DNA of 64,000 nt from an uncultured bacterium (lineage in GTDB: Bacteria; Eisenbacteria; RBG-16-71-46; CAIMUX01; WJJG01). The notes under the pieces are model-generated. The model ran no database searches and was not told the DNA's origin. It saw nothing but the letters and a program-made list of their open reading frames with translations. A program made the translations under genes and the position numbers. Numbering within the stretch: position 1 is the first letter of the stretch; every line of letters starts with the position of its first letter. Location: contig CAZPGB010000032.1 of NCBI GenBank assembly GCA_964585945.1, forward strand, positions 3,980-67,979, written 5' to 3'. Shown here one piece after another: positions 1 through 64,000 of this stretch.

Positions 1-1910
1 ATCGTCCCGAATTCATCGCCGTCGAACCAGACGAGCGAAGCCTCGACGCCGCTGCTCCCGAAGTTGGTCAGCCAGACCAGGCCGTCTGGCGAGACGACCA
101 AAGGCCAGACCTGATCGCCCGGCAGACCCGAGTTGCTGGGGTGGAACCACTCGTGAGTGCCGCTCTCCGCATCGAGGCGGAAGAGCCCCTCTGTGCTTCC
201 GAGCCAGGCGACCCCATCAGGTGCTGCGGCCACGGTGGTCAGCACATCGTGCATGGGATTGAGCTCCGGGAGGTCGGTGTTCTGCCGTGAGTACCGATAA
301 ACGCCGTCGGTACGTACCACTTCGAGATTGGCGCAGGCCCAGACCGTGCCTGGGCGATCCGGGTCCTGAACGACATTGGCGCCCCATCCCGCGATCGGGA
401 CGGATTGGAATCCGACGCCGTCATGAAATCGGAGACTGAAATAGTTGCCGATCGTCCAGAGTCGGCCTTGCGAGTCTTCGACGAGCCCATCGGAGGTCGA
501 TCCGGTTTCCAGTGTGGTGTAGCTGGCGCCGTCCCACTCACGTAGGCCGTTGTTCGTAGGGTTGAACGCGACGTTGCCGGTCGATGAACGGTAAGCGATG
601 GCATCGGCGTTGTCGCACGGGAACGGCCAATCCTCGCCGAGCCCGTAGGTAAGGACGCTGTGGTTGCGCCAGCGCTGGCCGTCGAAGACGCCGATCCCGC
701 CTATGCCGGGACCCGCGTTTCCGGTCACCCATACGTCTCCGGTCGGGGCGAGATTGATGTCCCGCAGGAAGTTGTCGATCTGTCCGGTGTTCGTGATTCG
801 GTAACGCTGCCAGAATCCGGTTTCTGCATCCCGGCGGGCGCAACCGCCGTTGCCGGAGACCCAGACGTTGCCCGCCGAGTCCATGTCGATCGCGTAGGTG
901 AACCCACCCGGCCGCCAACTCCCAAGGTTCACCCAGGCGCTGCCGTCGAAGTGCCAGGCTTCACTGTTTCCGCCGACCAGAACAACCTGACGATCACCGA
1001 ACGCCCTGAAGGCGTCGAACGCGTAGAAGGCGAACGGTGGTTGGGGCGGGGTTACCCACGTTCCATCGGATTGCCGGTAGTCGAGCGAATAGCCCTGCCC
1101 GGGTTGAACGAACCGCAGCATCCAGCAGTTGCCCATCTCGTCGCAGGCGTCATCGTGCGGTATGCTCTGAATGTCGCCGGGATTGCCGCCGGTGGGCAGT
1201 TCGGTGAAGAGCTCGGTGTCGCTGTCGTAGCGGGCGATGCCGAAGTCATCCTCGACCCAGACGATGTAGTGACCGCCCGGTTTTGGCTGGACCGCGGCGC
1301 TTCTGGTCACGGTCCAACCCGGCCATCCGTTCTGGCTGGAGCCATAACCCCACACCTGCCAGGTGTCCACGCTCGGAATGTAGCGGGCCACGCCGCCGTT
1401 GTTGGGCCCGAGAGACCGCACGGCAAACCAGATGGATCCGTCGGGCGCGACGCTCACATCCATGGTGCGCCCGCCTGGAATGGGCGAGTTGGAGCTGTCG
1501 TAGCGTACCAAGGAGCTCGGTCCCACGGCGGGATCGTAGAAGAGCGCGCCACGCCAGGTGCCCATCCAGAGCCCCCCCTGCGCATCGGCGACGATGTCGC
1601 TGATGCGCGCCGCGCCGGTGTTCTCCGAGCTGCCAATGACCGGATAGTCGACATTGGAGTAGTTCACCCAGCGGTTCTCTTCCGCGATGAACACCGAGAA
1701 GCCGCCTTCTTCAAAGACGGGATCGTAGCCTCCGATGAAGGGTCGATCGTCGGGAGCGATCCAGAGGGCGTCGCTGTAGTCACCCATGACCCCCGTGTTA
1801 CCTGGACGGTAGTAGCGCCATGAGTAGTCCTGGGGCGGATCCGCCCAGACCAGCACTCCCGGCAACGTCAGACATGCCGCGAGGATGGAACTGCGAGCCA
1901 GAGGCGACAT
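1..1910 (-). CDS. Secreted beta-propeller repeat protein (Reg_prop-like blades). The C-terminus lies beyond the window start.
   Basis: A minus-strand frame is open from the ATG at 1908-1910 to position 1. It is not in the ORF track because it has no in-window stop, and no listed minus ORF uses this frame. GGAGG sits at 1920-1924. My translation starts MSPLARSSILAACLTLPGVLVWA (signal peptide) and carries recurring blade motifs (GGLWMGTWRGALFYD, DGSIWFAV, GNVWVSGNGG, DGVAWLGSTEGLFRL, DGLVWLTN). Confidence 0.7.
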   Translation of the reverse strand, partial: MSPLARSSILAACLTLPGVLVWADPPQDYSWRYYRPGNTGVMGDYSDALWIAPDDRPFIGGYDPVFEEGGFSVFIAEENRWVNYSNVDYPVIGSSENTGAARISDIVADAQGGLWMGTWRGALFYDPAVGPSSLVRYDSSNSPIPGGRTMDVSVAPDGSIWFAVRSLGPNNGGVARYIPSVDTWQVWGYGSSQNGWPGWTVTRSAAVQPKPGGHYIVWVEDDFGIARYDSDTELFTELPTGGNPGDIQSIPHDDACDEMGNCWMLRFVQPGQGYSLDYRQSDGTWVTPPQPPFAFYAFDAFRAFGDRQVVLVGGNSEAWHFDGSAWVNLGSWRPGGFTYAIDMDSAGNVWVSGNGGCARRDAETGFWQRYRITNTGQIDNFLRDINLAPTGDVWVTGNAGPGIGGIGVFDGQRWRNHSVLTYGLGEDWPFPCDNADAIAYRSSTGNVAFNPTNNGLREWDGASYTTLETGSTSDGLVEDSQGRLWTIGNYFSLRFHDGVGFQSVPIAGWGANVVQDPDRPGTVWACANLEVVRTDGVYRYSRQNTDLPELNPMHDVLTTVAAAPDGVAWLGSTEGLFRLDAESGTHEWFHPSNSGLPGDQVWPLVVSPDGLVWLTNFGSSGVEASLVWFDGDEFGT

Positions 1911-2185
1911 GGGTGGAAACCTCCTGTGCTTCATGATGATGATCCGCGAGGTCGAACGTGATTGAATCTCGTTCCGGTCGCGGCTCTGCCCCTGCTCTGA
2001 TGAACTCTGATGAGCGAGGGTGAACGACGTCCACTACACTGTCGGCGCCGCACCGGGTTCCATTCCTGCAGCAGATGGTGAGCGCGGACAGCCCAGGAGG
2101 TAATGAAGTTGCGACCGGGGCTCGATCAGCCGAGGTCTCTACAGACAGTTGTGCTCCGAAGGGTCGATCGATGGGGCCCCGGCCG

Positions 2186-5100
2186 CTACCCCTCATCCTC
2201 CCCGGGCAACAGCTCACCCAGATCGCCCACCACCACATCGGCGCCGTTGCGTTCCAGCTCATCGGCGCTGACGGCGCGGGCGACACCCAGCACGAGCCCG
2301 AATCCGCCTCGCTTGCCGGCTTGAACGCCGACCAGGGCGTCCTCGATCACCGCCGCGCGTTGAGGCTCGACGTCCAGCCGGCGGGCCGCCTCCAGGTACG
2401 TGTCCGGGGCGGGCTTGCCCTCCAACGCGAGCTCCTCGGCCACGTTGCCGTCCACCTGCGCGTCGAATTCCCCGGCGATGCCCGCCGCCTCGAGGGTGAG
2501 CTCGGCATTGGTGCTCGAGGTCACGACGGCGGTGCGGAAGCCTTCGCGACGCAGTCGCCGCAGCAGACGCACCGAGCCATCATAGGCCCGCACGCCCTCG
2601 CGTTCGATCACTTCGTGAACCATGGCGTTCTTGCGGTTGCCCAGTCCCCATTCGGTCTCCGCGTCAGGGGAGTCATCAGGGTGACCGGCCGGCAGGGAAA
2701 TGCCGCGCGACGCCAGGAAGTCATGCACCCCGGCCTGGCGCGGCTTGCCGTCGACATGCAGCAAGTAGTCGGTGCCGATCTCGAACGGGCGAAACGGCTC
2801 ACCCCGTCGTTCGGCCCGGTCCTTCAGATAGGCGTCGAACATCAGCTTCCACGCGCGCGCGTGCACCTGCGCGGTGGCGGTGAGGACGCCGTCCATGTCG
2901 AAGAGGACGGCATCCAGACGCTCACGCGTGAGGGTGGTCTCCAGGCTGATCCGCGGGCGTGGAACAGGTCGTTCGATGTCCAGCGTCATGGGCTGACCGG
3001 TCTCCAAGATCACCTCGCGACCTTGATGGCGAATGGACAGGGCAGCCCCGGAATGCAGCTCATAGGTGACACGATCGCGTTCGATATCGACCGTCAGCTC
3101 GCGCCCCTTGATGGTCAACGGGAACTTCAGTCCTTCCCACTGCACGGGTAGGCGCGGATCGAAGGAAAGCAGGCCGTCGTGGTCGCGCATGCCGGCGAAG
3201 CCATAGGTCAGCGTCATCCAGGTGCCGCCGATGGCGGCCACGTGCACCCCGTCGCGCACGTTGCCGCCGATGTCGGCCAGATCCATGAGCACCGCGTACC
3301 GGAAGTACTCGAAGGCCTCCTCGTAGTATCCGATCTCGGAGGCCACGATGCTCTGGATGCACACCGAGAGCGAGGAGTCGCCTGTGGTCAGCGGGTCGTA
3401 GTAGTCGAAGTTGCGTCGCTTCTCCGCCAAGGTGAAGTGGCTGCCTTGCAGAAAGAGGGCCATGACCACGTCGGCTTGCTTGATCACGCGATGACGGTAG
3501 ATCACGAGCGGATGGTAGTGAAGCAGGAGCGGATAGTTCTCGGAGGGCGTGCTCTCGAGGTCCCAGCGCTGCTTCTCCAGGAAGCTGTCGTCTTGCAGAT
3601 GAATGCCGCGCGTCTCGTTGTAGGGCACCTCCATGGCCTCGGCGGCCTGTTCCCAGGACGTCGCCTCTTCTTCCACGAACCCGGTGCGGTCGACCAAGGC
3701 CGCGTAGCGCTCAGGCTGGTCGTCTTTCAGGGCACGCAGCACCGCCGCCGCGTACCGTAGGTTGTCCTGCGCCATCAGATTCGTAAACAGGTTGTTGTTG
3801 ACCACCGTGTTGTACTCGTCGGGTCCTGTCACACCGTTGATGCAGAAGCGTCCGCCGCGTTGCTCGGAGAAGAAGCCCAGGCCCATCCACAGCCGGGCTG
3901 TCTCGACCAGGATCTCCGCGCCGTGCGAGGCGAGGAAGTGCGTGTCGTGGGTCACCTGAACGTACTTGCGCAATGCGTAGACGATGTCAGCGTTGATGTG
4001 ATACTGGGCCGTACCGGCGGCATAGTAGGCGGAGGCCTCCTCGCCGTTGATCGTGCGCCAGGGAAAGAGGGCGCCTCGCTCACCCACGTCGCGGGCACGC
4101 CTGCGTGCGGCGTCCAGCATGCCATGTCGAAACCGCAACAACTCGCGTGCGATGCGCGGCGCGGTGTAAACCAGGAAGGGCAGCACATAGATCTCGGTGT
4201 CCCAGAAGTAGTGTCCATCGTACGTGGTGCCGGTGAGGCCGCGGGCGCCGATGCCGGCGCCCTCCACCCGTGCGGATGCCTGCAGGAGCTGGAAGAGGTT
4301 CCAGCGGACGGATTGCTGCACGCGCTGATCCCCACGTATCTCTACGTCGCTGCGCCGCCAGAAGTCAGCCACGTAGCGTTCTTGACCGGTCCGGAGGTCC
4401 TGCCACCCGTCCTGCCGCACGCGATCGAGAGTTCGCTCCGCACGCTCGGCCAACTCCTCGCCCGAAGCCGTGTGCGATGTGTGGTAGGTGATGTACTTGA
4501 TCAGGCGGAAGGTCTGTCCCGGCTGTGCCCGGAAAGAATAGGCGATGTGCGTGCGGTCGTCCTCGCAATGGGGCTCGGTGGCGATGTCCGCCTCGCACTC
4601 GACCAAATGCTCGGCGCCGCAGGCGATCGTCATCCCGCTACTGCGCGTGCGGTGAGCAAGCAGAAGACGTGCGCCGTCGTTCCGCTGGAGCAAGGGGATG
4701 AGGACACGCTCGTCGAATCCGCGGGCGCGTCGTGGATCGCCGTCCTGTTCGTTCGTGTGGCTGGGAACCTCCACCTCGGAGATGACGGTCACGGGCGCCT
4801 CGTCGTCCTCGACGGTCACCTCGTACTCCACGGCGGCCAGGTGACGATGCACGAAGGATACGAGACGGGTGGAGCGTATGCTCACGCGTTTTCCGGCCGG
4901 GGTCTCCCAGAGCAGGGCGCGCTTCAGCACGCCCACGCGCATGTCCAGGATGCGCTGGTATTCCAGCAGATGGGCGTGTTCGAGCGTGAAGGGCTCGTCG
5001 TCCACGAAGAGGCGGACGGTCTTGGCGTCGGCCACGTTGAGCATCGTCTGGCCCGTTTCCGCGAATCCGTAGGCGGTTTCTCCGTAGCGGATCGGCCAGG

Positions 5101-5308
5101 TCTCGTGGAAGCCGTTGATGAAGGTACCGCGCTGGAATACGGGGCGGTTCTCCTCGAAAGCGCCGCGGATGCCCAAATAGCCGTTCGACAGCGCGAAGAG
5201 CGTCTCGCATTGCTCGAGGTAGCGGGGCGCAAGGCGCTTCTCGATGATGCGCCAGGTGTCGACGGGGAACATGTACTCTGGAGCGATCTTGGGTTCGCGA
5301 TGCAACAT
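2186..5308 (-). CDS. Glycoside hydrolase family 65 disaccharide phosphorylase fused to a HAD beta-phosphoglucomutase domain
   Basis: Single 1081-aa ORF. The N-terminal ~800 aa is GH65-like (FALSNGYLGIRGAFEE, GARGLTGTTYDGHYFWDTEIYVLPFL). The C-terminal ~230 aa is beta-PGM-like (LDAVLFDMDGVLT, GKPAPDTYLEAARRL, VIEDALVGVQAGKRGG). I trimmed the start to the ATG at 5306-5308 (MLHREPK...), which has GAGGTGG just upstream. Confidence 0.9.
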   Translation of the reverse strand: MLHREPKIAPEYMFPVDTWRIIEKRLAPRYLEQCETLFALSNGYLGIRGAFEENRPVFQRGTFINGFHETWPIRYGETAYGFAETGQTMLNVADAKTVRLFVDDEPFTLEHAHLLEYQRILDMRVGVLKRALLWETPAGKRVSIRSTRLVSFVHRHLAAVEYEVTVEDDEAPVTVISEVEVPSHTNEQDGDPRRARGFDERVLIPLLQRNDGARLLLAHRTRSSGMTIACGAEHLVECEADIATEPHCEDDRTHIAYSFRAQPGQTFRLIKYITYHTSHTASGEELAERAERTLDRVRQDGWQDLRTGQERYVADFWRRSDVEIRGDQRVQQSVRWNLFQLLQASARVEGAGIGARGLTGTTYDGHYFWDTEIYVLPFLVYTAPRIARELLRFRHGMLDAARRRARDVGERGALFPWRTINGEEASAYYAAGTAQYHINADIVYALRKYVQVTHDTHFLASHGAEILVETARLWMGLGFFSEQRGGRFCINGVTGPDEYNTVVNNNLFTNLMAQDNLRYAAAVLRALKDDQPERYAALVDRTGFVEEEATSWEQAAEAMEVPYNETRGIHLQDDSFLEKQRWDLESTPSENYPLLLHYHPLVIYRHRVIKQADVVMALFLQGSHFTLAEKRRNFDYYDPLTTGDSSLSVCIQSIVASEIGYYEEAFEYFRYAVLMDLADIGGNVRDGVHVAAIGGTWMTLTYGFAGMRDHDGLLSFDPRLPVQWEGLKFPLTIKGRELTVDIERDRVTYELHSGAALSIRHQGREVILETGQPMTLDIERPVPRPRISLETTLTRERLDAVLFDMDGVLTATAQVHARAWKLMFDAYLKDRAERRGEPFRPFEIGTDYLLHVDGKPRQAGVHDFLASRGISLPAGHPDDSPDAETEWGLGNRKNAMVHEVIEREGVRAYDGSVRLLRRLRREGFRTAVVTSSTNAELTLEAAGIAGEFDAQVDGNVAEELALEGKPAPDTYLEAARRLDVEPQRAAVIEDALVGVQAGKRGGFGLVLGVARAVSADELERNGADVVVGDLGELLPGEDEG

Positions 5309-5582
5309 GAGGGCCACCTCGTGGGTTGGGCTCCCGCACAGCATGATGAGTATCGCAGGGTGGGGAGAACCCCGATCCGAGCTTCGTAATGGGCTGCAGT
5401 GCGACGGCGGTCCCCTATGGGGCATCATCACTGCTGCGCCTCAAGGGCCAACATACGGTGGTGGGAAGCGTTCCGCAACAACCGGGTAACACCACCGCCG
5501 ACCTTCAGCCCCGGGCGGATCGGCGCCCCAGAGCCATCCGCCGCGAGGGCGCCGGACGTGAACTCGACCATGGGAGGTGGAC

Positions 5583-6389
5583 ATGAGCTCCAGCGCGGAC
5601 ACAATCATTCTGCTCACGGGCTGCAACAGCGGCATCGGCCGGGCCGCCGCAAGCCGCCTGGCCGATCGCGGTGTGCGCCTGATCCTGCACGCCCGCACGC
5701 CCGAAAAGGCCGCGCGCGTTCGCGACGAGGTGGCCTCCGAAACGGGCAATCCCCATCTGGAGACGGTCTCCGCCGATCTGGCCTCAAGCGAGGCGATCCG
5801 GGATATGGCCGCGCACATCCGCGAAACCTACGATCGTCTGGATGTGCTGATCAACAATGCCGGTCTGCCAGGCGGCCAGGAGCACACCTGGAGGGTGAAC
5901 GTGGTGGCGCCGTTTCTACTCGCGCACGAGCTAGAGTCTCTGCTGGCCGCGGCAGCCGGTGGCGCGCGGGTGGTCAACGTGGCCAGTGCCGCGCAGACCC
6001 CGATCGACATCGAGGCTTTGCCCGAAGAGGCCGGCGCCGAAGGCCCCCGTTCCTATGGCGCCAGCAAGCTGGCCCTGGTGATGCTGTCCTTCGAGATGGC
6101 CGAACGCTGGCGCGGCGACGGCATCCGCGTCAACGCCCTGCATCCGGGTACCCTGCTCAACACCCGTATGGTTCGGGAGCACTACGGCGCCCCGCAGGGC
6201 AGTCCGGATCAGGGCGCCGCGATGATCGAGAGGCTCGCCCTCGCCGACGACCTGACGGACACGACCGGAGAGTACTTTGACGAGCAGGCGCCCGCGCGCG
6301 CGGGGCAGCAGGCCTACGAGCCCGAGACGCGCCGTCGCCTGTGGGAGATCACCGCCCGCATGGCGGGGATCTCGGGAGTGCCGGCCTAG
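5583..6389 (+). CDS. Short-chain dehydrogenase/reductase (SDR)
   Basis: Rossmann motif LLTGCNSGIGRAAA, then NNAG and the catalytic YGASKLAL. ATG at 5583 is preceded by GGGAGGTGG. The track starts the ORF at GTG 5577. Confidence 0.85.
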   Translation: MSSSADTIILLTGCNSGIGRAAASRLADRGVRLILHARTPEKAARVRDEVASETGNPHLETVSADLASSEAIRDMAAHIRETYDRLDVLINNAGLPGGQEHTWRVNVVAPFLLAHELESLLAAAAGGARVVNVASAAQTPIDIEALPEEAGAEGPRSYGASKLALVMLSFEMAERWRGDGIRVNALHPGTLLNTRMVREHYGAPQGSPDQGAAMIERLALADDLTDTTGEYFDEQAPARAGQQAYEPETRRRLWEITARMAGISGVPA

Positions 6390-6437
6390 GCCTCCGGACT
6401 TCCTCACACCGCACGGCACGCTTCTATTCCTCGGGGG

Positions 6438-6647
6438 CTAGGGTCGACGCCCCTTGAGCGTTTGGAGCACCTCGGCGGCGTGGCCGTTGTTTGGATTGAG
6501 TGCCAGCGACTTCTCGTAGTGTGCAACCGCGTTCTCGGTGTCGCCCGCCTTGAGGTAGGCCTCCGCCATGCTGTCGTAGACGTTCCAGGACTCGGGGAAT
6601 GATTCGCTGTTGAACCGGAAGACCTCGATGGCATCAACGGCAAGCAC
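6438..6647 (-). pseudogene. Orphan C-terminal TPR tail, probably the 3' remnant of a larger gene
   Basis: The 69 codons read AIEVFRFNSESFPESWNVYDSMAEAYLKAGDTENAVAHYEKSLALNPNN. From memory, this TPR pair ends many serine-hydrolase-type proteins. An in-frame TGA lies only 3 codons upstream of the GTG start, so no N-terminal body is present. Confidence 0.4.
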
Positions 6648-6699
6648 CTCGGATAATCATGTCTCCCCTCCCGCATCATTGCCAATAGGCCCACTCGGA

Positions 6700-7782
6700 G
6701 CGTTCATGTTCTGGCACGCGGGCCTATCCGGCCGCATGACGGAGCCACGGGGAGGCATGGGATAGATGAGACACCGCAAGGCGCTGGATGGTTGCCTCGC
6801 GCGGCCGATTCAGGCCCATTACGACAGGTGAAGGCGAGGTCTGACGGCGAAATCCCAGGATCCGTCCAGTACGGGCACCCGTAGTGTGATGAGGCCGCCG
6901 GGACGCAAGGCCCGCCCTCGGAGCGACAGATTCAGCCGTCAAGGGTTGTGAGGGAACCGGGAAGCCGTCGTGCCGCCGGTGCACCAGGTTGAGATCGATT
7001 CGAGTGATTCGAATCCGGCCCTGGAGGAGCAAGCCGTCCTCAACACTCCCTCTTGCCGGTCGGGCCCTTCTCCATTCGATCACTCGAGCCAGGGGGCCCC
7101 AGATCGAAGCCCGCTCCCTCGGAGGATCTGCTGGAGACGTTCTTCTTCAATCGGTGCGTCCGTGAAGCTGCGCACGCTGCGGTGATTGCTGAGGCAGTCG
7201 AGAACGGCGTTGGACACCGAAGACCTCCTTCAGCGAGAGAACACACCTCACGGGCACCTGTTGGTGGTGCGAGTCTGGATTCGAGGACGGGACAGCAACG
7301 TCTACGAGGAGCAGGCTCCGTGTTGTTTCCTTGTGGTTTGGAGAAACGGGATGAGTTGCCCTATCAACCGCGGCGCACCCGGCGTCGATGGGATGACCAT
7401 CGAGGAGTTCCCAGCCTTCATGCGGACGCACTGGTCCGCCATCCGCACAGCCTTGCTGGACGGCAGCTATCAGCCGTCGCCGGTGAGGCGCAAGAGCATC
7501 CCCAGACCAGGGGGCCGCGGTGAGCGGCCGAACGCGAAAAGGCCAGTATGACGGGGTACCTGACCACGAAGCTCAGGCTCGTGGTCACGAGCAGAAGAGC
7601 CGGGTGTCGCGGACTGACGAATGCGCGACTGAAGAGACAGGGGCTGCTTTCGGTCCGCGATTGTGGATGGAGGCCCATGGCTACGCGCGAGTGCCGCCGT
7701 GTGCTCCATCATTGTGAGCCGCTCGGTGCGGACCCGCATGCCCGGTGGTGTGGGGGGGAAGTAGACACTCCCACCTACCCGA
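6700..7782 (+). mobile_element. Decayed, internally deleted group II intron. The 5' boundary is uncertain.
   Basis: Frame fragments of an intron-encoded RT/maturase are present. They are CPINRGAPGVDGMTIEEFPAFMRTHWSAIRTALLDGSYQPSPVRRKSIPRPGG (7340-7510, RT domain 0/1), TGYLTTKLRLVV, and LTNARLKRQGLLSVRD. Together they give roughly 150 aa instead of more than 400. A domain V/VI-like tail GAGCCGCTCGGTGCGGACCCGCATGCCCGGTGG...GGGGGGGAAGTAGACACTCCCACCTACCCGAT ends near 7782. Confidence 0.55.
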
Positions 7783-7792
7783 TTAGCCTTCT

Positions 7793-8173
7793 TCACTTCG
7801 CCTTCCGTCTGCGATAGCGCACCCCAGGCAGTCCCCTGAAGTCTGCGTCTTGCGTCCAGACCTCCGCCCCATCGGCCCAGGCGGTTGCCAGGATGATGCT
7901 GTCGGCCATGGGGAGCTTTCGCTCTGTACTTATCCGGGCGGCCATGATGGCCAGATTGCTGTCAAGATCGACGACGCGCCCCTGCTGCATGACCGCCACA
8001 GCCTGCAGGGCGGAGCCCTCGTCTCTCTGCTGGAGAATACGCTTGAAGACTTCGTACAGGGTCAAGGAGGGTACGAGCAGGTCGCGGGTCTTCTCGATGG
8101 CTGGCGCAAAGAAGCTGGCATTGGGGCCGTTCGCGAAGTACTCAAGCCACGCGCTCGAGTCAATCACGTTCAT
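7793..8173 (-). CDS. vapC: PIN-domain toxin VapC
   Basis: 126 aa with acidic PIN residues in the expected contexts (MNVIDSSAWLEYF, PSLTLYEV, MADSIILATA, VWTQDADF). It overlaps the upstream antitoxin gene by 4 nt. Confidence 0.9.
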   Translation of the reverse strand: MNVIDSSAWLEYFANGPNASFFAPAIEKTRDLLVPSLTLYEVFKRILQQRDEGSALQAVAVMQQGRVVDLDSNLAIMAARISTERKLPMADSIILATAWADGAEVWTQDADFRGLPGVRYRRRKAK

Positions 8174-8376
8174 ACTCGGTCCTTTTCCCGATCCACACGA
8201 GTATCGAGTCCCTTTAGGAAGCCTCTCATTTGCTTCGTCGGACGGACAGGAATGAGCACGATACGGTCGCCGTAGACCACCACCTGGATTTTCTGTCCTG
8301 GAGACAATCCGAGCTTCTCCCTAACCTCTTTTGGTATAACGACTTGATACTTGGGCGAGACAGTTACTGCCGCCAT
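8170..8376 (-). CDS. vapB: AbrB/SpoVT-MazE-fold antitoxin VapB
   Basis: 68 aa with a swapped-hairpin motif (KYQVVIPKEVREKLGLSPGQKIQVVVYGDRIVLIPV). Its stop overlaps the vapC start. Confidence 0.85.
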   Translation of the reverse strand: MAAVTVSPKYQVVIPKEVREKLGLSPGQKIQVVVYGDRIVLIPVRPTKQMRGFLKGLDTRVDREKDRV

Positions 8377-8385
8377 GTTCCCCCC

Positions 8386-8422
8386 ATCGATAATATCTAT
8401 GTAATACGCGTAGCCTATCGAT
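8386..8422 (-). promoter_or_regulatory. Candidate VapB operator (inverted repeat ATCGATA-N23-TATCGAT)
   Basis: The inverted heptamers at 8386-8392 and 8416-8422 lie 10-46 nt upstream of the vapB start, in a locally AT-richer stretch. Confidence 0.3.
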
Positions 8423-8891
8423 TCCCGATCCCCTTGTCAAGTCCAGCCGATGGCAGCAGCGCGTTCAGATTGACTCGACCACCCCTCCAGGGAAGTGCCC
8501 GCCGGGGCTCCTGGCAATGGTCTTCCTGAGCTAGGAGGCTCGCCTTGCCGTGCTCCTCTTGATAGCAACATGCTATGGGTGATCCGATTCCCATGGATCT
8601 CTGTGTCGTTCTTTTGGTGTCGATCAACACAGGCGCATGCGTGATCACACTCATTCGAATTGGGCCAAATCAGAGGTTCTCGAACCGATTCGAAGCATCT
8701 TGGGCCCATTCGAGCGCAAGTTCAGTATCTCGTTTTGCGCAAGGGGCTTAGAGCGCCACAGCCCGCCTCTTCGTGCCCTGGCCATACCTCCGGGCTGCTC
8801 GTGCCCAGGGGCCGGTGGATCGTCACCGAGCAAACACTAGGCCCTCTGTCCGCGTCTAGTAGACTGGAAAAGCCCCCCGAAAGGAGATGTT

Positions 8892-17410: not shown

Positions 17411-18939
17411 AGGGCCTGTACCTCAACATCCCGAACGTGTTCGACCGGTTGCGCCGGGAGAGTGGGGAGCTCGGCCTGCCTCTGACGCTATCCACGGCGA
17501 CGCACGGGACGGATGAGATCGCCATCAGCCACCATCCGCAGGCGTGGCCGGAAGCGCCTGTGCATAAGGACGAACGAGCGGGCGCAACCGTAACCGCCTC
17601 GGGTTGGTTGATCTATCGCGGACGCTTGGGCGACCTCAAACAGCTTGCGGGGGATCTCTTGGCGGCAGGGGACGACGAGTCTCAAGCACGTGTGCTCGCC
17701 GGCATCGATGCGGGCGCGTATCTTCTTCTGGTATGTACGCCTCGTGAGCGCTACCTTGTCACGGACCCGTTCGGCTTGCATCCCCACTATTACCACGGCA
17801 GCGACCCGTTCTCTGCACTGGCCCCGGCCCCAACGTATGTGAGGGGTCCGGAGGAGCCCGACCCGTTGCTGATGCAGACGCTGGAAACGCAGGACTACCT
17901 GGTTGGAAATCTCACCGCTTACACGAATGTCCGGCGTCTCGAGCCGGGCTGCATTATCCGGGACCGAGGCCGCCAGAGTTATGCGTCCTACACACACGGC
18001 GAGTGGGGCCCAGCGGCCACGTTGGAGCGTCTGCGTGCAGCATTGGGGTTTTTCTCGCCGCTGCGTCCTCGTATCCTCGGCGTGAGTGGCGGTCTGGACT
18101 CGCGCCTGCTGCTTTCCCAAGGGACTTTCGACTTCGGCTTCACCTTCGGGCCTCCCGACACGGGCGATCGACCCATCGCCCGACGTTTCCGCGAGTGCTT
18201 CCATGACTACGTCGAGTTCTCGCTTCATGATGTCGAGCATCTGTGCCGGCGAGCGGGCATCGCGCGGGATTGGTTCGACGGAATCTGCGCACGGCCGTTT
18301 GTCGAGCTGCTGGGTGTATTCGCGTCCATTCACCGCAGGTGGGGCCCGGGGGGCTTCTTCTTCGACGGGTACATCGGGGATGCGCTGCAGCGAGCGCTCG
18401 TGTTGACGTCCGGAGGGCTCTATGGGAGTTTTGCGAAGCTCTTCCCCGTGCTGACCATGCACCGGTTCCATCCGCATCGACTCTTGCGCCGTCGCTACCG
18501 TGGCGTCCCCTCGCAAGTGGTGGATCGGATCATCGACACCTACGAACGTAAATCGGCCCCGTGGTCTGTCGATGCACCTCGCAAGATGCTTCTCTTCGAG
18601 ATCCTTCATGGCCGCGGCGCCCGCTGGGCGCTCAATGGTGGGGGAACGCTTGCGGGCCAGTACTTCCCAAGCATTCAGCCCTTCGCGGTGCCGGCGGTGT
18701 TTCAGGCCTTCTTGGGCCTCGATCCCAGCCAGGCGCTTTCGTATCGCGGGGTGGCCGAGCTCTGGCGATGTGTCGACGCACGATTCTCGCGCGTGCCCAC
18801 CTATGCAGGGTACCGACCTGCCTGGCCAGGCCATCTGTCCCGGGCAACGCTTCTGGCCGTCAAGGGTCTCGGGAAGAAGGGGCTGACCAAACGAGCGCGC
18901 TCCTACGAAAGCGAACTGCCCGGCATCCAGTGGCGGTAA
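17407..18939 (+). CDS. Asparagine synthetase B-like (PP-loop) enzyme lacking the N-terminal Cys nucleophile
   Basis: PP-loop ILGVSGGLDSRLLLS. The N-terminal Ntn-like fold is present (YLLLVCTPRERYLVTDPFGLHPHYY), but the protein begins MKG rather than MCG. The start ATGA overlaps the preceding stop. Confidence 0.8.
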   Translation: MKGLYLNIPNVFDRLRRESGELGLPLTLSTATHGTDEIAISHHPQAWPEAPVHKDERAGATVTASGWLIYRGRLGDLKQLAGDLLAAGDDESQARVLAGIDAGAYLLLVCTPRERYLVTDPFGLHPHYYHGSDPFSALAPAPTYVRGPEEPDPLLMQTLETQDYLVGNLTAYTNVRRLEPGCIIRDRGRQSYASYTHGEWGPAATLERLRAALGFFSPLRPRILGVSGGLDSRLLLSQGTFDFGFTFGPPDTGDRPIARRFRECFHDYVEFSLHDVEHLCRRAGIARDWFDGICARPFVELLGVFASIHRRWGPGGFFFDGYIGDALQRALVLTSGGLYGSFAKLFPVLTMHRFHPHRLLRRRYRGVPSQVVDRIIDTYERKSAPWSVDAPRKMLLFEILHGRGARWALNGGGTLAGQYFPSIQPFAVPAVFQAFLGLDPSQALSYRGVAELWRCVDARFSRVPTYAGYRPAWPGHLSRATLLAVKGLGKKGLTKRARSYESELPGIQWR

Positions 18940-18945
18940 GCAGGT

Positions 18946-20211
18946 CTACCGCGGAGAGAAGAACCGTGTGCGCACGGGCGCGGGCAACATGGAGATGAGC
19001 TCGGCGCGCACGCCAGGCGACAGATGCCGCTGCAGGTCCTCCAACAGCACCGCGAGCAAGATGCCGGCCAACAGACCGCCGAGGAAGGCCGAGAGCGTGA
19101 AGAAGGTTCGGTTGGGCCCGCTCTTGCGGTAGGGGCGGGCGGCGCGATCGAGGATCTCGAACGAGGGCATCGACTGGCTTTCCTCGATCTTGGTCTGCTC
19201 GAGCTTGGTGGCCAGCACGCGGTACTTCGTCTCCAGGACCTTCAGATCCATGAGGACATGGGCATACTCGCCGCTCAGCTCCGGCACCTTGCTCAGGGGT
19301 AGGATGAACCCCTCGCCCTCGGTCTCGGCCGGCCATTGCACCACGACCGCGCCGCTGTCGGCCTGCGCCCCCAGTCGGCCCACCAGGCTGGAGATCCGTT
19401 CCTGCAGCGCGTCGATGACATAGTTCAACTGCCGGTAGTTGCTCGAGCTCTGCTGGAGCGTTGCACCCAGAGCATCCCGCCGTGTCTGGGCTTCGATGAG
19501 CTGTTGCTGCAGCTCGGTGATCAACTCGACCGTTGCGCTGGTCTGCTCGTCGAGCGCAAAGACGCCATAGCGGCGCTGGAACTCGCTCATGCGCTCGCGG
19601 GCTGACTGCAGCTCGGATTCGGTGTCGACCAGCGCCTCTTCCACGAGCTGTCTCGTGCGGCGGGCGCGCGTGAGGGAGAGCGTCTGGTTGGCCAGGATGA
19701 GCTGATCGAGGAAGGCATTGACGATGTCGGCCGCAACTTGCGGATCCTCGTCGGTGGCCTTCACGCGAATAGCCGTCCCGCCCTGGGCTTCGGTTTCATA
19801 GGCGTGATCGAGCGCCGCCAGGGTCTTCTCCATCCGGTGCGCGTCGTTCGCCGCCTCAATGCCGTAGTGATCACCCAGGGACAGGGACTCTGCGACCGCC
19901 TCGCGCACGCGGCGGCTACGCAGCACGGTGAGATAGGACTCGGCCGTCGGGGCGCTGGTAGGAAGTCCGGCGAGGGCGCCGAGCTGGCCCAGCATCTCCA
20001 TACCCTGAGGGGCCTCGCCGGCCTCCAGCAGGATCGTTCCCGAGGCCGTGTAGCGGTTCGGGGTCAGCAGCATCACGACCGCGGTCACCAGGGGCAGCCC
20101 GATGGCCAACGCCAGCACCAATCCGCGCCAACGGTAGATGACGCGCAGCAGTCCCATCGGGGTCAGCTCCACGCCGCGCTGTTCCTCCGCCCGCACCGGG
20201 ATCTCGGTCAT
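18946..20211 (-). CDS. Polysaccharide co-polymerase / chain-length determinant (Wzz/GumC-like), with no kinase domain
   Basis: N-terminal TM plus Wzz motif (LVLALAIGLPLVTAVVMLLTPNRYTASGTILLE), a long coiled-coil periplasmic region, and a C-terminal TM (FFTLSAFLGGLLAGILLAVLL). GGGAGGG lies before the ATG. Confidence 0.8.
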   Translation of the reverse strand: MTEIPVRAEEQRGVELTPMGLLRVIYRWRGLVLALAIGLPLVTAVVMLLTPNRYTASGTILLEAGEAPQGMEMLGQLGALAGLPTSAPTAESYLTVLRSRRVREAVAESLSLGDHYGIEAANDAHRMEKTLAALDHAYETEAQGGTAIRVKATDEDPQVAADIVNAFLDQLILANQTLSLTRARRTRQLVEEALVDTESELQSARERMSEFQRRYGVFALDEQTSATVELITELQQQLIEAQTRRDALGATLQQSSSNYRQLNYVIDALQERISSLVGRLGAQADSGAVVVQWPAETEGEGFILPLSKVPELSGEYAHVLMDLKVLETKYRVLATKLEQTKIEESQSMPSFEILDRAARPYRKSGPNRTFFTLSAFLGGLLAGILLAVLLEDLQRHLSPGVRAELISMLPAPVRTRFFSPR

Positions 20212-20387
20212 GCCGGCCCTCCCTGCCGAATGGGTCCCCCGTGCGCCTCGCGGGGGCGATCGATCCAGCGGCGAAGTATAGAAACCGGGAAATCCTCTGT
20301 CATCCCTTAGCTTGGGCTCCGGGGCCCTCCTTCAGCAGCCACGCAGGCCGATTGACCCCCTTCGCGATCGGCGCCATCATCGCGGCC

Positions 20388-21344
20388 ATGCGGACCGAAG
20401 CGCGCTTCAGCGTCATCATCCCGGTCTTCAACAAGGAGGCCGTTCTGGCCCGGGCGGTCGAGAGTGCCCTGGGTCAGCGAGGTGTCGATGTGGAGGTGAT
20501 CTGCGTCGACGACGGCTCGACCGACGCAAGTCGCAAGCGCCTGGGAACCTGGGGCAATCGCATCCAGGTGATTGAGCAGCCGAATCGGGGACCCTCAGCC
20601 GCGCGCAATCGCGGCGTGGCCGCCGCCCGCTACGAGTGGGTGGCCTTCCTGGATGCCGACGACACCTGGGATCCGCACTATCTGGAGGCGGTGGCGCGCC
20701 TGCGAACGGCCCGCCCGGCGATCGCCTACGCGTTGGCCTCCTATCGGCGGATCAGCCGAGAACAGACGGTGATCATTCGCTTGGGCGATCGTGATCTGCC
20801 GTGGGATGCCCCCGAGGCACCCCGTGCGACGCGGCACGCCGCGGCCGCCCTGGCGCCCGGAATCGCCTCGGGCGCGATTGCTTGCTCGACCGATCTCTTC
20901 CGCGAGGTGGGCAGATTCGATGAGAGTTTGCCGCGCTGGGAGATCGCCGACCTGGTCTTCCGAATGCTGTGCGCGCGTGGGGAGGCTGGCGTCGTCGAAG
21001 AGCCGCTGGTCACGATCCACCACGATCCGGCCAACAGCCAGGCGGATCGTGAGGCACGCAACGTGAAAGCTCACGCGCGGCTGGCCGCGAGTCTTCTCAC
21101 CGCGGCCTCCGGGGTCACGCGACCCGAGGGCGGCGAGCTGAGGGCGGAGGCCGCGCAGGTGGCCTTGCGGTCGGCGCGCTGGTTGCTGCGCGAGGGCATG
21201 CGGCCTGCCGCCAAGGACTTGATACGGCGTCTGCCGCCGGAGAGCCCAGCCCCGCAGCGCTTCGCTACGCGGGTGGCCGCAACACTGCCCGCCGCCTTGG
21301 TCCGGTGTCTGTTCCCAGGTGGCTCGCGTCGCAAAGCGCCGTGA
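20388..21344 (+). CDS. Family 2 glycosyltransferase
   Basis: FSVIIPVFNKEAVLARAVESAL, VICVDDGSTD, NRGPSAARNRGV, VAFLDADD. The start is trimmed to the ATG at 20388. Confidence 0.85.
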   Translation: MRTEARFSVIIPVFNKEAVLARAVESALGQRGVDVEVICVDDGSTDASRKRLGTWGNRIQVIEQPNRGPSAARNRGVAAARYEWVAFLDADDTWDPHYLEAVARLRTARPAIAYALASYRRISREQTVIIRLGDRDLPWDAPEAPRATRHAAAALAPGIASGAIACSTDLFREVGRFDESLPRWEIADLVFRMLCARGEAGVVEEPLVTIHHDPANSQADREARNVKAHARLAASLLTAASGVTRPEGGELRAEAAQVALRSARWLLREGMRPAAKDLIRRLPPESPAPQRFATRVAATLPAALVRCLFPGGSRRKAP

Positions 21345-21376
21345 GGACCCCACGTGTTTGGGAGAAGAGTCTAGAC

Positions 21377-24241
21377 ATGCACAGCGCCTTCCATCCGATC
21401 GCGGCCCTCCTCCTGTCCGTTGCAGTCGAGGACCTGGAAGTAGCCACAGACGATGGCCTGGCATTATCCATCGATAGCACAGGAAGGGTGGCGAGTTGTC
21501 GTGTCGACAACCGGGACCTGCCGCAGCACGGACCTGCTGGAGGGTTCTTCGTCGCCGACGTGGCCGACATCCCGGCGCAGGACCTCGAGCAAATCGCGAA
21601 TCCCAGCTTCGAAGAGATCGAAGACGACATGCCGGTGGGTTGGGCGGTCGGTCGGGGCTGGAGCGTGGACCGCGGTACGGCCCGATCTGGAAAGCGCTCG
21701 ATGAAGGTCTCGATCCCCTCCTCGAGGGAAGACACATCGGGGAACCTGTCCGTCGATGTGCCGGTCGCACCCAACACGCCGTATCGTATTTCCATGTGGC
21801 TGCGCACCGAAGGTGGCGCGCCCTCCTTGTACATCCAGCAACTGGACGAGGGGGGTCAACCGCATCCAGATTACCCGCAGATGACCGCAAGCCACTCTCG
21901 ACGCCAGTCTGACTGGTTCGAGCTAACCAGATCTCTCACCACGTCCTTCTTCTGTCGGACGATCCGCGTGCGGACCAACCTCTGGCGGCAGGCAGGAAAC
22001 GCTTGGATCGACGACGTGTCGGTGGTGTGTCTGGATGATGATTACCTTTCCCCCCAACGCTTGGTCGCGGGAACCGTGCATCGCACACCCACCGGCTTGG
22101 AGCAGATCTGCGACCTTGAGGACCTTGCCCTCCGAATCCATGCAACCTACGCAATGAATAGGGATTACATCATCGTCGACGGTGACATCCAAGACACGTC
22201 CGGAAGAGATCGGGCGGTGAGCCTCTCGTTTCGCCTCCCCGTGAACGGGGCCGGCTGGACCTGGTTCGATGATCTTCAGAACGTGCAGGTCGTCGAGGAG
22301 GAGCTGCGCTACGGATCGGCGCGGTTGATGGGTCGGGACGATCCGACCCAGAGACGCACCATCGCCCTCTACCCGTTCGCAGCCATGGCCGACTCACAGT
22401 CCGGGCTCGCCTTGGCCGTACCGATGGACATGCCGCGTGCTGTTCGCCTGTGCTATGCAGCGGACCTCGGCTTCCTCGTCAACTACGAGTTCGGTCTGAC
22501 GCAAGCGACGTCGAAGTTTCCCAGGCAAGCCTCGTTTCGGTTCTTCATCTACCGCATCGATCCCCGCTGGGGCTTCCGCTCGGCTGCCGACCGCTACTAC
22601 CAGCATCATCGCGACTTCTTCACAAAACGAACCGATCCGGAAGGTGGCATTGGGCCCATGGTGGTCTGCGACCGGGAGGTGTCGCGCAATCAACTCATCC
22701 CGGCCTTGGCTGACTTCAAATGGAGCCATCGCCATCTAGTCGCCTGCAATCACCGTGAGCTCGTGAAGCTGCTTCAGTACTCGGAGTTCATCGGATGGTG
22801 GGGGTCGGCGCTCGGGATCGGAGTTCAAGAAGCCGAGCATCAAGTGACCCAGGAAGAGGCCTGGGCTCATGTGGAGGACGTCGCTTTCAGTGATCACCCG
22901 CAACGGGAAGTGGCACGCTGCATCCTGAACTGCGCCCTGCACGATCGGGAAGGCAGGCGCAGGTTGCACTGGAACTACGTTCCCCGGTGGGGCGGCTACC
23001 ATTACCTCTGCAACCCCGATCCCGACATCACGGGTATCGGCGGGCGCGTAAATCGCTACACGCTCACCCGTGACCGCGAAATGGCGAAGGTCGCGCCGTA
23101 TGGGCTCGACGGCATGCGGTTCGATGGTCCCATCGGTTTCGCCACCGACAACTTTCGCCGAGAACATTTCCAGTGGGCGGATCATCCGCTGGCATTCGAC
23201 CACGTGTCGAAGAAGCCGGTGATGCCACTGGACTTCTCGGCCTATGAGTGCGCGCAGGCCATCGCCGACGACATGCATCGCGGGGGCAAGCTTGTCGCTT
23301 CGAACTACAGCACCATCGACGATCCGAGCGACATCTTTCATATCCAGCTCCTCGACGTGGTGGGCAATGAAATGCTCGGCGCATGGACGACCAACGCCAA
23401 GCTGGCCCTGCAGCGCACCTTGGCGCACCAGAAGACCGTCGTCATGTCATGGCAGGAGGTGAAGAGGGACTGGCCGCCAGAACGGATTGAGCGTGAGATG
23501 AAACAGGCCATGTTCTATGGCACGTTCTACTACCTCAGCGACATGGACCCCGCTCTCTACGAGCGGTGGCACCCCTTGACCCAACGGTTGGCCGCGGCGG
23601 GGTGGGAACCGATCAGTCATGCTTCGACCGATAGCCCCGCGATCCTGGTGGAGAGATTCGGGAGGATCGGCGACCGCAATCTGCACTTCACGTTGCGCAA
23701 TGAGGGTACGCCCGATTCCTGCCAGGTGAGATTCGATGCGCTGGCGCTGGGTTTGAATGTGGAACCCATGCCCACCGTGTGGTGGATGTGGGACGCGCAA
23801 ACGCATGTCGAGATTGCTGCCAGGCGTATCGGGGCGCACTGGTCTGCAAAGCTGCCCCTGCCTGAAGATGATACGGTCGTTCTGCGCATCGCAACGGCCT
23901 CTGGGGTTGCATTGGACCATCTCTTTGGGGTTCGTGATCATCTTCAGAGAGCGTACAACTATCGCCGGGACCTTGAGCAAGTGGGTGTCACCGCGACGTC
24001 CGTGGATTACGAGCGCGTTGCTGATGAGCTTGATCGGGCTATCGCGGCGTTACGATCGAAGGCGCCCGAGGTGGATCACGTCCGGGAGCTTCTCACATCG
24101 ATGTCCAAGGGGCTGAGTGATCTGACCGTCAACGGGGAGGTCCCGGACCACAAGGACTGGGTGATGCGACAACGAGTCGCTTGCTCGGAGGTTCGAAGCG
24201 GATTGGATCGGGCGGCAGGGGCACTGGGGGCTCGGCCATGA
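21377..24241 (+). CDS. Large uncharacterised protein with an N-terminal CBM4/9/22-like jelly-roll and an unknown ~700-aa body
   Basis: Start MHSAFHPIAALLLSVAV with GGAGAAG upstream. CBM-like signature NPSFEE...MPVGW...GKRSMKV...YRISMWLRTEG...AWIDDVSVV. The body has no motif I can name (YPFAAMADSQSGLALAVPMDMP, RWGFRSAADRYYQHHRDFF). Confidence 0.7.
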   Translation: MHSAFHPIAALLLSVAVEDLEVATDDGLALSIDSTGRVASCRVDNRDLPQHGPAGGFFVADVADIPAQDLEQIANPSFEEIEDDMPVGWAVGRGWSVDRGTARSGKRSMKVSIPSSREDTSGNLSVDVPVAPNTPYRISMWLRTEGGAPSLYIQQLDEGGQPHPDYPQMTASHSRRQSDWFELTRSLTTSFFCRTIRVRTNLWRQAGNAWIDDVSVVCLDDDYLSPQRLVAGTVHRTPTGLEQICDLEDLALRIHATYAMNRDYIIVDGDIQDTSGRDRAVSLSFRLPVNGAGWTWFDDLQNVQVVEEELRYGSARLMGRDDPTQRRTIALYPFAAMADSQSGLALAVPMDMPRAVRLCYAADLGFLVNYEFGLTQATSKFPRQASFRFFIYRIDPRWGFRSAADRYYQHHRDFFTKRTDPEGGIGPMVVCDREVSRNQLIPALADFKWSHRHLVACNHRELVKLLQYSEFIGWWGSALGIGVQEAEHQVTQEEAWAHVEDVAFSDHPQREVARCILNCALHDREGRRRLHWNYVPRWGGYHYLCNPDPDITGIGGRVNRYTLTRDREMAKVAPYGLDGMRFDGPIGFATDNFRREHFQWADHPLAFDHVSKKPVMPLDFSAYECAQAIADDMHRGGKLVASNYSTIDDPSDIFHIQLLDVVGNEMLGAWTTNAKLALQRTLAHQKTVVMSWQEVKRDWPPERIEREMKQAMFYGTFYYLSDMDPALYERWHPLTQRLAAAGWEPISHASTDSPAILVERFGRIGDRNLHFTLRNEGTPDSCQVRFDALALGLNVEPMPTVWWMWDAQTHVEIAARRIGAHWSAKLPLPEDDTVVLRIATASGVALDHLFGVRDHLQRAYNYRRDLEQVGVTATSVDYERVADELDRAIAALRSKAPEVDHVRELLTSMSKGLSDLTVNGEVPDHKDWVMRQRVACSEVRSGLDRAAGALGARP

Positions 24242-24388
24242 GCGTCCTGGGGAGAGCCGCGTCTCGATGACGTGATGTGGTTCGGCCTGATTGCTATACT
24301 GTGGACAGTGAACAAGATAACTGGCGTTGGCGACTGCACCCAGGAGCGAGTCGGGGCGCGATGCTCTGACGAATTGAAGGAGGCCCCC

Positions 24389-26959
24389 ATGATACGCAAG
24401 GCGCGGTCAACCTGCCGCCTCAATCCCGGAAGTCTCCACGGAAGAAGAAGTTGGAGGACATGCATGGGTTCTGTGGTCTGCCTTCTGGCGGCAGCCGTAG
24501 CCGGTGCGTGTCCCGCGGAAGCGGAGTGCATCCATTACGAGGACTACCTGCACCGCGTGTGTCAGGTGGCCACGCCGGGGGAGGCCCTCGGTGTGGCGAT
24601 ATCGGGCATCCGCGCCTATGTCGCCGACGGCAGCGGTGGACTCCTGGTGATCGATCTCACCGACCTCGAGAGCCCGCAGACCGTCGGCGGTGTAAGCACC
24701 ACGGGCAGCGCCTGGGCGGTGGTCGTGGAGGCCGACTACGCTTATGTCGCCGACGGAGATTCCGGTCTCCAGGTGATCGACATCGGAGATCCCCAGAACC
24801 CCGAGATCGTGGGTCATGTGGACACACCCGGGCTGGCCCGGGGCATCGCCGTCTCCGGCGCCTACGCCTTTGTCGCGGATGATGACTCCGGCCTCCAGGT
24901 CATCGACATCACGGACCCCGAGAATCCTCAGATCGCGGGAAGTGCGGACACGCCGGGCAACGCCCAGCGGTTGGCGGTCTCCGGCGACCACGTCTATGTC
25001 GCGGACGGGGGTTCGGGTCTCCAGGTGGTCGACATCGCGGATCCCCAGAATCCCCAGATCGTGGGCAGCGTTGTTCCGCCGGGTGGCGCCAACGACGTCG
25101 CGGTGTCCGGGGACTATGCCTACGCAACGAGCAATGGGAGCGGTCCCGGTTACGGCTTCCAGGTGATCGACATCGTGGATCCCACCCAGCCCGAGGTTGT
25201 CGGCAACCTGGGCACCGGCAACACCACCTGGGGACTGGCCGTTGCGGGCACGCACGCTTACGTCCGAACCTGGGGTTCGGGACTCGATACGTACAAGCGC
25301 AGCCTTACGGTCATCGACGTTGCGAACCCGCAAGACCCTGTTCGAGTCGGCAGTGTGTATACCCCGGGCAGCGATCAGCCTACGCCGTGGGCCGTGACCA
25401 TCTCGGGATCGCACGTCTATGTCGCCGACAACGACCAGGGTCTCCAGGTCATCGATGCCAGCCACCACGCGCCCCCTGAGATTCTTGGGGACATTCTTGG
25501 CGGTGACATCTCCAGCATTGAAGTAGCGGTAGGGGAGCCTCACGTTTATGCCACGGTCCGTGGCGCAGATACGTACTTCTTCGCGGTCGATGTCCTTGAC
25601 CCCAGCAATCCAGAGATCGTGAGCAGCACGCTACTCAGTAGTAGCTCCGAAGATGGGATTGGGGGCTTGGCCGTCTCGAGCACCCACGCTTATGTTGCAG
25701 GGTATTTCGAAGCTGAGCCCGAACCCTTTCTTCTCAAGGTCATCGACATCACCAGTCCTGAAGCCCCCCTTATTCTGGGCAGCGGGTCCACACAGGATTT
25801 CGCACGGGGAGTGGCGCTTTCGAGCACGCATGCCTATGTTGCGGCCTCCGGCGCCGGTCTTCAGGTGATCGACATCACCGATCCTGAGAGCCCGCAGAAC
25901 GTGGGCGCCGCGCAAACGCCCGGACGAGCCTGGGGCATCGCCCTATCCGCGACCCACGCCTATGTCGCGGACCGCGATCACGGTCTCCAAGCGATCGATG
26001 TCACGGATCCCACAGACCCCCAGATCGTGGGGAGCGCGGATCTGCCGGGTGGGGCCTGGCATGTGAAGATCTCGGGATCTCATGCCTACGTGGCGGGCGG
26101 GAACTCGGGCCTGCACGTCCTCGATATCACCGACCCCCAGAATCCCCAGACCGTGTCCAGTCTGGAGACCCCCGGCTTCGCGCAGGAAGTGGCGATCTCC
26201 GGCCCCGTCGCATACGTCGCGATCGGCGGTGGCGGACTCTTCGTGATCGACGTCACGACCCCGGAGGATCCCGAGATCCTGGGCGGAGTGACAACGGACG
26301 GCGATATCGTGGGCGTGGCCGTCTCGAGCACGCATGCGTACATGGCCAACCTGCCGCAAGCCATCCAAATCGTGCCTCTGCAGTGCGTGCCCGTACCCAT
26401 CGCCACGGTGACGGACCTCCAGGCGTTCCCCATGGAGGAAGGCGTTTCCCTCTCCTGGCACGGCGGATTCGATCCCGAGCTCTTCGAGGTGTTCGTCTAC
26501 CGGCGGGCAATCGGTGAGTCCTGGGAGTGCCTGACCGCCGCGCCCCTCACGGGGGGACCCGACTTCGAATTCGTGGACTCGACTGTCGAACCCGGAGAGT
26601 GCTACGAATACGAGATCGAGCTGCTGGCCGGAGACGGCCGTCGGGAGCGGTTCGGTCCGGTGACCTGCGAGTTGCGGCTGAGCCACGCCCTCCTGTTGGA
26701 CATCAGGCCGATCGTCACAAGCGGCGCGGTACAGATAGGCCTCAGTTTGCCGCGCTCAAGCGACGTCGAGCTTTCGCTGCACGACCCCGCCGGCCGGCGC
26801 CTGGGCTCTGTGGATTGGCGAGCGCTGCCGGCAGGACGGCAGGTGCTCGACCTGGACCTGTCGCGGGTGGTGGGAGCACGCGCCGCTGCGGGGCTCTACT
26901 TCATCAGGCTGGAGTTCGCGCAGGAACGGGTCTGCCGCAGGATCTTGCTGACGCGTTGA
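24389..26959 (+). CDS. LVIVD-repeat beta-propeller protein with a FlgD-Ig/T9SS-like C-terminal domain
   Basis: AAGGAGG lies before the ATG at 24389. More than a dozen repeats of A(Y/H)VAD..SGLQVIDI(T/G)DP.NPQIVG. The C-terminus reads ...AGLYFIRLEFAQERVCRRILLTR. Confidence 0.85.
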   Translation: MIRKARSTCRLNPGSLHGRRSWRTCMGSVVCLLAAAVAGACPAEAECIHYEDYLHRVCQVATPGEALGVAISGIRAYVADGSGGLLVIDLTDLESPQTVGGVSTTGSAWAVVVEADYAYVADGDSGLQVIDIGDPQNPEIVGHVDTPGLARGIAVSGAYAFVADDDSGLQVIDITDPENPQIAGSADTPGNAQRLAVSGDHVYVADGGSGLQVVDIADPQNPQIVGSVVPPGGANDVAVSGDYAYATSNGSGPGYGFQVIDIVDPTQPEVVGNLGTGNTTWGLAVAGTHAYVRTWGSGLDTYKRSLTVIDVANPQDPVRVGSVYTPGSDQPTPWAVTISGSHVYVADNDQGLQVIDASHHAPPEILGDILGGDISSIEVAVGEPHVYATVRGADTYFFAVDVLDPSNPEIVSSTLLSSSSEDGIGGLAVSSTHAYVAGYFEAEPEPFLLKVIDITSPEAPLILGSGSTQDFARGVALSSTHAYVAASGAGLQVIDITDPESPQNVGAAQTPGRAWGIALSATHAYVADRDHGLQAIDVTDPTDPQIVGSADLPGGAWHVKISGSHAYVAGGNSGLHVLDITDPQNPQTVSSLETPGFAQEVAISGPVAYVAIGGGGLFVIDVTTPEDPEILGGVTTDGDIVGVAVSSTHAYMANLPQAIQIVPLQCVPVPIATVTDLQAFPMEEGVSLSWHGGFDPELFEVFVYRRAIGESWECLTAAPLTGGPDFEFVDSTVEPGECYEYEIELLAGDGRRERFGPVTCELRLSHALLLDIRPIVTSGAVQIGLSLPRSSDVELSLHDPAGRRLGSVDWRALPAGRQVLDLDLSRVVGARAAAGLYFIRLEFAQERVCRRILLTR

Positions 26960-27372
26960 GAAGACCGTTCACCGCGACCCCGGCCAAGGGCGGTGACCGT
27001 CCAAGCATCGATGCCGAGATCCGCGGTCTCGTGCGACAGGGACACTTCCCGAGCGTGGCCGGGCCCCCATCGGTGTAACTCGTCCTGCCGAGCGAGGCAC
27101 ACATCGGCCCTGAAGCCGGTCTCGTGGTGGATCAGGTTGAAGTGGCCTCTTTCGGCACGTTGCTGCTCCAGCCGGAGGATCTCACTGGGTGGGCGGTAGA
27201 GGTCATCCAGGGGAAAGGCTGCGATTCGGGCATGGAGGAAGATCTCCTTGACCTTCTGCTCGACCTGTTCTGGCGTCCAGTCAGGGTGTTGATCGCGTAG
27301 CGTAGCCGCCCTGAGCTTCCTGGCCACCCAGTAGAGCCGAAATGCCGTGCGCAGCTTCTGTTCGCCGGTCAT
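26896..27372 (-). CDS. Hypothetical protein, likely a remnant joining a small helical protein to a nucleotidyltransferase-like fragment
   Basis: The first ~50 aa (MTGEQKLRTAFRLYWVARKLRAATLRDQHPDWTPEQVEQKVKEIFLHAR) resemble a small stand-alone protein type. The following GHFNLIHHETGFRADVCLARQDELHRW resembles the C-terminal part of NTase-fold proteins. The tail overlaps the LVIVD gene end by 64 nt. Confidence 0.3.
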   Translation of the reverse strand: MTGEQKLRTAFRLYWVARKLRAATLRDQHPDWTPEQVEQKVKEIFLHARIAAFPLDDLYRPPSEILRLEQQRAERGHFNLIHHETGFRADVCLARQDELHRWGPGHAREVSLSHETADLGIDAWTVTALGRGRGERSSQRVSKILRQTRSCANSSLMK

Positions 27373-27780
27373 GCGCCTTAGGGTGGCGATGTATTCAGGG
27401 CGTCAGATGCGATCCCATGCGATGAGCATACCGGTTCTCCGTTTCACACCTCTACAACCTGAGGCGATCCGCCGGCTACCTTCGCGATCGGCGACGGATC
27501 ACCCAGACCCATCTGACACCTGGCGTCATGTTCGAATCCCTGGATGACATCGCCCACTCGATCACCGGCAATGAGGCTGCCAGACGACTCAGCCAGGCCC
27601 GGAAGCGTCTCTTGCGGGCCGTGGCCGAACGGGAGCACAACATCTCCTCAGGGCTTCTTTCCCCAGTTGGAAGAGAAGATCCCTTCAGGCTCATTCCTGG
27701 ATTGGAGAAGACTATTGCCGTTTCAGTGAGGGATCCTTGTCATCGACCTGGCCTCCGGCGCTGATTCGATTCCTGATTCT

Positions 27781-29124
27781 TCACGCTGTCGGCTCCCTGC
27801 GCGTCAACGCCAGGCCGACAATGGCCCAGAAATAGACGATGACCGGCGGCAGTCCATACGGGTTGCTGGATAATGAAGCCGCCAGCAGGCCCCAGAATAC
27901 CGCCACGGCGGTGGCCACGACGGGATCGCGGTTGAATCGCGGAGTTCGCAGCCGGTTGGTCAGACGCCGCACCACAGTGATCAACAGGACCAGATGCCCA
28001 AGCAGTCCAACGATCCCGATCTCGACCAGCTGGTTGACCCAGAGCTGGTGGGCGGCATAGCCCTGCAGGTACTTCACATGCTCGATGAACGTCCCCGGTC
28101 CCGAACCGAAGATCGGACGCTGAACGAACACCTGCAAAGAATGGGCCCACAATCCGAAGCGCCAGAGCATGCTGTTGGTGCCGTAGGTGGATTCACCCAA
28201 AGTGGTGAACCGCCCTCTGAACGCCGGCACCAGAAGCATCAAGAGAGCAAAAAGGAGTGGGCCGCCGATGAGCAGCAGCTTGCGATGTCCCCGCAGCCAG
28301 AGCAGCACTGCAGCCGCGACGGCGAACGCCAGCCAGCCGCCGCGTGCGAAGGTGAAGAACAGGGCCAGGACCTGCAACCCAAGCAGTGGAGCCAGATTGC
28401 GCCTGCGGAAGGGCCTGCCGGCCAGCAGCAGACTGAGCGTCAAGGTCGCCACGACCGCCAGATAGAGTGAGAACGTGACCGGGTGAGACATGGTGGCCGC
28501 GATGCGGTCGACGGATTCCTCCGTGCTCACCGGCGCGCGCGAACCCAGCATCGCCGGCACATCGGCGATCAAACCGTAGAATCCGGCCAGGATGGGAAAC
28601 AGGGAGGAAAGGAGAATCGCTCCCAGCAGCAGGCGCCGCTCGCGGGGCGCCATGGCCAGAGAGCTGATGAAGACGAAAACGATCAGGTACTCCAGGTCGC
28701 GGACCCAGCGCTTGAAGCTCGTGAGCGGTGAGACGCTCAAGACGGTCGACACCAGCGACAACACGAGGAACAGGAGATAGGCGACGGCGATCGGATCCCG
28801 CAACAGCGGCCGCCCCTCCATGGCGCAGCGGACCACGAGCGCCCAGAGCAAGAGGGCGGAAACGAGAACATCGAGGGTGAGTCTGGCGGGACCCAGTTTG
28901 ACGAAGTCCAGATTCACGATCATCAGGAAGAAGAGCGCCAGCACGGGCACCGGATCGGTCAGCAGACGCCGGCCGACGACCAGCAGTGCCAGCAGAGCTG
29001 CCGCAGAGAAGAAGAAGACCGGCTGGTCCAGCGCCAGAGCCATACCGGCGCCGATCGCCGCACAGGCGAACGTCGCGATGGCGGTGGTCAAGGACCAGCC
29101 GCGGAGGTTATGTGCCGGCATCAT
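27781..29124 (-). CDS. Wzy_C-family O-antigen ligase/polymerase-like membrane protein (intact copy)
   Basis: 447 aa and polytopic, with an extracytoplasmic loop between FARGGWLAFAVAAAVLLW and AAHQLWVNQLVEIGIVGLLG that is typical of Wzy_C. The start is trimmed to the ATGATG at 29119-29124, which overlaps the stop of the upstream pseudo-GT frame. Confidence 0.85.
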   Translation of the reverse strand: MMPAHNLRGWSLTTAIATFACAAIGAGMALALDQPVFFFSAAALLALLVVGRRLLTDPVPVLALFFLMIVNLDFVKLGPARLTLDVLVSALLLWALVVRCAMEGRPLLRDPIAVAYLLFLVLSLVSTVLSVSPLTSFKRWVRDLEYLIVFVFISSLAMAPRERRLLLGAILLSSLFPILAGFYGLIADVPAMLGSRAPVSTEESVDRIAATMSHPVTFSLYLAVVATLTLSLLLAGRPFRRRNLAPLLGLQVLALFFTFARGGWLAFAVAAAVLLWLRGHRKLLLIGGPLLFALLMLLVPAFRGRFTTLGESTYGTNSMLWRFGLWAHSLQVFVQRPIFGSGPGTFIEHVKYLQGYAAHQLWVNQLVEIGIVGLLGHLVLLITVVRRLTNRLRTPRFNRDPVVATAVAVFWGLLAASLSSNPYGLPPVIVYFWAIVGLALTRREPTA

Positions 29125-29705
29125 CGCCGCAACTCCCAGAACAGCCTTGCCAGACCCGCGCCCACCTGCTGACTGCTCAGAGGATGGTCGGCCACAGACG
29201 GGGCGGGTCCCCCGGGATGTGCTCGCCACCAGTCCGCCAGCTCATTGACCGCGGGCAGCCCGGCACCCCAGGTATTCGTAACGGTTTCCGGGGATATGCA
29301 CAACATCCCAGGCGCGATTGATGACGATGCCAGCATGGGCGTTGCGCATCAGTTCAGCCGCCCGCTCTGGCAGCAGCAGACCGTGGACGGGGTGGCGCTC
29401 ACCGGAGCCGCCCAGAAAAGCCTCCCACGCCCCCTCCTAGCTCTTGCCGGCCACTTCGGGCAAGGCGTGCCGGAACCGGCCGGGGTCGGGATCGAACATG
29501 TTCGGGATGACCCGCAGCTTGGGCGCCAATTCCGGCCGGCGCGCCGCCAGCGACGACGCTGGTACCAGGCGATCGGACCGAGCCCGCGCATCCGCTCGCT
29601 CGTGCTCGTGGCTTCTTGGCCGGAAAAGTCCCTGGGCGGAGACGCGCGTCGCGACAGACGTAGCAGCACCCGACAGTCCTCCTCGGTCGGCACCCGACGG
29701 GCAAG
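29121..29705 (-). pseudogene. Decayed copy of the glycosyltransferase half of the Wzx-GT gene
   Basis: The minus-strand frames read PTEEDCRVLLRLSRR, ERMRGLGPIAWYQRR, KLRVIPNMFDP, EVAGKS*EGAWE (TAG at 29437-29439), HGLLLPERAAELMRNAHAGIVINRAWDVVHIPGNRYEY and ADHPLSSQQVGAGLARLFWELRR. They are colinear with 15585-16958 but carry large deletions, a nonsense codon and frame changes. Confidence 0.65.
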
Positions 29706-30381
29706 TATAGAAACAGGGGAAGCCACTGTCGTCCTGAAGGTTGCATGGGTCTCGCCGTGTTCGGCCACGGCCACCGGTAAGGCGGGCATTGGCTTGGCGT
29801 ACTGCTCCCCGTCACGCCATGTTCTGATCTGCGTGCGGTTCGCGATGTTGGCGGTGGAGCAGAGGCGCGGATTCCTGGTCGCGACACGCGCTCTTCTCCG
29901 GGCCGCCGCATGAGCCCCTGCTCCGCCTCTGCTGATCCCGCTTCGCTCGGCGCGCACCGTCGAGTGATGCACGTGCATTTGCGCCGCGATCGTCCCCCCA
30001 CGCCAGATAGGCCAAGCAAGCAAATGTCACCGCTCCGGCAAAATACCCCTGCCGGCCGTCGCCTCCCTCCCTCTCTCGATGGTCAGCAGCCCATTCCGCC
30101 GGCCTCGCTCGAGCCAGTCGTACCTTCGGTTGCTTGCTCGGCGGAGGGGGTAAGCGATGCGTCACCTTTCTGGCCTGGCGCTCGCGGCAGCGTAGCTGGC
30201 GGGCGGCATGGTCAAATTCGCCGCGGAAGTTCCGTTGGTACGGCCGGCTGGCTCTCCGGCGTCGCTGCGTAACGCTGCTCCCGAGCGCAGTCCTCGCCGC
30301 AGTCAATGTTCCCGTGATTGCACGATCGGCAGATGGCCACCAGGCAGTGACATCGTGCGCAGTCGGTGACAGCGATGGCCC

Positions 30382-31377
30382 ATGAAGGCTTGGGAAATGA
30401 CGGTCTCCGGTCCATCGCCTTTCCGGCGGCAGGACCTTTCTAATAGACCGAGCAGAAAACGCCAGAAGAAGATACGGAGATCAAACCCGAGCCAAGGGCA
30501 CAACTCCCTCAGACCCAAGAGCACCGGCGAGAGCCGGCGGCGAAGAGCGTTTCCCGCCAAGAATGCGCGCGTTCAGGGTTCCACCGACACGCAGATTGCC
30601 GTTGACGCAGGGGGAAAGAAACTGTACATCGTGCAGCCGAATGGACATGCATTCCAGTTAGGGCGCAGGACGCGGCCGAACCGGGGGCGCGCATTCTTGA
30701 CCACATCTGAATATGTTCAGAGCGTCGTGGATAAGTATCTGGTCGGCTCGCCGGACCGACCGCTCAAGGTGCTTAACTGCGGCTGCGGCTATGTCCGGCC
30801 CATCCCGCTCGGCGGCAAGGTTGAGTGGTTCGGGCTCGACATTTCGGCGGAGCAGTTGGCGCGCAATCAATATCTGGATCACAAGCTGCTCGGGGACATC
30901 CAGACCTTTGCCGACTTTGCCGAGGAGTTCGACCTGGTGATCTCCATCGACGTACTCGAGCATCTGGACCGGCCCCGGGATGCTGTTGCCAACATGGTCC
31001 GGGCCGCGACGGCGGGCGGCCTGCTAATTCTCAAGCTCCCCAATGTGCTATCGGTCAAAGGCATGATCACCAAGCTCACGCCGCTGCGGTTTCACGAGTT
31101 CGTTTATCGCCACGTTTACCGCATGCGGCCCGACCAGCGCCCGTTCCGCACCTATCACCGCCTATCCAATCGGTCCGGCGCCCTGCGGAAACAGCTCCAG
31201 ACACTGGGCTGCGAACTGCTTGAAGTTCGCCTGTTTACCGTTCGCTCCGATAGGTGGGCGCACCGGCTGAACTACTGGATCAGCCGGATGACCCACTGGC
31301 TGACGCTAGGCCGCCTGGGACACTCCGAGCTGATCATCGCCGCACGCAAGAATGGGCCGGCTGCAGCCCAGAGCTGA
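30382..31377 (+). CDS. Class I SAM-dependent methyltransferase
   Basis: Motif I LKVLNCGCGYV, FDLVISIDVLEHL, GGLLILKLPN. The first ~80 codons are Arg/Lys-rich and probably untranslated. A candidate start is the GTG at 30631. Confidence 0.7.
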   Translation: MKAWEMTVSGPSPFRRQDLSNRPSRKRQKKIRRSNPSQGHNSLRPKSTGESRRRRAFPAKNARVQGSTDTQIAVDAGGKKLYIVQPNGHAFQLGRRTRPNRGRAFLTTSEYVQSVVDKYLVGSPDRPLKVLNCGCGYVRPIPLGGKVEWFGLDISAEQLARNQYLDHKLLGDIQTFADFAEEFDLVISIDVLEHLDRPRDAVANMVRAATAGGLLILKLPNVLSVKGMITKLTPLRFHEFVYRHVYRMRPDQRPFRTYHRLSNRSGALRKQLQTLGCELLEVRLFTVRSDRWAHRLNYWISRMTHWLTLGRLGHSELIIAARKNGPAAAQS

Positions 31378-32149
31378 GCGCACGACCTGCCTGCGATTCA
31401 GGCGATTACGCCTTGCCCTGCCGCAGCGCTTGCGGCCTGTCGAGAGGGCAGCATCGACGGGTCCCAACACACAATGAGCTTCCGCACAGCAGATTGTCCG
31501 GGAGATGGTTCAGGCGCAACGACAACACATTGCTGAGGGCGAGCTGATGCATGCACCTGGCCCTCATCCGGCAGACTTTGGAGCGAGTGCGTGATCGAAA
31601 GGCATTGAAAACCGGTTCTGCTTGTTTCTTCGGATGTACAACCCGACTGATACACAAGTCTGCAGAGCCCATCCTGTGCGTCCCGAAGACCTCATCCGTG
31701 GTCCCGAGCTACCGTCCGATGTCTTGCTGCCGCCGCGGAATCGGATCTGGGGGAGTCGGCTGCGATCGGAATCCCGACGTGGCAAGGGTGCCGCGAGTGG
31801 TGAGACCGCTCCGCGCGCGACGCGGGTATACCGGTGCGCCGGACGCGAGGCGTTCAATCAGGCATTGCCTCTGGCTGCGACGTGCGCGTAGTGACGGCGC
31901 AAGCCGCTGAGGTGCGCGATTTCGACGACGCGGCCCTGGCCCCCGGGGTCGGCCCTCCGAATGTACGGTCCGTCGTCGGAGACCGCGTGGACGCCGCTAC
32001 CGAAGATCTTCACTGCAATCCTCCGGTGAGCTCGCATTGATTGGGCGTCCATGTCATGGGGGATGCCGCTGAATTCTCAGGACCTCTCATTGGTGGTGAG
32101 GTCGCGGGGGCAATGACTCGGGTTGCAGATCCGGCGGCAATCGGCCGGC

Positions 32150-32562
32150 TCACTCCCTTACAGCTTCCGGAAGTCGATCAAGCACTGCTTCATACACAGC
32201 GCGAGCCATTTCGAGGGCTTGCGTGCCCTCATGGAGCTGTGGCGTCTCCGGCTCACTCGGATAGCGGAAGACCCAGGCAAACTGGGTCAGGTCTGCCGCC
32301 TGTAGAACCAGTTGCCCAGGGATGCATCCAACGTTTCACCGGCCTGCCCCAGTTCACGGAGATTGTGCGGCTCGCGAAACGGCACGTCATGCCATACGAG
32401 GAACGCCTTCCATGATTTCTCAACCGCCTGCTGGTAATGGAAGAGGACGCTGCGGGGCTGCGGGCGCTCGGCGGCGAGGAGGATCGCTGCGGCTTAGAGA
32501 TCAGCCTTCACGCGGTCGAGCCATGCCCGACACTCGGCCACTCTCGCGGGGTAATGCGGCAT
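32150..32562 (-). pseudogene. HEPN-domain toxin gene remnant (nonsense plus frameshift)
   Basis: My translation reads MPHYPARVAECRAWLDRVKADL*AAAILLAAERPQPRSVLFHYQQAVEKSWKAFLVWHDVPFREPHNLRELGQAG. After a frame change it continues LTQFAWVFRYPSEPETPQLHEGTQALEMARAVYEAVLDRL. The layout is classic HEPN but interrupted. Confidence 0.55.
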
Positions 32563-32868
32563 GCCGCAGTCTCCCTTCACGAACCACCGTGGCCGGAAAA
32601 GACCCTTTGAGATGCAGCCGCTCGTGGAAGGAAGCGTCGTCCCACACAACGACGTCCACTGCGGCAGGAATGCCGCGCAATGCGCGAAAGCCCTTTTGCG
32701 AGAGTCGATATCGGGGTTCGGTCGGATGATCGACGAGCACGAGCAGATCGTAGTCGCTATCCGGCCTTGCATCCCCCGTTGCGCGGGATCCAAAGAGATA
32801 GATGCGGGTGGGGTTCGATGTGGCTGCCAGCCGGCTCGTGCGGAACTCGATCGTGCATGCCTGTTGAA
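32501..32868 (-). pseudogene. Minimal nucleotidyltransferase (MNT) antitoxin gene remnant
   Basis: The frame reads ...RIYLFGSRATGDARPDSDYDLLVLVDHPTEPRYRLSQKGFRALRGIPAAVDVVVWD (GS...D.D NTase core). However, it opens right after a TAG (32869-32871) with no start codon before the catalytic motif, and further stops lie upstream. Confidence 0.55.
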
Positions 32869-33350
32869 ACTATGCCGATCCGGATAGTGGCCGTCAAGAA
32901 GCAGGGGATCAAGCCGGTCGGCCCCTTTCGCCATGAACGGCCCCGGTCTGGCTATGCACCTCGGGTATGGCGCAGCGCAGCAGCTCACCCCAGGAGGCAT
33001 CCCCGGCCGGATCAGGGGCCGCGGTTCACGCTTCCCCGCGGCCCGCGCACACCTACGAGCGCCACCCGGGGGCGGCCAAGGTGGTGCTGGAGCCGGGCTG
33101 GTCGGACGCCTTCGTCGTGCTCGACGTGCAGACCATGGTGTTCCCACACGCCGAGGGTTGAGCTTGAGGGTGGCTTCGGTCCAGCCACCTTCTGCCCACC
33201 ACATCGCTCCAGAAGGAGCCGCGCCCTGGTGCGACGTGTGCGTATCTGTCTTCAATAACCGAGGTTGCGGTTCATCGCTCCATGCTTCTCAATCACTGAG
33301 TATTCTGTTGACTCCCGGTGGGAGGCGCGATTGGCCTGCCCCCGTGAACG

Positions 33351-34530
33351 GTGCCGATCGACAGGGCGCTCGTGGGTGAGCTGGAGAAACGACTTCGCGG
33401 ACACCAGCTCATCCAGATCATCGCCGGACCGCGGCAGGTCGGGAAGACCACGGCGGCCCGCACCGTAGAGACGCGCTGGTCGGGACCCACCCACTACGCC
33501 GCGGCCGATGTCAGTCCCCCCCGGACCGGAGTGGATCGAGACCCAGTGGCAGATCGCCCGCCGGGCGAGCGCCTCAGGCAACGTGCTGTTGATCCTCGAT
33601 GAGGTCCAGAAGGTCACCGGCTGGAACGAGGTGGTCAAGGCCCACTGGGATGAGGACCGCGCCAAGCGGCGGCGCATTCGTGTCGTCCTGGTGGGTTCCT
33701 CCGCGATGCTCCTGACGCGTGGCGCCACGGAGAGCCTGCCCGGGCGTTTTTTCCTGAATCGATGCCCCCACAGGTCTTTTGCTGAGTGCCGCGCGGCCTT
33801 CGGGTGGGACTTGGAGCAATGGCTGTACTTCGGCGGCTATCCAGGTGCCGCCCCGTTCGTGAACGATCCCGACACGCGGCGCGCCTACATCTTGGACTCC
33901 CTGACTGAGACCGTGATCTCCAGGGACGTGCTCCAGGCCGAGCGGATTGCCAAGCCGGCGCTGCTGCGCAATCTCTTCGGCCTCGCGACTCGCTTTCCGG
34001 CACAGATCCTGTCGTACAACAAGATGCTGGGGCAGCTTCAGGATGCAGGCAACACGACCACCCTCGCTCACTACCTGCGGCTTCTGGAAACGGCCTTCCT
34101 GATCTCCGGGCTTGAACAGTTCTCTGCCGGGGGCGCCCGCCGCCGGGGGGCCAGTCCAAAGCTGGTGCTGTGGAACAACGCCCTGATCAGCGCGCCCAGC
34201 CTTCGCACGCTCGAGGAGGCACGGCGCGACGCGGACCTGTGGGGGCGCTGGGTCGAGAATGCCGTCGGTGCGCATCTGCTCAATCACCTCCAGGGCCTGG
34301 CCTACGAGGTGTTCTACTGGCGGCACCGCAAAGACGAGCTGGACTTCGTCGTGCGAGCGGGGGAGCGAGTCTGGGCCCTTGAGGTCAAGAGCAGCCGCCC
34401 CCGCCGCGCACCCGAGCTGGCGGCGTTTCGGAAGGAGCACCCCGAATCACGGAGCCTCATCATCGGCAGCCGAGGGGTTCCGCTGGAGGAGTTCTTCGCC
34501 GCGGATCCGCGGGCGTGGTTTGGGGGGTAG
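33351..34530 (+). pseudogene. AAA+ ATPase (AAA_14 + DUF4143 type) interrupted by a +1 frameshift in a C7 run
   Basis: The P-loop segment IIAGPRQVGKTTAA is in frame 0 (33351-33520). Walker B LLILDEVQK and the DUF4143-like body (YFGGYPGAAPF..., ELDFVV...ALEVKSS) are in frame +1 from 33508. The frames switch at CCCCCCC 33516-33522, and removing one C restores ...VSPPGPEWIETQW. Confidence 0.7.
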
Positions 34531-35189
34531 TCGACAGTGGCGTGACAGGCCGAGAGAGGCCTCGGTCTCCACGATCAGGATGCTCGGATCAAGGCGTACG
34601 GTCATGGAGACGCTCATTGACGCTGGCGAGCCGATGGGGCCCGCCCGTCCATGGGTCTCCCGATGGGCAGGGCGGGAGGTCTGTCCGCTGACAACGGTCG
34701 GGGGGCGCCGCACACTTGGGTAGCGTGGATCGCTCGGAATCCGTGCGAGGGGGCCGGTGCGGCGCACGACGAGGCCCGTGAACCGTATGACCGGGATCAT
34801 CTGATCGGGGGCTGCGGGGGCATTTCGCAGTTAAAGTTTCCGTCTATGGAGGAGAATGTCAAGGCAGCTCTTTCCCTGCCACTGGATGTCCTTGGTCTTG
34901 CATCCGGCGTCCGCCTCCGCCGAGCACTCTGGTGGGTTCACCCTGCATAAGCGTACACGCGCGACCTGGATCGAGAGGTTGCTTCCGCCACGCGCGGATC
35001 CGTCATGACTTGTGATCCGTTCATCCCTGGCTCCCCGGTCGACATCACAGCCGTGCAGTGCTCCACGTTCATGTTGGAACCATCCTTCCTTTGGGGATTC
35101 TTGCGCCCATCGCTTTGTACGGCTCTCCGGGGGGCACAGCCTATCCTCGGGAACTCCCGGTAAATCGTCCGGGACCAGAAACTCGATGG

Positions 35190-35734
35190 ATGCTGTCGCG
35201 CGATCGTCAGTCTGGCCAGGTTCGGCTTCGTACCCCCATCCAGCAATCGCTGGTCGTGACGGTACAATGGTTCCTCCTCCCGCGCGCGTTGGATCACCGT
35301 GGTGGCTGCACCCTCGAAGATCCGCTTCAGCGCGCGGTTGGAATAGCTCCTTCATTGACCGCTTCGGCAGCTCCCGCAGGAGCGCAAACTCCCCGAGTTC
35401 CTTGTAGACCCGTGTCTGGATCACCCCGGTCCGCAGGCTCTCGGCCAGACCAAAGGCGTCCCGCTGATCGTCGTTCGGCCCACGGCTCGCCCGGCCCCGA
35501 ACACCTGTCACCACGATCTGCTGGAGATGGGGTGCCAGCACTTCGTAGAGCCGGCCGGCATGGGTGCCCTCTTCCAGACACAGGTGCTGCGGCTCGGGAA
35601 TCGTCTTGAGACAACCCACCAGAACTCCGGCGTTTGTCTCGAGCACCTGGGAGTGCAGTCGCTTACCGCTCGGCCCGACCACTGCAATCGTGCAGCTTGA
35701 CGCATGGGCGCTTGAGCCTGATCTGCAGGTCCAT
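35190..35734 (-). mobile_element. IS110-family transposase remnant (frameshifted, central domain deleted)
   Basis: GGAGG plus ATG at 35732-35734. The N-terminal DEDD-like part reads CTIAVVGPSGKRLHSQVLETNAGVLVGCLKTIPEPQHLCLEEGTHAGRLYEVLAPHLQQIVV...NDDQRDAFGLAESLRTGVIQTRVYKE. It jumps directly, in another frame, to the C-terminal tail LKRIFEGAATTVIQRAREEEPLYRHDQRLLDGGTKPNLARLTIARQ. Confidence 0.55.
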
Positions 35735-36099
35735 ATGCGTCCTCCGTTGACGCACAGGGTGGAGCTGCGAATGCAGTCACCGGAACCCTGCTCTCACACT
35801 GCGGAGCACGCCAGTTCTTCAAGGGGTGCCGATGAGGGAACCAGGTCTTGCCTGACCTCGCGGACACCATGCCCCCATGATGCCAATGCGCCACATCATG
35901 AAGTGCGCGGATCCCGATGTGCCTGCCGCCGATGTGGCCGGTTGACACGCTCCTCGCGGTCCACGAAATCCGTAAGTCCCTGCCGGCTCAGCCTGATCAC
36001 GACATGTCGAACCTGGCCTAGATACGTAATGTATGAGCGCATGAAGGCGAGGGCCGTGCCCCGCGAGCGCGCGCGGCACGGCCCCCTGGCGTCCAGTGT

Positions 36100-36807
36100 C
36101 TAACGGAAGAGCGACTTGACTGCCCCCCACGTTGACGACTCGGTGGGCGTCGCACACTCGATGATGTCGATCGTGGTGCTGAACATCACGCCACTGACGG
36201 CGAACCCGAGGTCACGGTTGTAGACCTGCAGGCTGTTCGTGCCGCAGTGCAGAAGGTCGGTGACATCCAGCCCCGACATGACCGTCTCCGTGGCGTAGTT
36301 GCCGCCGAAGATGCTCGGGCTGAGGGCCGTACCGTTCAGATAAACGCCATCGGGGTTCGGCCCCGAACCGGCCAGGTCGCCCAGGACGTCGTCGGTGACC
36401 CAGCAGAAGCTGAGCGTCGCCCGCTCGATGCAGCAGGTCTCGACATCGAAGTTGTAGCAGTAGAGCGCCGAGGACGGCGTGGCCACGGCGTCGATGCCGA
36501 TCCACTTGGCCTCCGGGTCGCACGGCAGCTGCGAGGCCCAGGCCGGATGCGGCTGGCAGACAACCGCGCTTGGCCCCGAGCATGCCATATCGAACTCGGT
36601 GGGCGTGAAGGGCTGCGCCGCGAGCGGCGTGGCGCCGCTACCAACGAGCATGGTGATGAACGGATCGGTGTTTCCCACGGGAGCGTTTCCGCTGCGCAGG
36701 ACGATGGTCTCGGCCCAGGCGTTCGATGCGCTGATCATGACGGCGAACACGACGAAAACGAGAGCGATCTGCGACAGGCTTGAGATCACACGGTTTCTCG
36801 AGTACAT
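36100..36807 (-). CDS. Secreted Cys-rich hypothetical protein
   Basis: Signal peptide MYSRNRVISSLSQIALVFVVFAVMISASNAWA. The mature part has eleven Cys and the C-terminus is ...ECATPTESSTWGAVKSLFR. No family recognised. Confidence 0.6.
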   Translation of the reverse strand: MYSRNRVISSLSQIALVFVVFAVMISASNAWAETIVLRSGNAPVGNTDPFITMLVGSGATPLAAQPFTPTEFDMACSGPSAVVCQPHPAWASQLPCDPEAKWIGIDAVATPSSALYCYNFDVETCCIERATLSFCWVTDDVLGDLAGSGPNPDGVYLNGTALSPSIFGGNYATETVMSGLDVTDLLHCGTNSLQVYNRDLGFAVSGVMFSTTIDIIECATPTESSTWGAVKSLFR

Positions 36808-37423
36808 TACAAGGCCTCCTCAATGAACGATGCGACATTGCATCACTGAGTCTGTTTCACCTCCGGATCCAAAGCCACACAACCGGATTGGGAAACCTCA
36901 CTCGAGCGTGGATGTAACGCGCCGCTCGCTTTTGGTTCCAGGGAATCGCTGCACACCCCTGCTTCCCTCCCAAGCGGTCAGGATTAGTCGGTGACTGCAA
37001 CATTCATGCCCTGCATGAGCGTTCTATCGCTTGCGAGTCGGATGCTCAGGTTGAAGGCTTCGGCCGTGGGGTAGTTCTCCGTAGCAGACGCAGCACCAGC
37101 TGAGCTTGGCCGCTCCGGCATTTCGGAATGTCTTGGCTACAGAACGCAGTAACTTTGATTTCGAATGCGTCTTGCGAGTCCTTGGCGATCGTCTTGGTCA
37201 TGGCTGTTCCAGCAGCAGACCGGGCTTGCGGAAGAAGTCGGCTGGTCCCGTCAGCTTGTTGCTCGGCAATCCGGCAGCCTCACTTTCATGCCAAGGTCCG
37301 ACCAGGAGCGAGTCTGCCGGAGGATGGTGCGAATGCGTTGACGAGACTGCTCAGCATGACGTGTGCTGTCCCGTCAGCGCCGCGACGCGTTGCGTTAAGC
37401 CTTGACTTGGCGCGCAGGGGGAT

Positions 37424-39538
37424 CTATTTCAGCTGGGCGATCACATAGATCGTCGTGGCCAACGTCGCCGCGATCGTGGTTGCATCCTTGATCGTCTTGC
37501 CCCAGTCGATGGGCTCCTTGTCTTCCGCGACGGCGACGACGATCTGGTCCCCGGGCTCGACCCGCGGATCGCGCCACAGCCAGCGACTGGCGGGCGTCAG
37601 CTCCCCCGTGACGCGCACGATGCGGATGCGGTCCCCGTCCGCCTTCTCCGTCAGGCCGCCGGTCTTCTCGATGTAGTAGCTCGCCGTCTTGCCGGGCTCG
37701 TGGATCAGCATGCCCGGCACAGCGACCGCACCGGTCACTTTGACCGTCTCGGGGCGTCGGGGCACATAGATCGAATCCCCATCGGCCAGCTCGACGTTCT
37801 CCTTGGACGTTGAATCCTCCAGGATGCGGCTGAAGTTCACGATCAGCCGGCCCTCCTTCTCGCGGATGAGCCGCGCGCCCAGCGGGTAGGCCTCGTCGGT
37901 TAGACCGCCGGCGCGGCGGATGACATCGGCCACCCGTTCGGTGGCGGAGCGAAGGCCATACTTGCCGGGGAACATCACTTCCCCGACGAGCGTGATCACG
38001 CCCGGCTTCTCCCAGCCGGGGGCCCCGCGCACGAAGAGCTTGTCCCCTCGCCTCAGCAGCGCATTGCTGGGGTCGTCGGGATCGGACAGCAGCCGGCTCA
38101 ACGGCAACGTGATCAGCTCGACCTCGGCGCGCTCGGGTCCGGGCCCCGGCTCCTGCTGCCGGACGAGCTCGCACTGTTCAACGTACGCCCCTTCAGTTGT
38201 ACCTCCAGCGCGGAACAGTAGGTCGCCAGCGCGCATTCCGGGCACGAGCCGATACATACCGGGGCGCTGAACGTAGCCGTGAACCTCGACGAATTCCTTG
38301 GGACGCACCTGATGAATCGAGAAGACATGCACCTCATCACCACCCAAGAGGGTGATGTTCTCGCTGGGGTTGGTCCAGGCGATCTTGTACAGTTGGTCGC
38401 CAGTGAGTTCGCTGTGGCGGTCCACGGCGATCGCCTCTACGTGGGCCATCGAGGTCAAACCGCCTGTTATCGGAATGACTTCACGCAGCGTCTCTCCCGG
38501 AAGGATCTCGTAGATCCCCGGCCGTCGCACTTCCCCATCCACGCGCACCGTGCTGCCAAGCGGGTGCACGTGGATGACGTCGCCGCTCTGAAGCATGGGG
38601 TCCATGTTGCGGTCGCCGTGGATCAAGAAGTCGTACAGGTCGAGCTCCTGCAGCGGCGCTCCGCGACGCGACAGAGTGATTCGGCGCAGCGAGCCCTTGA
38701 GCGTGGGGCCCTCGGCGCGGTAGAGCGCGGTGAAGACGGTGGAGAGCGCACCCAGTGTGTAGTTGCCGGGCTTGCGCACGTCCCCCGAGACGTAGATCTG
38801 AATGGTGCGCACCTCGCCCACGGAGACGGTGATCAGGAGGTCCTTGTAGACCTGCTGGAACAGCTCGGTGAGCTCGATCCGCGCGGCGGCGAGGGTCTTG
38901 CCCGCCAGGGTGACGGCGCCGATGTCGGGCAGCACCAGCCGCCCCTCCCGATCGATCACCCGAGCGTACCGCTGTTCGATGCTGCCCCACGTGGTGATGA
39001 GGATCTGATCGCCGACCCCCAACACGTAGTCCGGGCCCACCGCGATGTCGGTGGGGATCTCCTCGAACTCCCGGAGGTGACGGAAGATTTCGTATCCGAA
39101 GGGCTTGAGCAGTGTCGGCCGGTAGTCCTCGGGAAGCTCTTCCTCCGGAAACAGGGGCAGTTCCTCGAGCGGACGGGGCTCTGCGGGCGGGCGTTTCGCC
39201 TCCGGCGGTCGCCGGGCGCCCGTGGGCGGGGTCGTGGGCCTGGTGGGCTCGATGGCCCCTTCGGGACGCAGCAGCTCGGTCAGGAGCTTCAGGTCGCGCT
39301 CCTGGAAGAGCCGGTCCTCCGGCAGGCGGGAGAGGAACTCGTCGACCACCTCCTCGGGAACGCCGTTGAGGATCAGAACCTCCCGGGCTTCCTCCATCGT
39401 GTAGGGGCGGGGTTCTTCCTCGGTCACCGGTGATCGCGCCTCCGGGTCGATCTGAAGCTGCCCGACGGCCGGCAGCGCAGACAGCAGGAGCAATCCCAGC
39501 CCGAGGATCCACGCCCGCTGGATCCGGTGAGGAATCAT
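37424..39538 (-). CDS. Outer-membrane polysaccharide export protein (Wza/OPX family) with multiple SLBB domains
   Basis: GGGAGAGAGG lies before the ATG at 39536-39538, followed by the signal MIPHRIQRAWILGLGLLLLSALPAVG. Poly_export motif YVLGVGDQILITTWG...VIDREGRLVLPDIGAVTLAGKT. Repeated SLBB-like units are present (VYVSGDVRKPGNY, VRVDGEVRRPGIYEI, VEVHGYVQRPGMYRL, ITLVGEVMFPGKYGL, VKVTGAVAVPGM). The C-terminal helix is TIAATLATTIYVIAQLK. Confidence 0.85.
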   Translation of the reverse strand: MIPHRIQRAWILGLGLLLLSALPAVGQLQIDPEARSPVTEEEPRPYTMEEAREVLILNGVPEEVVDEFLSRLPEDRLFQERDLKLLTELLRPEGAIEPTRPTTPPTGARRPPEAKRPPAEPRPLEELPLFPEEELPEDYRPTLLKPFGYEIFRHLREFEEIPTDIAVGPDYVLGVGDQILITTWGSIEQRYARVIDREGRLVLPDIGAVTLAGKTLAAARIELTELFQQVYKDLLITVSVGEVRTIQIYVSGDVRKPGNYTLGALSTVFTALYRAEGPTLKGSLRRITLSRRGAPLQELDLYDFLIHGDRNMDPMLQSGDVIHVHPLGSTVRVDGEVRRPGIYEILPGETLREVIPITGGLTSMAHVEAIAVDRHSELTGDQLYKIAWTNPSENITLLGGDEVHVFSIHQVRPKEFVEVHGYVQRPGMYRLVPGMRAGDLLFRAGGTTEGAYVEQCELVRQQEPGPGPERAEVELITLPLSRLLSDPDDPSNALLRRGDKLFVRGAPGWEKPGVITLVGEVMFPGKYGLRSATERVADVIRRAGGLTDEAYPLGARLIREKEGRLIVNFSRILEDSTSKENVELADGDSIYVPRRPETVKVTGAVAVPGMLIHEPGKTASYYIEKTGGLTEKADGDRIRIVRVTGELTPASRWLWRDPRVEPGDQIVVAVAEDKEPIDWGKTIKDATTIAATLATTIYVIAQLK

Positions 39539-39741
39539 GGCCTCTCTCCCTGGCTGAGCCTCGCGGCCCGTTGATCGCATGGATCGGATAGTCGACACGA
39601 CGTGGCAGTCTAAGGCCACCGCCGCCCGACCCGCAAGGTACGGTTTGGGCGGCCGATCCGCTATCGGCACACCCCCATCGGGCGCTCTGCAAAGCCCGGT
39701 GTGGTCGTCGGCGGCAGTGGGTGACCCGGTCCTTGCCTGGG

Positions 39742-42700
39742 TCAGAGCCCCGGGATCACGACCAACCGCTCGACGGCATGGTCACCGCCCGCCTCGAGGT
39801 AGAGGAAGTAGACGCCGGCCGGAAGCCTGCGTCCCGCGCGGTCCACGCCGCTCCACGCGAGCGGGTGCTCCCCGGGTGCGAAAGCGCGATCGGCCAAGGT
39901 CGCGATGCGACGTCCGGCGACGTCACAGAGCAGGACGCGGGCATGCCCGCCCTCGCGCAGGTAGAATGTGAGCGTGGTCTCGGCGCGGATCGGATTGGGG
40001 ACCGGCGGCACCCACTGGCAGAGCCCCCCGCTGTCACCGGCGAACAGGGCTGTCAGCGCATAGTCCTCCGTGGGCGCGATCTCGACGGTAAGATCGGACG
40101 TCAGCGTGCTGTCCGACCATCCACGGAACCGATAGCCGTTCTCGGGCTCGACGGTCAGCTCGATGGGCACGCCACGGAAGTAGATCCCGCTCCAGGCGTC
40201 GTCGACCCGTAGGGCCGTGAGGCAAATCGACCCGGCCCCCGGCGGCGAGATGTCCAGTGATAGCCGCAGCGTGTCCTCCAGCCCGAACTGTCCCATCAGA
40301 TGCGCCCGCGCGTGAGCCGGCCGCCGGCGCAGGAACTCTTCGACGGCGGCGACCTCGCGTGCCCAGATGCCGACGTCGTAGCCCCAGCGGTCCATGTGCC
40401 GCGGGATCTCCTCCTCGATGCCGCCCGCGAGCTCTTCCACCACAGCCACCGTCTGTTCCGGATGGAACACGCCGTTCAGGCAGTCCGCATAGCGGTTGAT
40501 GAAGTCGCGCCGAAAGGCAGCGTTCTCCAAGAGCTTGCGCGCCAGGAACGTCGACCAGGGCGCGTTGCGCCACTCGGGGCTGTCCGGCTCGAGCGCGTGG
40601 GCAAGCGTGTTGTGCATATAGCGATTCGGGTTCATCCCCAAGCCCATCTCGGTGTCGAAGAGAATCCAGCGCCATCGGCCGGCCCCGGTGCGCGGGCGCC
40701 AGTACCGCAGGTTGTGACCCGGCCAATCGGTGTTGGCGTAGAAGATGCGCGTGATGTAGTAGGCGGCGAAGTTCTCGACATCCATCATCTCCGCCACTTG
40801 CGCGAAGGTGTCGTCGTTCGAAAGATCGTGGCTGCGCAGAAACGCAAGGAGGGCCTCGTAGTGCTCGGCGTCGCCCTCCATCACCTCCTGGCGCCCCTCG
40901 AGCATGTCGATCTCCTCCGGGTCGATCCCCAGGTGGTCTTCCAGGTAGAAGCGATCGATCTTCTCGCGGATGTTGTACAAGCCCCAGTACGTGCCGTTGA
41001 GGTACACGCGCGCCGGCCGATAGGCTTGGGTTTCGAGTCCCAGGGACTGTACCAGACGGTGCGCCAGACCGTCGCGCAGCATGGAGCGGCACCAATCGTT
41101 GCCCGCGTTGCGCAGCACCAACCGCTCGAAGTTCGTCACCTCTAGATCGGGGAAAACGGGATACGCAATGGCATCGGCGCCGTACCCTCCGCGCGCGATC
41201 AACCGCAGCGACTTCTGGGGGAACGTGCGCGTGATGCCTCCGTGGATCTTGAGGCCCAAATCCTGGCGAAACCCCTGGCCCAACGGGTCGTGGAGCTCCA
41301 CATGGACAGGCCGTTCCCAATCCATCCAGAAGTTGGCGTTGTAATAGGGATGGACGGGCCAGGCATGGGGGCCCCGGACGTAGATTCCTTGCTCATCATC
41401 CCACAGATTGGGTGGGTCGGTGACGAGGCAGACGACCGGCAGGTGGGGCTGATCCTCCAAGATGTAGGTATGGGAGGCGATCGGGCTGGGCTGGTAGCCC
41501 GATCGAAACGCGCGGGCCCGCAGCACCGTGGTCTCCTCGATCTCGATGGGCCCGGCGTACTCGGGCGATGAAGCCAGCGGCTCGCCGGCGTCGAGGGTGT
41601 AGGTCACGCGCGTGTCGGGTGATGGATCCGCAATCGATACGGCCAGCGGGCCGTCATGGAAACCGCCTGGAGGCGAGACCGAGGGCTCGGCCAGCCAGGC
41701 CTGCGGCGTGCCGGCGCCGTTGGGGGTCTCCGGCGTCGGTTGGGCGAAGTAGTGCCAGTCGGGTCCGCCGTCGAGGCTGCGGCCGCGGGAGCGGTCGGCC
41801 GTCATCGCGCCTGTCTCGACACGGTCCAGGAGCGTGCCCGCCGCGTCGTGCAGCACCAGTGTCTCGCCGTCCGCGTCGATCTTGAAGCTCGCGTGCAGGT
41901 GCGGCACCCAGAAGCGCACGACTTCGGACACTCCGCGGGAATCTCCCGGGGGCTCCTCCATGCCCAGAGACAGGATGGGAATCAGCGTCAGGTCGGTGTC
42001 TTCGGGTCCGTAGTTGTGGACCTGGATCGCCAGCACGTTCTCGCCGGCCTGCAGCGGCAGCTCTTCGGGAGGGAAGAGGATCGTTTCGGGGACCAGGTCG
42101 CGAAAGAGCTCGGCCTCGTGGTAGGTCGATGCTTCCATGTTCCAGGGCGGCGGCACGCCCGGTGTGCCCACCAGCCTGCGGGTGATCTCGACGCCGTTGA
42201 GCCAGGCCACGAAGCCGTCATCGAAGTCGATGTGCAGGCAGACGAGCTTCACGAGCTCGGGATCGTCCAGCGTGAAGCGGCGGCGCGCGCTCAATGAGAT
42301 GCAGGGAGGCACCATGGTGGCGTCATCGTTGTCGCCATAGCCCAGGCCACTCGGGCCCTCGTCCCAGCCGGAGTCGTCGAACGCGAGCTCGCGCCACTCG
42401 GACGGCGGGGCGGAGGTGTTGACCCGGTAGCGCCATCGATCCCCGCGGTCGATCACCGACTCCCAGTGCGGAGCGGCAACCTTGCGGTCCTTGCCCGAGG
42501 CGAAGATCAGGAGGTGCCCTCCCGGGCGAAGGAGCAGCTCCGGAAATACCCACTCGCCGGGCGTATCCTCGCGGTCGGAGAGGCCGTAGCCGTCCAGGTC
42601 GACGGTCTGAGCGCCCCGATTGTAGAGTTCCAGCCAGTCCGGGGTGTCACCGTCGCCGTCGGTCAGATTGTGGACGTTCGCGGATAGGTACTCGTTGATG

Positions 42701-42834
42701 ACGACCGATGCCCCGGCTACGGAGAGACCGAACAGCAGGCACGCGAGCACGAGCGTGCGCGCGGTCCACAGGCAATCCGCGTGGCTCGGCAAGCCGCTGC
42801 TCCGGCGTCGATCGAATCGGTCTGCCCCGTTCAT
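39742..42834 (-). CDS. Secreted lamin-tail-domain + CotH kinase-family protein with a FlgD-Ig/T9SS-like C-terminal domain
   Basis: LTD motif VVINEYLSAN...PDWLELYNRGAQTVDLDGYGLSD. CotH core LGLKIHGGITRTFPQKSLRLIARGGYG...LVLRNAGNDW...RPARVYLNGTYWGLYNIREKID. C-terminus ...AGVYFLYLEAGGDHAVERLVVIPGL. Confidence 0.85.
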   Translation of the reverse strand: MNGADRFDRRRSSGLPSHADCLWTARTLVLACLLFGLSVAGASVVINEYLSANVHNLTDGDGDTPDWLELYNRGAQTVDLDGYGLSDREDTPGEWVFPELLLRPGGHLLIFASGKDRKVAAPHWESVIDRGDRWRYRVNTSAPPSEWRELAFDDSGWDEGPSGLGYGDNDDATMVPPCISLSARRRFTLDDPELVKLVCLHIDFDDGFVAWLNGVEITRRLVGTPGVPPPWNMEASTYHEAELFRDLVPETILFPPEELPLQAGENVLAIQVHNYGPEDTDLTLIPILSLGMEEPPGDSRGVSEVVRFWVPHLHASFKIDADGETLVLHDAAGTLLDRVETGAMTADRSRGRSLDGGPDWHYFAQPTPETPNGAGTPQAWLAEPSVSPPGGFHDGPLAVSIADPSPDTRVTYTLDAGEPLASSPEYAGPIEIEETTVLRARAFRSGYQPSPIASHTYILEDQPHLPVVCLVTDPPNLWDDEQGIYVRGPHAWPVHPYYNANFWMDWERPVHVELHDPLGQGFRQDLGLKIHGGITRTFPQKSLRLIARGGYGADAIAYPVFPDLEVTNFERLVLRNAGNDWCRSMLRDGLAHRLVQSLGLETQAYRPARVYLNGTYWGLYNIREKIDRFYLEDHLGIDPEEIDMLEGRQEVMEGDAEHYEALLAFLRSHDLSNDDTFAQVAEMMDVENFAAYYITRIFYANTDWPGHNLRYWRPRTGAGRWRWILFDTEMGLGMNPNRYMHNTLAHALEPDSPEWRNAPWSTFLARKLLENAAFRRDFINRYADCLNGVFHPEQTVAVVEELAGGIEEEIPRHMDRWGYDVGIWAREVAAVEEFLRRRPAHARAHLMGQFGLEDTLRLSLDISPPGAGSICLTALRVDDAWSGIYFRGVPIELTVEPENGYRFRGWSDSTLTSDLTVEIAPTEDYALTALFAGDSGGLCQWVPPVPNPIRAETTLTFYLREGGHARVLLCDVAGRRIATLADRAFAPGEHPLAWSGVDRAGRRLPAGVYFLYLEAGGDHAVERLVVIPGL

Positions 42835-43171
42835 TCAGAATCCCCGTGCCGCATTTCCAGGTTTCGGCAACCAGGATACGCGATGTATCCCGATTGCGTA
42901 AGGGTTGCGGATGTTGGCAGGGGGCCTCGTCGCCCAGCCACACGTCCTCCCGACCTCCCGGCCTGCGCCGGTCCTACAAGCCCCGTTTGAGAACGAAGCT
43001 GCGCTGAAATCACGTGCCGTTTGCGCTTGAATGCCGACTCCGACTCGGGATATTCATGGCAGGGTCTAGGAAGAGACTTCTGTGCAGTCTGTAGGCCGAA
43101 GCAATCAGTCAGCCAATCGTTGGCTCGCGGAGCGTCAAGCTCAACCGAGGGCTCGTCTGCAGAGCAGGGGG

Positions 43172-44341
43172 ATGATGGTGACACCCAATCGGGAGCAGGA
43201 TCCGTGTTCACCGAGCCCCCCGGGCATGGTCGTGATCCCCTCGACACTCGATCGCACCCGCCAAGGCATTGGAGGGATTGCCGCCTTTGTCCAAGCATTG
43301 GAGCCCCGTCTCCGTGACCGGGGATTGAAGGTAACCCTTCTCGGACGCGGGAGCGACCCCACATCCACCCGTCGAGAGCTCGATGAGTTCATCCCCGTGA
43401 TGAAGGACTCTCAGGTTCAGGGTAGAGACCTCACCTATGCCTTGTGGCGACGCCGCAATACGTGGAGCTTTCCCGGCGATGCAATCATTCATGTGCAGCG
43501 GCCCGATCAGGCGTTGGGGTTTCCGGCCGAACGCTGGCCGATCGTGATCACGTTTCATGGACGCCACATGCGCTCTTGGCGATTGCGGTGGGGCGCTTTG
43601 GCGGGATGGGTGTATCGAAGGATCGAGCGATCCGGTGGCAACAAGGCCGCAGCGCTGATCTTCGTGTCGCGTTCCGATATGGCCAGCGTCCTTGAAAGGA
43701 ACCCTGAGTGGAGGCCAAAGGCCCATCACGTTCCTGTCGCTGTTGATCTCGATGCGTTTGTGCCGGGTGATCGCAATGTGGCCCGGAGCACCTTGGGTCT
43801 TCCGCCGAGCGCATCTGCCGTTGCGTGGGCGGGACGCATCGAGCGGGAGAAGGGCCTTCCGAATCTGATCCAGGCCGTATCCCAGCTCCCAGATTGCCAC
43901 CTGTGGATTGCCGGTTCCGGTAGCAATGTGGACACGTGCCGGAGGTTGGCCGGGGAACGTGTCCGTTTCCTTGGACCTCTCGACCGTCGCGAAATGGTCT
44001 TACTGCTTCAGGCGGCTCACGTGGTGGGTCTGGCGTCGGAATACGAGGGTCTACCGACCGCGATTCTGGAAGCCTGGGCATGCGGACGGCCGGTCGTTGC
44101 TCCCCCGGTTGGAGATGTCTCCCAGCTTCTAGCCAGCGGCGGCGGGGTCCTCGTTCCCGACAATCGTCCCGAAAGTCTTGCCCAGGGCATTCGAGACGCA
44201 CTGGCCACGACAGAGTCCGAGGCCGAATTGAGGGCCCGGAGTCGTCCCTTTGGTTGGGATGCGGTCCTGGACCAGCTCCTGGGAGTCTACCGCCAAGCAG
44301 TTGCCCAGCACGCGGCGACAAGCGCGCGGCGTCCCGAATAG
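43172..44341 (+). CDS. GT4-family glycosyltransferase
   Basis: AWAGRIEREKGLPNLIQAV, RFLGPL, ASEYEGLPTAILEAWACGRPVVAPPVGD (the E-x7-E region). The start is uncertain: the ATG at 43172/43175 or at 43226 (MVVIPSTL). Confidence 0.8.
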   Translation: MMVTPNREQDPCSPSPPGMVVIPSTLDRTRQGIGGIAAFVQALEPRLRDRGLKVTLLGRGSDPTSTRRELDEFIPVMKDSQVQGRDLTYALWRRRNTWSFPGDAIIHVQRPDQALGFPAERWPIVITFHGRHMRSWRLRWGALAGWVYRRIERSGGNKAAALIFVSRSDMASVLERNPEWRPKAHHVPVAVDLDAFVPGDRNVARSTLGLPPSASAVAWAGRIEREKGLPNLIQAVSQLPDCHLWIAGSGSNVDTCRRLAGERVRFLGPLDRREMVLLLQAAHVVGLASEYEGLPTAILEAWACGRPVVAPPVGDVSQLLASGGGVLVPDNRPESLAQGIRDALATTESEAELRARSRPFGWDAVLDQLLGVYRQAVAQHAATSARRPE

Positions 44342-44441
44342 GAACCATGAACGTCGCTGTACCTCACGCTCTCGCAGATCTCGACTGAAGAGGCGAGGGG
44401 GCATTTCCCTGGCTGTGCCGTCTCGCGGAATACGCTGGCGG

Positions 44442-45671
44442 TCAGGACGATGACTCCGACCCGCCCCCCGCCAGCCGCTCCAGCAACGCGACGTACGTCT
44501 GCTTGTGCGTCGACCAGGCGTACTGCCGGAAGAAGGTCTCCCGCGCCTGCAGCGTCAGCGCGGCCGCATCGGCGTAGTTCTCGCGCACCCAGGCGATCTT
44601 CGCCGCCACGCCCTCGGGAGAGGAGTCTTCCAAGTAGAGCGGATGACGGTCGCCGAAATAGTGGCGCACGGTGCGCGTGGGCGTGCAGATCACGGGAATG
44701 CCCAGGGCGAGGTACTCGAGCAGCTTCGTCGGCAGCATGTAGTCGGTGCTGATCACCTCGCGCGTGGGAATCACCGCCAGGTGCGCGGTCTGCAGCACGG
44801 GAACGATCTCTTCGATGGGGCGGTAGGCCTGCGAGAAGTAGACCCGCTCCCCAAGTCCCAGCCGCTTCACCTGCTCCAGCAGGGCCGCCAGATGATCCCC
44901 CTCGCCCAGGATGGAGAGGCGGATCCCCGGCCAGTCGCCGGTCAGCTTGTCAACGGCGCCGATCGCCCGGTCGAGACCGTGGCGGTGCGCGACCGTGCCG
45001 TGATAGACGAGGTGGAAATCCGCGCCGGGATCGTCAGGGAGCGGGAGCGGCTCCCGGCGCATGATCTCGGGCCGGAAGACCGACTCGTCGGGCAGGTTCA
45101 GGAGCACGGCGATCTTCTCGGCGGGAATGCCATGCTCGGCCAACAGCTTCGCCTTCGGGTGCTCGGCCGTCAAGACGACGTGCGCCAGGCGAGCCGATGC
45201 CACTTCGATGGTTCGCACCAGCGAGGGCTTCCAATGTGAGGCCGGCAAATCGAACTTGGTCATGTAGAGCTCGGGCATGACATCGTGAATATCGAGGATG
45301 ATCTTGGCGCCCAGGATCCGCGGCCAGAGTCCCGCGAGCACCATGAAGTCGGGCATGGTGTTGATGTGCACGATGCGAAAGCGCCACCGGAGCTGCCCGG
45401 CGAGCAGAGCAGCCTTGGCGAGCACCAGGAAGCGGAGGTAGCTCATCATGTAGACGGAAGCGCTGTTGCCGCGATAGCGCTGCAGGGGGAGTTGGTGCAG
45501 GTGAATGCCATCGCAGCTCACGGTGCGGCGGCGTCCATCCTGCGATAGGGCGTAGAAGTGGACGTCCCAGCCGGCTTCGGCGGCCACGGAGGCCTCGCGG
45601 CGGCAGCGCGGGTCCGACTCATAGTGCGTGTAGGCGACCATCGCGATGGATGGGGATCTATCCGCGGGCAT
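44442..45671 (-). CDS. GT4-family glycosyltransferase (WbuB-like)
   Basis: SIAMVAYTHYESDPR, LVYHGTVAHRHGLD, LSILGEGD, VIPTREVISTDYMLPTKLLEYLALGIPVI. I chose the start MPADRS (AGGTGG 4 nt upstream). In-frame alternatives extend up to 45722. Confidence 0.8.
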   Translation of the reverse strand: MPADRSPSIAMVAYTHYESDPRCRREASVAAEAGWDVHFYALSQDGRRRTVSCDGIHLHQLPLQRYRGNSASVYMMSYLRFLVLAKAALLAGQLRWRFRIVHINTMPDFMVLAGLWPRILGAKIILDIHDVMPELYMTKFDLPASHWKPSLVRTIEVASARLAHVVLTAEHPKAKLLAEHGIPAEKIAVLLNLPDESVFRPEIMRREPLPLPDDPGADFHLVYHGTVAHRHGLDRAIGAVDKLTGDWPGIRLSILGEGDHLAALLEQVKRLGLGERVYFSQAYRPIEEIVPVLQTAHLAVIPTREVISTDYMLPTKLLEYLALGIPVICTPTRTVRHYFGDRHPLYLEDSSPEGVAAKIAWVRENYADAAALTLQARETFFRQYAWSTHKQTYVALLERLAGGGSESSS

Positions 45672-46089
45672 CACGCCACCTGCCATGGCGCCTCTCATGG
45701 TTCGCGTGGACCAGGAATCCACGCGAGTCCGGCGCCGCTTTCTTCGCCTTGTGCTTCCTGCCGATCTGCCCTTTCACCCTCCGGCTCGATCCGGGACGGC
45801 CGAGGATTACCCCCGGGGGGACCGGGGGTCAAGCCGGTATGGAGCGGGCGGGGAGCGCGGGCGCGGCGTGGCTTTCTCGTCCGCGGCCGGCCGCGGGGCG
45901 TCCGCCAGACCGGAGGGGATCGTCCCGGGTCCGTGGGACTGTCGGCGGTTCTTCCGGGGGACCGATGCTGGCGGCCGGCTCACTTCCCGGGAACGGCGAG
46001 GGTGTTGGTTGCATCGTCTCCGAAGACGGATATGCTGGCGCCCTGTGGGAGTGCCCGTGGGTGGAGGCTCGAGAAAAGGGAGAAGCCGC

Positions 46090-46299
46090 ATGAACAAGCC
46101 GTCCGTGGTCATAGGGGCGATCATCATCGTCAACGCCTGCCTGTGGGGCTTTGCCATGATCATGTCTTCCTATACCTTGAAAGGAACGGGCGCCTACCAG
46201 GAGATCCAGCACATTCTGGGCGGGTGCGCAGGCGTGTCTTTGGTGGTCGTGGGCGGTGGTCTCGCGGGTGTGGCGAAGATGATGAAGTCGAAGGAATAG
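46090..46299 (+). CDS. Small two-TM membrane protein (69 aa), hypothetical
   Basis: AAGGGAGAAG lies before the ATG at 46090. The sequence is MNKPSVVIGAIIIVNACLWGFAMIM...GGCAGVSLVVVGGGLAGVAKMMKSKE. The upstream part of the 217-aa track ORF is Arg/Gly junk. Confidence 0.45.
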   Translation: MNKPSVVIGAIIIVNACLWGFAMIMSSYTLKGTGAYQEIQHILGGCAGVSLVVVGGGLAGVAKMMKSKE

Positions 46300-46381
46300 C
46301 TCCGGTCCCTCGTCTCCGGCGCAGGACAGGCCATCGCCCGGGCGATCGACACCCGGGCGATCGCGTGCCCACCACCCAGTC

Positions 46382-48133
46382 CTAGTCGACGATCACCATC
46401 TTGCGGCTGACGCGGCCCTCACCCTGTTCGAGCCTGTAGAAGTAGATACCGCCTGGAACACGATCGCCGGCGTCATCCTTGCCGTCCCACTCCACCCGGT
46501 AGCTTCCAGGGCTGCGGCTCGCGTCGACAAGCCTGCGCACCACGCGGCCCGAGACATCGCAGATGCTCAAGGTGACCTTCCCGTTTGATGGAACGCTGTA
46601 ATCAAACCAACCGAAGTCCCCGCGAGGATTGGGCCCCGAGGCGACGCTCAGATCGCGGCGCAGCGGCGGTGTGTCATCCGAATACGGAGATGTGGGGGTG
46701 ATCGAAGGGGTGCCCCAGACGCGGTAGCTGAACACGACCTGCTTGGGCGGGCACGGATAGAACTCCCAGCTCCGTGTTTCGGGGATATAGACGTGCAGGA
46801 CGTGGGCCTGCAGCCGGCACCCCGTCGAGGTCTGCGAGCCCTGGGCGACCTCGCAGTAGCCCAATTGGTACTGGGGCTTGGTCGTGTCCCAGCCCGTGCT
46901 GCCGTCGCCGACACCCCACACATAGGGGGTTTCCTGGTAGGTCTGGTCATAGGTCACATCGCTCCACACGATGTACGGGTACACCATGTAGACGCCGTCG
47001 AGCGGTCCGCCCAGGTCGTTCTTGAACTCGACCGACGTGGGCGCGAAGTAGGGCGAGTAGCCGGTGGTCTTGGCCGTGGCTTGCGTGAGGGTGAGCGAAG
47101 AGAGCTGCGCGAAGGCGTCGTCCACCCGTAGCCTGCCGTGGCCGTAGTAGGGGTCCCAGGTCCAATTCGAGCCGTCGGAGGAATCGGGCGGGTCGGAGGC
47201 CGAGTACTTCATGATCCACTCGGCGTCCTCCGGGCGCGACCACTCTCCCAGCCAGCTTCGGATCAGTCCCAACGCGGCGGAGACATGGGGGACGGCGAAC
47301 GAGGTGCCTTCCTGTCCGAGCGTATAACCATCCTGGGTGTTGTCGAGCGCGGTGAGGGCGTAGCCCGGCGCGACCAGATCGATTCCGTGGCCGCAGCCCG
47401 AGCCGTGCGATCCGCAGTTGCCTCCTGCCCCCGAGCGGCAACGGTATCCGTCGGTGCCGTAGGCACCGACCGCCGTCACCCGGTTGCGATCCAGGAAGTC
47501 GGCCGGATACTGAGGCGTACATGTGACCCAGTTGTAGTTCTTGCCCGCAACCACGTTGGCCCCCATGGCGTAGGCGCGCAGCACGCTGAGGCGCAGCTCC
47601 TCGTAGGGCTCGGTGTAGCCCAGGCTGAGGCTGATGACCTTACACCCCGCGTCGGCTGCGTTGTCGATGCCGTCGGCGACATCGGTGTACTGGAAGCAGT
47701 TGACCAGTCTCACGGCGTAGAGCTGGCAGCCGCGAGGATGAGCCGCCCACCCGCCGGCCACGCCCGCCATGAGCCGTTCGTTGTGCGTGAGCGCGAGCGC
47801 GATCGATGCCGCCGCGGTCTCATGGTCGCGACCCGGGTCGGGAAGCGGCGGAGCCTCGGGGTCCTGGAAGTTGTATCCGCCGGCATACTTGCCGGCGAAC
47901 TCCTGGCGATCGAACTGAACGCCGTCTCCGATGAACGCAATCGCGACATCCTCACCGAAGACGTGGTTCCAGTCCTCGGGGCATCCGATACTGTGCTCAG
48001 AGCCATCGACATTCCACTGGTCGCCGCTTTCGACCAGCGGATCGTTCGAGCAATCGATCTGCCCGCGGGCGACGGGCGTGAATCCACAGGTTGCCACAAG
48101 GAGACAAAGGGTGAGAGAGACAACTCGACACAT
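46382..48133 (-). CDS. Subtilisin-like serine protease (S8) with a FlgD-Ig/T9SS-like C-terminal domain
   Basis: AAGGGAGG lies before the ATG at 48131-48133, followed by the signal MCRVVSLTLCLLVATCGF. The catalytic contexts are AFIGDGV (D), RDHETAAAS (H) and GTSFAVPHVSAALGL (S). C-terminus ...GGIYFYRLEQGEGRVSRKMVIVD. Confidence 0.85.
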   Translation of the reverse strand: MCRVVSLTLCLLVATCGFTPVARGQIDCSNDPLVESGDQWNVDGSEHSIGCPEDWNHVFGEDVAIAFIGDGVQFDRQEFAGKYAGGYNFQDPEAPPLPDPGRDHETAAASIALALTHNERLMAGVAGGWAAHPRGCQLYAVRLVNCFQYTDVADGIDNAADAGCKVISLSLGYTEPYEELRLSVLRAYAMGANVVAGKNYNWVTCTPQYPADFLDRNRVTAVGAYGTDGYRCRSGAGGNCGSHGSGCGHGIDLVAPGYALTALDNTQDGYTLGQEGTSFAVPHVSAALGLIRSWLGEWSRPEDAEWIMKYSASDPPDSSDGSNWTWDPYYGHGRLRVDDAFAQLSSLTLTQATAKTTGYSPYFAPTSVEFKNDLGGPLDGVYMVYPYIVWSDVTYDQTYQETPYVWGVGDGSTGWDTTKPQYQLGYCEVAQGSQTSTGCRLQAHVLHVYIPETRSWEFYPCPPKQVVFSYRVWGTPSITPTSPYSDDTPPLRRDLSVASGPNPRGDFGWFDYSVPSNGKVTLSICDVSGRVVRRLVDASRSPGSYRVEWDGKDDAGDRVPGGIYFYRLEQGEGRVSRKMVIVD

Positions 48134-48377
48134 GGGGTCCTCCCTTCGGCGGTTGCTTGGGACGCAGGGCACTGGCGCATAGGGGGCGGCGCGCGCCCCC
48201 GTTCTGGTGTGGATCCTAACACTGCACTAACAGCAGTCAAGTACTGCATGGATGCGTCAACCACCACGTACAAGGGCGGGCGTCTGCGACGAGGAGGAAC
48301 GGTGTCGGGAGTTTACGTGCGGATCACGGGGCTCGCTCTGTCTGCCATCATCGTGTTCATGCGTGCACCGAGTCGTT

Positions 48378-49124
48378 TCAGTGTTCCGGCCGAGGTTGTC
48401 GTGCAGTCCTTGGCCGACCGAAGGGACACACACTCACACAGACCCCGCACAACGGCTTGATCGTGCGCCCGGCGTGTTCCGCGGCGATCTTGCGGTGGTA
48501 TCGGCGGCACGCGCGCGCGTCGTAGCGCACCTCGCGCGGCTCGTCGGGCCGGAAGCTCCTGCCGGTGAACGCGCCCGCCGGACAGCGATCGACGCACAGA
48601 CGACATTCGCCGCACTGCGGCTCTTGCGGTCCGCCGGTCGGCGCCAAGGGCGCTTCGGTGAGCACCGTGACCCACCGCACACGCGGACCGCACTCCGGCG
48701 TAACCAGCAGGCAGCTCTTGCCGATCCATCCCAAGCCCGCGAGATGCGCGGCCAGCTTGTGAGGCATCGCCCCGACGTTGATCTCCTCGTCCAAGGTCTG
48801 TGAGGCCGGCACCGGCCAGGCGCGATGGCTCTCGCGTTGGAGATGCCCTGCCAGCCGCAAGGCGATCTGGTCGAGGCGGGCGTTGACGGTCTCGTAGTGG
48901 TGCCGGTAGGTCAGCGCCACGAACGGCAGCCGGTGGTGCGAGAGCTGGTCGACGATCGATTCCAGGAGCGGGAGGCCCACGGAGACAGCCCGCGGGTACG
49001 CGGACAGCTCGGTGCGCGTCACCTCGGGCAACGCGTGGGGTGCGGACTCGAGGTCGGCCACGCCGAAGAATCGCGCGCCCATCTCGTGTGCGATCTGCTC
49101 GAGCTTGTCGGCCAGTTGATCCAA
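48378..49124 (-). CDS. 4Fe-4S double-cluster protein related to epoxyqueuosine reductase (QueG) and reductive dehalogenases
   Basis: LAGLGWIGKSCLLVTPECGPRVRWVTVLT, then CGECRLCVDRCPAGA and CGVCVSVCPFG. Apparent TTG start with AGGGAG 10 nt upstream. Confidence 0.7.
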   Translation of the reverse strand: MDQLADKLEQIAHEMGARFFGVADLESAPHALPEVTRTELSAYPRAVSVGLPLLESIVDQLSHHRLPFVALTYRHHYETVNARLDQIALRLAGHLQRESHRAWPVPASQTLDEEINVGAMPHKLAAHLAGLGWIGKSCLLVTPECGPRVRWVTVLTEAPLAPTGGPQEPQCGECRLCVDRCPAGAFTGRSFRPDEPREVRYDARACRRYHRKIAAEHAGRTIKPLCGVCVSVCPFGRPRTARQPRPEH

Positions 49125-49205
49125 CGTGAGGCATCTCCCTGGTTGCCCACCCGCCGATTTCGAGTATATGATTATCTTAAGCTAATAACAACGAGGGAAA
49201 GAAGG
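49125..49205. promoter_or_regulatory. Divergent promoter/operator spacer with an AT-rich core
   Basis: An 81-bp spacer between divergently oriented genes. It contains tttcgagtatatgattatcttaagctaataacaac, which is strikingly AT-rich for this DNA, and it lies next to a TrmB-type regulator gene. Confidence 0.35.
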
Positions 49206-50090
49206 ATGGCGATGAAGAGGATTCTGGCCGCCTTGGAGGATCTTGGGCTAACCTCCTTCGAGAGCGAGGTTTACATATACCTCCTCGAGGACTCTCCCTG
49301 CACCGGCTACCGTGCCGCGCAGGCGCTGCGCAAGGCGCCCGCCAACGTCTACCGTGTCCTGGATGCGCTCGTCGAGAAGGGGGCGGTCGAGGTCGATGAA
49401 GGCGAGGCGCGCGTCTATCGACCCGTCCCGGTCTCCGAATTCCTCGACCGCCTGCAGCAACGGTTCAATCGCAGCCGCACGCTCGCACAGGACGAGCTCT
49501 CCCGGCTGCCCGGCCCGCGGCCCGACGTGCGCGCCTATCAGATCCACGACCGCGAACAGGTGCTCGGCCGTTGCCGCCGGATGTTGCGGGAAGCCGAGCG
49601 GTCGGTGTTGGTCGAGGCTTTCCCCGAGCTCTGGGACGCGATCGCCGAGGACCTCCAGCAGGCCGCTCGGCGCGGGGTCGCCGTGCTGGCCCTGGTCTAT
49701 GAGCCGGTGAAACTGCCCGGCGTGACGGCCGTCCTGCACGCGCAGCACGAACGGGTTCTCGATCGCTGGCCGGCACAGCTCCTCACCCTCGTCACCGACG
49801 GTGCCCAGATGCTGCTGGCCCTCTTGGCGTCCGACGGCGGCGATGTGATCCAGTGTCTGTGGAGTCGCAGCCCGTTCCTGGCCTGGCTGGTTCACTCGGG
49901 ACTGCAGGGACAGATCGGCTTCTCGGGACTGCGCCGCCGGCTGGAGCAGCAACCGGTCCGGGACGAGATCTGGGTCTTCATCGCCCAGCTCACCGGGCCG
50001 GAGATCCTCGAGTCGCCGGGATATGCGCTTTTGCGCGAGCAGATCGGGAGGAATCGTCCCGCTGCGCCGGGCGATGAGGTGCGGGGGTGA
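49206..50090 (+). CDS. TrmB-family transcriptional regulator
   Basis: Winged HTH LGLTSFESEVYIYLLEDSPCTGYRAAQALRKAPANVYRVLDALVEKGAV, plus a C-terminal effector-type domain. The start is trimmed to the ATG at 49206, because the upstream 127 codons of the track ORF are antisense to the 4Fe-4S gene. Confidence 0.8.
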   Translation: MAMKRILAALEDLGLTSFESEVYIYLLEDSPCTGYRAAQALRKAPANVYRVLDALVEKGAVEVDEGEARVYRPVPVSEFLDRLQQRFNRSRTLAQDELSRLPGPRPDVRAYQIHDREQVLGRCRRMLREAERSVLVEAFPELWDAIAEDLQQAARRGVAVLALVYEPVKLPGVTAVLHAQHERVLDRWPAQLLTLVTDGAQMLLALLASDGGDVIQCLWSRSPFLAWLVHSGLQGQIGFSGLRRRLEQQPVRDEIWVFIAQLTGPEILESPGYALLREQIGRNRPAAPGDEVRG

Positions 50091-50144
50091 TCCGCGAACG
50101 ATCGGGCCCGGCGGGGTCAGGGCGTGCCGCGGACCGCGCCGAGA

Positions 50145-51200
50145 TCATGCGCCTGGATCGGCTGGCGCTCGGCGGACCAGCCAACCCACCGGCCGCACGT
50201 CATCGACCCACAGTGGCTCTGCGGTGAATCCCGACTCCGGATCGTCCGGGAAGAGGGGCGCAGCCTGACGTCTCTCGACGGTCGACGCGTCCAGCGCGCG
50301 CACGGCCTCCATCACCCGGGTCGCCTCTTTCTCGTCGAGTGTCCCGGCCACCAGATCTCCGGACAGAGTGACGACCAACGCACCCTGCGGGTAGGCGTGC
50401 AGCAAGCCCAAGAGCAGTTGTCGGTGCGTGACTCGCCTCGCACGCGCCCGACCCTCGAGCTCCTCTTGCCGGTCCAGAACGCTGTTGAGCGCGTGCGCGA
50501 GCGCGCCGAGCTCGTCCTGTTGCACGATGGGCGCCCGCTGCTTGCGCTCTCCCTGTGTGATCGCCACGGCGAATGCCTGCAAGTACGCGAGGCGCGATAA
50601 GAGGTCCCGGTTCAGCCCCCGGCTCAGGAATCCCAGGGAAACAACGGCCAGGGTGACCATGAAACCCAGCAGCACCGCCCGATGAGCGGCGCTGCGCTGG
50701 GCCGCACGGTCGGCGTCGATCATAGCTCGGTGATTGAGATCGAGCAGATCGACAACACGTTCCTTCACCGCCTCGAACAGCAGGAATGTGTCCTGCTTGT
50801 AGTCCTGCAAAGGATGTTCGTGGTGTTCCTCCAGAAGCCTGTCGCGCGACATGCGATAACGCTCGAAACCGACCCGGATGCTGTCGATGGCGCTGCGCTC
50901 GGCATCGATCGTGATATTGTTGGCGGCGCGGTCGAGGGCTTCCAGGAATAGCGTCTCGGAGTTCAGCAGGTGGTCCTGTGAGGCGTCGTCGCCCAGTAGG
51001 AGTCCGAGCACCGCGCTGTCCTGCCGCTCGATCGCCTGCAGCATCTGCATCGATGCGGCCACGCTGCGGAAGTTCTCCTCCATCACGCGCCCGATACTTC
51101 GACCCAACTGCTGGAAAGACAATGCGGCCGTGGCGACGCTGATGACCAGAAGCGCCACCAGATAACCATAGCCAACCGTTATGCGTGTTCGCAGTCTCAT
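50145..51200 (-). CDS. Membrane sensor: TM, four-helix-bundle ectodomain, TM, HAMP, then an unknown ~110-aa C-terminal domain with no recognisable output domain
   Basis: TM1 GYGYLVALLVISVATAALSF, TM2 AVLLGFMVTLAVVSLGFLS, HAMP LAYLQAFAVAITQGERKQRAPIVQQDELGALAHALNSVL. No histidine-kinase, MCP-signalling or GGDEF motifs follow. Confidence 0.75.
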   Translation of the reverse strand: MRLRTRITVGYGYLVALLVISVATAALSFQQLGRSIGRVMEENFRSVAASMQMLQAIERQDSAVLGLLLGDDASQDHLLNSETLFLEALDRAANNITIDAERSAIDSIRVGFERYRMSRDRLLEEHHEHPLQDYKQDTFLLFEAVKERVVDLLDLNHRAMIDADRAAQRSAAHRAVLLGFMVTLAVVSLGFLSRGLNRDLLSRLAYLQAFAVAITQGERKQRAPIVQQDELGALAHALNSVLDRQEELEGRARARRVTHRQLLLGLLHAYPQGALVVTLSGDLVAGTLDEKEATRVMEAVRALDASTVERRQAAPLFPDDPESGFTAEPLWVDDVRPVGWLVRRAPADPGA

Positions 51201-51203
51201 CCG

Positions 51204-51860
51204 TTAGGCCAGGGACGCCAGGCGATTGATGCCGTCCCGTTCTCCAATCACAACCATCTGATCGCCGCTCTGGAGCACATCGTTGCCATGCAGAAGCGCC
51301 CGGAAGGTCCCACCGCGCCGAAAAGCCACCACCGTCACCCCATACTTGCGCCGGATATCGAGCGTGACCAGAGACTTGCCGGCGAAGGACTCAGGCACCT
51401 CCAGTTCGGCCAGCTCCGCGTCTTCACCCAACGCCATACGTTCCAGGACGTTCGGCTCAGCCAGTCGACGGGCCAGACGCTGACCCATCTCGGCCTCCAC
51501 CTGCAGCACCTCGTCGGCCCCTACCGCGCGCAGCACCCGTTCGTGCAGCTCGCCCAGACCGCGCGCCACGATGCGCGGCACACCGATCTGCCGGAGCAGG
51601 GCCGTCGACAGGATCGAGTTTTCCAGGGCGTCGCCCCCGATGGCCACCACGGCACAGCTCACGCGCTCGAGCTGGAGCTCGCGCATCGCCGTCTCGTCGG
51701 TTGCGTCGGCGCACACGACGGCCTCGATCGTCTGGGCGACCTGCCGAACGCGTTCCTCGTCGCGGTCCACGGCCAACACCGACTGACCGTTGCTGGCCAA
51801 GCTCAACGCCACATTGCTCCCGAAGGTGCCCAGCCCAATGACCAGGAATTGATTGCTCAT
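51204..51860 (-). CDS. trkA: K+ uptake regulatory subunit TrkA/KtrA (RCK domain)
   Basis: FLVIGLGTFGSNVALSL (GxGxxG) ...VLAVDRDEERV, with a C-terminal RCK_C (LVTLDIRRKYGVTVVAF). Confidence 0.9.
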   Translation of the reverse strand: MSNQFLVIGLGTFGSNVALSLASNGQSVLAVDRDEERVRQVAQTIEAVVCADATDETAMRELQLERVSCAVVAIGGDALENSILSTALLRQIGVPRIVARGLGELHERVLRAVGADEVLQVEAEMGQRLARRLAEPNVLERMALGEDAELAELEVPESFAGKSLVTLDIRRKYGVTVVAFRRGGTFRALLHGNDVLQSGDQMVVIGERDGINRLASLA

Positions 51861-51872
51861 TTCCGATACACC

Positions 51873-53957
51873 TCAACCGACCATGATCCTGGCTTCAGGA
51901 TATCCAATCAGACCTTCCCGGCGACTACCCAGCAGGATGGCCAGGGTCAGGGGGCCGACACGTCCAGCGAACATCAACAGGATGATGACGATCTTGCCCG
52001 CACCGTCAAGCTGACCGGTAGCCCCTAGCGAGAGTCCCACGGTGCCGAACGCGCTGAAGGCCTCGAAGATGAGTGCACCCGGATCCTGACCCTGAGAGAC
52101 GAGCAGCAACCACGAGCCTCCGAGAACGATCCCTCCACCCACAACCGCGATGGCGGCGCTGCGGTAGATGGTGTCGAGGGCGACGCGACGCCCGTGAAAG
52201 ATGATCTCGGGCTTGCGGCGTGCCAGGGCCGGAATGGCCCCCAAGAGGACTGCTGCCGTCGTAGTCTTGATCCCGCCGCCGGTGCTTCCCGGAGAAGCTC
52301 CCACGAACATGAGCATCATCATCAAGAGGACCACGGCGGGGTGGAGCACGGAAAGATCCACCGAATTGAACCCCGCAGTGCGCAGCGTAGCGCTCTGGAA
52401 GAAGGCGTTCACCAGCTTGTGTCCCCACGTGACATCAGCCAGCGAGCGATTCCACTCGAGGGCGGCAATGAAGGCCGTCCCGAACAACAGCAATGCGCCG
52501 GACATGATCAACACCAATCGTGCCTGCAGACCGAAGCCCACTTGCCGCTGACCCCGCAATCGTGACCAGAGCCACGCGAGCACCACGAATCCCAATCCGC
52601 CGAGGATGATCAAGACGGCGAAAGCCGTCAGCATCCATGGATCCTGCCGGAACATCATGACCGAATCGGTTTGCAGGGCGAAGCCGGCGTTGCAGAAGGC
52701 CGAGATCGAGTGGAAGACTGCGCGCCACACCGCCTGCAGAGGCGAAAGGCCGTGTTGCAGGTAACCCCACCCCAGGAACACAGCGCCCACCAGCTCGCAG
52801 GTCAGGGTGGCGATGACCACGAAGGCGGTCATGCGTACGGCATCGCCCATCCGCTCCAGGTCGAAGAGCTCCGACATCAGACGCTCGCCTTGCCAGCCGA
52901 GATCGCGTCCCAGCATGAGCGCTGCAAACATCGATAACACCATGATGCTCAGGCCCCCGACCTGGATGAGCAGCAAGATGATGAGCTGGCCGGTGAACGA
53001 GAAGTCGTGGGGCGTATCCAGCACGATCAACCCGGTGACGCACGAAGCGCTGGTGGCCGTGAAGAGGGCGTCAAGGGTTCCGATGGGCTGCGAAGTCCCG
53101 GAGGCCGCCGGCACGCTCAGGAAGATCGTCCCCGCCAGGATGAGCACGATGAACGAGGTGGCGACCAGCGCGGCCGGATGGTTGACGAAGTGATGGATCA
53201 GGTCGCGCGTGGTCTGGCGGGTGCCGGCCAGGCTCACCAAGAGGACCACCAGAAACCCGGCGAAGACCGTGAGCGCAACGCTGGGCCGCGGAAGGCTGAC
53301 GAGGGTTGCGATCAGAACCGCCGCCGCGACCAGAATGCGGCGGCGGCGACGGCGCAGCAGTCCCAGCAAGTACGGTGCGCTGAAGGCCAGGGCGAGCAGA
53401 TCGAAAACGCCGCAGATGAGCTGGGCGGGCGTGCGATGTCCGATGCGGAAGCCCATGACCAGCAGTGTCAACAGCAGCGCCACCATCGTCAGATGAATGG
53501 CCGCCCGGCCGTTGACCGCCAACCAGATCTCCTGGGGATCGGCTTTACCGAACCGCTTGCGCCGGTGCCGGAGCAAGGCGCCGGGCGGTGCGGGCACGAA
53601 CGACTGCGTCAGCAAGACGAGATTCCACAGCACCACACCGCCGGCAATCACCGGATTGCCCGGCAGGGCCGGGACGAAGACGCCGATGTTGAAACCCAGA
53701 ATGCCGCGACCCAGCAGGGAGGCCCAGCGCCAGCCGTGCTCATACACGACGGCGCTGGAGATCAGGAGTGCACAGGTCCATCCGGCAAAAAGCCAGCCGA
53801 AGGTCGTGACCGTGTCGGTGGGACCAAAGTATCCGTGCGGCATGTCCACGGCGAACTGCGCCAGCAGCGCCAGACCGCCGGCCCCCAGCAGGCGCGCGAC
53901 GTCATGCCGCGCACGGGCGCGCGTCAGGAGCCGTGAGCTGAACTCGGATTCTTCCAC
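51873..53957 (-). CDS. trkH: TrkH/KtrB-family K+ transporter with a ~250-aa extra N-terminal polytopic domain
   Basis: Four pore-loop glycine motifs (SCVTGLIV, CNAGFAL, RTAGFNS, GTVGLSL) and LIQVGGLS lie in the C-terminal ~440 aa. The canonical core begins near HPAALVATSFIVLILAGTIFLSVP. The preceding ~250 aa are hydrophobic with coding-like codon usage. GTG start. Confidence 0.85.
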   Translation of the reverse strand: MEESEFSSRLLTRARARHDVARLLGAGGLALLAQFAVDMPHGYFGPTDTVTTFGWLFAGWTCALLISSAVVYEHGWRWASLLGRGILGFNIGVFVPALPGNPVIAGGVVLWNLVLLTQSFVPAPPGALLRHRRKRFGKADPQEIWLAVNGRAAIHLTMVALLLTLLVMGFRIGHRTPAQLICGVFDLLALAFSAPYLLGLLRRRRRRILVAAAVLIATLVSLPRPSVALTVFAGFLVVLLVSLAGTRQTTRDLIHHFVNHPAALVATSFIVLILAGTIFLSVPAASGTSQPIGTLDALFTATSASCVTGLIVLDTPHDFSFTGQLIILLLIQVGGLSIMVLSMFAALMLGRDLGWQGERLMSELFDLERMGDAVRMTAFVVIATLTCELVGAVFLGWGYLQHGLSPLQAVWRAVFHSISAFCNAGFALQTDSVMMFRQDPWMLTAFAVLIILGGLGFVVLAWLWSRLRGQRQVGFGLQARLVLIMSGALLLFGTAFIAALEWNRSLADVTWGHKLVNAFFQSATLRTAGFNSVDLSVLHPAVVLLMMMLMFVGASPGSTGGGIKTTTAAVLLGAIPALARRKPEIIFHGRRVALDTIYRSAAIAVVGGGIVLGGSWLLLVSQGQDPGALIFEAFSAFGTVGLSLGATGQLDGAGKIVIILLMFAGRVGPLTLAILLGSRREGLIGYPEARIMVG

Positions 53958-54024
53958 CCGGTCATGCTAGATCTGCGGCCCACGGGACTCAAGCTCCAGT
54001 TGGATCGCGGCGCCATCTCCGCGT

Positions 54025-55932
54025 TCAATCCCCCAACGCCGCCAGCAGCTCCGCCGCTCCTGCCGGCAATGCCTGCCGTCCACCCAGCACTTTGATGTCG
54101 TCCACCACGACCTGGCGGAAGGGCTTGCCGCCGAGTGCCACCCTGTCCTGGGCGTCGATGTATGATCTGGCACGCTCGATCTGCCCCGACCAGATGTAGC
54201 CCTGCACGAGGTTCGACTTGAGATATCCGTTTTCGGGCTCGAGAGCCAAACCTTCCAAGCAGTGGGCCATCGCCGCTTGAGGGTCGCCGGCTTTCAAGGC
54301 CATCCAGGCGAGGCTGTTCAACCGCTCCGCGCTCTGCGGATCGAGTGCTTGCGCCCGAAGGAGGTCGGCGCGGGCGAGATCGGTGCGGCCCGTGGCGCTG
54401 TGAAATCGGCTCCAGTCCTCGTGGATCTGCCAGGCGTCCGGGTAGTTCTCCGTTGCCGCTTCGAGCGCGGCGACGGCGGCGTCGCCCTGACCGGCATTTG
54501 CCAGCTCCAGGATATGTCTGCGCGCCGCGGCAAGACCCGGGGAACGTTTTTGTTCCTTCAAGACGATCCGCGCGTCTTCATCGATGTCGGGGACGGGTTC
54601 ACAGGTCTGCAGGCTGTACAGCTCGTCATTGACGCGCACATAGGCGTTGCCGGTTGTGATTATCATCGTCGGCTCGTGGCCCTTGTGCGTGAGCAGCGTA
54701 TAGGCCAGGACCGCCTTGTCCTTGGGGCTGCCTTGCTGAAAGACGAGCACCTGGTCGGCCGTCATCAGGCGTGTGGGGCCATCCGGGAAGATCGAGCCGT
54801 CGGCCACGTGTTCCCGAATCCACGTGAAGAGCTCGGGAACGCGGCTCAATTGCGCGGCCAGCTCCCGTGGCGCCGAGGTGCGCAGCGAGGCGGTCAGGTA
54901 GTAGCCGGGGTGCTTCACATGCAAGCTCTGGTAGGCGTACCGCGCGAGGGAGGTGGCGGGTGAAGACCCCGGGTTCGTGAAGATCTGTTCGGCGAGCGCG
55001 ACGGGATCCCTCAGGTCGCAGTCGACGACCCGGGGTCTGTGCAGCAGATCGCGCGGCACTTCCTGGTCGTCCAGGAACCCGTCGACGAGCCGCTCGGAGG
55101 TGACGAGCAGCGTCGAGTCCATCGATCCCACCGGGACGCGCAGATGGCAGGGCGCCCTGGCATCGTGGTTGTAGATCGCCACGAGGTCCAGAGGCTGAGG
55201 GTTGGTGCCTTCACGGAAGGGCACGGGCATGACGACCTGGTTGTTGATGGCGAACAGGCGATCGTCGTAGCGCAGCATCGCGACGCCGTGGCGCATGTCG
55301 CCCGTCTGCAGATGCAGGTAGAGAACGTCCTCGGGCGCCACGCCCATCTGGATGAAGACGGCGCCGAGCAGATGCGCGAGCGTCATGCACTTGCCCGAGA
55401 TATGCCCCGTGTGGAAGGCCATCGCGTGCATCTCTGAGGGCAGGAGCTTGCGGTACGTAGGGCCCCCGCCCTCGGCAAGGCCCCAGGGATCGTTGCCGGG
55501 GTACTTCTCGAACTTGGGATCGAACTGCGTGTGTGACATGTGCTCCATGGTCCATTCACGGATCCGAGCGATCTTTTCCTCGGGAGAGGCACATCCGGCG
55601 ATGAGCTCGTGGAACTGCGTGCGAAGGTCGGTGGTGACCGGATCGAGGAGCATGGCGAGCATGTAGGCGCAACTGGCCGTCTCGTTGTGGGCGAAAAGCT
55701 CCCGGTGCCAGCGGTTGACGGCCGCAAGGATGTCCCGCTCTGAAAGGGGCAGCTCTTGCTCGGCCGCCTGGGCGAGCACGGGATTCAGGTCGAGATTCGG
55801 CGCGGCGGCGGTGGCATGCGCGGGAAGCTCGGCAACCGGCAGGTAGGTTTGACGCGCGTCTTGTCCGTTGGCCGCGCCCATACCCATCGACATCATCAGA
55901 AGGACGGCCTCGAGACGGTGGAACCTGTTCAT
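54025..55932 (-). CDS. Secreted transglutaminase-like cysteine-protease-fold protein with C-terminal TPR repeats
   Basis: Signal MNRFHRLEAVLLMMSMGMGAANG. The putative C/H/D core is GKCMTLAHLLGAVFIQMGV...RHGVAMLRYDDRLFAINN. TPRs include NSLAWMALKAGDPQAAMAHCLEGLALEPENGY. The family call is tentative. Confidence 0.6.
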   Translation of the reverse strand: MNRFHRLEAVLLMMSMGMGAANGQDARQTYLPVAELPAHATAAAPNLDLNPVLAQAAEQELPLSERDILAAVNRWHRELFAHNETASCAYMLAMLLDPVTTDLRTQFHELIAGCASPEEKIARIREWTMEHMSHTQFDPKFEKYPGNDPWGLAEGGGPTYRKLLPSEMHAMAFHTGHISGKCMTLAHLLGAVFIQMGVAPEDVLYLHLQTGDMRHGVAMLRYDDRLFAINNQVVMPVPFREGTNPQPLDLVAIYNHDARAPCHLRVPVGSMDSTLLVTSERLVDGFLDDQEVPRDLLHRPRVVDCDLRDPVALAEQIFTNPGSSPATSLARYAYQSLHVKHPGYYLTASLRTSAPRELAAQLSRVPELFTWIREHVADGSIFPDGPTRLMTADQVLVFQQGSPKDKAVLAYTLLTHKGHEPTMIITTGNAYVRVNDELYSLQTCEPVPDIDEDARIVLKEQKRSPGLAAARRHILELANAGQGDAAVAALEAATENYPDAWQIHEDWSRFHSATGRTDLARADLLRAQALDPQSAERLNSLAWMALKAGDPQAAMAHCLEGLALEPENGYLKSNLVQGYIWSGQIERARSYIDAQDRVALGGKPFRQVVVDDIKVLGGRQALPAGAAELLAALGD

Positions 55933-56018
55933 GGCAATCTCCCTGCTTTCGGGTCGTCACGGCCGGGCACTTCTTCTATAGGTCCGGCCTTGCTGTGGTT
56001 TCTCTATGTATCGACTAC

Positions 56019-56044
56019 CAATATATAGATCTTCTATAGTATTG
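56019..56044. promoter_or_regulatory. Imperfect palindrome in a divergent AT-rich spacer
   Basis: CAATATATAGA-tct-TCTATAgTATTG (11/12-nt arms) lies between the divergently transcribed transglutaminase-like and patatin genes. Confidence 0.25.
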
Positions 56045-56196
56045 TCAAGAGCGAGCCAGGGACATGAATCCAGCATGGGCAGGCGACGCCGATCCCATTA
56101 TGATTGCGATGGTTACGCATTGATTCTGGCAAGACGGGTCGCGCGGATCCATTCGGCGGCGGGGCACGCTGGATCGCGGACAGGGAGATGGCGACC

Positions 56197-57039
56197 ATGC
56201 GGGTGGGCCTGGCACTGGGCGGTGGCGGCGTGCGCGGTCTGGCGCACGTGCTGGCTCTGGAGACGATGGATGCCTGTGGCATCAGGCCGACCCATCTCGC
56301 GGGCACGAGCATGGGGGCCATCATCGGGGCGCTGTATGCCTCGGGCCGATCGGGGCAGGCGATTCGCGAGATGGTCGCGCAGCACATCGTCAGCCGGGGC
56401 GACAGTCTCAGGGAGAAGCTTCGCAAGAAGGCCGATCTCGTCCGGTGGCTCAGCACCTTGCGCCCGGCCTGGGGACGGAAGGGGCTTCTCAGCGCCGACC
56501 ACTTCCTGCACTACCTGCTCGAAGAGATCCGCGTGAGCGCGTTCGAGGAGCTGCAGATTCCCATGAAGGTCGTGGCCACCGACTTCTACCGCGGCGAACC
56601 GGTGGTCTTTGGCAGCGGCGACCTGTTGACCGCGATCCGCGCCAGCATGACGCTGCCCGGCATCTTCGTTCCGGTGGAGCACGACGGAAAGGTCCTCGTC
56701 GACGGCGGGGTCGTCAACAATCTGCCCCATGATCTGCTGCCGGACGATTGTGACGTCACGATCGCGGTCGACGTCGCGCCCACCCGGGAGCCGGGCGAGA
56801 CCGATCCGCCGAACGTGATCGAGGCCATTCTGGGCATGTTCGACATCCTGGTGGAGCGGGCGACGGAGGAGAGACTGCGCGCGCATCGGCCGACGATCTA
56901 CATCCGGCCCAGATTGATCGACATCCCCACGCTCGATTTCGAGAAGATCGAAGAGGTTTGGGAGCAGTCGCGTCCGGCGATGGAGACGCTCAGGAAGGAG
57001 CTGGGGACGATCTCGTCCCGGGGCGCTGGCGTTGACTGA
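56197..57039 (+). CDS. Patatin-like phospholipase
   Basis: Oxyanion GGGGVRG, nucleophile elbow GTSMG, and the catalytic Asp context LVDGGVVNN. ATG at 56197 lies 9 nt after GGGAG; an alternative ATG is at 56188. Confidence 0.85.
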   Translation: MRVGLALGGGGVRGLAHVLALETMDACGIRPTHLAGTSMGAIIGALYASGRSGQAIREMVAQHIVSRGDSLREKLRKKADLVRWLSTLRPAWGRKGLLSADHFLHYLLEEIRVSAFEELQIPMKVVATDFYRGEPVVFGSGDLLTAIRASMTLPGIFVPVEHDGKVLVDGGVVNNLPHDLLPDDCDVTIAVDVAPTREPGETDPPNVIEAILGMFDILVERATEERLRAHRPTIYIRPRLIDIPTLDFEKIEEVWEQSRPAMETLRKELGTISSRGAGVD

Positions 57040-57066
57040 GGTGGGGCCGCGGCCGTGGGCCGTGAG

Positions 57067-57126
57067 ACCTGGAGATCGGGAACCTGGAGATCGGGAACCT
57101 GGAGACCGGGAACGCGGTCCGGATCG
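57067..57126. repeat. 15-bp tandem repeat, about 4 copies (acctggagatcggga)
   Basis: There are three near-perfect units (57067-57111) and one degenerate unit. They lie in the 93-bp spacer between the convergent patatin and sulfatase-like genes. Confidence 0.8.
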
Positions 57127-57132
57127 CGGCGG

Positions 57133-59520
57133 CTACTTGATGTACCCCAGGTCCTTCAGATTGCGAAGCTGATCCTTGTCCACGGCGATTCCGTCCGGGC
57201 TCATGCCGTCGGGCCCCATGCCATCCGGAGTCATGCCATCCGGGCTCATGCCGTCGGGCCCCATGCCGTCCGGCCCCATCACGTCGGGGCTCATCTGTAC
57301 GGGGTTCTTCTCCAGGATGCGAATCAGCCCCCGTTGACGCAGCCAGGAAGTCAGCAGGGGGTCCGTGTCATGGATCGAATTTCGCTCGCCGGGATCGGCG
57401 GACAGGTCGTAGAGGTGGCTTTGCGAGGCACTGAAGATGTACTTGCGCTCGTCGGTGCGATAACCGAAGTGGGGCCCCTGGTCATCCGCCGCCACGGTGA
57501 AATACCAGCGGTCCTCCCACGCGACGTCTTCGCCCGTCACGAGGGGCCACAGACTGCGACCCTCGAACCGGTTGCCGGCGCACGGCAGATCGAACAGTTC
57601 CACGAGGGTCGGCGTCAGGTCGACGAGCCCCACGTGCCGCGAGACCACGCCACGCGGGAGCGAAGGATGGATGAACATCAGGGGCACGCGGATCATCTCG
57701 TCGAAGACGGTCGATACGTGCTTGAACTTCCCGTGTTCGAGAAACGCCTCGCCGTGGTCACCGGTGACGATGATCAGCGTATCATCCAACAAGCCGTGTC
57801 TCGTCAACGCATCGTAGACCTCTCCGAAGAGCGCATCCGCGTAGCGTGCGTTTTCTTTGTACTGGCCGAAGACCTCCTGCACCTCGGGATGACCGGCATC
57901 GGCGAACCCGTACTGGTATAGCCAGGTCAGGCGGGAGGGAAACTGCCCCAGCCGCGAGGAGCTGTCGCCGGTCAGGAAGCCCCTGTATTCCGCGGGCGGG
58001 TTGTAGGGCACATGGGGAGGGAGATAGTGCACGTAGAGCGCGACCGGTCCAGTGCCCTGGGCCATCTCCGCGATAGCCGTCATGACCGGCTGCTGATCCA
58101 TGGTGGATGTTCTTGGCGAGGTGTCGCCTTCGGCCACGTTGGGCCAGATGAAATGCTCTTCGCCGAAAGAGATGGTGAGCCCGAAGCTCGCCTTGAGGTA
58201 GTCGTTCCCGGCGATGTTGATGGTGCGATAACCGGCGGAATCGAAAGCCGCTGCCAGGTCGAAGCCCGCCTCCCGAATGACGGGTGAGGGACCGCCGCTG
58301 AGCGGATGCTCGGGACGCAGCTTGTTCGAATAGGGGTTCTCACCGGTGAAGTATGAATAGACGCTCGTCGGCGTGTAGGAAGCCGCCGCCGTTACGTTGT
58401 CGAACACCAGCGCCTGGTCGGCCAGCCGATTGAGGTTGGGGGTCAGATCCTGGCGATCGCCGCCGGATGCAAGCATGTCGCTGCGCAGTGCGTCGAGGAC
58501 GACGAACACCAGATGTTTGAATTCGGGTTGGGGACGATCGGTGTATGTGTACTGCGGTTGGCGTTCGAGACCGTTCAAGCGGAGCGTGCTCCAGGCGCAT
58601 TCTCCGCCGGTCACGGTCAAACGGAGCTGTCCGATCTCGTCCTTGTCGACCGGAAGGGTGAAGCGGTCGCGGAACTCGCCGCGAACGGTTGTGATCTCTT
58701 TCCAAGCAGGAGCGCTTTCGGTGCGGAACTCGAGCATCACCGGGTTCTGCTCTCCGGCCGTGGATCCGGCGATCTCGAGATTCGCGCCGCGCACCAGCTT
58801 GAACGTGTACTCCATGAGGCTCGGGCCACGTTGTCGCAGAAGGCCTTCCGGGAGGGAGTGAGCACAGACGGGTCCCTGCACGCCGGGGTCGTCGGGATTC
58901 TCGGCCTCCACGAGCCGGATGCTCCCGAAGTAGGCGGCGACGCGCGGGAAGACGGTGTTGCTGACGACCGGGGTTGGGAAGTCCGGGTTGGGGCGGACCG
59001 CTCGGAATGCGAACCGTACTCGGTTCTCACCCGGGGTGAGCAACGCCGGCGGCAGCTCCAGGGCGACGACGACGAGCGGCTGGGTCTCTGCGTCCAGCGT
59101 CCACGTCGTCAGGAGATGCTCGCCGATGTAGGCCGAAACCTCCTGTGACTCAGGGGCTTTCTGCGGACCGCGCAGGGAGAGATCGAACGCCAGACGCTTG
59201 GGCGACACATTCACGACGGTGAAGGCGAGCACGGCCTCCTGGGCAATGGCGGGCATCCACTGCCTGCGGTCATGGAAGACCGGATCGGCCCATCCGGATG
59301 GGAAGCGCAGCGCCCGCTCGCTGCCCTGCAGGGCGAAGGTGCGGGTCTCGGGTGATCTCGCCGCCGTTTGATAGACGGCGATCAGGTCGATCGTCTCGAG
59401 GTCGGCCGGCGTGGGCTCCGATGCGCAAGAAGCCAGCACGAGGAGCGCCATCAGGGGCCAGGCTCCCGTGCGGGACCGGCCGGCGACTTTCCGTGCGAGA
59501 ATCGACGGAACGAGATGCAT
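57133..59520 (-). CDS. Alkaline-phosphatase-superfamily (sulfatase-like) lipoprotein with a C-terminal pentapeptide repeat
   Basis: LVFVVLDALRSDML, AAASYTPTSVYSYFTG at the nucleophile position, IVTGDHGEAFLEHGKFKH, IRVPLMFIHP. Lipobox-like LMALLVLASCAS follows the start MHLVPS (ATG at 59518-59520). The tail is (PDGMx)x7...LRNLKDLGYIK. Confidence 0.8.
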   Translation of the reverse strand: MHLVPSILARKVAGRSRTGAWPLMALLVLASCASEPTPADLETIDLIAVYQTAARSPETRTFALQGSERALRFPSGWADPVFHDRRQWMPAIAQEAVLAFTVVNVSPKRLAFDLSLRGPQKAPESQEVSAYIGEHLLTTWTLDAETQPLVVVALELPPALLTPGENRVRFAFRAVRPNPDFPTPVVSNTVFPRVAAYFGSIRLVEAENPDDPGVQGPVCAHSLPEGLLRQRGPSLMEYTFKLVRGANLEIAGSTAGEQNPVMLEFRTESAPAWKEITTVRGEFRDRFTLPVDKDEIGQLRLTVTGGECAWSTLRLNGLERQPQYTYTDRPQPEFKHLVFVVLDALRSDMLASGGDRQDLTPNLNRLADQALVFDNVTAAASYTPTSVYSYFTGENPYSNKLRPEHPLSGGPSPVIREAGFDLAAAFDSAGYRTINIAGNDYLKASFGLTISFGEEHFIWPNVAEGDTSPRTSTMDQQPVMTAIAEMAQGTGPVALYVHYLPPHVPYNPPAEYRGFLTGDSSSRLGQFPSRLTWLYQYGFADAGHPEVQEVFGQYKENARYADALFGEVYDALTRHGLLDDTLIIVTGDHGEAFLEHGKFKHVSTVFDEMIRVPLMFIHPSLPRGVVSRHVGLVDLTPTLVELFDLPCAGNRFEGRSLWPLVTGEDVAWEDRWYFTVAADDQGPHFGYRTDERKYIFSASQSHLYDLSADPGERNSIHDTDPLLTSWLRQRGLIRILEKNPVQMSPDVMGPDGMGPDGMSPDGMTPDGMGPDGMSPDGIAVDKDQLRNLKDLGYIK
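57191..57295 (-). repeat. Seven 15-bp tandem repeats inside the coding sequence, encoding (P/S)DGM(G/S/T)
   Basis: The units are ccgtccgggctcatg / ccgtcgggccccatg / ccatccggagtcatg and similar. They translate as MSPDVMGPDGMGPDGMSPDGMTPDGMGPDGMSPDG. Confidence 0.85.
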
Positions 59521-59577
59521 GATCCAGTTGTCCTCATGTGCGCCCTGGCGGCATGAGCGAACCTGCTCCGGGCGAAG

Positions 59578-59709
59578 CCGGAGCGCCATCCGGGCCAGGC
59601 CGGAGCACCCGGGTTGCCGAAGCGCCACCCGGGCCAGGCCGGAGCACCCGGGTTGCCGGAGCGCCATCCGGGCCAGGCCGGAGCACCCGGGTTGCCGGAG
59701 CGCCATCCG
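59578..59709. repeat. 39-bp tandem repeat, 3.4 copies
   Basis: The unit is ccggagcgccatccgggccaggccggagcacccgggttg at 59578, 59617 (2 mismatches), 59656 and a partial copy at 59695. Each unit contains two related ~19-nt halves (ccggagcNcc..ccggg). The array lies in the divergent spacer between the sulfatase-like and TPM genes. Confidence 0.85.
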
Positions 59710-60033
59710 CAAGCCGGCTCGTTCGTTATCAGATCCATGAGACTAGCATACAGGCGGGGCAACCCACAGGACATTCGGGGTGAGGCGACCGGCGCGTCGA
59801 CACCCGAGTCGATCCGAAGCCCCTTGGCGCATGCTCCTCGCGCAGGCTGGACGGGAACATGGAGGGGATTCCGCGCGTGGACTCTCAGGGGGCGAGTCGA
59901 TATGCTTGCTCGACCACCGCCCACTTGCCCAAAGGAGCGCGCGATGTCGCTGGGATGGAAAGGTCCTGACACAACCGGCACGGGCGGGCCCCCGCCCCGC
60001 GGGCTGCGCCGGGCCGCGCATGGGAGAGCGCTC

Positions 60034-60834
60034 ATGACAGCGCTGCTGTCAGTGCTGGGCGTCGCGGTCCTGCTTCCCGCCGGCGCCCCGGTTCGGGCGC
60101 AGATCCAGGCCGAGACATTCGTGCTGGGGGATCTGCGGATCCCGCCCCCCACCGGGTATGTGAACGACTTCGCGGATGCCTTCACCCGCGCGCAGCGGAG
60201 CGAGCTCGAGCAGATCTGTCGCGCCATCGACCGACAGACGGGCGCGCAGATCGCCGTGGCCCTCGTGCCCGGGATGCAAGGGGAAGTGCCCGCGGATGTC
60301 AAGACGCGCCTGTACGAGACCTGGGGCGTCGGGCGCAAGGGGGAGGACCGCGGTCTGCTGATCCTGCACGCCCTCGAGGAGCGGCGCATCGAGGTCGAGG
60401 TGGGCTACGGTCTCGAGCCCATCCTCAACGATGCGCGCGTGGGCCGCATCCTCGACCAGTACATGGTGCCGGCCCTACGCGACGACCGGTTCTTCGAAGC
60501 CTACCGGGCGGGCTTGCGTGCATTCGGCGAGGTCATCGCGACCGATCCGGACGCGCGCCCCGGATCCGACGCCTATCGAACTCGCTCGGGCTCCGGCGGA
60601 CGCACTCGCGCGCCCAGATCCGGCGACGGGGGGTTCCCCTGGGGAGCGCTGCTCCTGGCGCCGGTCTTCCTGTACCTCCTGATCCGGCACCCGCGCCTGC
60701 TTTTCTTCATGATGCTGATGGGCATGGGTGGTGGACGCCGGGGCGGCGGCATCGGCGGCGGCGGTTTCGGCGGCGGGTTCGGAGGATTCGGCGGAGGCAT
60801 GAGCGGCGGTGGGGGCGCCGGGAGATCGTACTAG
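60034..60834 (+). CDS. TPM-domain (YgcG-like) membrane protein with a Gly-rich tail
   Basis: GGGAGAG lies before the ATG at 60034, followed by the signal MTALLSVLGVAVLLPAGAPVRA. TPM core GYVNDFADAFTRAQRSELEQICRAIDRQTGAQIAVALV...GLLILHALEERRIEVEVGYGLE. TM LLLAPVFLYLLI. Tail GGGFGGGFGGFGGGMSGGGG. Confidence 0.8.
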   Translation: MTALLSVLGVAVLLPAGAPVRAQIQAETFVLGDLRIPPPTGYVNDFADAFTRAQRSELEQICRAIDRQTGAQIAVALVPGMQGEVPADVKTRLYETWGVGRKGEDRGLLILHALEERRIEVEVGYGLEPILNDARVGRILDQYMVPALRDDRFFEAYRAGLRAFGEVIATDPDARPGSDAYRTRSGSGGRTRAPRSGDGGFPWGALLLAPVFLYLLIRHPRLLFFMMLMGMGGGRRGGGIGGGGFGGGFGGFGGGMSGGGGAGRSY

Positions 60835-60889
60835 CGCTCACGGACCGGCGACCCTCCCGGCAGACAGACGGATGAATTGAGAGAGGAGT

Positions 60890-61636
60890 GTGAACACGGT
60901 GGCGAAGAGTCCCGAGGAGATCTGCTCCGAGTTCGTAGGCGAGATGAAGGATTGCTGGGGTTCGGATCTGGTGTCGGTCGTGCTCTACGGCAGTGCGGCC
61001 CGCCAGGATTACGTGCCGGGACGCTCGGGGATCGATTTCCTGGTCCTCGTGCGCGACATCGATCCGCGCAAGCTGCTCGGGCTGCAGTCGCGCGTGAAGC
61101 GCTGGCGCAAGGAGCGCATCTCGCTGCCGGTCCTGATGCGGCCCGAGATGATCCAAACGGCGCTCGACTCCTATCCGCTGGAGTTCCTGACCATGCAGGC
61201 AGGGTACCGGGTGCTGTTTGGCGATGATCCTCTGGCCAGGTTGGAGATCGAGCGCGAGGCCGTGCGCTTGCAGTGCGAGCGCGAGCTGCGCGGAAAGCTG
61301 CTCCACCTGCGCGCCGGGGTGATCGACTGCGAGGGGAAGCGGGACCGCATGGCCGATCTGGTGCGCGCCACGCTGCCGGCGATGAGCGCGATCCTGCAGG
61401 GGTTGCTCTACCTGGCGCGCCGCTCGCATGCCCTCACAGGGATCGAGCTGCAGGATGCCGCGCGCGACGCGTTCGATCTGGACACGGGACTGTTTCACGA
61501 TCTCTATCGTCTCAAGCTGGAGAAGAAGCCGCCCGCGCAGGATGCGCTGGAGCAGCTTCTCATGCGCTACCTGCGCGAGCTGGAGCGCCTGGTGGAGTGG
61601 GCCGATGCTGGAGGCATCAAGGAGGCACAAGCATGA
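60890..61636 (+). CDS. Nucleotidyltransferase-fold protein with a helical C-terminal domain
   Basis: GAGAGGAG lies before the GTG at 60890. NTase core VVLYGSAARQDYVPGRSGIDFLVLV, followed by a ~150-aa helical domain. Its stop overlaps the lemA start (ATGA). Confidence 0.7.
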   Translation: MNTVAKSPEEICSEFVGEMKDCWGSDLVSVVLYGSAARQDYVPGRSGIDFLVLVRDIDPRKLLGLQSRVKRWRKERISLPVLMRPEMIQTALDSYPLEFLTMQAGYRVLFGDDPLARLEIEREAVRLQCERELRGKLLHLRAGVIDCEGKRDRMADLVRATLPAMSAILQGLLYLARRSHALTGIELQDAARDAFDLDTGLFHDLYRLKLEKKPPAQDALEQLLMRYLRELERLVEWADAGGIKEAQA

Positions 61637-62223
61637 GGAAGTCGACCCTGATCGGTTTCGTGATCTTGGCGCTGATCGTGGTCATCGCCATCGGCGTGTT
61701 GTCGACCATCATTGGAACGCGCAACCGGATGGTGATGCTCGAGGAAGACGTCCGCGCTCAGTGGGCCCAGGTGGAGAATGCGCTTCAGCGCCGCAACGAT
61801 CTGATTCCGAACCTGGTGGAAACGGTCAAGGGCTTCGCGAGTCAGGAGCGCGAGGTGTTCGTGCAGGTGACCGAGGCGCGCGCCAAGGTCGGCGGGGCGA
61901 ACACGATCCCGGAGAAGATGGAGGCCAGCAACCAGCTCTCCGCCGCGCTCGGCCGTCTGCTGCTCGTGCAGGAGCGCTATCCGGAGCTCAAGTCCAATCA
62001 GAACTTCATGGCCCTCCAGGATGAACTGGCCGGCACCGAGAACCGGATCGCGCAGGAGCGGCGTCGCTACAACGAGCAGGTGGCGGCCTACAACAAGGCC
62101 ATTCGGGTCTTCCCCGGCAACCTGGTGGCCGGCTTCTTCGGCTTCGAGCGCGCCGAGCTGTTCGAGGCGCCACCCGAGGCCCAGGCCGTGCCGCGCGTCA
62201 ACTTCACCGACGACACCGATTGA
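61633..62223 (+). CDS. lemA: LemA family protein
   Basis: An N-terminal TM followed by characteristic LemA sequence (RNRMVMLEEDVRAQWAQVENALQRRNDLIPNLVETVKGFASQEREVF...YPELKSNQNF..LQDELAGTENRIAQERRRYN..V..YN). GGAGG lies upstream. Confidence 0.9.
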   Translation: MRKSTLIGFVILALIVVIAIGVLSTIIGTRNRMVMLEEDVRAQWAQVENALQRRNDLIPNLVETVKGFASQEREVFVQVTEARAKVGGANTIPEKMEASNQLSAALGRLLLVQERYPELKSNQNFMALQDELAGTENRIAQERRRYNEQVAAYNKAIRVFPGNLVAGFFGFERAELFEAPPEAQAVPRVNFTDDTD

Positions 62224-62233
62224 CGGGGGGCCG

Positions 62234-63094
62234 ATGCGCGCGGCCGATCGCGAGGATGGCGCCGGGGGGGGGTCCGCGGGCTCGGGCCGTGAGGGGTTGC
62301 ACCGATCCGACGGGGCCGGGGAGATTGTGTTATCCGCGCGGGATATCGCGGCCGGATACGAACGGTACGAGGTGTTTCGGGGCGTTTCACTCGATCTTCC
62401 CGGCGGCAGCCTGACGGCGCTGGTCGGGCCCAACGGGAGCGGTAAGACGACGCTCCTGCACTGCGCGTGTGGCCTCCATCCCCTTTCGGCAGGGGAAGTT
62501 ACCCTGGAAGGTATCCCCCTGGGGCAGCGATCTCGGAGAGACATTGCGCGCCGCTTGGCGCTGGTGGCCCAGTTCGCCGAGGTGGACGTCAACCTGACCG
62601 TGGAGGAGACGGTCGCACTGGGTCGCTATCCGCATATCGGCCCTATCGGCGCGTTCTCCGAGTCGGATAACGCCGCGGTCCAGCGGGCCCTCGCGGAGAT
62701 GGACTTGGAGGGCCTGCGAAGCCGGCCCCTGCAGACGCTGAGCGGGGGCGAGCGCCAGCGGGTGCATCTGGCGCGCGCCTTGGCGCAGCAGACGCGCATC
62801 CTCCTGCTCGATGAGCCGGTCGCCAGCCTGGACCTGCACTACCAGCAGGACACCTATGGGCGGCTGCGCGAGCTGGCCCACCGGCGCGGCCTGGCGGTCC
62901 TGGTCGCCGACCATCATCTCAACTTGGTGGCCGCCACCTGTGATCGGGTTCTCGTGTTGCACCAGGGGGGGATCGTGGCCAGTGGATCGCCGCGAGAGAT
63001 CATCACCGAGGAGATGATCGGGCGCGTCTTCGGGGCGCGGATGGTCGTGCAGCCTGACGAGGAGGGACGGCCCCAGTGCCAGTGGGTGTTCTAG
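62234..63094 (+). CDS. ABC transporter ATP-binding protein (FepC/BtuD iron-siderophore/cobalamin type)
   Basis: Walker A GPNGSGKTT, signature LSGGERQR, Walker B ILLLDEP, H-loop ADHHL. Confidence 0.9.
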   Translation: MRAADREDGAGGGSAGSGREGLHRSDGAGEIVLSARDIAAGYERYEVFRGVSLDLPGGSLTALVGPNGSGKTTLLHCACGLHPLSAGEVTLEGIPLGQRSRRDIARRLALVAQFAEVDVNLTVEETVALGRYPHIGPIGAFSESDNAAVQRALAEMDLEGLRSRPLQTLSGGERQRVHLARALAQQTRILLLDEPVASLDLHYQQDTYGRLRELAHRRGLAVLVADHHLNLVAATCDRVLVLHQGGIVASGSPREIITEEMIGRVFGARMVVQPDEEGRPQCQWVF

Positions 63095-63207
63095 GATGGG
63101 CCGGATGGCGGCGCGTGGTCGCTTTCGAGGCGCGCGGCGGGCGGCGGGCACGGGAGACGCGCCGTGCACGGGCGAGGCGCAGTGCATCGTGCCGGCGGCG
63201 CGTGGTC

Positions 63208-64000
63208 ATGCTGCTCCTCCCGGCGATGCTTCTCCTTGCGATAGTCCTCCTTGTGATAGCCCACCTTGCGCTGCTCGGGCTCTCGGTGGCGGGTGCATCG
63301 GTCGCCGGAGCCCAAACGTCGTTGTCGCCGCCGTCGCGGCCGCAGCAGCCGCCGTCGTTTTCGTCGCCGTCGTCGCCACCGCCGCCGTCGTCGCGGCCGC
63401 AGCCGCCGCCGTCGTTTTCGTCGCCGTCGTCGCCACCGTCGCCGCCGTCGCGGCCGCAGCAGCCGCCGATCAAGCCGCGGGTCTTCGAAGACGTACTGGG
63501 CCACCGGATTCAGTGGCGGACGCCGCCCGAGCGGATCGTCTCGCTCTCGCCGAATCTGACCGAGATCCTCTTTGCCATTGGATGCGACACGACTGTCGTC
63601 GTGGGGGTGACGCGCTACTGCACCTATCCGCCCATCGTCGAAGCGCTGCCCGACGTGGGCGGGGTCGCCGATCCGAGCCTGGAGGCCGTCGCGGCACTGC
63701 AACCCGATCTCGTCGTGGCCACCCGCGGGAATCCGCTCGAGTTCATGGAGTCGCTGATCGGGCTGGGCATCTCCGTCTATGCCGTGGAGACCCGCGGTGA
63801 TCTGGATCGGATCTTCGGTCTGATCTACGAGATCGGCGAGGTCACCGGCCGCACCGACGGCGCCGCGGCGCTGGTCGACAGCCTGCGCGGGCGGGTCGCG
63901 CTGGTCCGATCGCATGTGAAGGGCTTGCGAGCCGAGGAGCGTCCCATGGTCTACATGGGCGAGCTGGACGGCTCGCACTGGACCGCCGGGCCCGGCTCCT
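63208..64000 (+). CDS. Periplasmic binding protein (BtuF/FhuD-like, Peripla_BP_2), partial, with a Pro/Ser-rich repeat linker
   Basis: This frame is open to the window end and is not in the ORF track. It reads MLLLPAMLLLAIVLLVIAHLALLGLSVAGA (signal/anchor), then a P/S-rich linker, then RIVSLSPNLTEILFAIGCDTTVVVGVTRYCTYPP...LQPDLVVATRGN. The start could lie further upstream (GTG at 63115 or 63202). Confidence 0.75.
   Translation, partial: MLLLPAMLLLAIVLLVIAHLALLGLSVAGASVAGAQTSLSPPSRPQQPPSFSSPSSPPPPSSRPQPPPSFSSPSSPPSPPSRPQQPPIKPRVFEDVLGHRIQWRTPPERIVSLSPNLTEILFAIGCDTTVVVGVTRYCTYPPIVEALPDVGGVADPSLEAVAALQPDLVVATRGNPLEFMESLIGLGISVYAVETRGDLDRIFGLIYEIGEVTGRTDGAAALVDSLRGRVALVRSHVKGLRAEERPMVYMGELDGSHWTAGPGS
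63325..63468 (+). repeat. 57-bp tandem repeat, about 2.5 copies, encoding SPPSRPQQPPSFSSPSSPP
   Basis: gtcgttttcgtcgccgtcgtcgccacc recurs at 63354 and 63411. tcgcggccgcagc recurs at about 63335, 63391 and 63448. Confidence 0.8.

Follow-up and report, generated by a model that had tools for sequence, protein, structure and literature searches.

Inverted and diverged glycosyltransferase-Wzy_C arms with reciprocal gene decay in a polysaccharide cluster of an uncultured Eisenbacteria-like bacterium

The window, by which we mean the whole 64-kb stretch of DNA that was analysed, holds a Wzx/Wzy-type polysaccharide cluster of an uncultured Eisenbacteria-like bacterium. Its genes include a pyruvyl transferase, a fusion of Wzx with a glycosyltransferase (GT), a Wzz/PCP-like gene, a GT2, a Poly_export (Wza-like) gene, another GT4, and further GTs. 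Two parts of this cluster are colinear and inverted relative to each other in pairwise alignment: arm 1 at 15585-17410(+) and arm 2 at 29700-27781(-). The features concerned are the following.

14124-16958, plus strand: fusion of a Wzx flippase and a GT4 glycosyltransferase, 944 aa (GT944), intact (Pfam and alignment)
16955-17410, plus strand: 151-aa ORF, apparently a collapsed Wzy remnant in its ancestral slot (alignment to Wzy447)
17407-18939, plus strand: p510, a soluble conserved 510-aa protein, taken to mark the ancestral position of the module (homologues follow Wzy in relatives)
18946-20211, minus strand: Wzz/PCP-like gene
20274-20305, minus strand: second promoter-like element, lying about 60 nt ahead of the Wzz/PCP-like gene, a twin of 29703-29734 by similarity
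27781-29124, minus strand: Wzy447, an intact 447-aa Wzy_C-family membrane protein (Pfam, homologues, fold)
29121-29700, minus strand: GT pseudogene of arm 2 (alignment to GT944)
29703-29734, minus strand: 32-nt promoter-like element immediately ahead of arm 2 (sigma-70-like hexamers)

The colinearity of plus-strand 15585-17410 with minus-strand 27781-29705, noticed in a preliminary description of this DNA, is recovered by blastn, tblastx, global alignment, and tblastn. A blastn comparison of 14124-17600(+) with the reverse complement of 27500-31000 gives 7 colinear nucleotide HSPs of 69-80% identity, which are matched by the translated HSPs of tblastx on the same interval pair. Global alignment of 15500-17450 with the reverse complement of 27750-29850 yields 14 colinear blocks (15500-17412 versus 29809-27779), in which 796 of 1085 positions (73%) are identical. 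When the whole window is searched by tblastn, GT944 residues 705-864 and 902-943 match 29616-29266 and 29252-29127 (E=1.8e-40), and the 151-aa ORF matches 28116-27793 (E=2.7e-26), 28458-28144 (E=4e-18), and 29124-28969 (E=1.5e-4). The preliminary description had allowed that the similarity might be confined to short low-complexity stretches; the E-values and the colinearity over 14 blocks rule out both this and chance. DNA identity between the arms is 70-73% in aligned blocks, in line with the nucleotide divergence that had been seen by eye, and all four GT peptide pairs that had been quoted are found in both arms. Also conserved is the ATGATG junction at 16955 and at 29124, with its ATGA stop/start overlap and, in each arm, a GGGAG 9 nt upstream.

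The homology ends exactly at the Wzy stop codon on one side and at a promoter-like element on the other, and the flanks keep no record of the copying route. No homology past the arm ends is found by blastn/tblastx, global alignment, or tblastn. Likewise, tblastn over the window finds no trace of Wzx ahead of arm 2 (29744-30380) and none of p510 downstream of Wzy447. Near the arm ends there are no tRNA genes, Rfam families, or mobile-element genes, and no composition break is seen at arm 2.

The GT part of the 944-aa gene lies at about 15585-16958. Residues 12-344 of the protein match Pfam Polysacc_synt_3, Polysacc_synt, and MatE, hydrophobic segments reach residue 492, and Glyco_transf_4 is matched at residues 629-748 with 40.4 bits against a cutoff of 28.5. 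The GT part is colinear end to end with the stand-alone GTs of relatives (416-447 aa, 44-56% identity), with 89-92% of the length aligned and every invariant column shared. Profile and full-length colinearity together place it among GT4-type glycosyltransferases (PF13439/PF13579), and because of the end-to-end alignment with stand-alone GTs it can be regarded as intact. The gene is identical in an independent assembly, and GT944 is the sole intact GT of its subfamily found in the window. Since the homologous GTs of relatives stand alone, the Wzx-GT fusion appears to be a derived feature of this lineage.

Directly after GT944 comes the 151-aa ORF, which consists of residues 1-13, 223-269, and 357-447 of Wzy447 joined in frame. 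It differs from a full-length gene by the in-frame deletion of 209 codons and of a further 87 (296 in total). The first deletion falls between two short similar motifs of the intact genes, which suggests slippage or a short-homology deletion. The conserved NSxLWRxGLW...RPIFGSGPGTF loop and residues 14-222 are missing, just two segments exceed the hydropathy threshold, and about seven transmembrane segments are gone. As there is no Pfam or NCBIfam match and the loop is absent, the product is homologous to the Wzy_C family and not an intact member of it. No other short form like it occurs among 1.84 billion representative proteins, an absence that argues for a local remnant and not a protein family. 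ATGA overlaps are retained at both ends, no stop interrupts the 151 codons, and 12 of the 12 invariant family columns lying in the surviving segments are kept. With these three features preserved, the ORF may not be fully dead. The next gene, p510, contains an SGGLDS motif, lacks hydrophobic segments, and has no Pfam or NCBIfam match.

In arm 2, Wzy447 scores 60.5 bits against Pfam Wzy_C (PF04932; gathering score 31.7) over residues 284-411 of a 482-aa reading of the frame. It has at least nine hydrophobic segments, and its full-length homologues of 445-464 aa are 40-60% identical. An AlphaFold model (pLDDT 71, pTM 0.76) finds its best PDB match in WaaL, 7tpg_B (E=2.4e-6, TM 0.55/0.60). Profile, hydropathy, and predicted model thus agree on a polytopic membrane protein that passes the PF04932 threshold and has a WaaL-like fold. 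Like the WaaL/Wzy_C family (PF04932; PDB 7TPG), it scores above the Pfam cutoff and its model can be superposed on WaaL; unlike WaaL (PDB 7TPG), it has no sequence-level PDB match, even by profile, and only the fold search gave one. All of its NCBIfam matches fall under their cutoffs and do not tell polymerase, ligase, and O-oligosaccharyltransferase apart; Wzy447 is presumed to be a working polymerase or ligase. For an activity of this kind on undecaprenyl-linked repeat units the window offers genomic context, in its Wzx, Wzz/PCP-like, and Poly_export genes. Among the ORFs of the window scanned against Pfam it is the sole intact Wzy_C protein. A weak match at 53454-53930, considered as a second Wzy, lies inside a TrkH transporter gene and was rejected.

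Upstream of Wzy447, the GT of arm 2 has kept 585 of its roughly 1370 nt (about 43% in length, a net loss of about 785 nt), and its N-terminal half is nearly all missing. The preliminary description had reported deletions, a frame change, and a TAG. The deletions are present, and the TAG at 29439-29437 lies in the ancestral frame; in place of a single frame change there are two, the first near 29553 and the second between 29266 and 29252. An uninterrupted frame with both Rossmann-like halves, as expected of a GT4, is therefore not present. The gene caller of the public collection calls no gene in 29121-29700. On the opposite strand, a 222-aa frame overlying the remnant, 29245-29913(+), was set aside as a candidate gene; it has no Pfam match and is not publicly called. 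The final 71 codons of the dead GT read as an upstream ORF (29336-29121), closed by the ATGA that overlaps the start of Wzy447. The contrast that had been drawn between the arms holds: arm 1 combines an intact GT with a Wzy of 151 aa, and arm 2 an intact 447-aa Wzy_C protein with a wrecked GT.

Arm 2 begins with a 49-nt block that is 80% identical to the Wzx-GT linker (residues 489-505) and is missing from the close GT homologues, which are stand-alone. The tail of a Wzz gene was also considered as the source of this block, EEDRRVVLRLLRR; a comparison by eye only gave no convincing similarity. A Wzz tail in this place would be expected if arm 2 derived from an operon of the order Wzz-GT-Wzy, which L065 and L001 have.

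An error of sequencing or assembly behind the broken GT is ruled out. Over 8233-26958 and 27227-39124, both arms included, the window agrees at 100% identity with a separate assembly made from run SRR7048225, and the missing ~785 nt are too large a deletion to be read as an error of this kind. That resequencing might restore intact frames at 29121-29705 had been named as a possible objection; in the independent assembly the frames are still broken.

The element at 29703-29734 consists of ACGACA, a 17-nt spacer, and TATACT, and is the sole sigma-70-like match in 26800-30500. Its one twin in the window, 20274-20305(-), is identical at 26 of 32 positions. The alignment score of the pair is 39 against 21.7 +/- 2.4 for shuffles, and chance predicts 0.01 occurrences of the shared 12-nt core. 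Among the loci fetched from relatives, the element is absent from all except the same organism's own contigs. It is probably the promoter of a transcript that runs through the GT pseudogene into Wzy447.

The nearest homologues come from Candidatus Eisenbacteria MAGs and metagenomes, the closest at about 60% identity; scans of genomes and metagenomes found no nearer relative. Their arrangements, by locus, are as follows.

L003-L005 (closest, about 60% identity): GT-Wzy(447 aa)-p510, with 4-bp overlaps like those of arm 1
L008, L026, L029, L039: Wzy-p510
L001, L025, L065: GT-Wzy
L063: GT overlaps p510 directly and Wzy follows Wzz, an "empty slot" state

Homologues of p510, 49-58% identical, lie directly after Wzy in L003-L005, L008, L026, L029, and L039, and after the GT in L063. 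The usual order in Candidatus Eisenbacteria relatives is GT-Wzy-p510. Because of this order, the 151-aa ORF is best placed in the ancestral Wzy slot and Wzy447 would be the displaced copy. Gene order appears to be fluid in this cluster family. Single-copy, dual-intact, or inverted states, suggested as a comparison in the preliminary description, were not found in close kin, the nearest relatives being ~60% identical.

In neighbour-joining trees of the blocks surviving in both arms, the arms are sister to each other and L003 is the next branch. The trees rest on this method only and on 133-150 codons per gene. Bootstrap values for the arm pair are as follows.

GT tree: 0.76-0.88 with five taxa, 0.83 with eight taxa
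Wzy tree: 0.98-1.0 with five taxa, 0.98 with eight taxa
Concatenated tree: 0.99-1.0 with five taxa, 1.0 with eight taxa

An ancestor that the two arms share to the exclusion of every relative found is accordingly recovered with bootstrap 0.83-1.0, relative to a nearest outgroup of no more than about 60% identity. The component lost is a different one in each copy. Long-branch attraction or joint acceleration is an unlikely source of the grouping, because each single-gene tree contains only one decayed arm sequence. The sister grouping, together with the Wzx-GT linker block in arm 2, favours a duplication within the lineage, and on these grounds the arms appear to be true paralogues, and old ones.

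The divergence of the arms also bears on the timing of the losses. Synonymous differences between them are saturated (pS 0.64-0.65), pN is 0.22-0.23, and dN/dS is 0.18-0.19. Since dN/dS is low and the decayed branches are only modestly longer, most of the divergence would have arisen under protein-level constraint on both copies. In relative-rate counts, unique amino-acid changes number 20 in the GT remnant and 7 in the intact GT (p=0.019), and unique changes at second codon positions 20 and 5 (p=0.004); over the three codon positions those of the remnant are distributed 10/20/20. The 151-aa ORF has 25 unique amino-acid changes against 10-15 in Wzy447 (p=0.017-0.15) and 17 second-position changes against 6 (p=0.035). 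The second-position excess, about 3-fold in both decayed genes, shows up as relaxed constraint on both remnants in these counts. We infer that two working modules coexisted for long and that reciprocal loss came comparatively late. The earlier proposal of an old inverted duplication resolved by complementary loss is thus upheld as regards old paralogues that lost opposite genes; a quick resolution does not agree with a dN/dS of 0.18-0.19.

The history that fits these observations best, and that we consider probable, is that a GT-Wzy pair was duplicated in this lineage, that both copies were functional for long, and that reciprocal loss followed; the duplication itself and the order of events are reconstructed from the present sequences. 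The ancestor would have had a GT-Wzy-p510 module, as relatives still do. GT and Wzy, with ~100 nt of what is today the Wzx-GT linker, would have been duplicated, and the second copy would have come to lie 10.4 kb off in inverted orientation. Both copies would then have coded for working proteins over a long time. The Wzy in place would later have lost 296 codons by the two in-frame deletions, leaving the 151-aa shell, and the displaced GT more than half of its length plus its reading frame. Today the intact GT would be supplied by arm 1 and the only intact Wzy_C protein of the window by arm 2. The transcript of Wzy447 probably starts at the 29734-29703 element and crosses ~570 nt of dead GT, and translation would use the gene's own GGGAG ribosome-binding site. 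Both intact genes would serve one pathway that needs one gene from each arm, as far as the 64 kb of visible genome indicate.

Several points weigh against this scenario of duplication. The closest relative is only about 60% identical, and arm 2 could stem from a closer lineage that has escaped sampling. The trees, as said, are neighbour-joining only on short alignments, and no flanking homology records how the copy arose. The 151-aa ORF keeps its open frame, ATGA overlaps, and invariant residues, and the rest of the genome beyond the 64 kb might hold other GT or Wzy genes.

The first of these points leads to the alternative that arm 2 was acquired from a related lineage of Eisenbacteria within a second polysaccharide cluster, after which the redundant modules would each have lost one gene. 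In its favour, synonymous sites are saturated, and for the GT the pN between the arms (0.22) is about that between an arm and L003 (0.21-0.25). Homology is absent beyond the arm ends, a different upstream element is joined to arm 2, cluster order is highly variable across relatives, and minus-strand polysaccharide genes run from 45.7 kb down towards arm 2 and could represent the second cluster. Nevertheless, the arms are sister in all trees, with concatenated support of 1.0; arm 2 has the Wzx-GT linker block that is missing from the stand-alone GTs of relatives; and arm 2 shows neither a break in composition nor any mobile-element or tRNA genes. An import is therefore considered unlikely, and duplication within the lineage is preferred.

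A second alternative concerns the 151-aa ORF, which could have been retained under selection, either as a small membrane protein or as a spacer coupling translation of the Wzx-GT gene to that of p510. It is notable in this regard for two large deletions that are both in frame, for a stop-free frame with ATGA overlaps at both ends, and for its 12/12 invariant columns, when the GT remnant, of similar length, gained two frameshifts and a stop; its dN/dS against Wzy447 is 0.19. On the other hand, its excess of unique changes over Wzy447 (25 versus 10-15 amino acids, 17 versus 6 second positions) speaks against retention, and no similar short form is found in the 1.84 billion representatives. The product, with only two segments passing the hydropathy threshold, has lost the conserved loop along with about seven transmembrane segments. 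A spacer would moreover be dispensable, because the GT and p510 of L063 overlap with nothing between them. We regard such retention as rather improbable. More doubtful still is a combination in which the 151-aa shell is selected, as coupling spacer or small membrane protein, and the dead GT serves as a ~570-nt leader with the 71-codon upstream ORF. If this were true, both remnants would have gained secondary roles in expression.

Far less credible is an invertible segment, present or recent, that would be formed by the arms and would switch the expression of polysaccharide genes: the geometry alone (inverted arms around 10.4 kb of polysaccharide genes) and a break between the arms in one public assembly, near 27227-27254, speak for it, but the break falls outside both arms, both public contigs carry the flanks of the window on each arm, no recombinase is present among the genes called or scanned, and the arms, at ~70% identity, are too diverged to recombine homologously, their longest exact match being too short. 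The near-identical inverted repeats and the adjacent site-specific recombinase of an invertible DNA switch are thus not found here (the arms are 70-73% identical), and the earlier suggestion that the geometry could once have allowed inversion finds no support. The reading of an old duplication with later reciprocal loss is retained in what follows.

In reciprocal gene loss, or duplication-degeneration, paralogous copies lose different components and both loci become necessary. The present locus is similar in that there are two paralogous copies, each without a different component. It differs from duplication-degeneration in its unit, which is a two-gene operon segment and not a single gene with sub-functions, and in the apparently long coexistence of working copies in place of prompt partitioning.

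The closest known parallel concerns the O-antigen of Salmonella enterica. In groups B1 and D1, serial deletions have left the in-cluster wzy as a remnant, and the functional wzy is located far away, at rfc (Reeves et al. 2013, PMC3715488); a partial wzy duplication has been reported in group D3 (PMC3715488). As in B1/D1, the in-cluster polymerase gene is here reduced to a remnant and the polymerase, presumably Wzy447, is encoded elsewhere. In Salmonella, however, the replacement wzy is newly gained and gives a different polymerisation linkage, whereas Wzy447 is a diverged paralogue of the remnant. Furthermore, the copy here brought a GT that decayed too, so that the loss is reciprocal, and the host is uncultured and Eisenbacteria-like. 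The case adds to the Salmonella precedent a replacement that is a paralogue of the remnant and carries its own decayed GT. It represents ordinary gene-cluster decay and reveals no new mechanism.

In annotations, both the 151-aa ORF and the uncalled interval 29121-29700 ought to be marked as remnants, and the cluster should be read as dependent on the distant Wzy gene. The presumed working polymerase would now be displaced from the ancestral slot and stand under another promoter-like element. The locus offers a clean, datable example of polysaccharide cluster remodelling in a little-known uncultured phylum.

The Wzx flippase and the glycosyltransferase (GT) of the plus-strand arm of the inverted pair are encoded as one protein, which is followed, after the remnant of the Wzy_C gene, by p510, a protein also represented by a homologue in L063, a locus fetched from a relative. 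The features concerned are the following:

14124-16958, plus strand: Wzx flippase-GT4 glycosyltransferase fusion, a single protein of 944 aa
17407-18939, plus strand: p510, conserved soluble protein of 510 aa
5009-10850 of L063: region in which the genes of the GT and the p510 homologue overlap by 4 bp

Every close homologue of the GT that was found is a stand-alone protein (416-447 aa), its Wzx being the product of a separate gene, and the 944-aa fusion therefore seems to be specific to the lineage of the window. Among the homologues retrieved, two distant Wzx-GT fusions (823 and 846 aa) are present. Searches of p510 against Pfam and NCBIfam gave no match; the protein contains an SGGLDS motif, which we take to resemble that of PP-loop ATP pyrophosphatases and asparagine-synthase-like enzymes, and its neighbourhood with a Wzy or a GT is kept across Eisenbacteria loci. 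In L063, no Wzy lies between the GT and the p510 homologue, and Wzy_C is found two genes further on, after Wzz. This arrangement is a clean "empty slot" state, parallel to that of the window.

Between the two arms and at the inner side of the inverted copy, which retains the intact 447-aa Wzy_C-family protein (Wzy447; 27781-29124, minus strand), the following genes are found:

24272-26959, plus strand: LVIVD gene (product of 895 aa; LVIVD repeat in ten copies; FlgD_ig-like tail)
26896-27372, minus strand: 158-aa ORF between the LVIVD gene and Wzy447
27528-27764, plus strand: possible 78-aa ORF, on the strand opposite to the 158-aa ORF

The LVIVD repeats are accompanied in the DNA by a 126-nt periodic repeat (62-86% identity), and the end of the gene overlaps convergently with the 158-aa ORF by about 60 nt. 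Residues 1-46 of this ORF match the Rv0078B-related antitoxin family, and an NCBIfam search of the ORFs between the LVIVD gene and Wzy447 gave no match. The Logan assembly of SRR7048225, an independent public assembly, covers the locus in two contigs split at 27227-27254, outside both arms, with the LVIVD gene on one side and Wzy447 on the other. The contig ends share an overlap of about 28 nt, and strain variation and low coverage are possible causes of the split.

Elsewhere in the window, a CotH kinase-like protein adjoins the Poly_export gene:

39742-42834, minus strand: 1030-aa protein with CotH kinase-like, lamin-tail, chitobiase-C and FlgD_ig domains

Upstream of Wzy447, and upstream of the Wzz-like gene (18946-20211, minus strand), candidate regulatory features occur:

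29121-29336, minus strand: ATG-started ORF, the final 71 codons of the GT pseudogene region
20274-20305, minus strand: promoter-like 32-nt element, copy upstream of the Wzz-like gene
29703-29734, minus strand: other copy of the element, at the upstream edge of the inverted arm

The 71-codon ORF terminates in an ATGA overlap with the start of Wzy447 and could act as an upstream ORF. The 32-nt element, GGAYGACAGWGGMTTYCCCKGTTTCTATACTT, which was not found in any fetched relative, is present in exactly two copies in the window; the polysaccharide genes may have in it a promoter or regulator site in common.
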